Part shown: one piece after another, positions 1-64,000 of the stretch
Position numbering within the stretch: position 1 is the first letter of the stretch
Layout of the letters: the number at the start of each line of letters is the position of its first letter
Origin: Amphiscolops sp. MND2022
Lineage: Eukaryota
Assembly: GCA_964187785.1 (NCBI GenBank)
Contig: OZ076410.1
Coordinates: forward strand, 55,304,001-55,368,000
Direction of reading: 5' to 3'
DNA length: 64,000 nucleotides
Notes under the pieces: generated by a model
Told to the model about the DNA's origin: nothing
The model's database searches: none
The model's input: only the letters and a program-made list of their open reading frames with translations
Translations under genes and position numbers: made by a program

Positions 1-1230
1 TCACGCGTGAGAGTCTTGACGCTTCTCATATGTAACAGGCCTGCATGCAGGGTAACTTTTTTGGGGCTTCGAGTTTCGCGAGATGCCCATATGATGACGT
101 TTTGTTTTTTTTTCGCAGATTTCGTGACATGTGCATTTTTTCAAACTTGGGATGAAAGTTTCTCGAAACCGAGAATAGATATAGATACCATGTTTTCCGT
201 AAGAAATAAGAGGAAAATTATTACACGCTGCCTCCCACATTGGGAGATGCATTTTCTCCATCGTTTTTCCGCCACTTGTCTCTTACCTTAGAGATTAACG
301 GAGAAATTTCCGCGCGGTGAGTGAAGCTAGGAAGCTGTAGACGGGATCTAGTTTTGCGATCAGTCGTTTTTTAACGTTTGAAAAACTCGAGTAGGTCAAA
401 GGTTCCTAACGATTAGGTTTTTCGGTTCTAGCAAATTTTCCACAAATGACGCTTTATTCCACTAAAGAGTTCACTAAAAATGTTATCAGCATTGAATAAA
501 CGTTCAACGAGCCAGAATAAATTGCTTCCCTTCAAAGTTTGGGTTTTTTGGCACTCTGTGACCTGTTACAAAAAAAATATTCGAGAAGTATTTTCTGGAG
601 TTTTTCACAAATTGAATTTATTTTGGTATTTTTATTTAAGAAAAATGGTTTTTGGAGTCTCAAAAATCCCATTTGGGAGAACTTCTCATAATTCGTTCTT
701 GAGCATACTTGTAGCCTGCTGGGTAAAACTACAGGAGTACAATGCAGAGTGCGCTATTTCCATCAAAATTTAAAATGTTTCCCTTCCTTTACCGTCTTGG
801 TCACGTTTTTCACAGCTTACTTTCTCAAGTACTCAGCAAACGTGATTTTCGTTAGTCAATTTGCACGTTGAAGATAATGAAACTTTGAAACTATCTTATA
901 ACTTCTCAACTGTTTTGTAAAACAGAACATTTGTACAGGCAAAGTTTCATGGCTTCAATTAGTCACCAATTTTATGATGCATTTTACCGGCAACTTGATT
1001 TAATTCAAACGAAACAGGGAGTTTTTTGCATAAGAGTTTTCATATTGCACAGTTTTCTTGAATCAAAGTTAATGTGCTGGTGAATCTTAGAAAAACGTGT
1101 GAAAAGTACGAGCAGTTCCATCGATCTATTAGATCTACTTCAAGATTCCACTATTTTTTGTTTTAAAATGTTATATAATCATCTGTGCCCTGAAAACATT
1201 TTCTATTGAAAAATATTGGTGTATAAGTAG

Positions 1231-1308
1231 AGTCATAAAGAACGATTTCCTGAAAGAAACATGCGTCTAGACGCGTATGTTTCTTTCAAGAAACCGCTCA
1301 TTATGACT
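1231..1308. repeat. 78-bp imperfect palindrome centred on TCTAGA
   Basis: Left arm AGTCATAA..TGAAAGAAACAT-GCGTCT pairs with right arm AGACGC-GT-ATGTTTCTTTCA..TTATGACT. Confidence 0.8.
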
Positions 1309-1671
1309 AATTTTTCAGCTCGAAATTGACCGTGTTTTCCATTGTTCAACTATTCCAATGGAAGTGTAAAATATGAACTGCTTCACCATTCAATATCTGA
1401 AATGAAGCAGTCAGTTATCTCACAAGGATGGCCTGAATAATTATCGCATAGATTTCAATTCGATAGGGTTATACTACAAAAAATGTGTTGTAGTCCAGGG
1501 ACAGTCATCAAATAGAAGTTTCATTTCCCAATTCCGCTACGGGATTTGTTCTCACGCTTCTTTTAAACAAGCCGTTAGCTATTACAGCACTTTTTGTATT
1601 TGCTTTTCTGTGCCAAATGCTTTTTTTCTGTGCTTTTTTTTCATTCACCATATCACTAAGGTAGGTACGAA

Positions 1672-1997
1672 TGTTAGACTCCGTGCAGCAAACGATGATG
1701 TTGCAGTAGAGGCGCCTAATTGTCTATTTCTTTCCTCATTTTGCGCAATTAATCTATCCATCATGGTTTTCAAAGTAGCCATTTCACTTTGGAGGTGATT
1801 AAATCTCCTCATTAGCTTGTTGGAGGTCAGGCCCGCTAGTCGGCGAATTTCGCCCAGATTGAATTTGTTCGTCTGACGAATTTTTGGTTATTTTCCATAC
1901 TTGGGAACTGAGTATTAGGAGATTCAATCAGTACGTTCGACGAGGTAGATGCTATAATTTTTCCACTTCTGAGCGTCCTAGTCGAACTGGTACTCAT
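1672..1997 (-). pseudogene. gag: Frameshifted gag N-terminal segment (coiled-coil-like)
   Basis: Reads MSTSSTRTLRSGK...NQNSSDEQIQ...HLQSEMATLKTMMDRLIAQNEERNRQLGASTATSSFAARS across two frameshifts, and reaches the ACA terminus. Confidence 0.55.
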
Positions 1998-2400
1998 GTG
2001 ATGTAGAAGAGATGAATACTGTGGATAAGAGTTGTATTGTTATAACAGAATGGGAAAATCAAGTTCAAAATTGCAGTTTTACAGTGTTTTAGCAGGTACG
2101 TATCGACGGTAGTGTGTTGTGTTACGCTTCTCTCTCTAGTAGCCCCTCTCTTGGTAAGACGCAATTCTTAGCATCGGAACGTCCTATTGGTTGCTAGGTA
2201 AGTGCTAATTAGCACTTGGTCACGTGACCAGTCATCATGTATGTCGCAAGAGGGCTACTAGCTAAAGATTGCGCGCCAATTCAATTTCAAACCAATTAAC
2301 ATGAATACGTAATGCGTTTAGACTGACATTGCGCAATAATTACCATCTGAGTCATAATAAGCATCACAAATACATCATCATTGGGTTTTGGTTGATCAAG
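1672..2400 (-). mobile_element. Decayed Gypsy LTR (promoter + U5) carrying a gag N-terminus; far end unresolved
   Basis: The minus strand ends ...CTAACA at 1672. Promoter motifs: ATTGG 2186-2190, AGTGCTAATTAGCACT 2201-2216, GGTCACGTGACC 2218-2229. Same layout as the LTRs at 4439 and 46825. A candidate start TGTCGC at 3025 has no matching TSD. Confidence 0.55.
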
Positions 2401-2429
2401 GGTTCAATTTAAGTAATTACAAGGAAAAG

Positions 2430-2890
2430 CGATGTGAAAACGATGATTCTATTGCACTAGAATGGTTATATTGTGAAATTCAATAGTTTCTGTGGTTTAA
2501 ACATCGTTTTCACTAGTTGAGTCTGTTCGTATGGCCGTAGATGTAGAAACGATGAATGAAGTTCGTTCTAGGCGTATGCGTGAACAACTAGATGTGAAAA
2601 CGATGAATCACGGTAGTGGTGAGGCACAGAGCACAATTGGGGGTGGTTATATCGCTTTTTCATCGTCAACTAATTTTTCAATCGCGATGTGTAAACGATG
2701 AAAGATTTTCATCGGTTTTACATCGTTAGTGAATCAGAATCAAAGCAAAGAAATAAGGGGATTCATCGGTCTTACATCGTTACATTAAATTCTCATTTCT
2801 CGTGGCTCTATGTGGTCGAACGATGTAATATAGATGTAAACTTGGAGTAAAACTGAAGTTTTAGCATGAATTTCATCGTTTTAGCATCTT
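2430..2890. repeat. Cluster of ~16-bp motifs (CGATGTGAAAACGATGA-like) in both orientations
   Basis: Forward copies near 2430, 2540, 2590, 2686 and 2818. Reverse copies near 2500, 2657, 2708, 2763 and 2872. Confidence 0.7.
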
Positions 2891-3248
2891 CAATCTGTTA
2901 TTGAGTGAAATGAGGCTTGTCGTGTTCGTTTACACTGAGGCAGGAGCTTCCTAACGAGTGTCAGTCTCATCTTTTCCATGCGACGGTCCAGTTTGACCGA
3001 AAGACTACTTTCTCTTTTTGCGACAAGCCATTAATGAAAAATAGCACCTTTGCTGATTAGCACGATCATTAATTGCGGACATCGGAACTAGAATGCTCAG
3101 TAATAATTAGATAGACTACTCAATTCTAATAGGGGGGAATAAGGGGATTAGGTACAAGTAACGTAGGGTTGCTCACAACCATAGCTCTTATTATATGACA
3201 TCATATTGCCCATATCTAAGTAGATAAGACATATTATTTACTTTATAG

Positions 3249-3863
3249 ATATTTACTAGATTATATTTCCATCATGCTGGCATGACAATGAAGGACTTGC
3301 CTGAAGCCCAACAACGGTGAGTTGAGAGAGTTTCGAACCTGATACAGGCTGAATGCTGGACCCACTACACCATGCTCCCACAACTGCATTCTAAAGGGAG
3401 GTATGCGAATTGAGGCTTCGTGTACTTTCAAAATTATTTGCTGATTTCTCAAAGACGATGGATTGGAACATTAATAAAGGATGAAAGAATAGAATAGCAG
3501 ATACAATTTTGTAGAAACAAGAGAAATGATTGAAATTATATTGGCAGATTGCTTAGACTTCGACGCTTCTCGTAAAACTCAATTAGCGAATGAAAAGATT
3601 ACTATAATCAAATCTCCCCCTTTTAACGAAACTCTATTTCGTGGAAGAACAGCCCGAGGTCATGTAATTTTCATTGAAAATTTTTTGGAAGACGGGTTCC
3701 AAAAGGTTACGTCAGAACGCAATGAAGTATGTTGATGTCATATTACTTCAAAATTGATTAATCAACTTTTTGTAAAAAAATTGATGAATCACAGTTTGTT
3801 AATCGCAGAGGGTTGTTTTTGTTTCCAATTTTCCACTGGTGGGATGATGCATTGAACTGTTAA
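3249..3863 (+). CDS. Candidate spliced gene of unknown function (exons 3249-3316, 3348-3400, 3515-3726, 3795-3863; 5' part not found)
   Basis: Four exons join in phase across GT-AG introns (donors GTGAGT, GTATGC, GTATGT) into one open frame: IFTRLYFHHAGMTMKDLPEAQQRLNAGPTTPCSHNCILKGETREMIEIILADC...SERNEFVNRRGLFLFPIFHWWDDALNC*. Confidence 0.55.
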
Positions 3864-4438
3864 TTATGCAACATTGTTCTTGTTAGGGGATATTATTTGG
3901 TAATCACAAAAAAATGTTTCAATATTTGTGATGAGTTCAAAGTTTCAAATATTTTACTAGACATTTAGTGAAACAACTGCTTTGCAATATCCTGGAACAA
4001 ATTCATCGTGAAAATCAATTTTTTCTTTTATAAAAAGATTTAAAACACTATGATGAACTTTAAATACGCTAGTGCCATATTACTTTACTGGTATTAAATG
4101 ATTCTTGTCTATGTTAGTTACTAGAATTACTTTCGAACGCTTTTGGAACGATAACAAAGTCTCGAAGGGCTCTCATTACGAAGAGTACAACACCTACTTC
4201 AAATTTCTCAGATCTCTCAGTCCTTTAAAATCTCATTTTTACCTAATACATATCTAATCAAAAACATGCTATTTCAAAACAGTAGTTCTTTGGTTTCGAA
4301 TTTGTCGAGCCCTGGGTATGGATGAGGCTGGATTTCACATAACCTGGAAATAGGAAATTCAAATGAATACCCACGGATGCATTGACAAAAATGCGCAAGA
4401 GCAGCAGTGGCATTGCAAAGCTTTCTGTGTTAGGTAAG

Positions 4439-5839
4439 TGTCATGCCGTAAGCATGATCTGAATTATCGGAATACAATAACGCGGTTAACTGTACAGCAT
4501 TGAATGATCGCTTACACGATTTGAATCACCGAAATACAGTGATGTTGCCAGTCATACAGCGTGAAACGATACCAACTGCAGAAAATGAACACGAACGAAG
4601 AGTGATGCTGTCTCACACACAGCATCATAACGCGGGAAAAAACGAATAATCGTACGAAAACAAACAACTCTATCTGCGTGAAATACATTCGAGCAAAGAA
4701 GTGACGCGGTCAACTACACAACGTCACGAGACTGAAATACGAAACGGAAATGAGAAAATAAATGAATTCATTCATGATGCTGCCGACCTCACTGCATCAC
4801 ATAAACCGATCATACCAGAATAGAGGAGGTAGACGACACAGCATCACAAGACAAAATGGAGACTGAAATACAAAATGATTTCGACCAACTACATGGAAAC
4901 GAAAGAGATGTTGTCGGATACACCACATCAGAAAAGTATGAACTGGAATGTGAACTATAGTACTTTCCCGGACAGTTTGAAGTTACTCCTTGCAATACTT
5001 AGTTAATCCCAATCTTAAATGCAGTTTACCATAACTACCCTTTTTCATATCAAATAACAATATTGCATGTCTGGCCTATCCAGTCATCACAAAATTCCCT
5101 CCAATACTCAGATCGAAGTTACTTCATACAATCATCGTTATTCAAATAAATATGCCGTTTCATAGAAATTTCAATGTTTTTGATGCTTTCATATTATTCG
5201 GATGTACCAACATATGACTCATGTAATGGCGATAACACGCCATCATCATCGCCACCATCGCGCAATTAGCACCTTGAAATACTTGCTAACACAAACTACG
5301 GTGCTGTGCTATTGGTTGAAATGGTCACGTGATGTGGTCACGTGACCAGCGTTGGTAGGTTAGTAATAGGTGCGAGAGCACACGCAGTAACAATTGTTGC
5401 ATTGTAACGTAGAGTTGACTACTACATCATTCCACTTGCATATAAAATTCACCAATACTCCTTTAAAGATCCTTCTCTTTCAACTGATTTCAACTTTAAA
5501 CTCATCTATCTTTCTCTATGGTATTAACTAGATCCCAGGCTACTAAAGCCGACCAGAGAGAATTAGAAAGCATGGAGTACCCCAGCGACAACGAAAGCGA
5601 ACGTAGTGTACCTGAGGTCCTTTCTAGAGACCAAATTGATGAGTTAGACGATGGAAACCTTATCCGTACTGATTACAATTTAGAACAAAGATCGATCGAT
5701 CAACGCTTCTCAGACATGAATAAACAAATTAGTGATCTTACTGGATTAGTTTTGGCATTAACCGAAAAGTTATCCTCCAATGTTAGAGAAGGGAACAATA
5801 AGAGTACAGCGTCAGACAAGACCTGTACACGTTCCGACA
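4439..5839 (+). mobile_element. Gypsy solo LTR (1401 bp) with 5-bp TSD
   Basis: Termini TGTC...GACA. GTAAG is duplicated at 4434-4438 and 5840-5844. Contains ATTGG, two GTCACGTGA boxes (5323-5347), TATAAAA at 5441 and a gag-like ORF start. Confidence 0.85.
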
Positions 5840-5901
5840 GTAAGGAGGAAAAAAGAATCCACAGCAACAAACGTGGCGTGAGCTTCGAGACTAAACACTG
5901 A
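5518..5901 (+). CDS. gag: LTR-encoded gag N-terminus (107 codons) read through into 20 codons of flank
   Basis: MVLTRSQA start, an acidic region, then a heptad-like RFSDMNKQISDLTGLVLALTEKL. The LTR ends at GAC A, the same phase as the LTR/PBS ATG of the intact element. Confidence 0.7.
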   Translation: MVLTRSQATKADQRELESMEYPSDNESERSVPEVLSRDQIDELDDGNLIRTDYNLEQRSIDQRFSDMNKQISDLTGLVLALTEKLSSNVREGNNKSTASDKTCTRSDSKEEKRIHSNKRGVSFETKH

Positions 5902-8179
5902 ATGCTAACCCGAGTCGGGCATAAAATCTTTGATATTTTTCTGCCACATGTTGCCGCTTGTGACGGGGTTAGCAACACCATTAACCTCGAAGATAATACA
6001 CAGAAGGCGTTCCTAAGAACCATTTACAAATTCCAAATGCCATTCCCATTTCCAAAAACCAATACAAACTTCATTTTTATCATTTTACGATTGACAGCCA
6101 TGCAATTACCCGAAATATACAATATGTCTTAGTTAGGTCGCTATGACTCGGTCACTTCATTCTGTTTCATAGGTACTCAACATTATTTGTGCGCACTTCA
6201 ACATTTTACAAATTGCCTTTTTTTAAATCACGGCACACTTGAAAACCTTCTGCAGTGCTGATTGTGAATCAAGAGGGCCGTTAATATTGTGTGATTTAGT
6301 ACTACGTGAACCAATTACAGTTACCTTACTCACTATAAGATAACTCTCATGTCACCAATGCATCAAATATTACATTTTTTTTGCATACATGTCAAGTAAT
6401 TCACACTGCTGCTGCTTAACTTTTGAATAAAAGAAGGATCATTTCCGTTAATCCCCCCACCGATTTAATTCCCCCAGTTAAGTGGTCAAGTGAAATCATC
6501 AATGAATAAATCGTAACAAGCAATCAAATTGCAGTATTTTGTAACTCTAACTGCAACTGAAATTCATCGCTGGTAGTGGTGGGGAATTGAAAGTGGGAAT
6601 TAACAGAACAGATCCTAAAAGAATGTGATGCTTACGTAAAGAATGCGAATTATGTTGAAGTTGTTCTATTCTGCTAAACTATCTACTAAGAGGAAAGAAT
6701 AAGGTTAAAACGATAGCTTTAGTTTCAAGCGCTTGTACGGTAACGTATCAAAAGTATATATGTAGCATCTTAGTTAAATGCATTTTGAGTTTGTTTAATA
6801 ACAACTCCTGGTATGTAGACAATCTATGAACCGAAATTCGGTAGAGGTCAGGGAACCGGAATGAACCTAAAAGAAGAGAAATTATGTTGGAAACCACTTT
6901 GACTTTCGTGATGAGGCTAAATAAACGAAAAGTGTTCAATTAAAAACTTCTTACACGTGCCATGATACTTGACTTATGATGCAATACAAAATCCTCACTG
7001 AGAGTAAGACTAGAGTTCTATAGACAACTCAACTGCAACGATAGCGACAGCAATCATAACTCATGGTTTTGCTATATTGATAAATAACGTTTTGTCACGC
7101 ATCGATTTTCAACATTTCTTCCACTAAAAAGCAAAAAAAAATGAGAGAGGTAGACTCTTAAGAGAAACTGACATGCTGCCCGACTGTGAAAACATATATG
7201 TGCAATAGACATAAACAACAGGGGTGCCTAAAATTTAATTGCCCTCCATTTTTCGAAATTTTTTAGCTGCACTCCTTTAATGGAAATTGAAAGAGGGCTT
7301 CCTTCCATTATTCTAGTAATGGCCATTAATGGAAAATCTATTTCACAAAATTAAATCTAAATTATCTTAGAACCAGTTTTTATTCAGTGTTAAGAGTATA
7401 ATGAACTTGACTTTTTTAATGAAGTGGGAAAGTGTGATTAAACGTGGCAGATTTTCAACAGTTCAAACTTGTTCATAGTATCTTTATGTGTTGATTCCTG
7501 ATTCGTTAATTGGAAAGTTATCATTACAAATTTTGATCATAAAATGACAACGATTTACACTAGGACGATAAATCGCGTATTCTCATAAACTAGAGACCAA
7601 TTAGGAGTGAATATGCCATTTACCGCGGAACGTACTACAAACGGGTCATAAAGGGTACTTTTTGCGACCAGGGGTTGATAGTGTTAGCAAAAAGTAAAAT
7701 ATTCTGATGTATAACATACATTAAAAATTGAAATTGTTGTTTTTGCAATAACTTTGGCTCAGCGCTTTCGTTACTAATGCTTCATTCCAAAACGCTTTAT
7801 TGACGTTCAGAAAAAGTTGCATTTAGATTCATGGGTAGCAGCTTGTGGCGTAAATCAAAGAAAGTAAATTTAGTTGAGCTGAAAAAGCGTTCAACTGGAT
7901 TTGACGTCGGTAGCAGGAAGTCTAACGACTAATAACCTGATTTAACGAACCTTTCGTTTTTTTTGCGTTTCAATAGGTTTGTAGCAAAATCCCTTCTTCT
8001 GGAGAGTCGTCCATCATAGTAACTTAATAACATTACGATTCATCTTGAGCATTTCCACAGACTCGCACTCAGACTCAGTAATTGTGCCCTCTTCGCCATT
8101 TTGGATTTTAACGATGGCACTTTCGTATGGCACTTAATGAATAATTCGCGTTTTTGCTGCAGTACTGGTCAACATGGAA

Positions 8180-10564
8180 AACTCACTTGTCGCATAATCG
8201 AAGGGAATAACAACATCGGATATGCGATCTGCAAGATTTTTTCTGCATTACTATGATCCCGGGTATGGCACAGATCCGTATTGGGACGAGGATATATATG
8301 ACACAACAAATCGGATTTTTCAAATGTGACGACTACCTCCCAACAGACGATGAGGACGATCTCGTGATTGAAGACCATAAACTATCATGGGCCCTTTCTG
8401 AACTTTCGCTGCCAAACTCAGAAGTTAATACATTAGAGGAAAGAGCAGAAATCCAACACGAGCGAGATCCTCAGGACAAAAACTGTCTGCTAGACGAGAC
8501 AGCTTTTTTACAAGTCTTAGTCGCCAAAGAAGGAGAAACAGAAAATAACAAACAACTGTGTCAAATACAAACGAAGATTGCTATACTTCCTAATGGACTT
8601 TAGAGATCTGACCATTGATGGACTAATAGACAAGGGGCGCAAACCTAGAGGCTGACCTCAGTAAAAGCCGACTTTTGACTCCACAGTCAATAGTAAAAGA
8701 AAGTCCTGTGCCCACTTTTCAAACAATGGTGGCAAATGGTCAATTAGAGACTCCAAAATGCACCGTGGAACTGCACTTCCATGAGATATTCATTGTAATG
8801 GAAAACTGACTTGCCCAATTATAGGACTTATGTTCTTACAACAACACAGGAACATAACAGTCCTGGACATGCGACCATGATTACTCAATTTTCTTTAGTT
8901 CTCTATGCAACTTGAATCTGCTGGCCATAAGCATTCAAACGTCTTGGAACCCTTTCTCAGTCCAGAAGGCGCCGAATGACCACACTCTCGTTTTTTTACA
9001 ATCCCAGTTTTACGCGGAGGAAGCAGTCATGGGCATATTACAACATAGTGAACTCTTGCATGAGGAAGGCGACGTAACATTCTGCGCCGCAAATGCCACA
9101 CTGGCCGAAGGAAATGTGAAAGTACACGTCAATTTTTTCACAGATTAGCCCCAAAAACTTGAAAAGGGATTGCATACTGCAAGTTTCGCAGTGATTACTC
9201 CTGAGCAAATCAAACACGTCAAGCCAATAACCCAGTGTCCACTTGGCGTCTGCTGAACGAAAAGAGGGAGACGCGATTTACTATATCGGCTTTCTCCTCA
9301 AGGCAAACAGAAGCATACGAACAAATTTGGTTTCCAACACCTGAAAACCCAGTAGACGAGGAGTCTCACACGCCGATACAATAACGAATCCCTAAAGAAC
9401 TGTGCAACCTGTAAGAAACGGAAACCTTAAATACGCAAGATGATGAAGAATCTCCACGCAAGTTCCTCAGCAACTATGACTGGAAAGACTCAATGCTACA
9501 ACAGCATGAAATCAAAAGTATTGAATCGCTTTTGTAGAAGTTTCATGACATCTTCGCTCGTTATATTTTTGACATTGGAATGAACGAAGAATTTACAGTC
9601 AAATTAACCCCTAAGGATGATTCACCTTCATACAGCCAATTTTCGCCGAGCCCAGTTTAAAAGATCTACTGGTTAGTTGACATTACTTGATAAATACTGC
9701 ATTATCACAACGATGCCTTTTTGAAAAATGCGAGCCCCATATTTGCGCAGAAAAACCCCAATGGAAAACTAAGACTGCTGGTCGACCTGAGAAAGAATAA
9801 TAATCTTATATCGGATGATTCTATTAACAAAATTCAACCAGTCAATACCCTGACGGACGCCGCGCAACACATGGCCGGGGAAAATCTTTTCTGTAAACTT
9901 GACTGCTCGCAGACATATCATTGTCACAAAATGGTGGACCAATTTAATTGTGCAAACAGGCCTTTCGCCTACAGGAGACTGGCTCACGGACTCAGCGCTT
10001 AGTCGGCTTTTTCCTGCTTCATGAGGGAATCTTTGGACTGAGTCTTGAAAGCGGATCAATGTGCACAATATGTGGACCATATCGGCATCGCAGCCAACGA
10101 CACTGACCACCTCATTAAAAACCGGAGAGCGACCTTCGAATGCATCAGGATAGCTGAACTGAAATTAACTACGCTACGCACAAATGTCACTTTGGCGCAA
10201 CTGAAATTGATTTCTTTGGAAGGAAAGTTGCCCCTGAGGGTGTCAAACTCCTGAAGGAAAGAATTACCAACTTCTTGGGGAAAACAAAATTCCCAAAATC
10301 CAAGAAGGCCCTACAGCGTTGTCTTGGTTTCCTCAAATACTGCAGGAATTATCTACCAAGATCATCTGAAAAAGTAGTATCGTTTTTTCAGGTTCTCAAA
10401 AAGGACGAGAAGAGTTGATACAGCAATTCAACGAAAACAATCGAGACTGTGATAGGTGCAGCCAGCAGTTTCAGGGCAGCCGCATATGCCATTCTGACCG
10501 AAGATGACACAAATCAAAAGTACACTTCTGTAAAAAAATGTCCTATGCGCCAATAGCTTATGGC
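8180..10564 (+). pseudogene. pol: Decayed Gypsy pol (spacer, PR, RT, start of RNase H) related to the 46.8-kb element
   Basis: Colinear with 49.8-52.3 kb: DPGYGTDPYWDED, ASPIFAQKNPNGKLRLLVDLRK, KLDCSQTYH, DQCAQYVDHIG, SYAPIAYG. Many stops and frameshifts. Confidence 0.93.
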
Positions 10565-13500
10565 GATCTGAAACCTATTGTTTTCGCCAGCCGATTGTTA
10601 AACGACGCGGAAAAATTTATTCAATCAGCGAAGTGGAATTATTGGCCGTAGTTTGGGGCCTTGAACGTTTTAGATTCGACCTATACTGAAAACAAGCCGA
10701 GCAATTCTCCAATCACCAAGCCTGGAACCACTACTGAAAAAAAAACAAAACAAACAAACAAATTAGTACCCGTTCAACACAATGGCTAGACCGACTAAAT
10801 CACTTCGATATTACATTAAAATACACCGCAGGTAAAGAAATCAAATTTACCGATTTCATTGGTCGCAATCCGACAGAAAACGCAGAACCGGATGAACATT
10901 ACCAAGAAGAATTTGTCATCAACACCATTGCACAACTGGCGACGGTAAGCTGCTGCAATGAACGGGTATTTGACTAATCAGAAATCGCGAAAGCAAAAGA
11001 AACGGCCGGCATGCTTGATACGCACGCGCAGACTGGTACGCGCAGCCGCAAAATCAAACAAAACCCATTCTTACTCAACTCCGACCGCTAATCAGCTTGC
11101 CCTTAACACGCACAGTAACACTTATCTACAAAGAAACATGGACAGTGACAACAATCACAACCGACAGAATCCGGACAAAATCAGATTCAATCCCAAAAAT
11201 ACACCCGTGAATCCACATTAAGATACAACCGAGGGGCCGACAATGAAATCATGAAGACCATCAAAAGACAAGACAATTCACCGGAAACCAGCGAACTAGT
11301 GGAAAGAAGAAGAATAGAACTTACAAAACGTGGACAAATCTGCTACTCATGGCACAAAAGATTGGAAAGAGAGATCCTACTCACCAGAAGACCGGGCGAC
11401 ACTGACAGAAGAGAAATTAAACGCATCGACAAGCAACTGCAAGGAACAGAAGAGTGTCGCGAAACACACCTCTGTGGTGGTTACTTCAAAGGCTTCGGGA
11501 ACGAAATCCCACCACGAGCAGCTAGCAACACAGAAAGAAATCCGGACTCCATCGCGAAACAATCTGCAGCAGATACCGAATCAACAACCTCATCATCACC
11601 CGAAGAACCGGTAACCACCCAAGAACCGGGAGCCTATCCAGACTCTCCCGTACAGGAATACCGCCACGGGCCAAAAAAAACTGTCGTTCGGATACACGGT
11701 ATCATAGAGAACTAGGCGGTGCGCAACCGACAACAAGAGAAAAACGTACGGTCAGCAGAACTGGATTTCATGCACGATCTCGAGGCACAGATAAATGAAA
11801 CATCAGCGGACCCGGATCTTATAGAAGTGAAATGCTGTCGGGAAGATGACAAACCATTACAGATCCCAGAAGGCTACAAACTAGCATGACGCACAAATGA
11901 GGTTTCACGATGGTCGATGTCAAATCATCAAACCCAAAAAGCCTACGCTACGCGACATTGAAAGCCTTACACTTCTGTCATCCCAGAATAAACAAGATGT
12001 GCAACGAAGCAACGATCTTCTGGTGGCCGAATATGCGAACAGACATCGAGAAGAAGGCGGAAACCTGCTCCTCCTGCTTAAACGCCGGTAAAGAATACAA
12101 ATCACAAAGTCATAACACCAAAAAAAAACAAAAATCGACCCGCCAAAACATTCAGGGTAGGAATTCAATTCGATTTTATTGGAAACATAAATAGCAAACA
12201 TTTAAACTCTTCCCCTTTTAGAGCTAGCAAAAAGGAATCAAAATTCTACCAAAAAGAAACCGTATGGTTGGTACATACAATCTCACAAGACGGCATCAGA
12301 CCAAATAGAGAAAAGATGGAAGCCCTGAATAACTAAAGGAATAACCTAAAGAGAGAACTCACCACACAATCATGCTTATCACACTATAACGGCAACAACG
12401 AAAATATAGTCATCACGGATGCCAGCAAAACTGGCATCGGAAAAGCACTATGGCAAAAACAAGCCAACGGCGATCTGAAACCTATTGTTTTCGCCAGCCG
12501 ATTGTTAAACGACGCGGAAAAAAATATTCAATCAGCGAAGTGGAATTATTGGCCGTAGTTTGGGGCCTTGAACGTTTTAGATTCGACCTATACTGAAAAC
12601 AAGCCGAGCAATTTTCCAATCACCAAGCCTGGAACCACTACTGAAAAAAAATTAAGACAAACAAATAATTTAGTACCCGTTCAACACAATGGCTAGACCG
12701 ACTAAATCACTTCGATATTACATTAAAATACACCGCTGGTAAAGAAATCAAATTTACCGATTTCATTGGTCGCAATCCGACAGAAAACGCAGCACCGGAT
12801 GAACATTACCAAGAAGAATTTGTCATCAACACCATTGCACAACTGGCGACGGTAAGCTGCTGCAATGGACGGGTATTTGACTAATCAGAAATCGCGAAAG
12901 CAAAAGAAACGGCCGACATGCTTGATACGCACGCGCAGACTGGTACGCGCAGCCGCAAAATCAAACAAAACCCATTCTTACTCAACTTCGACCGCTAATC
13001 AGCTTGCCCTTAAGACGCACGGTAACACTTATCTACAAAGAAACATGGACAATGACAACAATAACAACCGACAGAATCCGGACAAAATCAGATGCAATCC
13101 CAAAAATACACCCGTGAATCCACATTAAGATACAACCGAGGGGCCGACAATGAAATCATGAAGACCATCAATAGACAAGACAATTCACCGGAAACCAGCG
13201 AACTAGTGGAAAGAAGAAGAATAGAACTTACAAAACGTGGACAAATCCGCTACTCATGGCACAAAAGATTGGAAAGAGAGATCCTACTCACCAGAAGACC
13301 GGGCGATACTGACAGAAGAGAAATTAAACGCATCGACAAGCAACTGCAAGGAACAGAAGAGTGTCGCGAAACACACCTCTGTGGTGGTTACTTCAGAGAC
13401 TTCGGGAACGAAATCCCACCACGAGCAGCTAGCAACACAGAAAGAAATCCGGACTCCATCGTGAAACAATCTGCAGCAGATACCGAATCAACAACCTCAT

Positions 13501-16500
13501 CATCACCCGAAGAACCGGTAACCACTCAAGAACCGGGAGCCTATCCAGCCTCTCCCGTACAGGAATACCGCCACGGGCCAAAAAAACTGTCGTTCGGATA
13601 CACGGTATCATAGAGAACTAGGCGGTGCGCAACCGACAACAAGAGAAAAACGTACGGTCAGCAGAACTGGATTTCATGCACGATCTCGAGGCACAGATAA
13701 ATGAAACATCAGCGGACCCGTATCTTATAGAAGTGAAATGCTGTCGGGAAGATGACAAACCATTACAGATCCCAGAAGGCTACAAACTAGCATGACGCAC
13801 AAATGAGGTTTCACGATGGTCGATGACAAATCATCAAACCCAAAAAGCCTACGCTACGCGACATTGAAAGCCTTACACTTCGGTCATCCCAGAATAAACA
13901 AGATGTGCAACGAAGCAACGATCTTCTGGTGGCCGAATATGCGAACAGACATCGAGAAGAAGGCGGAAACCTGCTCCTCCTGCTTAAACGCCGGTAAAGA
14001 CTACAAATCACAAAGTCATAACACCAAAAAAAAACAAAAATCGACCCGCCAAAACATTCAGGGTAGGAATTCAATTCGATTTTATTGGAAACCTAAATAG
14101 CAAACATTTAAACTCTTTCCCTTTTAGAGCTAGCAAAAAGGAATCAAAATTCTACCAAAAAGAAACCGTATGGTTGGCACATACATTCTCACAAGACGGC
14201 ATCAGATCAAATAGAGAAAAGATGGAAGCCCTGAATAACTAAAGGAAGAATCTAAAGAGAGAACTCACCACACAATCATGCTTATCACACTATAACGGCA
14301 ACAACGAAAATATAGTCATCACGGATGCCAGCAAAACTGGCATCGGAAAAGCACTATGGCAAAAACAAGCCAACGGCGATCTGAAACCTATTGTTTTCGC
14401 CAGCCGATTGTTAAACGACGCGGAAAAAATTATTCAATCAGCGAAGTGGAATTATTGGCCGTAGTTTGGGGCCTTGAACGTTTTAGATTCGACCTATACT
14501 GAAAACAAGCCGAGCAATTTTCCAATCACCAAGCCTGGAACCACTACTGAAAAAAAAATAAAACAAACAAATAATTTAGTACCCGTTCAACACAATGGCT
14601 AGACCGACTAAATCACTTCGATATTACATTAAAATACACCGCTGGTAAAGAAATCAAATTTACCGATTTCATTGGTCGCAATCCGACAGAAAACGCAGCA
14701 CCGGATGAACATTACCAGGAAGAATTTGTCATCAACACCATTGCACAACTGGCGACGGTAAGCTGCTGCAATCGACGGGTATTTGACTAATCAGAAATCG
14801 CGAAAGCAAAAGAAACGGCCGACATGCTTGATACGCACGCGCAGACTGGTACGCGCAGCCGCAAAATCAAACAAAACCCATTCTTACTCAACTTCGACCG
14901 CTAATCAGCTTGCCCTTAAGACGCACGGTAACACTTATCTACAAAGAAACATGGACAGTGACAACAATAACAACCGACAGAATCCGGACAAAATCAGATG
15001 CAATCCCAAAAATACACCCGTGAATCCACATTAAGATACAACCGAGGGGCCGACAATGAAATCATGAAGACCATCAATAGACAAGACAATTCACCGGAAA
15101 CCAGCGAACTAGTGGAAAGAAGAAGAATAGAACTTACAAAACGTGGACAAATCCGCTACTCATGGCACTAAAGATTGGAAAGAGAGATCCTACTCACCAG
15201 AAGACCGGGCGATACTGACAGAAGAGAAATTAAACGCATCGACAAGCAACTGCATGGAACAGAAGAGTGTCGCGAAACACACCTCTGTGGTGGTTACTTC
15301 AGAGACTTCGGGAACGAAATCCCACCACGAGCAGCTAGCAACACAGAAAGAAATCCGGACTCCATCGTGAAACAATCTGCAGCAGATACCGAATCAACAA
15401 CCTCATCATCACCCGAAGAACCGGTAACCACTCAAGAACCGGGAGCCTATCCAGCCTCTCCCGTACAGGAATACCGCCACGGGCCAAAAAAACTGTCGTT
15501 CGGATACACGGTATCATAGAGAACTAGGCGGTGCGCAACCGACAACAAGAGAAAAACGTACGGTCAGCAGAACTGGATTTCATGCACGATCTCGAGGCAC
15601 AGATAAATGAAACATCAGCGGACCCGTATCTTATAGAAGTGAAATGCTGTCGGGAAGATGACAAACCATTACAGATCCCAGAAGGCTACAAACTAGCATG
15701 ACGCACAAATGAGGTTTCACGATGGTCGATGACAAATCATCAAACCCAAAAAGCCTACGCTACGCGACATTGAAAGCCTTACACTTCGGTCATCCCAGAA
15801 TAAACAAGATGTGCAACGAAGCAACGATCTTCTGGTGGCCGAATATGCGAACAGACATCGAGAAGAAGGCGGAAACCTGCTCCTCCTGCTTAAACGCCGG
15901 TAAAGACTACAAATCACAAAGTCATAACACCAAAAAAAAACAAAAATCGACCCGCCAAAACATTCAGGGTAGGAATTCAATTCGATTTTATTGGAAACCT
16001 AAATAGCAAACATTTAAACTCTTTCCCTTTTAGAGCTAGCAAAAAGGAATCAAAATTCTACCAAAAAGAAACCGTATGGTTGGCACATACATTCTCACAA
16101 GACGGCATCAGATCAAATAGAGAAAAGATGGAAGCCCTGAATAACTAAAGGAAGAATCTAAAGAGAGAACTCACCACACAATCATGCTTATCACACTATA
16201 ACGGCAACAACGAAAATATAGTCATCACGGATGCCAGCAAAACTGGCATCGGAAAAGCACTATGGCAAAAACAAGCCAACGGCGATCTGAAACCTATTGT
16301 TTTCGCCAGCCGATTGTTAAACGACGCGGAAAAAATTATTCAATCAGCGAAGTGGAATTATTGGCCGTAGTTTGGGGCCTTGAACGTTTTAGATTCGACC
16401 TATACTGAAAACAAGCCGAGCAATTTTCCAATCACCAAGCCTGGAACCACTACTGAAAAAAAATAAAACAAACAAATAATTTAGTACCCGTTCAACACAA

Positions 16501-19500
16501 TGGCTAGACCGACTAAATCACTTCGATATTACATTAAAATACACCGCTGGTAAAGAAATCAAATTTACCGATTTCATTGGTCGCAATCCGACAGAAAACG
16601 CAGCACCGGATGAACATTACCAGGAAGAATTTGTCATCAACACCATTGCACAACTGGCGACGGTAAGCTGCTGCAATCGACGGGTATTTGACTAATCAGA
16701 AATCGCGAAAGCAAAAGAAACGGCCGACATGCTTGATACGCACGCGCAGACTGGTACGCGCAGCCGCAAAATCAAACAAAACCCATTCTTACTCAACTTC
16801 GACCGCTAATCAGCTTGCCCTTAAGACGCACGGTAACACTTATCTACAAAGAAACATGGACAGTGACAACAATAACAACCGACAGAATCCGGACAAAATC
16901 AGATGCAATCCCAAAAATACACCCGTGAATCCACATTAAGATACAACCGAGGGGCCGACAATGAAATCATGAAGACCATCAATAGACAAGACAATTCACC
17001 GGAAACCAGCGAACTAGTGGAAAGAAGAAGAATAGAACTTACAAAACGTGGACAAATCCGCTACTCATGGCACAAAAGATTGGAAAGAGAGATCCTACTC
17101 ACCAGAAGACCGGGCGATACTGACAGAAGAGAAATTAAACGCATCGACAAGCAACTGCATGGAACAGAAGAGTGTCGCGAAACACACCTCTGTGGTGGTT
17201 ACTTCAGAGACTTCGGGAACGAAATCCCACCACGAGCAGCTAGCAACACAGAAAGAAATCCGGACTCCATCGTGAAACAATCTGCAGCAGATACCGAATC
17301 AACAACCTCATCATCACCCGAAGAACCGGTAACCACTCAAGAACCGGGAGCCTATCCAGCCTCTCCCGTACAGGAATACCGCCACGGGCCAAAAAAACTG
17401 TCGTTCGGATACACGGTATCATAGAGAACTAGGCGGTGCGCAACCGACAACAAGAGAAAAACGTACGGTCAGCAGAACTGGATTTCATGCACGATCTCGA
17501 GGCACAGATAAATGAAACATCAGCGGACCCGTATCTTATAGAAGTGAAATGCTGTCGGGAAGATGACAAACCATTACAGATCCCAGAAGGCTACAAACTA
17601 GCATGACGCACAAATGAGGTTTCACGATGGTCGATGACAAATCATCAAACCCAAAAAGCCTACGCTACGCGACATTGAAAGCCTTACACTTCGGTCATCC
17701 CAGAATAAACAAGATGTGCAACGAAGCAACGATCTTCTGGTGGCCGAATATGCGAACAGACATCGAGAAGAAGGCGGAAACCTGCTCCACCTGCTTAAAC
17801 GCCGGTAAAAACTACAAATCACAAAGTCATAACACCAAAAAAAATTCGACCCGCCAAAACATTCGGGGTAAGAATTCAATTCGATTTTATTGGAAACCTA
17901 AATAGCAAACATTTAAACTCTTCCCCTTTTAGAGCTAGCCAAAAGGAATCAAAATTCTACCAAAAAGAAACCGTATGGTTGGCACATACAATCTCACAAG
18001 ACGGCATCAGACCAAATAGAGAAAAGATGGAAGCCCTGAATAACTTAAGGAACAACCTAAAGAGAGAACTCACCACACAATCATGCTTATCACACTATAA
18101 CGGCAACAACGAAAATATAGTCACCACGGATGCCAGCAAAACTGGCATCGGAATAGCATTATGGCAAAAACAAGCCAACGGCGATCTGAAACCTATTGTT
18201 TTCGCCAGCCGATTGTTAAACGACGCGGAAAAAATTATTCAATCAGCAAAGTGGAATTATTGGCCGTAGTTTGGGGCCTTGAACGTTTTAGATTCGACCT
18301 ATACTGAAAACAAGCCGAGCAATTCTCCAATCACCAAGCCTGGAACCACTACTGAAAAAAAAATAAAACAAACAAACAATTTAGTACCCGTTCAACACAA
18401 TGGCTAGACCGACTAAATCACTTCGATATTACATTAAAATACACCGCTGGTAAAGAAATCAAATTTACCGATTTCATTGGTCGCAATCCGACAGAAAACG
18501 CAGCACCGGATGAACATTACCAAGAAGAATTTGTCATCAACACCATTGCACAACTGGCGACGGTAAGCTGCTGCAATGGACGGGTATTTGACTAATCAGA
18601 AATCGCGAAAGCAAAAGAAACGGCCGGCATGCTTGATACGCACGCGCAGACTGGTACGCGCAGTCGCAAAATCAAACAAAACCCATTCTTACTCAACTTC
18701 GACCGCTAATCAGCTTGCCCTTAACACGCACGGTAACACTTATCTACAAAGAAACATGGACAGTGACAACAATAACAACCGACAGAATCCGGACAAAATC
18801 AGATGCAATCCCAAAAATACACCCGTGAATCCACATTAAGATACAACCGAGGGGCCGACAATGAAATCATGAAGACCATCAATAGACAAGACAATTCACC
18901 GGAAACCAGCGAACTAGTGAAAAGAAGAAGAATATAACTTACAAAACGTGGACAAATCCGCTACTCATGGCACAAAAGATTGGAAAGAGAGATCCTACTC
19001 ACCAGAAGACCGGGCGATACTGACAGAAGAGAAATTAAACGCATCGACAAGCAACTGCAAGGAACAGAAGAGTGTCGCGAAACACACCTCTGTGGTGGTT
19101 ACTTCAAAGTCTTCGGGAACGAAATCCCACCACGAGCAGCTAGCAACACAGAAAGAAATCAGGACTCCATCGTGAAACAATCTGCAGCAGATACCGAATC
19201 AACAACTTCATCATCACCCGAAGAACCGGTAACCACTCAAGAACCGGGAGCCTATCCAGCCTCTCCCGTACAGGAATACCGCCACGGGCCAAAAAAACTG
19301 TCGTTCGGATACACGGTATCATAGAGAACTAGGCGGTGCGCAACCGACAACAAGAGAAAAACGTACGGTCAGCAGAACTGGATTTCATGCACGATCTCGA
19401 GGCACAGATAAATGAAACATCAGCGGACCCGGATCTTATAGAAGTGAAATGCTGTCGGGAAGATGACAAACCATTACAGATCCCAGAAGGCTACAAACTA

Positions 19501-19849
19501 GTAGTCAATCGCATGACGCACAAATGAGGTTTCACGATGGTTGATGACAAATCATCAAACCCAAAAGGCCTACGCTACGCGACATTGAAAGCCTTACACT
19601 TCGGTCATCCCAGAGTAAACAAGATGTGCAACGAAGCAACGATCTTCTGGTGGCCGAATATGCAAACAGACATCGAGAAGAAGGCGGAAACCTGCTCCTC
19701 CTGCTTAAACGCCGGTAAAAACTACAAATCACAAAGTCATAACACCAAAAAAAAAACAAAAATCGACCCGCCAAAACATTCAGGGTAGGAATTCAAATCG
19801 ATTTTATTGGAAACCTAAATAGCAAACATTTAAACTCTTCCCCTTTTAG
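10562..19849 (+). repeat. Tandem array of ~4.9 units (~1.9 kb) derived from Gypsy family-B pol (RT end-RNase H-linker-integrase Zn finger)
   Basis: The marker GATCTGAAACCTATT recurs at 10565, 12472, 14378, 16284 and 18183 (spacings 1907/1906/1906/1899). IN-to-RT junctions lie near 12220, 14126, 16032 and 17931. Motifs TTDASKTG, ALHFGHP and CSSC occur in the units. Confidence 0.97.
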
Positions 19850-21228
19850 CGTAATCACCGTAGACAAAAACAGCTGCTGGCCGGCAGCGAAAATCTGTAA
19901 AAAAAAATACGGACCACAACGCGGTCATACCATTCCTACGAGAATATGTAAATATCTAAGGAGTACGGAGAACGATCAAATCCGATAAAGGCAGTGATTT
20001 TATCCCAAAAAAAAACAAAAAATTGTGTAACGAGTATAATATAATCCGCAAATACGGAACACCTGATAAAAGCAAATATAGAAGAAAAACAGAACCAACA
20101 CGAAAGCTCAAATAAAGCGCTATATGACTTCCGCTTCACCATTCAATCGGAATTAAAGAAAACCCCATTTGAACTACAATTCAGTCGAAAGCCCGGAACT
20201 AAGCTATCTAACCGGAAGAAAACTGTTTCAGTCGAATCCAAAAAATTGTCGGTGTACATTACTCACAATTCGGCGTGGAAATAACTGACCGTCTAGTAAT
20301 GTCAAAGAAGAAGACGGAAAACCCCAAATACCAGATAGGAAGGAATTTCACCCAAAAACAAAAAACCAACAAACACGATGAGTATGGAAAAGAACACATC
20401 TATTTGGAAAAGAACTATCTATTTACTTTCTTAAAAAACACAAAAGAAACGCTCGCTTGGCAGCAAATTCAAAAATAAACCACAATAAATCTCTGGCACC
20501 AAACACACAGTATCCACCGATAAAGGAAAAATTATACATAGAAATTTACCTTCTAACTCGTTGCCCTTTCAGAGTGCAGTCACCCCCACAAAACGCCTCA
20601 ACATCAGGATGACGACAGCTATAGAAAAACCATCCTGCTCAAAGACCGGAGAACAAGCCACATGCAGCTACCGTAGAAAAGAACCCGCAACAAAACACGG
20701 AGAGCAGCGCAGACTGGCTGAAACGCAAAGAACAGCCGCAAAACGAGAGAGGGCAGTTCACCAGTCCCCACATTCGGTAGGAAAATCCATGGACTTAGAT
20801 TTAACCATCGCCTCGGACGACGACTTCTAATGTTACAATACCGCTGAACAGAAACCCGTCCATACCAACGTAGACGTTGAGCTACAACTCCGGCCCGATG
20901 AAACGACCTTGACCCTGGATACAGGTATAAAAATAGAAAAAAATCAATCAGCGGAACCACAACAAAGATTGAGAAGCTCACAAAGAGTACCTTTTGCAGA
21001 ACAAACACAAAAACTGGGCGGTGTACCATACTAAACCAAAAATAACAAAAAGAAAATAAACAACTTTTGCGTTTTACAGGAAAGCCAGAGCAACCAACCG
21101 GAAGCAATCATTGGTGAACAATCAATCAACCGGAACATACGAACACAGCTAGAGAAATAATGTGACATTCATAAAAAACGGAACTACAACCAGAAGCCAC
21201 CACAGAAAACCGATTTAATCCGGGGGAA
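19850..21228 (+). pseudogene. pol: Remainder of family-B integrase and 3' region, ending in PPT GGGGGAA (21222-21228)
   Basis: Continues the IN core after SSPF (VDKNS.WPAAKIC, RTIKSDKGSDF) with frameshifts. The purine tract abuts the LTR TG. Confidence 0.8.
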
Positions 21229-21430
21229 TGTGATGTGCACAGGTCAAGCCGTCAATCATAGACATAATCTATGAGTTATCTAGTACATAGTCGCAAACAA
21301 ACTCCAATTAAATGCTGACCTATTTGTGTTCATACATATAGAATCATTGTTGTTGTGAAAACTACGATTAAAGTTGAATAAAAGATACTTCGCTACAACC
21401 ATTGTAACCTTAGCTTTAGCGTTATTAACA
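21229..21430 (+). mobile_element. 3' LTR of family-B Gypsy (202 bp)
   Basis: TGT...ACA termini, PPT immediately upstream, internal AATAAA. No 5' partner in the window. Confidence 0.8.
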
Positions 21431-21913
21431 GTGATACAATTCAATTTCATCATAGCTCACGTGTCCAGAGAGGCCTCCGTTGTACATATAGACACGGCGT
21501 TAAGGACTTGAACAAATTAAGTCTGGGCGGGCATGATAACGTGGAAAAGGCGGCCATTAGAATCACCACTGTCCATCCTTAGAAACTTGATGGCATTTAC
21601 TCCGGCGTACAGGAGGACACAAAAATCTCAGCCCGAAAATGTGGAGATGTATACGCATCCGCTTCTCAAAAAGCCACGATGTCAAAAAAGAATTGTGGAC
21701 AGTTTGACAACTCAGAATGGGTTCTACGGATATGTTTCAAAAGCTCCAAATAGTTCTCCGGGGCCGCTGTCTCTGACGTTAAGCAACAGCGCTGATCGAA
21801 ATAGTGGTATAGAACAGTGAAACAAAAAGTCGCCTGTTCCAAATGCAGGGTCAATAATACCAGGGGATCGGAACTGTTCATTCCAAAGACTATGTCGGCA
21901 TTGAGACTAAAAT

Positions 21914-22372
21914 TTAACAGGAAGGTCTACAGGAGAAAACTGAAATTTTGCCGGCCTTGATGACAACGGCTTCCGTGACCCCTCCGACTAAAGTCTCCAG
22001 TTTTGTTGTTTGGGAATCTCTCTCATTGTTCTCTTTCTGTACGCGAGTGCGGCAATCACCATCCAGATAAGTTTTTAGCTTTAGACGGAGATGGAAATCA
22101 CAACTGGACAACTGACGAAGTTCCTGGTCTTGGAGGTCATGTAGCGCCTTCCAGTATAGTAGTCCATGGACATGCTTAGGCAATAGAGAACGATGGCACA
22201 GCTTACGGAAGAAATGGTGCAGCTCTCGGAAGGTGAAAAATCCCGAGTCGTGTCGCTGGGCTAGTTTCACTTCGACACTTTTGACTTCTGCAAAACAAAT
22301 AGCAAATAATTTATGACTCTTGTATATGAACCGCGTGGTTGCAAAAGAGTGCACACTACAACAAGTCATCAC
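21914..22372 (-). CDS. Second antisense accessory ORF (152 aa), unknown function
   Basis: Uninterrupted ORF directly downstream of the long antisense gene. Absent from the 46.8-kb element. Confidence 0.45.
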   Translation of the reverse strand: MMTCCSVHSFATTRFIYKSHKLFAICFAEVKSVEVKLAQRHDSGFFTFRELHHFFRKLCHRSLLPKHVHGLLYWKALHDLQDQELRQLSSCDFHLRLKLKTYLDGDCRTRVQKENNERDSQTTKLETLVGGVTEAVVIKAGKISVFSCRPSC

Positions 22373-22450
22373 AGATTCAAAACTCGAAGAAAAATGTAAC
22401 AGTCACAAACAATCCGTCCAAGTAGTTCTAACTCGACAGGAAAGATTTGA

Positions 22451-24929
22451 TCAGCGATAATGACCTCTTCGAGACTCTGCGGTCAGAACAAATTTACATA
22501 AATAAGTATGGATTTTGGACCGGTTGTACCCTCCGTGAAAGAAGTTAGAAGAATGTGGAGATAATTTACCTTGTTTTTGACTCCCTGCATCGTTTGAGGA
22601 GGTGCTATTCTTGTTAGGTATTCTAGAACCGGCTTGCAGTTGTTTCTGAGTTCTGAACCTTTTGCAGGAATGGAAGTGATATCCAACTTGCACGTGGAAA
22701 TTGCCTGCAAACAACAGGAGACTGTCAATCAGTCTGCGTGAGACCATGGGGCCTGAACTAAGTAAACCCCTAACTTTAGATAATTCAGGCATCAATGTTA
22801 CCCACACCTGATCCTGACAACCGTTCATGAAGGAGGCGAGGAATCTCAGCCGTTGGTGCATCAGTGTTGGAAGGGAGAGCGAATCGAATCGGAAAGGAGA
22901 CTGAAACCCTTTGCTGAAGATTGAAGACTTATCTAATAAGGGCACTAACTCGGATGTGCATCAGGAAAAGGCTGTCAGCATCCCTGCGGTCAGCTCAGAA
23001 GCAAGTCGCTAACGGAAGGGTTTTACAATGGCCAAAGAGTCTTCTTTCCAAAAACGGATCGACACGGAGCCGTAGACTCCTTTGTGCTCGAATTCGAGAG
23101 AGTACAGTCCAGTGAGGTTGATGTGGTGTGCTATATCCGAGAGCCTACAGAGGAAGATGTGATAGACGCTAGTCTTAAACAAAACAATAAAGATGAGAAT
23201 AAATACTAAAAAAACACTCCATGAAAGGAACTGGGCTAAGACGAACTGGTGTTAATGATACGGATATCTAGTTTCAATGTGTTGAGATTTAGAAGTATCT
23301 CATCGTTAGAGTAGACGCCCCAAAGACAACCGGAAGGCTCTCTTCCAGTTGAAGTATGAGAACAGCGATTGATGGTTTGTAATTCCACCCGCCTGCTAGA
23401 TTGAGTCTACAAGGTCTGCAACAAACTGATGTCTCCACAGCGAGGAACAATGTTGGCAATTAAAGTTATTTGGGTGCAGAAGCTGATCTCTTCAGTGTTA
23501 ACAAAAGAATCTGGGCCAGCCATGAAGTCCTTATACTAGGAGAATTTCTAAGTGAGGCTTTTCTCTCTCAAGCTCCATGGGTGACAAAATCTGACAATTT
23601 TCCCCTGACACCGTGTCGAATCTGGCCAGTCACTGTGTCTTTTTTCCTCAGATGGGCGTAACGCTAACGCTGATCATTTTTAAGGTGTGAATCTGCCTGG
23701 TAGTGCCGAACAGTCTCTCGTGTCCCTTTTGAGTAGATAGTAACGTTGGTTTTGCAGATCAGGCCGTAAATTTTATGCTTGTTGTGTTCCGGTTCCTATT
23801 GATCCAGTCACAAAATTTCTAGTCCTTTGGATTCCCTTGAAGTAAGCTTCCTTCATGGTTTTCCCAGATCTATTCATGACTGTGCGCTTTTTCCATGGAG
23901 TGCTTAAAACTTCAGGACTGGTGGGCACAGGAGGAAGCAAGTTAGCCAAGGGCTCGTAGTCGGCTAAGCAGAACCCAGGACTTCGGACAAAGTTTGTAGG
24001 TGGTACTTCTACCGCGATCCCAGCAGTGTTTCTAGCACCTGACACACTCTGAGTCATTGTGGCTCCAGCATCAGGTTTTTGTGAGGTTCAAAAACGGCGA
24101 AATCGTCATCAGGACGGAGGGCTCCACTTGTGTACCCTCAGTGCCGTCTCCATTCTGGGTAACATAATCTGCAGAGCACTCAGACTGCCCATTAAAACAA
24201 CGGACCTTGCGGCGGATGTCCTGCTGATCCCTTTTAAAATTGCGAACTAATTCGGATGGCTTCCCTGCAAGAGTTTTCATGGTGTGCATTGCGAGGTTTC
24301 GTTGGAGACAACCTTGAGGACGCTATGAATTTGCTGCTCGTTGAAGGCAATGGTGGGGTGTCCCATGCGTAGAGAAATGGGCGACGTTTCAGCGAAATAT
24401 TTCCGAAGTGGAGTGCGAGCTGAAGCGGAGAGATGGCTAGTAGGAATTGGTGCACGTTCCTTGGGAGCCTCAGTTGAGGTTTCCATGGTCCCATGCGGAG
24501 CGGATAACAGACTTCTAGGCCGAGTAACAGATACCGACTCCAGCTCTATCAAAGTAGGCTTGCTAATGGGCATTTCAGCCCCGATCTGTAGCTGTCCAGC
24601 ACGTCTTTCACCTCGATGGTATCTGTTTGAAAACAGTCTACTATTCGTTGACAAAAGGTAGACTCACTGACAATGTCCCACTGCCCATCACTGACAATCT
24701 CTGTCTGTAAAGACTCAGCAATAGTTCCGGATTCAGAAGCTCTATTGGTCTCTCCACCGAAATCATTGTGATCAATTGTTGTTGGTACAGGAAGGAGGAA
24801 AGTGTTTGTGGACTCCTCGGCTCGTTCGCCTAAACTTGTCACTGTGCGTTCGATGTATGCACTTAGGCTTTTTTCCGTGGAGGGACTTGAGACAATTCGT
24901 TATCTATAAATACGCCCTTGAACGGCCAT
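22451..24929 (-). pseudogene. Decayed long antisense accessory gene with BED-like Zn finger and probable intron
   Basis: Fragments join to ...KTMKEAYFKGIQRTRNFVTG..EHNKHKIY(G)LICKTNVTIYSKGTRETVRHYQADSH...NHQSLFSYFNW / VYHIFLCRLSDIAHHINLTGLYSLEFEHKGVYGSVSIRFW...LMPEL. The C-terminal part resembles 54962-55633. An AT-rich gap lies at ~23170-23330. Confidence 0.7.
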
Positions 24930-25209
24930 TTTCAAAAGAAAAAAAATTTCTGCGATCCTATTGGCTGCTCACGGTGGAGATAGATAGCGTGACCTTCAGC
25001 CAAATCTTCACCGACTTGATAATCTCAAGTGGTTCATGAGTGCGTATAAACACTCACCATGACACTCTAAAGCTACTTGCAACCTCAGAGTGTTGAAAGA
25101 GTAATTAGGTGTAAACAAAGGTCTTGTCGGTGTTTCCAAAAAAGACTCGTTTGCGGGCCGAAGGATGATCACAAGGAAAAATTCTTAATAAAAGTGTATA
25201 AGGGGGGAA

Positions 25210-26151
25210 ATGAATATGAAAGCCAGGGTAACTCAAACTCAACTAAGGAAATGCGGTAATCGTGAAAAACTCATTCTGACTTCCATTTCGCCAGCAATCA
25301 GCAGAAAACTTTCTCTTCAAAACTTTCTTTGCTCTGAATTGCTCCCTGAATCGATTGAATTGCTCCCTATGGACTTCGTGGGTGCTGTCCAGTCAGACGG
25401 CACCGTGATATACCTGTCGAGCGATGAAGAGGAAATCACGGAACGCATGAGTACAAGCTCCATCCTTGATATACTCTCATCCTCAGAGGACAAACTGGAG
25501 ACATTGAAATAATGGCACGTTGCGCAGACGGACAACTAGCAGAACCAATACCCATACAGAATGCCAGTGGAAAGAAAGACAGTTCGAGGGTAGCAACGCA
25601 AAGACAAAACCTCCTAGCAGGGCTGTCGTCAGGTCAAATATGCTTCGAACAAGGTCGTGGAAATAGTCCGATAAGGACAGACCATGATTTAGGAACCAAC
25701 CATCCAATCAACATGTGCAGAACTGTGATTTCTCTAGTAGACACACCCATATCTGCCGTCATCGAGGACAAGTGGCCGTAATATGACCCTCTGTCACCCC
25801 GTTACTCCAATGAGCCTACGGCTGACAGCGTGGAAAGTGTGTCAACACTTTTCAGTGGACTGGTTGCTAAGACTGCGCCGTCTGTGGCAAAGCAGTGGCG
25901 CAGATACATCAAGTGGCGGAGGAAGACCCCAGCAAAACCGTCACCATAAGCGAAACACCCATGAAGACAGAGGCAAGGAAGATAGCATTTCTGGACGGGA
26001 TATCCATGGGATTCTTTCTATTAATGCCTGGAAGAGTGACGCAGGCTCCCGTCCGCAACGGCAACGTTTTTTCTATGCATACGATTACTACAATTCTCCT
26101 CAAGGGACAATCCCTTTGATTGAGGAAGACACACTGGCTGTCCGCCAATAA
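25210..26151 (+). pseudogene. Decayed sense accessory ORF, divergent from the antisense gene and crossing the PPT into the LTR
   Basis: Fragments VIYLSSDEEE and IAFLDGISMGFFLLMPGR|VTQAPVRNGN. The part after the PPT aligns with the first ~120 nt of the LTR at 46825. Confidence 0.6.
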
Positions 26152-26860
26152 TCTACGACTTTATGTATTAAAACTGTAGCTTTCTAATAATAGCCATGTA
26201 AGTTCATTATTTTCCTTTGCAAATGTAATTAATTGTACAATTAGAAGCAGTATTGAAGACCAAGGCGTACAGGCAAAGGAAACATGTCCAAGTGTTTTCT
26301 TGCCTGTGACCTTGGACAAGACCTCCCTTTCATTCTCAACCAATCAGGTCCGCCATTTTGTGCTTTCGTTGATTGTGCGCAAGACAAGATGGCCAAGCGG
26401 TACTCATTAACGTCCTTCTAGGGCGGTAAGCCACTGTAGTTCTTCTTCGTTCAGGGTAGTGCTATTCACTTAGTGATTGAAGTGCTGTTATAAAATGAGC
26501 CAAGACAACTTTTGATCGATGCTTCTCAATGTTGTAATACTTCCCAAGCGTCCTCTACAGTTGTGGCTAGGGTTCTGGACTTCAATCCATTTTGCTAACG
26601 GGAATACTCTCTCTCTCTCTGGATTTTAGCCCCCTAAGGGAAGAAAAACATGGTTGCCATGTTCCGAAATTCTCTTAATTCACATGTAAATTATTAGTGG
26701 TTTGATACTGTTGCTACAATGTTGCTGTAATGGACGTGTTGGCCTTAGGGTCTATAATACTTGAGCATGTAAAATACTTTTGTTATTAAATGTTAAATAT
26801 TTAGAGTGCGTGTTGCAGTTATTTGAAAGTCTCAAAGTCACTGTAAACTGATTGGACCGG
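26037..26860 (+). mobile_element. Truncated 3' LTR homologous to the 46825 LTR; PPT GGAAGAG at 26030-26036
   Basis: TGACGCAGGCTCCC vs TGTCGCAGGCTCCC. Shared blocks CCAAGGCGTACAGG.AAGGAAAC, CCAATCAG, ACATGTAA, GGCCTT and AAGTCA.TGTAAAC occur in the same order. Confidence 0.75.
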
Positions 26861-27074
26861 TGAGGATTTGATGCTGAAAATTAAAAAAATGTATTTCGTC
26901 ACCAAGTATTCGTAGTGACACGTTGTATTACTTGTTACTACTTTCAGACTCTGTGTTTTGAAAATAGCCTCATGATTTTGCACATTTTGAGTCTTATCTT
27001 ATCATTTGTATAGTGATACAACATAGAAAACAGTATCACATTCAATCTACCTTTGTTATGAGTTACATTGAACA

Positions 27075-27935
27075 TGGCGCCGTCAGAATGATTTCGAACA
27101 GTTTGAAAAAAAAAACAACTAAACCGTTCAGGCGAGCGGAAGTTTGTCGAGCGATGATACAGGAAAGAAAACAAGAAGAACGAAATTTCACCAAAAAGTA
27201 CATTTTCGAAGAGGAACATTCAAAGGGCGAAGCTATAGTGGCGAAGGTTTATTTAATACGTCAAAATGACAAAAAATGACCTATATACGATGACAACAGA
27301 CACAAAAATCATACCCGATTTCAGAGACGAACTGCAAACAAAAACAAACGACATTTTCATCTGGGTGCTGTGGGAAGCCATTTAACTGCTATGACAAAGA
27401 CAGGAATGGAAAACGATCCAAACAAGATGAAAATAAACGAAATATAATCATTATTTCGACTCCATTTCATACCGGAAATAAATAAATTCCACAGTAGAGC
27501 CAAAGAAAAATCCAGAAAAGTTGATCCAGAATCCAGAAGTGAGTGAAGAATCCAGAAAAGTTTTCAAAAGTTCCCAAAAAAGTTCAGGAAATGACAAAAT
27601 GCAAAGAATCCTCACACCAATGCTGATACATCTGCAGCATAGATTATCATCAACATGAAGAATCCACAAAACAGTTTCCTCATTTCTTGAAAACTTCATT
27701 TTTGCACTGCTAATATTAGTGTGTGTGTTGGATTCTCACTCCATTGAACAGAAGAAAAACACCGAAGTACCCAAGAGAAAAATGCAAAGATAAACGGTGC
27801 GGACAATGCGGGGCACCAAACTGGACCAGACAGCATACTTGCCCCGCCAGAACGGCTGAATGCAGAAACTGTAACCGGAAGGGCAATTTCAAAGGTTGTG
27901 CTGACTCGCAAAGAGATTACAACATGTTGAATTCC
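27075..27935 (+). pseudogene. gag: Decayed Gypsy gag with possible PBS TGGCGCCGT after ...GAACA; interrupted at ~27480-27760
   Basis: Double knuckle CGQCGAPNWTRQHTC and CRNCNRKG. The upstream fragments are gag-like. Confidence 0.6.
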
Positions 27936-28940
27936 ACAGCAGTTGCCTTCCACGTAACATTAGCGAATCACCAATATTTAAACAATATTTCAAAGGTGCA
28001 GAGAAGCGGAGAAGCGGTGGCTGGGAGCGCTGCTGAAATGTTAAATTCTGAAGCAGCGTCCATGGGAGCTCATTCAACAAAATTTCAATCGTCGCTGTGC
28101 CAGGCATGATGCTCGCTTCTCACGATTGTGTTTTTTCACCCATGTCTTGCTGCTTTTGTTTGTCGGCGAATTTTGTTGTTTATTAGTAACTGTCATAACT
28201 ATTCTTTTTATGTCAGATGTTGCCTACATTTAAACTTTTTTTGACCACTCTGATCCAATTGTTGCTCGCAGCAATTCTGAAAACAACTCATTTATTTCAA
28301 ATGTTCACGGTGTTTCAATTGTTTTAGATTTCAAGCCACGCCCCTCAAGGTTGCTGGCTGCAATTTTGAGTCACTCATTGCTTGGATGGAAAAATGCTCC
28401 TCCATTGATTCCGGTTGTTTTAAATCCTGTTGTTACTGGACAAACAAAAAGTCTGATATATTTATAGACTTGATTCAATGTTTTTTCTTTCTGTTTTGTT
28501 TGATACACTTTTGTTTGGTTATCGTTTCTTCCGATTAAATAAATAAGCTTAATTAACAATCAATTCTTGCAGCTGAAAATTAAAATTCATCGGGGATTTT
28601 TGTATTGATTAGGAGAATTGAGTGACCATCATGATGTTTCAAGAACAAAATGTGCTTTCGTGCTCAGGGAATCCGCAACAAGATATACATGGGGCGGATT
28701 GAACACATGGGCCGAATTGAGTTTTATTCTCAATTTGATACACGTAGACATCTGTAGACAACTTTTAAACAAGTAGACATCATATATTTAGTTTTAAATA
28801 CTTGATTTGAACAAATGGGAAACAGTCAAAGTTAGCACTAAGTTACACACTTTGATTGTTTTTCACTTCGAAAGTGAATACCAGTCAAAATATGTACAAG
28901 GTTAAAGTGTAAAACAGTCAACTTCCGTCTACTTGTGTGA

Positions 28941-30530
28941 AGTCAAAAAACGTAATTGTAGAAAGTGTAAAGTAGTCATTTAATGTATTTTGATCACTAC
29001 GCGTAACGTCAAGTCACACAGTGTAGCGAGAAAAAACTCGTAACGCGTATGTGAAATAACAACGCGTTTTTATTGGCTGTTATTCGAACTAGCAAACTCC
29101 TGCTAGTTCGTTGTGACATATGTATCGTAATACAATACTGACTACAAAGACGTTAATAACAAGATTGAATTTTCTGGACAAACGAAAGCAAGGGTGAAAA
29201 CCAGGAACGTTACACTTCAACTACCAATACAATTTACGAAAGCAACCATAACATCGTTAATGGTACTAGATTGGATGAAGCGTCAGGGAATAGCAATAAA
29301 CGAATGGAATTATTGACAGTGGTACGGAGAAGAGAACGCTTTAGAGTAAAACTTTCTGGAAATTCGATCTAATTTTTTTCTGACCATTACGCACTAGAAA
29401 CACTATTCAAAAAAAAGATTTAAAAAAACAAACTTTGCAAGGTTGACAAGTTGGTTAGATAAATTGGCACACACACTTCAATACAAAAATTAAGCACATC
29501 GCCGATAAACGTCTCCATTTAACTGAATATCTCAGAAGAAATCTTATAGCTAATCCGGAACCATTTGAGAACTAAGACGACTGAGAACTACGACAGTTGA
29601 AAATATCGTAAGAGAAGATCCATCAGAGGAAACATATGTAATCGTCTGACCTCTACTCTTACAAAATGTAATGTACCAGCCAGTAATACAGTCTAGTATC
29701 AAATCAAATATATAGTAATACAACAGAGAAAACAGTTTTACGTTCATTCTACTATTGTTTATCCGATACAATGAACTGGTTTCAAAGTACAAGTACATAA
29801 TCAAAGTTATTGTGAATACATACGTCTCTTTTGAAACCAAAAATTGATAGTTCAGGCACACGCTTTTTGTACTTAGTCGGGTACTGTTTTCAATCTAGGC
29901 TAACACGCAAAGGATTAAGGTTATCTATTTCTGTTTATCATTCAGTCAGGGTTTTTCGTGTAGCTATGTACAAACATGTCTGACATATCTACCACACAGG
30001 AAAAAGCGTCTTTTTATGCCTTCGTTTTTTTGTATTGACAAGTTTAGACAGTTTTCTAACAGTTCCAGCGATTGTACTTCAACACGATACATATGCCGCA
30101 AAAGTGGAATTTATTATCAAGTGTAAAGTGTATTTTCCGCAAAACGAGAGCGAACCGTATTCTAGTCAAACAGTGAATCGTGTTCATCGCGGATTGTGAC
30201 GCACAATGTAATCAGAGATCGCGGAATGAGATCATTGAGCGTAATTAGAGAAAAGTGGATACCAGTAAAGAATTTTGGTACAGACCGTGATTAAAGATAA
30301 CTCCAAACGATGTTTCCATTCGTGTTTGAAGTGGAAACTAGTCAAAGTACGTAATTGTAGAGAGTGTAAAGTAATCATTTACTGAGTTTTGATCACAAAA
30401 CGTAACGCCAAATCACACAGTGTAACGAGCAATACTCGTAACGCGTATCTGAAATAAGAAAGCGTTTTTTAGGCTGTTAATCGATTTAGCAAGATCTTGC
30501 TTGTTGGTTGCGGAATAAGTATCGTAATGG
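28941..30530 (+). repeat. Diverged ~190-bp direct repeat pair (28941-29130 and 30340-30530)
   Basis: Shared AGTCAAA..ACGTAATTGTAGA.AGTGTAAAGTA...TCACACAGTGTA.CGAG...ACTCGTAACGCGTAT.TGAAATAA. Confidence 0.8.
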
Positions 30531-30679
30531 CGCCTAGCTGATCAAATCTCATTGGTTCAACGAGCCTCGATCGCTTGCTAAAATCAGAGACCTCAATAAG
30601 TTACCGTCTTTAGGGGATGATTTTTACAGGAAACTTATACCAAAAGATTTGTCTGATTTTTCTCAATCCCATGATAGTT

Positions 30680-33516
30680 TTCGTTTGTTGAAATCGACAG
30701 GAAAACAAAAACGGGAGCACTTTTTTATTCATAAGGCTAGAATTAAATGAAGCCTTACACTTGGTGAAACTCCCACCAGATATCCAATTTCCAAATATAT
30801 CCAAATAACTACAGATTTCATCTTCGTTTTCGAAATTCATGAGATCAATGTTACTTTTTCGAGAATTTGCATTTTACCAAATTGAATCATTTCGAATAGT
30901 TTAGGTGGTATGAGACTGCAAAATTAGCTTTTTTGTAGAGCCGACGTTCTGTACTAGAATTTATAACTTGTCCGAGGAATTTTATTCATGCGATAAAATA
31001 ACGTTCCTCTAGCAGACAAAACCTTGTCAAAGTCTGACACCCTAAGATAGACTATAAATTCAAGTGATTGCTTTTTTTTCCAGGCGACCCTACAATGGCT
31101 GAACTACTCAAGCAAGTACGCTAACTGAATTGTAGAAGCGCCACCACGCTTCCACGAATTTCTTGAAAGATACCCCATCAGAAAAAATGAGGGCACAGCC
31201 CCAAGTTACAGCATGCGAATTGAGTTGGACCTCAGTCTTGAAGTGCTTGGATACTTTAAAGAAAGGTGAGTCAGAAATGACCTAATTCATTACACAAAAT
31301 CAATGGAAGAGATGGAGTACTGATTAGGGCAGTGAAAGAGGGGTATGCCATGAAAAATATTTCATTCAGAAAACAGATGCTTGTGTCACCTGTAGTCGTT
31401 CCAATTGAAGAGGGGAACTTTTTGTCGACCAGCTAGATGGAATTAGTCTTACCACAATTTCTTACTTTCAGCTACGACCGGGAAAGCATGAAGAACCTTA
31501 CAAGAAAAAGAGAGTGACGATTCGAGAAGAAACAGAAGATACAGACGACGAAAACAATTGCAACATCCGAACTGAACTGCCTTCTAAAAAGAAACCGAAT
31601 TTAGCAAAAACGCTTACTGGAGGACGAGCCGAACCTTTTCGAAATAAACCTGAAGGTCGTGTAGAGCTTGTTTCCATCCCAGTCAAAAACGGGTAGCAGT
31701 TAAAGGGGACATCGTGAACGTGACGGGCACTGAGTTCTCGTTGAGGGTGAATGGATTTTCATTGAAGACTCGAGACTATTCATCCACGTTGAAAAAGAAG
31801 ATGACCCTTTCTTCAAATCAACAGTACCTCTTTCTTACATGAAGAAAGATCTGCCTCTGCCATTTGATAGTACCCAGATGTAGTACCTTTTGACAATAAT
31901 TATGCTAAAGTTTACTGGGCGTACTCTAATCTGAAGCACTTGCTGATGCATTTTTAAAGCGATCAACCTAGAAATAGGGAATTCAACAAAGACATTTCGC
32001 CAAGCTGCTCCGTTTTAATGTATGCGTTTTGTATTCCGGCAGAAGGGGGTTCAGTCACTTACAGTTTGACAGAAGAAGGACAATACTCAACAGCTGTTTT
32101 TGTTTGTTGAAATCGACAGGAAAACAAAAATGGGAGCACTTTTTTATTCATAAGACTAGAAATAAATGAAGCCTTACACTTGGTGAAACTCCCACCAGAT
32201 ATCCAATTTCCAAATATATCCAAATAACTACAGATTTCATCTTCGTTTTCGAAATTCATGAGATCACTGATACTTTTTCGAGAATTTGCATTTTACCAAA
32301 TTGAATCATTTCGAATAGTTTAGGTGGTATGAGACTGCAAAATTAGCTTTTTTGTAGAGCCGACGTTCTGTACTAGAATTTATGTCTTGTCCGAGGAATT
32401 TTATTCATGCGATAAAATAACGTTTCTCTGGCAGACAAAACCTGGTCAAAGTCTGACACCCAAAGATAGACTATAAATTCAAGTGATTGTTTTTTTTCCA
32501 GGCGACCCTACAATGGCTGACTACTCAAGCAAGTACGCTAACTGAATTGTAGAAGCGCCACCACGCTTCCACGAACTTCTTGAAAGATGGCCCATCAGAA
32601 AAAATGAGGGCACAGCCCCAAGTTACAGCATGTGAATTGAGTTGGACCTCAGTCTTGAAGTGCTTGGATACTTCAAAGAAAGGCGAGTCAGAAAAGACCT
32701 CATTCGTTACACATAACCAATGGAAAGAGATGGAGTACTGATTAGGGCAGTGAAAGAGGGGTATGCCATGAAAAATGTTTCATTCAGAAAACAGATGCTT
32801 GTGTCACCTGTAGTCGTCCCAATTGAAGAGGGGAAATTTTTGTCGACCAGCTAGATGGAATTAGTCTTACCACAATTTCTTACTTTCAGCTACGACCGGG
32901 AAAGCATGAAGAAGCTTACAAGAAAAAGAGAGTGACGATTCGAGAAGAAACAGAAGATACAGACGACGAAAACAATTGCAACATCCGAATTGAACTGCCT
33001 TCTAAAAAGAAACCGAATTTAGCAAAAACGCTTACTGGAGGACGAGCCGAACTTTTTCGAAATAAACCTGAAGGTCGTGTAGAGCTTGTTTCCATCCCAG
33101 TCAAAAACGGGTAGCAGTTAAAGGCGACATCGTAAACGTGACGGGCACTGAGTTCTCGTTGAGGGTGAATGGGATTTTCATTGAAGACTCGAGACTATTC
33201 ATCCACGTTGAGAAAGAAGATGACCCTTTCTTCAAATCAACGGTACCTCTTTCTTACATGAAGAAAGATCTGACTCTGCCATTTGATAGTACCCAGATGT
33301 AGTACCTTTTGACAATAATTATGCTAAAGTTTACTGGGCGTACTCTAATCTGAAGCACTTGCTGATGCATTTTTGAAGCGATCAACCTAGAATTAGGGAA
33401 TTCAACAAAGACATTTCGCCAAGCTGCTCCGTTTTGATGTATGCGTTTTGTATTCCGACAGAAGGGGGTTCAGTCACTTACAGTTTGACAGAAGAATGAC
33501 AATACTCAACAGCTGT
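30680..33516 (+). repeat. Tandem duplication, period ~1419 bp
   Basis: GTTTGTTGAAATCGACAGG at 30683 and 32102. Paired ORFs are offset by 1418-1419 bp, with scattered substitutions. Confidence 0.95.
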
Positions 33517-33650
33517 GTGGGACACTGTTTTGGGACACGAATGGGACAAAGTTGAGAATGCGACATTTTGTGTCGTTTCACTGAAGTTCAAAATCGACAA
33601 AACTTGCAGTCTCAATTTCAACAAAAACATCTATGTCCACGTCGTTCTAG
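30960..33650 (+). pseudogene. Decayed multi-exon gene of unknown function, partly duplicated
   Basis: Strong acceptors (TTTTTTTTCCAG, TCTTACTTTCAG) and a GTGAGT donor flank protein-like frames (ATLQWLNYSSKYAN*IVEAPPRFHEFLERYP; LRPGKHEEPYKKKRVTIREE) that contain stops. Confidence 0.45.
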
Positions 33651-33906
33651 TGTCAAATGTTACTTATTAGACAATGTCTAGTTACCGGAGCCTTGCAAAG
33701 GAAACAAATCTCTGAGAATCAAAACTTTTCAGTTTCAATTTGTTTTATCATGTTTTTTTATGTTGTGTTTTGTATGCTTCTTGACCTTTTTTGCTTTTAT
33801 GCAGTGATATGATTCGTGTACTGAGACTTGTTCGTCCTTCAATTCACTGCTGGTCACCAAGGGCTACTGCTGGTCTTTAAATTTATAGTATTAAGGTCAA
33901 CTTTAA

Positions 33907-34268
33907 CATGGTCATTCTGACCTACTCATGTTTTTGAATATGGTCACTCATACCTATTTCTGTTTTTGTGATAGTCACTCAGACCTACACATGTTTTTGA
34001 CATGGTCACTGAAACCTATTCTTGTTTTTGACATGGTCACTCAGACCTACTCATGTTTTTGACAAGGTCACTCGTACCTATTCCTGTTTTTGACATGGTC
34101 ACGCATACCTATTCCTGTTTTTGAAATGGTCACTCAGACCTATTCAAGTTGTTGACATGGTCACTCACGCCTATTAATTTCATCTTTGAAATGGTCACTC
34201 AGACCTTTTCATGTTTTTACCATGGTCAGTCAGACTTTTTTCATGTTTTTGACGTGGTCAGTCAGCCC
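33907..34268 (+). repeat. 31-bp minisatellite, ~12 units (CATGGTCACTCAGACCTACTCATGTTTTTGA)
   Basis: Periodicity is directly visible. Two subtypes largely alternate. Confidence 0.93.
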
Positions 34269-34905
34269 ATTTAGTTTCTTACTAAGATTATTTTAAGAAA
34301 ATCTTCATGGTCCCATAAGTTTCAGTCATCATGTCTTCAAATGACAATGCTCTCGCCCCTTCTACCTCAGTAGCATGCCCTTGCGATTCTACCCCCGCAG
34401 CATCCACACCTCGATATTCTCCGTCGAGCAAGCTTTTTCACTGCGGACAAGGAATTTGTAACTACTCGTCGAAAGTGAAAAACAACGTCACGCGCCACCA
34501 GAAGTCCACCTGTCTCCGTGAGTCAAGGGAGGAGTGGGAGCTCAGGCAGCGAACTTGCCAGCAAACTTGCCAGGCAGCGTACAAGCCTATTTAATTTCTT
34601 ACTAAGATTATTTTAAGAAAATCTTCATGGTCCCATAAGTTTCAGTCATCATGTCTTCAAATGACAATGCTCTCGCCCCTTCTACCTCAGTAGCATGCCC
34701 TTGCGATTCTACCCCCGCAGCATCCACACCTCGATTTTCTCCGTCGAGCAAGCTTTTTCAATGCGGACAAGGAATTTGTGACTACTCGTCGAAAGTGAAA
34801 AGCAACGTCACGCGCCACCAGAAGTCCACCTGTCTCTGTGAGTCAAGGGAGGAGTGGGAGCTCAGGCAGCGAACTTGCCAGCAAACTTGCCAGGCAGCGG
34901 ACAAG
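34264..34905 (+). repeat. 320-bp tandem duplication containing the Zn-finger start exon
   Basis: ORFs 34331 and 34651 are near-identical and offset by 320 bp. Confidence 0.95.
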
Positions 34906-37430
34906 TACTGATGCAGGCCAAGTTCACGAAGAGGCATCAGTTGACCAAATACTGTGTAAAGCAGCGTGACCTCAAAAGAAAAGTAGAAGCGATCACCATG
35001 TACAAATACAGTAAGCGATTTGTTCATGCCAGTAAACAAATATATTTAGATTTTTAGCCTAAAGTCAAATCGCCAATTTGTTTTGATCATGCCAGTAAAC
35101 AAAATAATCTAAGCTTTGAACATCAGATCAATTCGCTAAGTTCATCTCATCATGCCAGTAAACAATTTTATTCGAGCTTTGAACATCAGATCAAACTATC
35201 AGTTTGATCTAATCTTGCCAGTAAACAAATTCAAGTTTTGAACACCAGATCAAATCTGTTTCAAAGTGAAAACTATGATTGTAAATTATAGAGGCAGCAC
35301 GAGGAGAGAGACGCCAGAACCACAAGTGCTATGGATGTGGCAAGGTCTTCTCGTATTCGTACGACCTGCAAGTCCACATCTCCAAACATCCGGTCTGCAA
35401 GGCACAAGTGAGGTATTGCACTATCATATCAATGATGTAATTTTATTGCATCATTGACTCACAAAATCATTCTTTATCCAAAATGATCCAAAATATTATC
35501 TGTCAATTTGACCCACTATCGTTCTGCTCGGTATCAACTCTCTAAGTATTCTAAGTATCATTTTAGTAAACTCAAACTCTATAGTATCAGCTTCTACTTT
35601 TATAGGTTGACAACCTAACTGATTCCCCTTCATCAAGCGAGTGCCCCGCTCCAAGAGACTTTCATGCCAAGCCCCCTGATGTTTTTGGCTTCTCCGCATA
35701 CTTCCAATTTGCTTTGACGTACCTCTAAGTTCCCCGATGTTCGCCATAGCAAGATGCAATGGCACCATAAAACCAAGCGAGAAATTCTCTCAGTTGATAA
35801 GCAATGGTATCCCCAAAGTTTAGCAGAGCGGGGTTGATCATTCTCGGCATTTCAAACAGCCTCTAGCCAACAAGCTATTTTTTCGATCAGCTTGTCGAAC
35901 TTTTCCAATCACAGAATCTCCAGGATGCTGATCTTACCATAAACGTCAAGTCAGCAAAACTTGGACAGGTAAAACTGATCAAGTATTTAATATCATTTCT
36001 AACCAAAATGATTTTCTCGAAACAGTAAATATTTGAACTAATGGTTAACTTCTGGGGTGTGTTTTGCCCATTTTTCTAAATTTTAGACACGTGATTCGTC
36101 CCTCGAGGCTGTGCGGGATGAGTTCCACCGGAATGACACCAGCAGTCCTTTCCACCCTCTGAATGTAATCGACATTCAGTTGAAACCGAAGGTACTACTC
36201 CTGTTTACTGTCACGATCGGTTTGAGATAAATCTCATTTAGGTTATCACCTGATTTTGGTTACTGTCATGATCGGTTTGGGAAAAATCTCGATTTTTTAC
36301 AGAAATTTTACACTGTCCCGATGATGATTCAGCAAACATCCATCAATCACTTTGTTGTTGAGATCCTTGGAGACAGACCAGAACCATTCTCTTGTGCTAC
36401 CTCATGTTTCCTGCTCGTGTCGAACGATGGATGTCAGACCACTTGGCACCAGGATTTCTCGGCAACGTCTGTGGTGTACAGTGTACTCACGGGTGAGAAG
36501 ATTTTTTTCCTGGTAGCATTGACGCAGAGTAATATTGAGCTATTCAACCAATACACCAGCCAAAAGACCGACGCACAGTTATTAAACTTAATTTTAATCT
36601 TGCTGAATTTCATTGTACTCGATATGTTTTAGGATATCGAACCAATTCATGTTCTTCTGTTTTGTTGAAGTCCAACATTTTTTGCTTGCCATAAACGTTT
36701 AGAGGGCGGGTGTGCCGTGATCACTCTCAAATCTGGTGACATACTTGTGACGCCATCACAATTCCTGCGCTTCGTCCTCACGAAAGGGAACTCGATTGTT
36801 GTAGGATCAAACCTTCTCGTAGAAGGCCATTCCGATTTCATTCGGTTGTCCATTCAGAATGACTCATCCTTTCCAGCCCATGACAAATTCCCCTGCCTTC
36901 CTGAGCTGTTCACCATTTTGCTTCACAGAGCTGCACAGTCCTGTATGATGATCAGAGACTTTCGTGTGTTGCATAGGGCAACCGAGAGCATCTGCAATGA
37001 ACAGGACGTGCAAAGATTGAGAATAGTTGTTCCGAACATGTTGTCCTCAATTTTGTAACAGATACACTGTATATTGAATGATTAATTGTTTTTAGAATGA
37101 GTAGTATTCAAGATGACAAAGATATTGAGTATTCACATCTTTTACTTTCAGCTCTACCCGCGTTTCTCTAGAGAATATCTTGACAATCAGATTTTCACCC
37201 ACTGCAGATTTGACAACCAAGTCTCTGTAGCATGCCTGTCAGACCTTTGCCGTTATTTGAACCTGTCCCGAACATACTATCCTGCAAAATGGACAAGGAG
37301 AAGCGATGACGGCGACAGAATTCCTGACAGCGCAATCACAGATGATGAGCTGATCGTTCTGGCGCCATACCCCTTACTATCTTCTTCAGTAGCATCCCCC
37401 CAAAAGCGGCAGTACGACCGGCACATCTAA
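34651..37430 (+). pseudogene. Multi-exon C2HC/C2H2 zinc finger + JmjC (KDM2/KDM7-like) gene, partly decayed
   Basis: Proposed exons: 34651-34837, 34894-35010, 35292-35407, 35606-35968 (frameshifted), 36087-36191, 36303-36577, 36671-37058, and possibly 37152-37430. Fingers: CGQGICNYSSKVKNNVTRHQKSTC and CYGCGKVFSYSYDLQVHISKH. JmjC: LNVIDI, FLLVSNDGCQTTWHQDFSATSVVYSVLTGEKIFFLV, CAVITLKSGDILVTPSQFLRFVLTKGNSIVVGSNLL. Confidence 0.8.
35024..35265 (+). repeat. 63-bp tandem array (4 units), mostly within an intron of the ZF-JmjC gene
   Basis: TCATGCCAGTAAACAA-like starts at 35024, 35087, 35150 and 35213. Confidence 0.88.
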
Positions 37431-38360
37431 ACTTCTGAAGTTGTTGCGTACCAGCTTCCTTCCGCGGCAGAGACTATGAAGTCAATCGGAATATTGAAAT
37501 ACAACTCCATTCTCCGTTAGACAGGTAATTCGTACAAATTTAATCTCAAGTGTACTTCAAATTTCATTCCAAATTATATTTGGAAAACGACAACATTCAA
37601 CATGAATTAAATCTGGTCACCAGTTGTGATGTTACTTACGACTCATCAACTTTTTGAAAGCTATCATTCTAGCGTTTGGTAGTAGCAAAATTATCATCAT
37701 ATTATTGAAAGAATATCATTCTGAATTTATAATTTTCAAAATTCAAGCCCCACAGGAATCGTTTTTTCGCCGCCATCATGAGTCAGGTGGTACAAGCGTG
37801 GTGCGCTTAGTAGCTGATGTGTGAACAAACATGGCAATCTTCCCTCAGTCAGTGCCATTCAGTGCCTCCGAACTCATTCAGTGCCATGTCGTCTCCTACC
37901 AAGCTTACAGGCTGTATGCTACAACTTCCCGTCCTTTATTATTTAAACTTAGATTAGTTGAAGCCAGGGATTGGGAAAAAGTAATGCAGTAACAATGACC
38001 CTAGTGATTCATTAAGTGTTAATGGACACCATGACCCTTTTTTTACTTTAAATGAAAACCTAACTTATTTCAAATGCAATGGTTTTTTTTCTGCCCACCC
38101 ATCATCAAAACTGTTTTGGGGAAAATTACAAAACAAATTTCAAAATTGTTGAATACGGAGTGTATTTTTCCATAACAGGCAGTTTACTTCTATTGGATTA
38201 GTTTTTTTCATTTGAACAAAACATTTTTCACACATTTTGACTGTCAAAAATTAACTGTGTTTAGTTACTTAGACCGTTGCGTTTTCAACAAACAAGCGTC
38301 ACGCTGACGATAACTTTTTTTGACTTGACCGATATGGCTCGAATTGTGCACATATTTTCC

Positions 38361-39343
38361 GGTACTCCTGACAAAATGTGGTCCCTACAACAATTATGCA
38401 GCCGGCCTGAAAACTCCTGAATAGGTGTGGTCCCTACAAAATTCATGCAGCCGGCCCGGAAACTCCTGACTAAGTGTGGTCCCTACAAAAATTATGCAGC
38501 CGGCCTAAAAACTCCTGACTAAGTGTGGTCCCTATCAATTTTAGAATAGCAAACGTAAAGTAAACATTACATGTACAAAATAGCAGAATTCAATTTACTA
38601 GCTTTTAGTGATGTAATACACCTGACTAAGTGTGGTCCCAAGGAGTTTCTGCTCACTGAGTGTGGTCTCTATAATGAAAGTGTTGCCCATACACATTTTG
38701 TCGGAATAATTATCATAACGTAGACAGCTATGTTCATATACCCCTAGTTCCCTAAATGCTGGTGCGGAGCGAAGCGAAGCGGAGCGACGCTCCATACAGC
38801 CATACCTCAATGTTGCTACTTGGCGAAGGGAGCGAAGCGACAGAGCCATACTACAAATCTGCTAACCTTTTCAAATCAAGTTCCATACATATTGGCCGTA
38901 ACAGCACTAAAAGGTCGTAAATTGAATTCTGCTAACTTGAACTACATGTAATGTTTGATTTACGTTGGTTATTCTAAGATTGCTAGGGACCACACTTTGT
39001 CAGGAGTTTTCAGGCTGGCTTCATAAGTTTTGTAGGGACCACATTTAGTCAGGGGTACCAGTTTTAATACAGCCAATGTATATGGAGCTTGATTTGAAGA
39101 GGTTAGCATATTTGTTGTATGGCTCGCTCGCTTCGCTCCTTTCGCCAAGTAGCAACAATGAGCCATGGCCTTTTGGCCAACCGCTTCACTTCGCTCCTGC
39201 ATTTAGGGCACTAGAGGTATGTGAACATAGCTGACTACGCTATAATAATTATTCTGACAAAACATGCAGGGACCACATTTACATTATAGGGACCACACTA
39301 AGTAACGAGAAATCGCTTGGGGCCAGACTTAGTCAGGAGTGCC
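38361..39343. mobile_element. MITE (GG-terminated TIRs, Merlin-like) with an inverted copy of itself inserted at ~38621-39059
   Basis: Outer termini GGTACTCCTGAC...GTCAGGAGTGCC. The X-Y-X'-Y' pattern of inverted homology resolves as a nested insertion. A 49-bp unit repeats about 3.5 times at 38365-38536, and GCGAAGC motifs are present. Confidence 0.75.
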
Positions 39344-40129
39344 CAATTTCTTTTATTACAAGTCAACGTAAACGCGCCTGACTTTCCTCCTTAAATACTT
39401 GTCGAAAATCATTTCAAAATGCTAGTTATGACTCATCGGATAGTCTATAGACCGATTCATTTTCTTTTATTACTGCAGTAACTGACCCTGAATGATTGCA
39501 GTTCCTTTATTGTGAAAATTGTTTGAATTTTTTGAAATATTTACATTTATTTTGAATTGTAGCTTAGTTGATCATTATGACTTTTTGTTATGGTGAAAAA
39601 AACAATCATTGGAAAAAAACCATGATGACGAAACCCTTAAAGATACCATGGTGAGAAAAATGATCAAATCAATACTTTTCTCGCTAAATTTTTTTATTTC
39701 TTTCTCAGTGAAAAACGGAGGTCAACAAAAACTCGAGGATCTTTTCTCAGAATTTCCCAGGCTATTAGTTCCCCCACAGTAGAATCAAAATAATAGATCA
39801 AAGTCTAATTAAGACTGCGTGAATTGACAAGGGAAAAGTGTGTATCTGGCTTCTAAACTGTCACCAGCAAACATGCTCTGCAACAAATATGCTCTTCTGG
39901 ATCTGTACTTTTATATAGTTTTTGATTTTTTTTTCCAAATAACTTTCAATTTTGGAAAAAAAGTCATTACCGGGAATTGAACTCAGTCCCAAAGATCCAC
40001 AGCCTTGTATTTTACCATCTAAGCCACCGATACTTGTAATCAGTACTTTATAATCTTGCACTGTTCCACAAATTGCGGTAATTGATTTAGAGTATAGTGG
40101 GGAATTTAATTGGCCGACGATTTGTTAAA

Positions 40130-41180
40130 TTAAACTGTTCTGATCATGACATTAGGCAAAAGTTTCAACCGTAACTTTATGATTAGAATCACTTAGAAGT
40201 CAAAACTAATCATCATTCAATGATGATGTCTTTTCACTTCAACTAATACATTAACCCATTGGATTACTCGAAGTCACACCACGTGTATTTTTCATTGAGA
40301 ATACTCTCTGAACAAAATTATCTTTTCTCTAGAAAGCTTTTTTCTCTACACGAAACAACCTGCAGCAAGCAAACTCTGAAATATAAAAAATGTGTGGTGA
40401 ACTGATATTAAAATTGGAATAATTTAAAATTATAGTGATTTAAATTAAGTTTGAATAATTTTTATTTTTATATTTATAGTTTAAATTTTTGAACTATATA
40501 AAATCGATCAAAATCAACACTTTTGTTTTTTATCGAAGACAGCGGAAACTAGTTTTGAGTCCTGGAAACTTTCTGAGTCGAATCATTGTTGAATTTCCTT
40601 GTTAACTCGGTTCGTTTTCTTTCGATATCTTATTGATTGAGTCCCGAATTATGTGGGTCCTTGAAGTTGAGATATGTGGGTAGTTCTGGGGTATCAGTTT
40701 TTCTTGGGAATAAAATTTTCCTTCTGCATTCAGGGCATTCCACTTCACAGACTTTCTCGTTGTTTTCCTCAAATAAACAAAACATCACTACTTGTCAAAA
40801 CTTCCAATACTGTGTTGTTCTTTCTAAAAGTTATTCACAATATGGCGAACACTTACAAAACGAGTTCCAACATCAAACCTTTAACAGTTTTAAAATTGAA
40901 TCAATTGAAATGAAAATTTTGAAATTCCCGAAAGAAAAACGAAAATAATTTTTCCAAAGCTTTTTTTGTGATTTGAACTAAGTGCTAACTGATCATGTCA
41001 GTAGGCAAAATTTTCAACCGTTACTTTAATGATTTGATCTAAGTGCTGACTGATCATGTCAGTAAACAAAAGTTTTAAACATAAACTTTATGATTTGAAG
41101 TTTCGTGATTGAATTCAAATCATTAGAATTCAACACTAATTATCTTTCAATACTGATGTGTCTTTAAATTTACTGAAACA
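40130..41180 (+). repeat. Direct repeats related to the 63-bp array (40130-40260 and 40980-41180)
   Basis: TGATCATGACATTAGGCAAAAGTTTCAACCG / TGATCATGTCAGTAGGCAAAATTTTCAACCG / TGATCATGTCAGTAAACAAAAG. Confidence 0.7.
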
Positions 41181-41599
41181 TCAAGCAAAGAAGTGAAATT
41201 ATTCCATTGCAATTTTCACAACAATGTTTAGAAAACCATCTTTATTATAGGTAAATCAATGACTCACAAAACGCGTAAAAATATCAAGTTCACTACTGTG
41301 CTACACTATTTGACTAATTTACACCACGTAATTAGTAAGACGCCGTAATTCTGTCAAAATGTGTAGTGAAAAATCGCGTTATTTAGTCAAAGTGCGTAGT
41401 ACCGCATAAGTGTGTAATAAATTTATGCTCCGGAAAATCGTTTAAACCTGTCAATTATTGAATTCTAGTTATTCAGTGTAACTAAAAATCACTTGGTGTA
41501 ATATGAGAAATAGGTAAATCTGTATTTATGATATTAACTCACAGTGATTGGTTATTCAAGCAAGTCTCAAGATATGGGAACTTGATTGCGGGGATATTT

Positions 41600-44500
41600 A
41601 TCGTAATGGTACAACACAAGTACTATTTGGATGACTACCTCGATTCTGTTCTGTTGAGTGTCCTGAAACTGCTTTAAAACTGAATTAGAGCTGTTTGAAA
41701 TGCTCAAACTGGGGACTTCAAGTTAACAAAATTCATTAGTAACACAAACGATTCATCTGAAACACTTGAGCGTCCGTTCCTGTCCCACAAACTGAAGAAA
41801 TATTCCAACACCCAACGATCACGTCGCATGTTTTAGGTCTCAAGTGGGATCACAAAGCTGACCTTTTGAATGTGAGCCTAGGCGTCGAATCGAAGGAAAA
41901 TCGACCCAACACACAACGCACAGTGTTGATCACGGTCTCAGCCGTTTTCGTTCCGCTGGGACTTGTCGCACCCGTCGTGATCAAAGAGGTCATCCATAGG
42001 ACTCGGAAAAAGGGGTTCCCTCAGTGAAAACCTCGAGAACCAGATGTTGACGAGAAAATTTCCCAAATTCTTTTTTTTAATATAAAAAAAATCTTCAGTG
42101 AATCGCAGTGTGCCGAAAAATCAAACTTAAGGTGGCCCTATATGCTCGCAAAGCTCTATGCTCTGCCAAAAACCAAAGGGGAACTTCGATTGAAAAATCT
42201 TCGGAAAGAATTGTATATTGTAGAAACAAGCCGGGACCGGCCCAAGTCGGCGCCATATCCAAGGCTCAAAAATAGCAAAAAGACTTCCAAGTGTCAAGTA
42301 TTCGTTTACAGTAGTCGAAAATCAAAAATTTTTCGAAATTTTTTTTGAAAAAATTACATACTAAAAAAATGGACCGAGTGGTGCGCCGGGGCTCGCTACC
42401 GCGAGCCCCTGGCGCGCTAACGTCTCACAATGCCGAAAAACTGAAAGGGCGGACCCTTTGAGGTTTTTCAACATCCATTCTGTCGCAAAACATGAAAATA
42501 TTGAAGAAAAAAATTTTTTTATTTTCGGGAGAAAATCTCACAATGCCGAAAAAAACTGAAAGGAGGAACCCTTTGGGATTTTCCAACATCCATTCTGTCG
42601 CAAAACATCAAAAAAAATGCAGGGGGGACCCTTTGAGGAAAAAAAAATTTCGAAAAAAAATCCGAAAAAAATGTCTCGCAGTGCCGAAAAAAAATTGAAA
42701 GGGGGGACTCTTTGGTCTCGCCCGGTATGATATGTTACGCGGAAAAACAGGTAAAACCATTTTGGTCCTGTTCGCTAGGCCAAATGGTGCTATTTGACAC
42801 CATAATAATTTGTAGAACTTTTAAGAACTATTTTGGTCAGTTCGTGTGGATAGAAAAAAAAGAGTCACTATAATAGTCGCGTTTCACTTCATGAAGCGCC
42901 GACTAAAAACCCAATGGAGGACGCTTTGGTTTTTCCTCTACTTTTGCAAGCTTGAAAAGATAAAATTTCGGTTTTATGCGAGACTCAAACCGACGTGCTC
43001 ATGGTTTTCATGCCTCAGAAAATTTGGGTTAACCTTTATGCCTCAGTCCTTCAATGGCTTGCTTCAGCAGATAAACAGCCTGTTTTTGCTGCAAACCGCG
43101 AAGCGGAAATTCTCAAAACCACAACATTTGACCAATTCTCTCACGTACATACTGCTAATGATCCTGCAGACGCTGGAACGCGCGGGCTCGCTGCAGCAGA
43201 TTTTCCAAGTTGTTGCTTGGTTGAAGGGCCTAAGTTCCTTCGAACATCCGACAGACCGTTTAAACTGGAACCATCAGCAATCTACGCTATTAAACCAACG
43301 GAAACGTGTGCAATTGACAAATTACAGTCCAGCTAGCTGTCAGCGGCGTCATAGCTTGACTCCGCCGTCATAGTTTGGAGTAAGCATAGCTTTTATCTCG
43401 AGCTCATCCGAATTGTCGTTTACCTTCTTTGGTTTTCGCCTCGTTACCGCCATTTTTGTTCCATTAATGGCAAAACTGAGGACCCGAGCGAAATGGGGAA
43501 TGCCGAAAAAAACCTACTCAACTTGTCGCAAATAGACTCTTTCCCTATCCATCTTCTTGCCGCCAAACGTTAAAAGACCGTAAATCTCCGTCTCCTATCA
43601 AACTTCCCTCTCATTGGGCCTGATACTTTGGTACGCTCACAGGGCCGACTGCGGCGTCTTTCAGACGTTGAATGCGACATGAAACACCCCGTAAAACTTG
43701 ATGGCAAACATCCTTTCATCAAGTTAATGCTAATACATCTGCATCAAAATTACCATCACCTAAATTTAAATATGTAAGACCCAAGTGGGCCATAAGTACA
43801 TCATTCTGAAGATCCGCTCTGTTCTTCGAACCATCCGCTCCACTGCATTCCTTGTCGAAAACGTGACGCCGTAATCGTAAACCACAAGATGCCCGACTTA
43901 CCGAAAGAAAAACTTGGCTATCTGGAGCCAGCCTCCAGTACCTGGGGGTGGAATACTTTGGCCCCTTCTTTGTTTTTTTCGGCACAGCTCGGAGAAAAGA
44001 TGGGTGTTCCTGTTTACGTGTCTCACCACCCGAGCAATGAACCTGGAAAAATTTAGTTCTATCGACACCAGTGCGTGCGTTGTCGGAATTGAAAGCTTTA
44101 TAGCTCGGCGAGGAATGTCCAATGTAACATGATCCGACAATGGAACAAATGTTGGCGAGGCTGAGAAAGACCTCGTCTAGGTCACTCGTCGCTGGAATCA
44201 TTTCGGGACCACCGCACTCGTGTGCAAGGGTATTTGTTGGAAGGTGAATCCTCCTGGCGCATCAAGGTGGGTCCTGGGAAAAGTAGCCCGGAGTTACAAG
44301 AGAGTCCTATACAGTATCTCGGGAACCGTCGAATGACAGATGAGACTCTGAGCACTTCCTTCTGCCTCGTTGAACAAGCATAATCGCCCGCTGACGCCCG
44401 TTAGTGACCACCTGAATGAAATGGAAGCGCTAACGTCTAATCACTTTCTTTTAGACCGAATATTCCGTGCCTTACCAAGTCTAGTTCCGGGAGATGAACC

Positions 44501-44790
44501 AGATCTCTGTCGACGGTACACTAAAGCTCAAGCCTATTCCAATGCTATATGGTTTAGGTGGATGCAAGATTACGTACCATCGTTGCATAAGCGTGGTAAG
44601 TGGAACAAGTGGAACATGTCGATAGTGCAAACCCATGATGTTGTTATCCGCTCGCTCGCATAACCTCGTCGCGTTATGGGGCCGAGTTGCGCGCTTCTAC
44701 CCGCTCACTTGTTCGTCAGCTGGTCAAACTTGCTGCGGTCTTTGGGCCACTATCTTCGTTGGGGGCGGAGGCTGTTGTTGACAAACAACA
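41600..44790 (+). mobile_element. Decayed BEL/Pao LTR retrotransposon pol with PPT and LTR remnant
   Basis: YYLDDYLDS; SHVLGLKWDH..TQRTVL..VPLGLVAP; KQPVFAANREAEIL..DPADAGTRGL; GVEYFGPF..KRWVFLFTCLTTRA..IARRG..SDNGTN; RPLTP..LTSNHFLL. PPT GGGGGCGGAGG precedes TGTTG at 44773. Confidence 0.92.
41991..42910 (+). mobile_element. Non-autonomous Helentron/HINE-like repeat inserted in the BEL element
   Basis: Short inverted repeats AGTCGGCGC (42245) / GCGCCGACT (42896), a 3' hairpin at 42876-42903, and internal repeats of TCTCACAATGCCGAAAAA.CTGAAAGG..GACCCTTTG. Confidence 0.55.
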
Positions 44791-46468
44791 TGAGCAAGTG
44801 ACAACTAATGATTGATAGCTCTTTTAGAACATGAAACCTCTGAAACTATTATGATTGCCAACAACTTTTGTCCGCTTACATAACAGGCTGGTGTTTTCCC
44901 GTCTGGTTCGGACTTTGTTCCATAATAAAGCCTTTGCAAATCTGTCATAGGGAACTTGTAAAACTCGTGTGCAGTAAAGATGTTCATGTAAATGATTGCT
45001 ATTTCATTTGATATCGCTACATCTTGAAATTAACTCTTCGAGTTTTAACTTTTGTACTGTCGTCAGTAAAAATTTGTCTACATGAGAAGATTTTTAATTT
45101 CAGCGCGATAGAAAGAAGATTTTTCGGTGCAATGAAGAGTCATCAATGACGAATACGATTTTTGCAATCAACAAAAGTTACTTTTGTTCGTATTGTCCAA
45201 TAATCATTTAAAGTGATTCTGTTTTCGTTTGAAATTGAGATTGAATTTGTTTTACTTTTGGTTGGCTTCCGAAAGTCTGTTAGCTTTTTTCTAGATTTGT
45301 TTGAAATCAGTTCTGCTTCACTTTTTTTGGTCTTCTTGTTTTGTTTCAAGTCGCTTTTAATTAGCTGTCAACGCCACGTTTGTCTTGAACAAAATTAGAA
45401 TGCAATTCATATAAATTGAAATTGGTGTCAGTTGAGTGCTATTCATACAAAGTAAAATTGATGTTTTAATCAGTGTTACGAAAATTTCTGCTCTAGCTGT
45501 CAATCAATCAGCTGATGTGGTTTACTGTCACCAAGTTCAGTGATGCACTGTTTATGAATGTTTAAAAATACACTGGGTTTCCTGGTCGAAGACACATCAG
45601 AACAAGAACAACAGGTAAAAGATAGATTTTTCTTTGATTTTTTCTCGAAAATTTTTTTACATTCTCGAAACTCCCATACACGTATCCCCATGTCCTCCTT
45701 TAACTCCCATGTCCAATACACGTTATCATAAACAACCCTATTGAATTTAAGTCCACTCAGTTGCAACGTGTACATCAGTTGAGTTCATCTACAGGGATGT
45801 CAAAAAATACATCGTACATGCAATCATCACAAAAACTGTAACGTCACCCTGTGATTAACGAAAATCGAAATTTTTCGAAAAAGTGACGTGGCACTTGAAC
45901 TGGCTTTACGAAGTACCTGCCCGCAAAGTCATAGAGAGACGGCAGAAGCAGTGCCCCGCGAGGCGAAAAAAAAGCAGAGAACGTACAAGAACTCGTGTAG
46001 TATCACGAATTGGTGAAACTCAATAGCCCAGGCGCTAAAACCCACGACGTCAGCCCGAGTTTATCCAAAGAACAGCATGACGGTGTGATTGCAATATCCA
46101 TGCCCGGGGCTGTGCCCAGCTCGAGCGCTGGTGCCATGCCATCCAGAAACCCACCCAACTCGCCAAACTGGACTTTAGTACCTTATTGCAGTGTTTACCA
46201 TATTTGTTTGATGAATTATTAGCTCGAGGGCTACTTATGTAGATGCTATTTACGTCAGATTCCCATCTGGAGAAATTCAGTTCTATGCAACCTTGTCCTT
46301 TTTTATAGGCAATTTACGCAGTTGTTACGAGATGAAAAGCGTAATTCCTGTGACTTTTAGCAATTACAGACTGGAATCAGGTCAGAAAGTATCCCTAGAA
46401 GACGGTTCCCCTCCTCTGGACCAGCTATCCTCAGGAGGACAAAATGGGCTGGCGTTATGGTGGTTTGT

Positions 46469-46581
46469 CGTTTAGAACGAAACAATGGATTGGAGGAACT
46501 AGCGCCATGGCTGTGGTTCGGGACGGTCCCGGACCACAGCCATGGCGCTAGTTCTTCCAATCCATTGTTTCGTTCTAAACG
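46469..46581. repeat. 113-bp hairpin, 56-bp arms, 1-nt loop
   Basis: The arms are complementary except for two positions, both G-T on the plus strand. Confidence 0.95.
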
Positions 46582-46824
46582 CTTAGCGCTTTCCGTTACA
46601 AACGATATCATATCATTTTTTAATTGAGATTATGAAAAAACCATTATCATTTAGTGATGAAAGAAATAAAGATAACATATTTTACCGCTGGAATAACTTC
46701 GAATGAATACAAGTAAAAAAACTTGCGACAAAGCTGAAACGTTGTTTGATTGCGCCAAAATGATAGTGCCAAATTAGTCAAAAATAAGTCACGTGGAAGA
46801 AAACTGGATTTTGCTAATGACTAG

Positions 46825-48456
46825 TGTCGCAGGCTCCCGCCTGCGATGGGAACTTTTACACCATCAATTACAGCTGTTTTCGCGCCCTCCCAGGTACTCT
46901 GCCAATAAACTAGAGGAAAGGACCATGTGTCCCATTGTCATGACGGGACAAAAACTTCAAACTGAATTTGTAATATTTTTACGGCATGTCTATTATTCTA
47001 TTTCCAGTTTTGACAGCCTTATATATAAAATCTTGTGCAAATTATTAATCGGAAATACCATTTGGTTAGTTGAAAACTACGAAGTTGATTTTGATACACC
47101 GATGCATGTAAACACTGTATGTTTAATGTATTAGCTAAGAAATTGGACACCAAGGCGTACAGGAAAGGAAACGAGTTCAAATGTTTCCTCTCCTGTCTCG
47201 CTGGACACGCAGTCCGTCCAAATTCTTAGCCAATCAGAACACGCCATTCATTTCATTCACTGTGCGCAGTATTCTAAATTAAAGGACTCTAAGGCCACGC
47301 GCCGTCAGCTAGTAGTAATTTGCTGCCTATTCACGGCAAATGGACACTGAGTCCAAATTAAAGTAAAGTGCAATTTACAGTGGTAAATAAGGGCTATGAT
47401 TGGTGTTTCTAATAAATACTCGTTTTGATGAAGATTACTGGACCATTTGTACCATTTGATGCTAGATATTAATAATTTACATGAATACTCAGATTAATGA
47501 GTTGGTACATGTAAGTTATGGTTGATCAAATGTAATTGCATGTAATGTTGCTTAACCTCACATATGAAAGGCCTTGAGGGATGCTTGGACCTACAATCCT
47601 TCTATATATGGAATTGTTGAAGGCGCTTGAATAAATCACCCCTTTTGAAGTGACCCTTTCGTCATGCCGCCTTCATGGCTATAAATAGTAGGTGCTATTT
47701 TTAGATAGCTGTGAAGGCTATTTTTAGAACGTGACCCTCATTATTTTGCAAGTCATGTAAACCTGAGTATATATACCGTGGACCCTAGGTCCCAAGGACT
47801 TTTTCAATTTCCTTGATACTGTAATACTCAAACTTGTTAAAATCGTTTCAACATACTCTGTTTGCAAGCCTAAGAACTTAATTTAAATTCTTACCTCTTG
47901 CAATAAACTCTTATGCCTTCCACAAGAAGACAGAAAGCGAAAGCTAGAAAATCCAAAGAGATGGACATGTTGTCCGATATGGATAATTTAGACGTGATGA
48001 TAGGGAGTGAAAATCCTTTAGAAAGAGAGTTAGCAGATGTAATAGACCAATCTTCCATTAATGGTGACATAGAAATTGGTAGTCACTCAAGAAATGATCT
48101 TGGAAATTTCATTCAAGGAAATGAGCCTCATGGTCGAAACGACATAAGACAATCCTTTGAAACCTTTTCAAATGAATTTAATCTTAGGTTATCTCAAGAG
48201 ATGGATTCCATGATGGCCATGGTACATAGTCAGATAAATAGAGCAATCAGTACCGCCATATCAGAGAAGGTGTTACCTGAGATTCAGAATATTGTGAGTT
48301 CAATGTCTTCCTCTGGGAACAGGGACACTGAGATGAGTATGTCTCCTAGCAGTCAGGAAAATAGGGAAAATTCATCTGGCTTGAAAACAAAATTATTGAA
48401 AAAGGATTCACGGTCCGTTGGTGATTTGAGAGACACCACGGGACGTGGCTCTTACA
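46825..48456 (+). mobile_element. LTR of copy 1 (1632 bp)
   Basis: TGT...ACA termini. The start matches the post-PPT TG of the 26037 homolog, and the end abuts the PBS TGG. CCAATCAG ~47230, TATAAATA 47680, AATAAA 47902. Confidence 0.8.
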
Positions 48457-49595
48457 TGGTGACAGGAGCTAACGAAGCCCAACAGCCTATACCTGAATTT
48501 CTTACTGGACGAATCCACTCAATCCCGAACCTAGAGAGACAGCAATCTAACCACAATGTCTCTTTGGACACCACTCTGCCAGCGCCAGAACCAGAGGTCA
48601 CAGAGCCACCTCAGGACCCGCTCAATAGATTGGCTGATGTACTAGTCAATTTGCAAAACAAACCCCAAACGATGACTATCCGGCCTGTCCAAACAACCCC
48701 TATGACGTTTGACGGAAAGAGTGAGAAATTCGAACTCTTTGAAGATTTGTTCCACACAATGATCAAAATGCAACCGGCCATGACAGAGCAAATGAAAATT
48801 AACCATTTCCATTCACTGCTCAGGAAAGGAGCCTTGCAGACCTTCAGGAACATAAACTCAATTAACCGCCAAACACTCGAGGACGTGCTGATCATATTCC
48901 GGAGAAAATATGTCAAACCGGAATCCCAAGCAACGGCAAAACACAAATGGCATCGGCTGACTTTCGATCCGAATACCATGAAACTGCCGGATTTCTTAGA
49001 AGAACTGAACCAGGGGGCAGAAAAAGCTTTCGGTGAGAATGCAAAAAACATGATTGACAGCTTATTGTATGCAAAACTGCCTCCAAAATTAAAACGATCT
49101 GTCAATATGGCCCGCCTGGAGAACGGGACATATGAGGAAATCGTCGCTCATCTTGAAAGAGAGCTTGAACTCAACGCATTAGAAGAGTCAGACGATTTGC
49201 CAATCGCCACAATGGCCTCTGCGTCCACCAGTAACAACAATCTGCTCTCTAATGGCATAAATACTAATAAGAACGCACAATGCTCTTATTGTAAAGCCAC
49301 AGGCCACTTTTATAAGAGCTGCCCCAAATTGAAAAAGAAGAAAGAATTGGAGGACAAAAATGGCAAAAAGCCCCAACGTCCCACATACCCAGAATGTCCT
49401 ACTTGCGGAAAGAAAAATCACCCCGTTGAAAGATGCTGGAAAGGGGCTGGAGCACATCTACGTCCCAAAAGGACAAGACCCGAAGATAAAGCCGATGAAA
49501 ACTCCGGCGATGAAAAGTTGTCTAAAAAATCAACTAACCCCGAAACTGCATCTTCGAGCCAACCAAACCCACGAAAAACGGACTCAAAAAACTAA
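47913..49595 (+). CDS. gag: Gag, 560 aa, two CCHC knuckles
   Basis: CSYCKATGHFYKSC and CPTCGKKNHPVERC, plus a capsid-like central region. Confidence 0.96.
   Translation: MPSTRRQKAKARKSKEMDMLSDMDNLDVMIGSENPLERELADVIDQSSINGDIEIGSHSRNDLGNFIQGNEPHGRNDIRQSFETFSNEFNLRLSQEMDSMMAMVHSQINRAISTAISEKVLPEIQNIVSSMSSSGNRDTEMSMSPSSQENRENSSGLKTKLLKKDSRSVGDLRDTTGRGSYMVTGANEAQQPIPEFLTGRIHSIPNLERQQSNHNVSLDTTLPAPEPEVTEPPQDPLNRLADVLVNLQNKPQTMTIRPVQTTPMTFDGKSEKFELFEDLFHTMIKMQPAMTEQMKINHFHSLLRKGALQTFRNINSINRQTLEDVLIIFRRKYVKPESQATAKHKWHRLTFDPNTMKLPDFLEELNQGAEKAFGENAKNMIDSLLYAKLPPKLKRSVNMARLENGTYEEIVAHLERELELNALEESDDLPIATMASASTSNNNLLSNGINTNKNAQCSYCKATGHFYKSCPKLKKKKELEDKNGKKPQRPTYPECPTCGKKNHPVERCWKGAGAHLRPKRTRPEDKADENSGDEKLSKKSTNPETASSSQPNPRKTDSKN
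48457..48468 (+). promoter_or_regulatory. Primer binding site TGGTGACAGGAG (probably tRNA-Leu-like); copy 2 at 57282-57293
   Basis: TGG directly follows ...CTTACA. It differs by one base from TGGTGTCAGGAG, the complement of common animal tRNA-Leu 3' ends. Confidence 0.65.
49586..49592 (+). promoter_or_regulatory. -1 ribosomal frameshift heptamer A-AAA-AAC; copy 2 at 58411-58417
   Basis: A canonical X-XXY-YYZ site in the gag frame immediately before TAA. The -1 frame is open (KLISPRLQICNK) into the pol ORF. Confidence 0.85.
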
Positions 49596-52500
49596 TTTCG
49601 CCACGACTCCAAATATGTAACAAGATGTCAGTACGACAGTACGTCATATCTGACCCTGCAAACATTACATATAAACAAACTCAAAACGACACCACAGGGA
49701 TGCCATCGACTGTCTGGCAGCAGCAGATGGCCGACGCCCGCAGAGAAACTCAATATATCATCCACAGTGATCATCCATACTTATATCGACGGAACAGTAA
49801 CCGCAACGACTTGGAAACTCACTTTCGCCCTTTAAAAACTGTCGAAGATTATAACCCTCAATACTATGACCCCGAGTATGGCAAAGACCCATACTGGGAC
49901 GAAGAACTATATGACAAAACCAATTTACAATTTCGAAATGAAGATTACCCCCCAACTGACGACGAGGACGACCCAGACATTGAAGATAACACACTGTCTC
50001 GGGCCCTTATTGATCTTTGGCAGCCGAACTTTGAGGCAACTATACAAGAAGTAGACACCATACACACACAGGAGGACCACAAGGCTCCTAATAGTCTTTT
50101 AGACGAGACAGTCTTCTTACACCTCCTAGTGACCAACGAAGGAGAATTACCATACGTTCCCCTTTCAACAAACCTTGGACTTAAATTCAAACGACGAATG
50201 CTCTATTTCCCAATGGACTTTGGGGAATTAACTCTAGATGGCCTGATAGACACTGGAGCTCACTCCAGTGCAATCCCGGAGGCAGACCTCAGGAAAATAC
50301 GCCTATTGGCCCCTCAATCCATTGTAAAAGAAGGTCCTGCCCCATCTTTCCAAATAATGGTCGCAAATGGAGACTTAGAAAACCCAAAGAGCACAGTCGA
50401 ACTAAAATTCGAAGTGGGCGACATAGAATTTCACGAAATTTTCATTGTAATGGAAAAACTGTCAAGCCCCATAATTGGACTAATGTTCCTTCAAAGGAAC
50501 CACACTGTCCTGGATATGCGCCAAGGTATACTCAACTTCCCCTATTTTTCGATGCAACTCAAGACGGCTGACCATAAATACTCAAATGTTTTGGAACCCA
50601 TCCTCAATCCTGAGGATGTCACAATTCCGCCCAATGACCATGTGGTCATACCCATTCAATCACAAATTTACGCAGAAAATGCAGTTACGGGCATATTGCA
50701 ACCCAGCGATCTTCTGCACGAAGAAGGCGACATAACCTTCTGCGCCGCCATAGTCACACTACACGAAGGGGCTATGAGAATACACGTTAACAATTTCACT
50801 GATCAACCCTATAAAATAAAGAAAGGGATGCACATTGCAAACTTCTCAGTGATGACCCCTGAACAGATGAAACACGTCAGGCCAATAGACCCAGTGTCCA
50901 CCTGGCACTTACTGAATGAAAATGAAGACGACGCTATTTATTATATAAGTAGCCTTCTTAAAGCTAACAGAAATAATGACCAATACGAACAATATTGGTT
51001 CCCGACGCCTGAAAACCCAGGGGACGAAACGACCCACACCCCAATACAACAAAGAATTCTCAAAGAATTACGAAATCTGCAAAGTTTAGAACAACTCAAC
51101 CCGCACGACGATGCGGAATCTCGTCGAAAATTCCTCAGTAATTTTGATTGGAAGGATTCAATGTTACAACAACATGAAATCAGACAAATAGAAACTCTAT
51201 TAGTGGAATTCCATGACATCTTTGCGCGCCATAGATTTGACATTGGTGTCAATGAGGAATTTACGGTCAAACTGACCCCAAAAGACGAATCACCTGCCTA
51301 CAGTCAGAGCCTACCTACACCAGTCAACCTCAAAGAGGACATATTGGTCGAACTGGCGTTACTTCATAAATATGGTATTATAACGACATTACCATTCTCA
51401 AAGTATGCCAGTCCCATCTTCGCGCAGAAAAAGCCCAATGGGAAATTGAGACTGTTGGTTGATTTGAGGAAAATAAATAATCTCATCTCAGACGATTATA
51501 TCAACAACAATCACCCAGTCAGTACCCTGACGGATGCGGCGCAACATATGGCAGGCAAAAAGCTCTTTTGCAAACTTGACTGTTCTCAAGCTTATCATTG
51601 CCTTCCTATGGCAGACCAGAAGTCGATTGAAATGCTAGCATTTAACTTCGCCAGCAGGACATTTGCATATAGAAGATTAGCCCAAGGACTCAGTAGAGCC
51701 CTGTCGGCCTTCTCCAGTTTCATGAGGGAATACTTGGATCGTGTCATAAAAGCAGACCAATGTGCTCAATATGTGGACGATATTGGTGTTGCGGCGACAG
51801 ACGCCGACCAGCTTATCGTCAACTTAAGAGCAACTTTCCAATGTATCAGAGAAGCAGGATTGAAATTGTCCATGCACAAGTGCCATTTCGGCGCTACTGA
51901 AATTGACTTTCTTGGGAGAACCATTACACCTGAAGGCGTAAAACCCCAAAAAGAAAGAATCACTAACTTCTTGGAAAAGACGAAATTCCCAAAGTCCAAG
52001 AAGGCCTTACAACGCTACCTTGGTTTCCTCAATTACTACAGGAATTATATTCCAAGGCTATCCGAAAAACTAGTTCCCTTCTTCCAATTGCTCAAAAAGG
52101 ATGAAAAAGTACTAGTTACGCAAGAGCTAGTTGAACAATTTAATGAGATCAACCGCGATTTAGACCGATGTAGTCAATTGGCGTTGAAACAACCTCTGCC
52201 GAACAAACAACTGGTCCTTATGACTGACGCGAGTTTTACAGCAGCCGGTTACGCCATATTGACCGAAGACGACCCAAATCAGAAATACACTTCTGTTAAA
52301 AAGTCCTATGCGCCGATTGCATATGGATCCAAAACTTTCACGCCTTCTCAACTTAAAATGTCGATATATGCAAAGGAATTCCTAGCTATATATTATGCAT
52401 TTAAGGAGTTTGGACATATCTTCTGGGGAACACCTCAACCCGTGATTATCCTCACAGATAACAAATCGGTCACGAGGTTCTTCCAGACAAAGATAATTCC

Positions 52501-54202
52501 ACCGCCTCTCTGGAATGCTTGTGATTTTGTCATTCAATTCAACTTCATTATAGCTCACATTCCAGGCAAAAACAATACAGCGGCAGACTACTTGTCCCGC
52601 ATGGAAATGGACCCTACCGAAAAGTTGGTCCTGAAAATACGAGAGGACGTAGAAACTAGACCAATCGAAGTCAATGTCCAATCGGCCGGCGTATCAGAAG
52701 AAGAGCAAATTTTCTTCACTGAGGAGGACAATGAAACAGAAGAACAGATTTGGAAACGGAAACAACAATCCAAAAAAGGTCTCATAGTCCCTGAGACAGT
52801 AATCCAAATTGACGCTATATCAGAAAATACCGTCGAAGAGATTACTAATTTCACGCAGAAATTAAGAAGAACAAATCAGATACTGCTTGAACAGTCCAGA
52901 GACCCGATTCTCCTCCAATTGAAGGCGAAACTTCAAAAAGAAGAATACTCTGAAGAAATCCTTCAACAGGATATTCGGTACAAGTATTACTTGAACAACA
53001 TAGACCGAATAATCCTCAAAGACGAGATAGTGACACGGCAGTACTACGATGAAACCGGACAGGTCAAATATCATCAAATCTTATTGCCAAAGCATTTGCT
53101 CAAAGAATTATTACAAGCAATACATGGCACGGCACATCGACACCCGGGCATTTCTAAAATGCTACAAGAAATTCGCCAGAAATACTACTACCCCGGAATT
53201 GCTAAACACGTCAAAAAATGGGTAGAAGGCTGCGAAACATGTGCCAAGGACAAAAGAGTCCCCAACACGGTAATCACCCCAGAATTACTGAATTTACCTG
53301 AATGGGACCTAGGCCCAGAAGATGCCATGCAAATCGATTTATTGCCAAACTTACCAACTAGCGGTGGATACCAAACGGTGATGACGGCAATAGATGTATT
53401 TTCAAGATATTTATTCGCCTACCCACTAATTGAGGCAACAGCCGCAAACGTAGCCAAGGTGATAATTGACATCATGACGAAACATTCGTATTTGCCAACA
53501 ACACTCATCACGGACAAGGGATCCGCATTTACATCAAAAATTTTAGAAGAAATTACTGCAATACTGGGGATCACATTGAAGTGTGCCACTACTAAACATC
53601 CGCAAACTATTGGTAAACTCGAAAGGACACACGCCTCTTTAAAAACCAACCTAAAGATGGCCTCAGGGGAATACCGTCGTCAATGGCACAAATATTTACC
53701 ATTAGCTGTGCTCAACTATAACACTACTTATCACGCTAGTATTGGTTGTGAGCCTAGCAAAGTTTTTCATGGCCGCATTCCCTATAACGTCCTGGATCAC
53801 AAATTAGGGAATAATCCTAACAAAAATTTCCTACCGACGACTGAATTCGCGGAAGAATTACAGCAGAGGACGCAAATCCTCATTGATCAGACCAAAAAGA
53901 ATATTATGCAGTCGTATCTAAAGTACAAAGAATACTACGACCGCAAGGCCAAAGCGGCTCCGCTACAAGAGAAGGACTATTGTTTTGTTCTTCAACCAAA
54001 AGCGGATAGTCAAGGCTCTAAAATACCATTCAGGGACTTCCGTTGGATTGGTCCTTTTGTCGTTCAAAAAACTCTACCAAATAACAATTACATAGTGCGT
54101 CGTTTAAATACGAATAAAACGCAGATTTTGCACCGGGCTCAAAAAATTTGTCCCAAATGCTCCATTAGAGGACAAATACCAAGAAGAGAAATTACAGCCT
54201 GA
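49586..54202 (+). CDS. pol: Pol (PR-RT-RNase H-IN), expressed as Gag-Pol; first ATG 49625
   Basis: LIDTGA, QYVDD, LMTDAS/KEFLA/ILTDNK/ADYLSR, HGTAHRH..CETC, QIDLL/TDKGS/KLER, and WIGPF. Confidence 0.97.
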   Translation, partial: KKLISPRLQICNKMSVRQYVISDPANITYKQTQNDTTGMPSTVWQQQMADARRETQYIIHSDHPYLYRRNSNRNDLETHFRPLKTVEDYNPQYYDPEYGKDPYWDEELYDKTNLQFRNEDYPPTDDEDDPDIEDNTLSRALIDLWQPNFEATIQEVDTIHTQEDHKAPNSLLDETVFLHLLVTNEGELPYVPLSTNLGLKFKRRMLYFPMDFGELTLDGLIDTGAHSSAIPEADLRKIRLLAPQSIVKEGPAPSFQIMVANGDLENPKSTVELKFEVGDIEFHEIFIVMEKLSSPIIGLMFLQRNHTVLDMRQGILNFPYFSMQLKTADHKYSNVLEPILNPEDVTIPPNDHVVIPIQSQIYAENAVTGILQPSDLLHEEGDITFCAAIVTLHEGAMRIHVNNFTDQPYKIKKGMHIANFSVMTPEQMKHVRPIDPVSTWHLLNENEDDAIYYISSLLKANRNNDQYEQYWFPTPENPGDETTHTPIQQRILKELRNLQSLEQLNPHDDAESRRKFLSNFDWKDSMLQQHEIRQIETLLVEFHDIFARHRFDIGVNEEFTVKLTPKDESPAYSQSLPTPVNLKEDILVELALLHKYGIITTLPFSKYASPIFAQKKPNGKLRLLVDLRKINNLISDDYINNNHPVSTLTDAAQHMAGKKLFCKLDCSQAYHCLPMADQKSIEMLAFNFASRTFAYRRLAQGLSRALSAFSSFMREYLDRVIKADQCAQYVDDIGVAATDADQLIVNLRATFQCIREAGLKLSMHKCHFGATEIDFLGRTITPEGVKPQKERITNFLEKTKFPKSKKALQRYLGFLNYYRNYIPRLSEKLVPFFQLLKKDEKVLVTQELVEQFNEINRDLDRCSQLALKQPLPNKQLVLMTDASFTAAGYAILTEDDPNQKYTSVKKSYAPIAYGSKTFTPSQLKMSIYAKEFLAIYYAFKEFGHIFWGTPQPVIILTDNKSVTRFFQTKIIPPPLWNACDFVIQFNFIIAHIPGKNNTAADYLSRMEMDPTEKLVLKIREDVETRPIEVNVQSAGVSEEEQIFFTEEDNETEEQIWKRKQQSKKGLIVPETVIQIDAISENTVEEITNFTQKLRRTNQILLEQSRDPILLQLKAKLQKEEYSEEILQQDIRYKYYLNNIDRIILKDEIVTRQYYDETGQVKYHQILLPKHLLKELLQAIHGTAHRHPGISKMLQEIRQKYYYPGIAKHVKKWVEGCETCAKDKRVPNTVITPELLNLPEWDLGPEDAMQIDLLPNLPTSGGYQTVMTAIDVFSRYLFAYPLIEATAANVAKVIIDIMTKHSYLPTTLITDKGSAFTSKILEEITAILGITLKCATTKHPQTIGKLERTHASLKTNLKMASGEYRRQWHKYLPLAVLNYNTTYHASIGCEPSKVFHGRIPYNVLDHKLGNNPNKNFLPTTEFAEELQQRTQILIDQTKKNIMQSYLKYKEYYDRKAKAAPLQEKDYCFVLQPKADSQGSKIPFRDFRWIGPFVVQKTLPNNNYIVRRLNTNKTQILHRAQKICPKCSIRGQIPRREITA

Positions 54203-54785
54203 TGAAGAAATCGTAATACCGCAAGATGATTTGTATACCATTTCATGGGAAGCGGACTTTGAATACGAGCAATTCGAGCCGAAGAAAAATGATTGGCCAG
54301 ACACGGCCACGCGTCTGCCGCAAGACGCCACGAATGGTGGAGTCGACTATTACGTCACCGAGAATGAAAGCAGCAGAGTAAATGAAAGTGAATGCAGCAG
54401 CGAGAGAATGAATGAAAATGACGTCAACGAGAATGAAATAAGGCCGAGACCGGCTAGCAGCCGTGACGCGTCGTCCCTTCCACATGAATCGACTACTGGG
54501 GCGGAAAATGCAAATGACGTCAACGAGAATGAAATAAGGCCGAGACCGGCTGGCAGCCGTGACGCGTCGTCCCCACTGAGCGAAACGCCACGTGGGACGG
54601 CAAATCAAAATGACGTCACAAATGATTTAGAAAATGCGGAAATTGCTTCAAAAGGAGGCGTAGATATTACCGTGCCCGGAATATCGGAAAATGGAAAAGA
54701 TGAAGAAACTTCTAGCCCTAGAGGAGGGAAATATAATCTTCGACCCAACCCAACCCCCAACTTCACTGACGAATACAGATATTAA
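54140..54785 (+). pseudogene. pol: Integrase C-terminal tail, detached by a frameshift at ~54135
   Basis: The +1 frame gives LKKFVPNAPLEDKYQEE...TISWEADF...GGKYNLRPNP...YRY*. Contains a 62-bp direct repeat with period 96 (54416, 54512). Confidence 0.8.
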
Positions 54786-54961
54786 CTAGATATGTAAATT
54801 AACGTCCAGACAGCCTTTTAGGCTACTTGATTTTCTTACTATTTTTTCACTGGACTTCCCAACTGATACAAATGAAAACAAAAATCAAGAAATTTCAACA
54901 AACGAGATAATATGATAAATACAAGTTGACAGAATATGAAACAAATGTACTCTATGTACAT

Positions 54962-55645
54962 TTAGTCTTTAGAGCTCCCGGGCAACAGAGTATCACTGGC
55001 AGTGGGTGCTTTAGAAAAGGAGACAGCCCCAAACTTCACTCCTTTCTTATCTTTGATTGGACTGCGTTTACGCCGCTGACATCCAGTACTGGATACCGAT
55101 GACGAAGGTGACCGACTAGCAGAGCGAGGTTTATCTTTCAAAGCCTTCTGAGCAGAAATAAGAGTCTTAAGGAAATTGGCCTTGCCAAAGCTGTCAATGT
55201 GGACCCAGGGGTCACCTGCAACATTCCCACTGATGAATCTGGACTCAAGCTCGCGATATTTCTCCAAATAAGCCTCAGTTGTACATACAGCTACTGACCC
55301 AACCACGTTTGCTAAATAGGACTGAGCAGGAAGTAAGACACTGGACAATCGACAGCGAGGATCATTGCTATTTACGCCCTGGAACTTGATAGCTGGCAGC
55401 TTGGGAATCTGGGAAGTCAAGCAAAGACAACTCAACTGGAATAAATGGAACAAGTGCCGACGGGACCTCAACTCAGGCATGGGAGTCAGTAACCCAATCA
55501 TGTCAGTAAAAGTTTCTGGAACATCTTTAAAGTCGTGGTACTTGGTACGGAAGAAGTCCACGAACTCAAGGTACTCATCCCGGGCCTCAGTCTCTGGGGT
55601 ATTGGATATGGGTATGGTACGGAAGAAGTCCACGAACTCAAGGTA
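54962..55645 (-). CDS. C-terminal part of the antisense accessory protein, 5'-truncated at the dimer junction
   Basis: A 223-aa open frame convergent with pol. Similar to 22451-22945 (MPEL; LPAQSYL vs KPVLEYL). Confidence 0.75.
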   Translation of the reverse strand, partial: YLEFVDFFRTIPISNTPETEARDEYLEFVDFFRTKYHDFKDVPETFTDMIGLLTPMPELRSRRHLFHLFQLSCLCLTSQIPKLPAIKFQGVNSNDPRCRLSSVLLPAQSYLANVVGSVAVCTTEAYLEKYRELESRFISGNVAGDPWVHIDSFGKANFLKTLISAQKALKDKPRSASRSPSSSVSSTGCQRRKRSPIKDKKGVKFGAVSFSKAPTASDTLLPGSSKD

Positions 55646-56737
55646 CTAGTGTCGCAGGCTCCCGCCTGCGATGGGAACTTTTACACCATCAATTACAGCT
55701 GTTTTCGCGCCCTCCCAGGTACTCTGCCAATAAACTAGAGGAAAGGACCATGTGTCCCATTGTCATGACGGGACAAAAACTTCAAACTGAATTTGTAATA
55801 TTTTTACGGCATGTCTATTATTCTATTTCCAGTTTTGACAGCCTTATATATAAAATCTTGTGCAAATTATTAATCGGAAATACCATTTGGTTAGTTGAAA
55901 ACTACGAAGTTGATTTTGATACACCGATGCATGTAAACACTGTATGTTTAATGTATTAGCTAAGAAATTGGACACCAAGGCGTACAGGAAAGGAAACGAG
56001 TTCAAATGTTTCCTCTCCTGTCTCGCTGGACACGCAGTCCGTCCAAATTCTTAGCCAATCAGAACACGCCATTCATTTCATTCACTGTGCGCAGTATTCT
56101 AAATTAAAGGACTCTAAGGCCACGCGCCGTCAGCTAGTAGTAATTTGCTGCCTATTCACGGCAAATGGACACTGAGTCCAAATTAAAGTAAAGTGCAATT
56201 TACAGTGGTAAATAAGGGCTATGATTGGTGTTTCTAATAAATACTCGTTTTGATGAAGATTACTGGACCATTTGTACCATTTGATGCTAGATATTAATAA
56301 TTTACATGAATACTCAGATTAATGAGTTGGTACATGTAAGTTATGGTTGATCAAATGTAATTGCATGTAATGTTGCTTAACCTCACATATGAAAGGCCTT
56401 GAGGGATGCTTGGACCTACAATCCTTCTATATATGGAATTGTTGAAGGCGCTTGAATAAATCACCCCTTTTGAAGTGACCCTTTCGTCATGCCGCCTTCA
56501 TGGCTATAAATAGTAGGTGCTATTTTTAGATAGCTGTGAAGGCTATTTTTAGAACGTGACCCTCATTATTTTGCAAGTCATGTAAACCTGAGTATATATA
56601 CCGTGGACCCTAGGTCCCAAGGACTTTTTCAATTTCCTTGATACTGTAATACTCAAACTTGTTAAAATCGTTTCAACATACTCTGTTTGCAAGCCTAAGA
56701 ACTTAATTTAAATTCTTACCTCTTGCAATAAACTCTT

Positions 56738-58420
56738 ATGCCTTCCACAAGAAGACAGAAAGCGAAAGCTAGAAAATCCAAAGAGATGGACATGTTGTCC
56801 GATATGGATAATTTAGACGTGATGATAGGGAGTGAAAATCCTTTAGAAAGAGAGTTAGCAGATGTAATAGACCAATCTTCCATTAATGGTGACATAGAAA
56901 TTGGTAGTCACTCAAGAAATGATCTTGGAAATTTCATTCAAGGAAATGAGCCTCATGGTCGAAACGACATAAGACAATCCTTTGAAACCTTTTCAAATGA
57001 ATTTAATCTTAGGTTATCTCAAGAGATGGATTCCATGATGGCCATGGTACATAGTCAGATAAATAGAGCAATCAGTACCGCCATATCAGAGAAGGTGTTA
57101 CCTGAGATTCAGAATATTGTGAGTTCAATGTCTTCCTCTGGGAACAGGGACACTGAGATGAGTATGTCTCCTAGCAGTCAGGAAAATAGGGAAAATTCAT
57201 CTGGCTTGAAAACAAAATTATTGAAAAAGGATTCACGGTCCGTTGGTGATTTGAGAGACACCACGGGACGTGGCTCTTACATGGTGACAGGAGCTAACGA
57301 AGCCCAACAGCCTATACCTGAATTTCTTACTGGACGAATCCACTCAATCCCGAACCTAGAGAGACAGCAATCTAACCACAATGTCTCTTTGGACACCACT
57401 CTGCCAGCGCCAGAACCAGAGGTCACAGAGCCACCTCAGGACCCGCTCAATAGATTGGCTGATGTACTAGTCAATTTGCAAAACAAACCCCAAACGATGA
57501 CTATCCGGCCTGTCCAAACAACCCCTATGACGTTTGACGGAAAGAGTGAGAAATTCGAACTCTTTGAAGATTTGTTCCACACAATGATCAAAATGCAACC
57601 GGCCATGACAGAGCAAATGAAAATTAACCATTTCCATTCACTGCTCAGGAAAGGAGCCTTGCAGACCTTCAGGAACATAAACTCAATTAACCGCCAAACA
57701 CTCGAGGACGTGCTGATCATATTCCGGAGAAAATATGTCAAACCGGAATCCCAAGCAACGGCAAAACACAAATGGCATCGGCTGACTTTCGATCCGAATA
57801 CCATGAAACTGCCGGATTTCTTAGAAGAACTGAACCAGGGGGCAGAAAAAGCTTTCGGTGAGAATGCAAAAAACATGATTGACAGCTTATTGTATGCAAA
57901 ACTGCCTCCAAAATTAAAACGATCTGTCAATATGGCCCGCCTGGAGAACGGGACATATGAGGAAATCGTCGCTCATCTTGAAAGAGAGCTTGAACTCAAC
58001 GCATTAGAAGAGTCAGACGATTTGCCAATCGCCACAATGGCCTCTGCGTCCACCAGTAACAACAATCTGCTCTCTAATGGCATAAATACTAATAAGAACG
58101 CACAATGCTCTTATTGTAAAGCCACAGGCCACTTTTATAAGAGCTGCCCCAAATTGAAAAAGAAGAAAGAATTGGAGGACAAAAATGGCAAAAAGCCCCA
58201 ACGTCCCACATACCCAGAATGTCCTACTTGCGGAAAGAAAAATCACCCCGTTGAAAGATGCTGGAAAGGGGCTGGAGCACATCTACGTCCCAAAAGGACA
58301 AGACCCGAAGATAAAGCCGATGAAAACTCCGGCGATGAAAAGTTGTCTAAAAAATCAACTAACCCCGAAACTGCATCTTCGAGCCAACCAAACCCACGAA
58401 AAACGGACTCAAAAAACTAA
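56738..58420 (+). CDS. gag: Gag, copy 2
   Basis: Translation identical to copy 1. Confidence 0.96.
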   Translation: MPSTRRQKAKARKSKEMDMLSDMDNLDVMIGSENPLERELADVIDQSSINGDIEIGSHSRNDLGNFIQGNEPHGRNDIRQSFETFSNEFNLRLSQEMDSMMAMVHSQINRAISTAISEKVLPEIQNIVSSMSSSGNRDTEMSMSPSSQENRENSSGLKTKLLKKDSRSVGDLRDTTGRGSYMVTGANEAQQPIPEFLTGRIHSIPNLERQQSNHNVSLDTTLPAPEPEVTEPPQDPLNRLADVLVNLQNKPQTMTIRPVQTTPMTFDGKSEKFELFEDLFHTMIKMQPAMTEQMKINHFHSLLRKGALQTFRNINSINRQTLEDVLIIFRRKYVKPESQATAKHKWHRLTFDPNTMKLPDFLEELNQGAEKAFGENAKNMIDSLLYAKLPPKLKRSVNMARLENGTYEEIVAHLERELELNALEESDDLPIATMASASTSNNNLLSNGINTNKNAQCSYCKATGHFYKSCPKLKKKKELEDKNGKKPQRPTYPECPTCGKKNHPVERCWKGAGAHLRPKRTRPEDKADENSGDEKLSKKSTNPETASSSQPNPRKTDSKN

Positions 58421-61400
58421 TTTCGCCACGACTCCAAATATGTAACAAGATGTCAGTACGACAGTACGTCATATCTGACCCTGCAAACATTACATATAAA
58501 CAAACTCAAAACGACACCACAGGGATGCCATCGACTGTCTGGCAGCAGCAGATGGCCGACGCCCGCAGAGAAACTCAATATATCATCCACAGTGATCATC
58601 CATACTTATATCGACGGAACAGTAACCGCAACGACTTGGAAACTCACTTTCGCCCTTTAAAAACTGTCGAAGATTATAACCCTCAATACTATGACCCCGA
58701 GTATGGCAAAGACCCATACTGGGACGAAGAACTATATGACAAAACCAATTTACAATTTCGAAATGAAGATTACCCCCCAACTGACGACGAGGACGACCCA
58801 GACATTGAAGATAACACACTGTCTCGGGCCCTCATTGATCTTTGGCAGCCGAACTTTGAGGCAACTATACAAGAAGTAGACACCATACACACACAGGAGG
58901 ACCACAAGGCTCCTAATAGTCTTTTAGACGAGACAGTCTTCTTACACCTCCTAGTGACCAACGAAGGAGAATTACCATACGTTCCCCTTTCAACAAACCT
59001 TGGACTTAAATTCAAACGACGAATGCTCTATTTCCCAATGGACTTTGGGGAATTAACTCTAGATGGCCTGATAGACACTGGAGCTCACTCCAGTGCAATC
59101 CCGGAGGCAGACCTCAGGAAAATACGCCTATTGGCCCCTCAATCCATTGTAAAAGAAGGTCCTGCCCCATCTTTCCAAATAATGGTCGCAAATGGAGACT
59201 TAGAAAACCCAAAGAGCACAGTCGAACTAAAATTCGAAGTGGGCGACATAGAATTTCACGAAATTTTCATTGTAATGGAAAAACTGTCAAGCCCCATAAT
59301 TGGACTAATGTTCCTTCAAAGGAACCACACTGTCCTGGATATGCGCCAAGGTATACTCAACTTCCCCTATTTTTCGATGCAACTCAAGACGGCTGACCAT
59401 AAATACTCAAATGTTTTGGAACCCATCCTCAATCCTGAGGATGTCACAATTCCGCCCAATGACCATGTGGTCATACCCATTCAATCACAAATTTACGCAG
59501 AAAATGCAGTTACGGGCATATTGCAACCCAGCGATCTTCTGCACGAAGAAGGCGACATAACCTTCTGCGCCGCCATAGTCACACTACACGAAGGGGCTAT
59601 GAGAATACACGTTAACAATTTCACTGATCAACCCTATAAAATAAAGAAAGGGATGCACATTGCAAACTTCTCAGTGATGACCCCTGAACAGATGAAACAC
59701 GTCAGGCCAATAGACCCAGTGTCCACCTGGCACTTACTGAATGAAAATGAAGACGATGCTATTTATTATATAAGTAGCCTTCTTAAAGCTAACAGAAATA
59801 ATGACCAATACGAACAATATTGGTTCCCGACGCCTGAAAACCCAGGGGACGAAACGACCCACACCCCAATACAACAAAGAATTCTCAAAGAATTACGAAA
59901 TCTGCAAAGTTTAGAACAACTCAACCCGCACGACGATGCGGAATCTCGTCGAAAATTCCTCAGTAATTTTGATTGGAAGGATTCAATGTTACAACAACAT
60001 GAAATCAGACAAATAGAAACTCTATTAGTGGAATTCCATGACATCTTTGCGCGCCATAGATTTGACATTGGTGTCAATGAGGAATTTACGGTCAAACTGA
60101 CCCCAAAAGACGAATCACCTGCCTACAGTCAGAGCCTACCTACACCAGTCAACCTCAAAGAGGACATATTGGTCGAACTGGCGTTACTTCATAAATATGG
60201 TATTATAACGACATTACCATTCTCAAAGTATGCCAGTCCCATCTTCGCGCAGAAAAAGCCCAATGGGAAATTGAGACTGTTGGTTGATTTGAGGAAAATA
60301 AATAATCTCATCTCAGACGATTATATCAACAACAATCACCCAGTCAGTACCCTGACGGATGCGGCGCAACATATGGCAGGCAAAAAGCTCTTTTGCAAAC
60401 TTGACTGTTCTCAAGCTTATCATTGCCTTCCTATGGCAGACCAGAAGTCGATTGAAATGCTAGCATTTAACTTCGCCAGCAGGACATTTGCATATAGAAG
60501 ATTAGCCCAAGGACTCAGTAGAGCCCTGTCGGCCTTCTCCAGTTTCATGAGGGAATACTTGGATCGTGTCATAAAAGCAGACCAATGTGCTCAATATGTG
60601 GACGATATTGGTGTTGCGGCGACAGACGCCGACCAGCTTATCGTCAACTTAAGAGCAACTTTCCAATGTATCAGAGAAGCAGGATTGAAATTGTCCATGC
60701 ACAAGTGCCATTTCGGCGCTACTGAAATTGACTTTCTTGGGAGAACCATTACACCTGAAGGCGTAAAACCCCAAAAAGAAAGAATCACTAACTTCTTGGA
60801 AAAGACGAAATTCCCAAAGTCCAAGAAGGCCTTACAACGCTACCTTGGTTTCCTCAATTACTACAGGAATTATATTCCAAGGCTATCCGAAAAACTAGTT
60901 CCCTTCTTCCAATTGCTCAAAAAGGATGAAAAAGTACTAGTTACGCAAGAGCTAGTTGAACAATTTAATGAGATCAACCGCGATTTAGACCGATGTAGTC
61001 AATTGGCGTTGAAACAACCTCTGCCGAACAAACAACTGGTCCTTATGACTGACGCGAGTTTTACAGCAGCCGGTTACGCCATATTGACCGAAGACGACCC
61101 AAATCAGAAATACACTTCTGTTAAAAAGTCCTATGCGCCGATTGCATATGGATCCAAAACTTTCACGCCTTCTCAACTTAAAATGTCGATATATGCAAAG
61201 GAATTCCTAGCTATATATTATGCATTTAAGGAGTTTGGACATATCTTCTGGGGAACACCTCAACCCGTGATTATCCTCACAGATAACAAATCGGTCACGA
61301 GGTTCTTCCAGACAAAGATAATTCCACCGCCTCTCTGGAATGCTTGTGATTTTGTCATTCAATTCAACTTCATTATAGCTCACATTCCAGGCAAAAACAA

Positions 61401-63027
61401 TAGAGCGGCAGACTACTTGTCCCGCATGGAAATGGACCCTACCGAAAAGTTGGTCCTGAAAATACGAGAGGACGTAGAAACTAGACCAATCGAAGTCAAT
61501 GTCCAATCGGCCGGCGTATCAGAAGAAGAGCAAATTTTCTTCACTGAGGAGGACAATGAAACAGAAGAACAGATTTGGAAACGGAAACAACAATCCAAAA
61601 AAGGTCTCATAGTCCCTGAGACAGTAATCCAAATTGACGCTATATCAGAAAATACCGTCGAAGAGATTACTAATTTCACGCAGAAATTAAGAAGAACAAA
61701 TCAGATACTGCTTGAACAGTCCAGAGACCCGATTCTCCTCCAATTGAAGGCGAAACTTCAAAAAGAAGAATACTCTGAAGAAATCCTTCAACAGGATATT
61801 CGGTACAAGTATTACTTGAACAACATAGACCGAATAATCCTCAAAGACGAGATAGTGACACGGCAGTACTACGATGAAACCGGACAGGTCAAATATCATC
61901 AAATCTTATTGCCAAAGCATTTGCTCAAAGAATTATTACAAGCAATACATGGCACGGCACATCGACACCCGGGCATTTCTAAAATGCTACAAGAAATTCG
62001 CCAGAAATACTACTACCCCGGAATTGCTAAACACGTCAAAAAATGGGTAGAAGGCTGCGAAACATGTGCCAAGGACAAAAGAGTCCCCAACACGGTAATC
62101 ACCCCAGAATTACTGAATTTACCTGAATGGGACCTAGGCCCAGAAGATGCCATGCAAATCGATTTATTGCCAAACTTACCAACTAGCGGTGGATACCAAA
62201 CGGTGATGACGGCAATAGATGTATTTTCAAGATATTTATTCGCCTACCCACTAATTGAGGCAACAGCCGCAAACGTAGCCAAGGTGATAATTGACATCAT
62301 GACGAAACATTCGTATTTGCCAACAACACTCATCACGGACAAGGGATCCGCATTTACATCAAAAATTTTAGAAGAAATTACTGCAATACTGGGGATCACA
62401 TTGAAGTGTGCCACTACTAAACATCCGCAAACTATTGGTAAACTCGAAAGGACACACGCCTCTTTAAAAACCAACCTAAAGATGGCCTCAGGGGAATACC
62501 GTCGTCAATGGCACAAATATTTACCATTAGCTGTGCTCAACTATAACACTACTTATCACGCTAGTATTGGTTGTGAGCCTAGCAAAGTTTTTCATGGCCG
62601 CATTCCCTATAACGTCCTGGATCACAAATTAGGGAACAATCCTAACAAAAATTTCCTACCGACGACTGAATTCGCGGAAGAATTACAGCAGAGGACGCAA
62701 ATCCTCATTGATCAGACCAAAAAGAATATTATGCAGTCGTATCTAAAGTACAAAGAATACTACGACCGCAAGGCCAAAGCGGCTCCGCTACAAGAGAAGG
62801 ACTATTGTTTTGTTCTTCAACCAAAAGCGGATAGTCAAGGCTCTAAAATACCATTCAGGGACTTCCGTTGGATTGGTCCTTTTGTCGTTCAAAAAACTCT
62901 ACCAAATAACAATTACATAGTGCGTCGTTTAAATACGAATAAAACGCAGATTTTGCACCGGGCTCAAAAAATTTGTCCCAAATGCTCCATTAGAGGACAA
63001 ATACCAAGAAGAGAAATTACAGCCTGA
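58411..63027 (+). CDS. pol: Pol, copy 2 (first ATG 58450)
   Basis: Same domains as copy 1, with one amino-acid change seen (NNT to NNR). Confidence 0.97.
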   Translation, partial: KKLISPRLQICNKMSVRQYVISDPANITYKQTQNDTTGMPSTVWQQQMADARRETQYIIHSDHPYLYRRNSNRNDLETHFRPLKTVEDYNPQYYDPEYGKDPYWDEELYDKTNLQFRNEDYPPTDDEDDPDIEDNTLSRALIDLWQPNFEATIQEVDTIHTQEDHKAPNSLLDETVFLHLLVTNEGELPYVPLSTNLGLKFKRRMLYFPMDFGELTLDGLIDTGAHSSAIPEADLRKIRLLAPQSIVKEGPAPSFQIMVANGDLENPKSTVELKFEVGDIEFHEIFIVMEKLSSPIIGLMFLQRNHTVLDMRQGILNFPYFSMQLKTADHKYSNVLEPILNPEDVTIPPNDHVVIPIQSQIYAENAVTGILQPSDLLHEEGDITFCAAIVTLHEGAMRIHVNNFTDQPYKIKKGMHIANFSVMTPEQMKHVRPIDPVSTWHLLNENEDDAIYYISSLLKANRNNDQYEQYWFPTPENPGDETTHTPIQQRILKELRNLQSLEQLNPHDDAESRRKFLSNFDWKDSMLQQHEIRQIETLLVEFHDIFARHRFDIGVNEEFTVKLTPKDESPAYSQSLPTPVNLKEDILVELALLHKYGIITTLPFSKYASPIFAQKKPNGKLRLLVDLRKINNLISDDYINNNHPVSTLTDAAQHMAGKKLFCKLDCSQAYHCLPMADQKSIEMLAFNFASRTFAYRRLAQGLSRALSAFSSFMREYLDRVIKADQCAQYVDDIGVAATDADQLIVNLRATFQCIREAGLKLSMHKCHFGATEIDFLGRTITPEGVKPQKERITNFLEKTKFPKSKKALQRYLGFLNYYRNYIPRLSEKLVPFFQLLKKDEKVLVTQELVEQFNEINRDLDRCSQLALKQPLPNKQLVLMTDASFTAAGYAILTEDDPNQKYTSVKKSYAPIAYGSKTFTPSQLKMSIYAKEFLAIYYAFKEFGHIFWGTPQPVIILTDNKSVTRFFQTKIIPPPLWNACDFVIQFNFIIAHIPGKNNRAADYLSRMEMDPTEKLVLKIREDVETRPIEVNVQSAGVSEEEQIFFTEEDNETEEQIWKRKQQSKKGLIVPETVIQIDAISENTVEEITNFTQKLRRTNQILLEQSRDPILLQLKAKLQKEEYSEEILQQDIRYKYYLNNIDRIILKDEIVTRQYYDETGQVKYHQILLPKHLLKELLQAIHGTAHRHPGISKMLQEIRQKYYYPGIAKHVKKWVEGCETCAKDKRVPNTVITPELLNLPEWDLGPEDAMQIDLLPNLPTSGGYQTVMTAIDVFSRYLFAYPLIEATAANVAKVIIDIMTKHSYLPTTLITDKGSAFTSKILEEITAILGITLKCATTKHPQTIGKLERTHASLKTNLKMASGEYRRQWHKYLPLAVLNYNTTYHASIGCEPSKVFHGRIPYNVLDHKLGNNPNKNFLPTTEFAEELQQRTQILIDQTKKNIMQSYLKYKEYYDRKAKAAPLQEKDYCFVLQPKADSQGSKIPFRDFRWIGPFVVQKTLPNNNYIVRRLNTNKTQILHRAQKICPKCSIRGQIPRREITA

Positions 63028-63610
63028 TGAAGAAATCGTAATACCGCAAGATGATTTGTATACCATTTCATGGGAAGCGGACTTTGAATACGAGCAATTC
63101 GAGCCGAAGAAAAATGATTGGCCAGACACGGCCACGCGTCTGCCGCAAGACGCCACGAATGGTGGAGTCGACTATTACGTCACCGAGAATGAAAGCAGCA
63201 GAGTAAATGAAAGTGAATGCAGCAGCGAGAGAATGAATGAAAATGACGTCAACGAGAATGAAATAAGGCCGAGACCGGCTAGCAGCCGTGACGCGTCGTC
63301 CCTTCCACATGAATCGACTACTGGGGCGGAAAATGCAAATGACGTCAACGAGAATGAAATAAGGCCGAGACCGGCTGGCAGCCGTGACGCGTCGTCCCCA
63401 CTGAGCGAAACGCCACGTGGGACGGCAAATCAAAATGACGTCACAAATGATTTAGAAAATGCGGAAATTGCTTCAAAAGGAGGCGTAGATATTACCGTGC
63501 CCGGAATATCGGAAAATGGAAAAGATGAAGAAACTTCTAGCCCTAGAGGAGGGAAATATAATCTTCGACCCAACCCAACCCCCAACTTCACTGACGAATA
63601 CAGATATTAA
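62965..63610 (+). pseudogene. pol: Frameshifted integrase tail, copy 2
   Basis: Same lesion and 96-bp repeat as copy 1. Confidence 0.8.
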
Positions 63611-63786
63611 CTAGATATGTAAATTAACGTCCAGACAGCCTTTTAGGCTACTTGATTTTCTTACTATTTTTTCACTGGACTTCCCAACTGATACAAATGA
63701 AAACAAAAATCAAGAAATTTCAACAAACGAGATAATATGATAAATACAAGTTGACAGAATATGAAACAAATGTACTCTATGTACAT

Positions 63787-64000
63787 TTAGTCTTTAGAGC
63801 TCCCGGGCAACAGAGTATCACTGGCAGTGGGTGCTTTAGAAAAGGAGACAGCCCCAAACTTCACTCCTTTCTTATCTTTGATTGGACTGCGTTTACGCCG
63901 CTGACATCCAGTACTGGATACCGATGACGAAGGTGACCGACTAGCAGAGCGAGGTTTATCTTTCAAAGCCTTCTGAGCAGAAATAAGAGTCTTAAGGAAA
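63787..64000 (-). CDS. 3' end of the antisense accessory ORF, copy 2 (continues beyond the window)
   Basis: Matches 54962-55175 as far as I could compare. Confidence 0.75.
   Translation of the reverse strand, partial: FLKTLISAQKALKDKPRSASRSPSSSVSSTGCQRRKRSPIKDKKGVKFGAVSFSKAPTASDTLLPGSSKD

Follow-up and report, generated by a model that had tools for sequence, protein, structure and literature searches.

The zinc-finger JmjC gene described here lies in a 64,000-nucleotide stretch of the genome of Amphiscolops sp. MND2022 (the window), and we put the probability at roughly 85% that it is a cargo gene turned pseudogene, located in a large cut-and-paste DNA transposon of which only a decayed, 5'-truncated copy is left here. 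It is no paralogue of a host KDM gene, and the window copy itself does nothing. An initial annotation of this DNA had proposed a gene that combines zinc fingers with a KDM2/7-like JmjC domain, and this was borne out: alignment of the window with five relatives set the GT-AG borders of seven exons, and both halves of the core match PHF8, KDM7 and KDM2A. The exons are as follows.

34651-35010, forward strand: exon 1, with two C2HC-type fingers in intact relatives
35292-35407, forward strand: exon 2, encoding one finger of the classical C2H2 type (HKCYGCGKVFSYSYDLQVHISKH)
35606-35968, forward strand: exon 3, N-terminal part, JmjC fold region; damaged
36087-36191, forward strand: exon 4, in frame
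36303-36577, forward strand: exon 5, first half of the JmjC core
36671-37016, forward strand: exon 6, second half of the JmjC core
37152-37430, forward strand: exon 7, C-terminal tail

Two fingers had been noted before, one C2HC and one C2H2; both are real, but the total is three, as a second C2HC finger in exon 1 had been missed. Finger 1 has the pattern C-x4-C-x12-H-x5-C and falls under its Pfam threshold (zf-H2C2_5, 22 bits against a cut-off of 27), finger 2 has the pattern C-x2-C-x12-H-x5-C in the relatives and is intact there only, and the exon 2 finger is recognized as a C2H2 finger by Pfam (zf-C2H2, 30.5 bits against a cut-off of 25.2). No PHD, CXXC or F-box domain was found in any exon, and the Pfam matches upstream of the core were zinc fingers only. 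In exon 7, a C-run at ~37396 varies in length between copies, which displaces the protein end. Searches with blastn and tblastn revealed no second copy of the gene within the window.

The two halves of the core identify the JmjC type independently of each other. The exon 5 open reading frame of the window alone matches PHF8, KDM7 and KDM2A at E values of 3e-7 to 5e-6, and a family profile of this exon matches PHF8 at 3.4e-13, KDM7 at 4e-11 and KDM2A at 9e-10. The exon 6 profile matches ceKDM7A (3.3e-4) and KDM2A (2e-3), with the profile His aligned with the third iron ligand. Members of the KDM2/KDM7 group (JHDM1/PHF2/PHF8) are thus the best and the sole significant solved relatives of both halves (PHF8, KDM7A, KDM2A, PHF2 and C. 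elegans KDM7); no other JmjC group appeared among the matches listed at the thresholds used. The catalytic motifs named in the initial annotation are present in exon 5 of the window: the HxD motif (WHQD) at 36444-36455, a Thr three residues ahead of the first His at 36435-36437 (TTWHQD) and the 2-oxoglutarate Lys within GEKIFF at 36492-36509. Alignment with PHF8 places this Thr and Lys on the 2-oxoglutarate contact positions, which we take to be T244 and K264 of PHF8. The iron triad HxD...H is incomplete in the window copy, in which HxD is kept and the distal His is replaced by Arg (CGC, 36768-36770). This substitution, also reported earlier, was confirmed by the reads. Each of the six relatives with sequence at this position has His, encoded as CAC in the DNA of five of five close relatives (L001-L005) and seen at the protein level in L006. 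L001, L002, L003, L005 and L006 have the full triad, and the first His is missing in L004. All 17 diverse family members compared have GEK, and at least 90% of them have the Thr-Thr-Trp-His-Gln-Asp stretch; the third His is retained even in a relative that is only 42% identical.

Intact family members share with KDM2/KDM7 proteins the HxD...H triad, the GEK Lys and the Thr at the third position ahead of the first His, and the arrangement N-terminal of the core, judged by eye, is also alike. In contrast to those proteins, the transposon gene lacks PHD, CXXC, F-box and LRR domains and has three N-terminal fingers (two C2HC-type and one C2H2), its core is only ~30-40% identical to theirs, and it is carried in multiple copies by a transposon, with the third His changed to Arg in the window copy.

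The window copy is dead and cannot make the protein. An 11-nt insertion at 34885-34895 destroys finger 2 and leads to a stop at 34909-34911, and exon 1 also has a 6-nt in-frame deletion after 34700. The frameshifts that had been assigned to 'exon 4' are real and lie in exon 3 of the present numbering, which contains four indels (-1 after 35707, -2 after 35771, -1 after 35780 and +1 at 35878) and a nonsense change (TGG>TAG at 35821). In exon 6, the donor is lost (GT>TT at 37017), the acceptor is weakened (ACAG>GAAG) and 6 nt are deleted in frame after 36943. Unitigs from four DNA runs show no differences from the window over 34870-35217, 35361-35648, 35619-35941 and 36525-36917; therefore, assembly error does not explain the 11-nt insertion, the stop and indels of exon 3 or the Arg codon. 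These read-matched stretches, the last of which ends at 36917, stop just short of the lost donor (37017). The finger 2 insertion and both splice-site lesions of exon 6 had escaped the earlier reading. Searches for sequencing runs found these four DNA runs, all from one sample, and none of RNA; no joints that skip introns were seen in them.

The gene is embedded in a truncated element, the surroundings of which are listed below.

28941-30529, forward strand: two extra right-end-type termini of the element family, ending at 29132 and 30529, each the end of a ~190 bp repeat (83% alike)
30659-41608, forward strand: 5'-truncated transposon remnant, colinear with L001-L005 and L009 at 72-88% nucleotide identity
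31075-32101 and 32492-33703, forward strand: broken copies of the element's 422-aa open reading frame, in a 1.42 kb tandem duplication
33902-34272, no strand assigned: 31-bp minisatellite of ~11.6 units, directly upstream of the zinc-finger JmjC gene
34264-34905, forward strand: 320-bp unit spanning the 5' region and the start of exon 1, present as two tandem copies (97.5% identical)
41597-41608, forward strand: right terminal inverted repeat (tttatcgtaatg), exactly where similarity to the relatives ends
41609-44660, forward strand: BEL/Pao pol remnant (DUF5641, E 3.6e-7), with the integrase region at 43944-44540

The 1.42 kb duplication occupies 30677-33516 and its copies are 97% identical, and the 11-nt insertion is present in both copies of the 320-bp duplication. 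The 31-bp minisatellite is found at the equivalent place in the relatives, and in L007 and L008, arrays of the same unit also flank the gene for the transposase. Neither a SET gene (by tblastn) nor a transposase was found in the window. Carriage as antisense cargo of an LTR element of the BEL/Pao or Gypsy type was considered and rejected: there are no LTRs around the gene, and the flanking pol fragment, on the same strand, starts abruptly at the element terminus.

The element is ~21 kb long, with a 12-bp terminal inverted repeat and 5'-CA...TG-3' ends (CATTACGATAC...GTATCGTAATG). The ENA assembly from which the relatives were taken appears to belong to the same or a sister species, because a young retroelement pol is 99% identical between the two. 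Fuller relatives contain five genes, namely a transposase, a KMT5A-like SET gene, two further open reading frames and the zinc-finger JmjC gene, the protein of which has ~590-650 aa and three fingers and retains every residue that contacts iron or 2-oxoglutarate; the diverged subfamily L011 has all five in a different order. The SET gene matches Pfam SET at 52.5 bits (cut-off 22.4; 7e-14), and all 14 of its 14 PDB matches are KMT5A/SETD8 (best E 6e-7). Atlas look-ups with the 421-aa and 422-aa open reading frames scored at most 0.84 and gave no informative match.

The initial annotation had suggested that the gene might be mobile cargo. At the level of the family, this is supported, because the fuller relatives carry the gene within the element and the diverged subfamily keeps all five genes; moreover, the gene is multi-copy. 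The termini CATTACGATACA and TGTATCGTAATG pair at 12 of 12 positions in the L003/L008 copy, and matching ends occur in L012 and in the window. The left terminus CATTACGATAC lies at position 19252 of L008 and 17912 of L012, and the right terminus at position 15027 of L003 and 41608 of the window; in each pair the flanks differ. One copy, that of L003/L008, splits a BEL/Pao integrase gene exactly: its two flanks are neighbouring pieces of one integrase and fall 2 codons apart on the uninterrupted BEL/Pao remnant of the window. Pfam did not place the left integrase flank, and the adjacency was established through the window remnant instead. A clean target-site duplication was not found at this one two-ended copy, where the flanks read ...AAGATAAT / ATTTCAAG... 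and share no repeat longer than AT (2 bp); the flanking integrase is itself degenerate.

The transposase of the element is predicted to have a RAG1/Transib core fold. A homologue that could be modelled with confidence (P0057, pLDDT 81.5) is ~28% identical to the element's open reading frame and matches the profile of the element's open reading frames at an E value of 1.4e-170. With this model, the best 46 Foldseek matches were all RAG1 or Transib (E 5e-6), and VIA-align gave Z scores of 19.4 for RAG1 over 415 residues, 17.8 for HzTransib and ~11 for BRCT repeats. For the element's own transposase, an alignment of 12 sequences yielded a model of low quality (pLDDT 50.7). At the sequence level, Pfam searches with the open reading frames and eight long family members gave weak BRCT matches and no RAG1 models, and the 12-sequence profile had no matches in the PDB; the transposase has a C-terminal BRCT domain. 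The alignments contain conserved DVYGD, SGDSPF and TEGxEKSNH motifs, the last of which is presumably similar to RAG1 EGNESGNK. The transposase family has 432 representatives at E<=1e-3, and one cluster comprises 216 near-identical members on many contigs.

Whereas Transib elements are usually a few kilobases in size, this element is ~21 kb, has the inverted repeat CATTACGATACA rather than the CACAGTG heptamer, which is absent, showed no 5-bp target duplication at the one two-ended copy, and differs further in the BRCT tail, the four extra genes and the lack of a match to Pfam RAG1 models. The likeness to Transib/RAG1-like elements (PMC12730594; PMC1131882) consists in the modelled transposase fold, which matches the RAG1 core and Helicoverpa Transib at Z 17-19 over ~410 residues, and in the short terminal inverted repeats with 5'-CA...TG-3' ends. 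Such CA..TG termini, together with target duplications of 2-5 bp, characterize the CACTA/Mirage/Chapaev/Transib clade (PMC12730594).

Could the gene instead belong to a host family that has grown by segmental or tandem duplication, with the RAG1-like open reading frame and the inverted repeats as accidental neighbours? L001, L002, L004 and L005 are indeed colinear and 93-97% identical over >13 kb, L003 and L009 are alleles and local tandem duplications are plentiful at these loci. However, in independent copies with unrelated flanks similarity ends on one shared terminal nucleotide, and together with the split integrase gene, the gene set retained around the transposase in the diverged subfamily and the cluster of 216 near-identical transposase-like members, this makes such an origin very improbable. 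That the transposon merely captured a host zinc-finger JmjC gene in Pack-type fashion, as a passenger without a role that is now decaying, we consider distinctly improbable. Among six close copies, only one is neither broken nor short of a catalytic residue, as would be expected of a passenger: the window copy, L001, L003 and L005 are broken, L004 is in frame without the first His, and L002 is open from start to stop with all ligands, its tail shortened by a 117-nt deletion. Most of the copies examined are broken. Against a passenger, the dN/dS between the window and the relatives is 0.28-0.32 over ~575 codons, with the JmjC exons alone at 0.23-0.25, at a dS of 0.30 that is near the intron divergence of 0.27, and subfamilies with 35-63% protein identity keep the gene whole in all its exons, including the residues for iron and 2-oxoglutarate. 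In addition, related JmjC genes also adjoin LTR-retroelement genes (L006). Among close copies, dN/dS is 0.4-0.7. The dN/dS between subfamilies, 0.23-0.30 across ~0.3 substitutions per silent site, reflects purifying selection, and selection between lineages followed by decay after insertion is the usual pattern for transposons. The read depth over the JmjC core exon, 30-50 times that of unique stretches, is suggestive of many copies, though only suggestive.

The JmjC fold might also serve as a binding module in a non-catalytic, chromatin-binding or scaffold protein similar to Epe1, a JmjC anti-silencing factor for which non-enzymatic functions are reported (PMC7192584). L004, which stays in frame despite the loss of the first iron-ligand His, would fit such a protein. 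We nevertheless regard it as unlikely, because HxD...H, the Thr and the GEK Lys are kept or nearly invariant in 17 diverse members and the third His persists in the 42% identical relative, as catalysis predicts. As for the window copy, exons 4 to 6, each read in its own frame, contain no stop and there is an ATG at 36321, so that a shortened protein made through alternative splice sites or starts is conceivable; given the Arg at the third iron ligand, the missing exon 6 donor, the frameshifts in exons 1 and 3, the duplicated 5' region and the truncated element, we find its expression scarcely credible.

In active elements, the fingers would guide the JmjC oxygenase to particular DNA sequences, among which the 31-bp arrays of the element itself are possible targets. 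The enzyme would then strip methyl marks from lysines, and the substrates of its nearest relatives suggest H3K9me, H3K27me, H3K36me or H4K20me1 as candidates. As a result, the element may remain transcribed or accessible, possibly through joint action with the SET enzyme. The earlier proposal that the cargo erases repressive marks on its own element is too simple in its plain form, because the element also carries a histone methyltransferase gene. More broadly, we suggest tentatively, and at rather less than even odds, that a lineage of giant animal transposons with a transposase of predicted RAG1/Transib fold stably carries a chromatin toolkit: a finger-guided demethylase of the PHF8/KDM7 type and a methyltransferase of the KMT5A type, which may form an eraser/writer pair (for H4K20me1 or H3K9me), with fingers perhaps aimed at the 31-bp arrays, and which may set the chromatin of copies or target sites.

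Known carriers of enzymes for epigenetic marks are mainly fungal (TET/JBP) and plant (VANC) elements, and some Harbinger elements have SET. TET/JBP dioxygenases are found in fungal DNA transposons of the Kyakuja-Dileera-Zisupton group, Plavaka, ESTA and EnSpm (PMC12730594). Like ours, these elements move by cut and paste and encode an Fe(II)/2-oxoglutarate dioxygenase for an epigenetic mark; some of their lineages (ESTA) have RAG1-like transposases, and the role put forward is again that of countering silencing. In contrast, the enzyme here is of the JmjC protein-lysine demethylase type rather than a DNA 5mC oxidase, is fused to fingers and accompanied by a SET gene, and the host is an animal rather than a fungus. 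HarbingerS transposons have a gene for a SET-domain histone methyltransferase (Kojima & Jurka 2014, Repbase Reports) and VANDAL elements of Arabidopsis encode the VANC anti-silencing proteins (PMC5735166), both as cited in PMC12730594; by that account, these transposon products likewise modify chromatin or counter silencing in a sequence-specific manner at repeats of their own element, but the transposon superfamilies and the proteins are different. Epe1 of fission yeast is similar in being a JmjC protein that opposes heterochromatin; it differs in being a host gene product that is recruited by HP1 instead of fingers and is reported to act largely without catalysis (PMC7192584). In the literature searched, we found no description of a JmjC-carrying transposon of this kind and no transposon with SET and JmjC genes together.

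If our reading of the family is correct, an animal cut-and-paste element with a putative RAG1-type transposase keeps both a histone-methyl eraser, fused to fingers, and a writer, and would provide a direct and testable case of a mobile element that edits host chromatin to its own benefit. It would also add an unusual multi-gene, BRCT-tailed branch to the RAG1/Transib family, the source of V(D)J recombination. The window copy is a fossil, and its value is that of a further dated and diverged witness that the gene has travelled with the element.

Between 34651 and 37430 on the + strand, the window holds a eukaryotic gene with short introns. Alignment of the window to five related loci of an ENA assembly placed seven exons with conserved GT-AG borders.

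Exons of the zinc-finger JmjC gene (window coordinates; alignment to five relatives)
34651-35010, + strand, exon E1
35292-35407, + strand, exon E2
35606-35968, + strand, exon E3
36087-36191, + strand, exon E4
36303-36577, + strand, exon E5
36671-37016, + strand, exon E6
37152-37430, + strand, exon E7

Where relatives are intact, E1 codes for a pair of C2HC-type fingers (C-x4-C-x12-H-x5-C and C-x2-C-x12-H-x5-C). A classical C2H2 finger is carried on E2 (Pfam zf-C2H2, 30.5 bits; cut-off 25.2), and the JmjC region comprises E3-E6. In the spliced model of one related locus, L004, a finger 1 Cys is replaced by Ser. Against the PDB, the window's E5 ORF alone matched PHF8, KDM7 and KDM2A at E values of 3e-7 to 5e-6, and an E5 profile of 17 family members retrieved PHF8 (3.4e-13), KDM7 (4e-11), KDM2A (9e-10) and PHF2 (4e-8). 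The E6 profile independently retrieved C. elegans KDM7A (3.3e-4), KDM2A (2e-3) and PHF8 (0.03), and in its alignments the third iron ligand of KDM7A and KDM2A pairs with the His of the JmjC family. The window copy retains the HxD motif as WHQD (36444-36455), the Thr three residues N-terminal of its His, and the Lys in GEKIFF (36492-36509). Because of these matches and residues, the initial annotation of a zinc-finger gene with a KDM2/7-like JmjC core is right in its architecture, save that the fingers number three, not two.

The window copy of this gene is dead, a fossil. Relative to the intact relative L002, an 11-nt insertion (34885-34895) breaks finger 2 and leads to a stop at 34909; E3 carries indels of -1, -2, -1 and +1 nt and a TGG>TAG change at 35821; and the E6 acceptor is weakened (ACAG>GAAG) and its donor lost (GT>TT at 37017). 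A tandem duplication (34264-34905) takes in the start of E1 together with the 5' region. In place of the third iron-ligand His stands Arg (CGC, 36768-36770), as had been noticed at the outset; L001-L005, the five close relatives, all have CAC there, and the L006 protein also has His. Four DNA runs of the organism yielded unitigs that agree with the window with zero differences and at single-copy depth over 34870-35217, 35361-35648, 35619-35941 and 36525-36917; they cover the 11-nt insertion, the lesions in E3 and the CGC codon and end just before the lost donor. The frameshifts initially placed in exon 4 are thus real and correspond to the four E3 indels. Searches for sequencing runs turned up these DNA runs and no RNA run. 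In the same runs the conserved core exon has 30-50 times the depth of single-copy stretches, a summed depth that does not equal copy number, which suggests that the genome holds many similar copies of this exon.

At the ORF level, 24 homologues of E5 were found (48-87% identity), and the gene is multi-copy. The window also has a young Gypsy-like pol, in two tandem copies that are 99.95% identical; a cluster of 504 members in the ENA data matches it at 99% identity. By this sequence identity the assembly would be from the same or a sister species, and the related loci would then be paralogues, not orthologues, of the window copy. The loci around six of the 24 E5 homologues, L001-L005 and L009 (which is allelic to L003), match the window colinearly from ~30659 to 41608 at 72-88% nucleotide identity, including the introns, a 31-bp minisatellite and an upstream 422-aa ORF, which in the window is broken and sits within a 1.42 kb tandem duplication. 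To the left the relatives go on, with a 360-aa ORF, a SET gene and a large ORF pair that are all absent from the window. L010 is colinear only to ~37820 and contains an internal duplication. This tandem duplication (9029-12000) includes E3-E5, and each duplicate contains a sequence opening with the motif of the element's own end, CATTACGATACATG... (at 9531 and 11180), as though the intron had taken up a short related element before E3-E5 duplicated. About 3.3 kb past the JmjC core exon the contigs of L001, L002, L004 and L005 all end downstream, three in tRNA-like SINE sequence; this common end probably reflects a repeat at which the assembly broke.

The repeated unit is a transposon. On ctg182976, which carries loci L003 and L008, the unit is ~21.1 kb long, with left end CATTACGATACA and right end TGTATCGTAATG, and its flanks translate into two pieces of a single BEL/Pao integrase that follow one another (...AITRFIARGNPR / ISSVNGTNIVGAARE...). 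Both flank pieces lie 2 codons apart, at 44108 and 44133, on the window's uninterrupted BEL/Pao remnant, indicating that the element inserted into a BEL/Pao integrase gene. Similarity ends at the same left terminus in an independent copy with an unrelated flank (L012, 17912) and at the same right terminus at window 41608, beyond which the flank differs again, being a piece of BEL/Pao from the RT/RNase H region. The proposal that the gene is TE-borne is thereby supported for the family by common termini in unrelated flanks, with no clean target-site duplication visible at the ctg182976 copy (AT repeated at most). The CACTA/Mirage/Chapaev/Transib clade has 5'-CA...TG-3' ends and a short target duplication (PMC12730594), and the 5'-CA...TG-3' ends of our element, with a short duplication, would fit this clade. 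Directly left of the truncated window copy, two extra right-end-type termini of the family each close a ~190 bp repeat (28941-29132 and 30340-30529), and 30532-30699 has weak similarity to the interior of the element (L008, 15727-15909). At L003 14872-16634 (and its allele), an 882-bp tandem duplication takes in the right terminus together with the BEL/Pao integrase fragment next to it. Just outside the left terminus of L012, 18050-18514 (- strand) distantly matches the JmjC protein over its finger/E3 part (27% identical) and probably belongs to a further member of the family within this transposon nest.

For the large ORF, sequence methods (Pfam, profile against the PDB) named no family and gave only a weak C-terminal BRCT match. 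Its family has 432 representatives (E<=1e-3) among 1.8 billion proteins; complete members are ~1,000-1,300 aa, and one 90%-identity cluster has 216 members spread over many large contigs. An AlphaFold model of one member, P0057, from an alignment of 58 sequences (pLDDT 81.5, pTM 0.73) found only RAG1 or Helicoverpa Transib among its best 46 Foldseek matches in the PDB (E 5e-6). VIA-align matched the RAG1 core at Z 19.4 over 415 residues, Transib at 17.8 and amphioxus RAG-like at 16.8, and recognised BRCT repeats in residues 834-1000 (Z about 11); an atlas look-up agreed with the RAG1/Transib direction. By the model of this member, the large ORF family encodes a transposase of RAG1/Transib fold.

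The cargo is old and selected. L011, a diverged subfamily (transposase 75% identical, JmjC exons 35-63%), carries the same five genes, namely the 422-aa and 360-aa ORFs, SET, transposase and zinc-finger JmjC, arranged in another order. The window copy and the L001 group differ by a dS of about 0.30, near the intron divergence of 0.27; their dN/dS, 0.28-0.32 overall and 0.23-0.25 for the JmjC exons, is the codon-level signature of purifying selection. Among close copies dN/dS is higher (0.4-0.7). Of the six close copies, L002 is open from start to stop with all ligands and has a tail shortened by a 117-nt deletion; L004 is in frame throughout its spliced model, the first iron-ligand His being replaced by Arg (TRRQD); and the others are broken. 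The pattern in these alignments is that of a gene kept under selection in the lineage that transposes, with each copy decaying once inserted. More distant JmjC relatives adjoin LTR-retroelement genes: at L006 9182-20396 a family gene with E4 and E5 fused, 36-38% identical to the window by tblastn (50-51% in the core exon), runs antisense to a 680-aa ORF and to the pol of an LTR retroelement (RT_RNaseH, integrase).

L004 would be either a young pseudogene or a non-catalytic variant; for the JmjC protein itself, a non-catalytic, Epe1-like role seems to us improbable. We infer an enzyme that, like its nearest relatives, would take off lysine methylation and that the zinc fingers would bring to DNA, possibly to arrays of a ~31-bp unit; the anti-silencing role suggested at the outset is hypothetical. 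Three such arrays occur in the element, one upstream of the JmjC gene and one to either side of the transposase gene, and are candidate binding arrays for its zinc-finger protein or transposase.

Arrays of the 31-bp unit
33902-34272, window
3639-4038, related locus L007
11036-11402, L007
14614-15067, L007

As the companion SET gene, which is KMT5A-like, is present, the element may write a mark as well as erase one. In the library searched we found no published description of JmjC or SET plus JmjC cargo in RAG1/Transib-type or any animal transposon; the nearest published analogues are fungal transposons bearing TET/JBP and HarbingerS transposons bearing SET (PMC12730594).

Elsewhere in the window, 46820-64000 is a young LTR-type retroelement in two tandem copies (period 8825, 99.95% identical) with a DUF1759 gag, a pol with dUTPase and, on the opposite strand, a 223-aa ORF (54962-55633). 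A satellite of ~1.9 kb period (copies 97-98% identical) occupies 10562-19849, and beside it 8246-10411 shows 69% similarity with the pol of the retroelement at 49859-52107.
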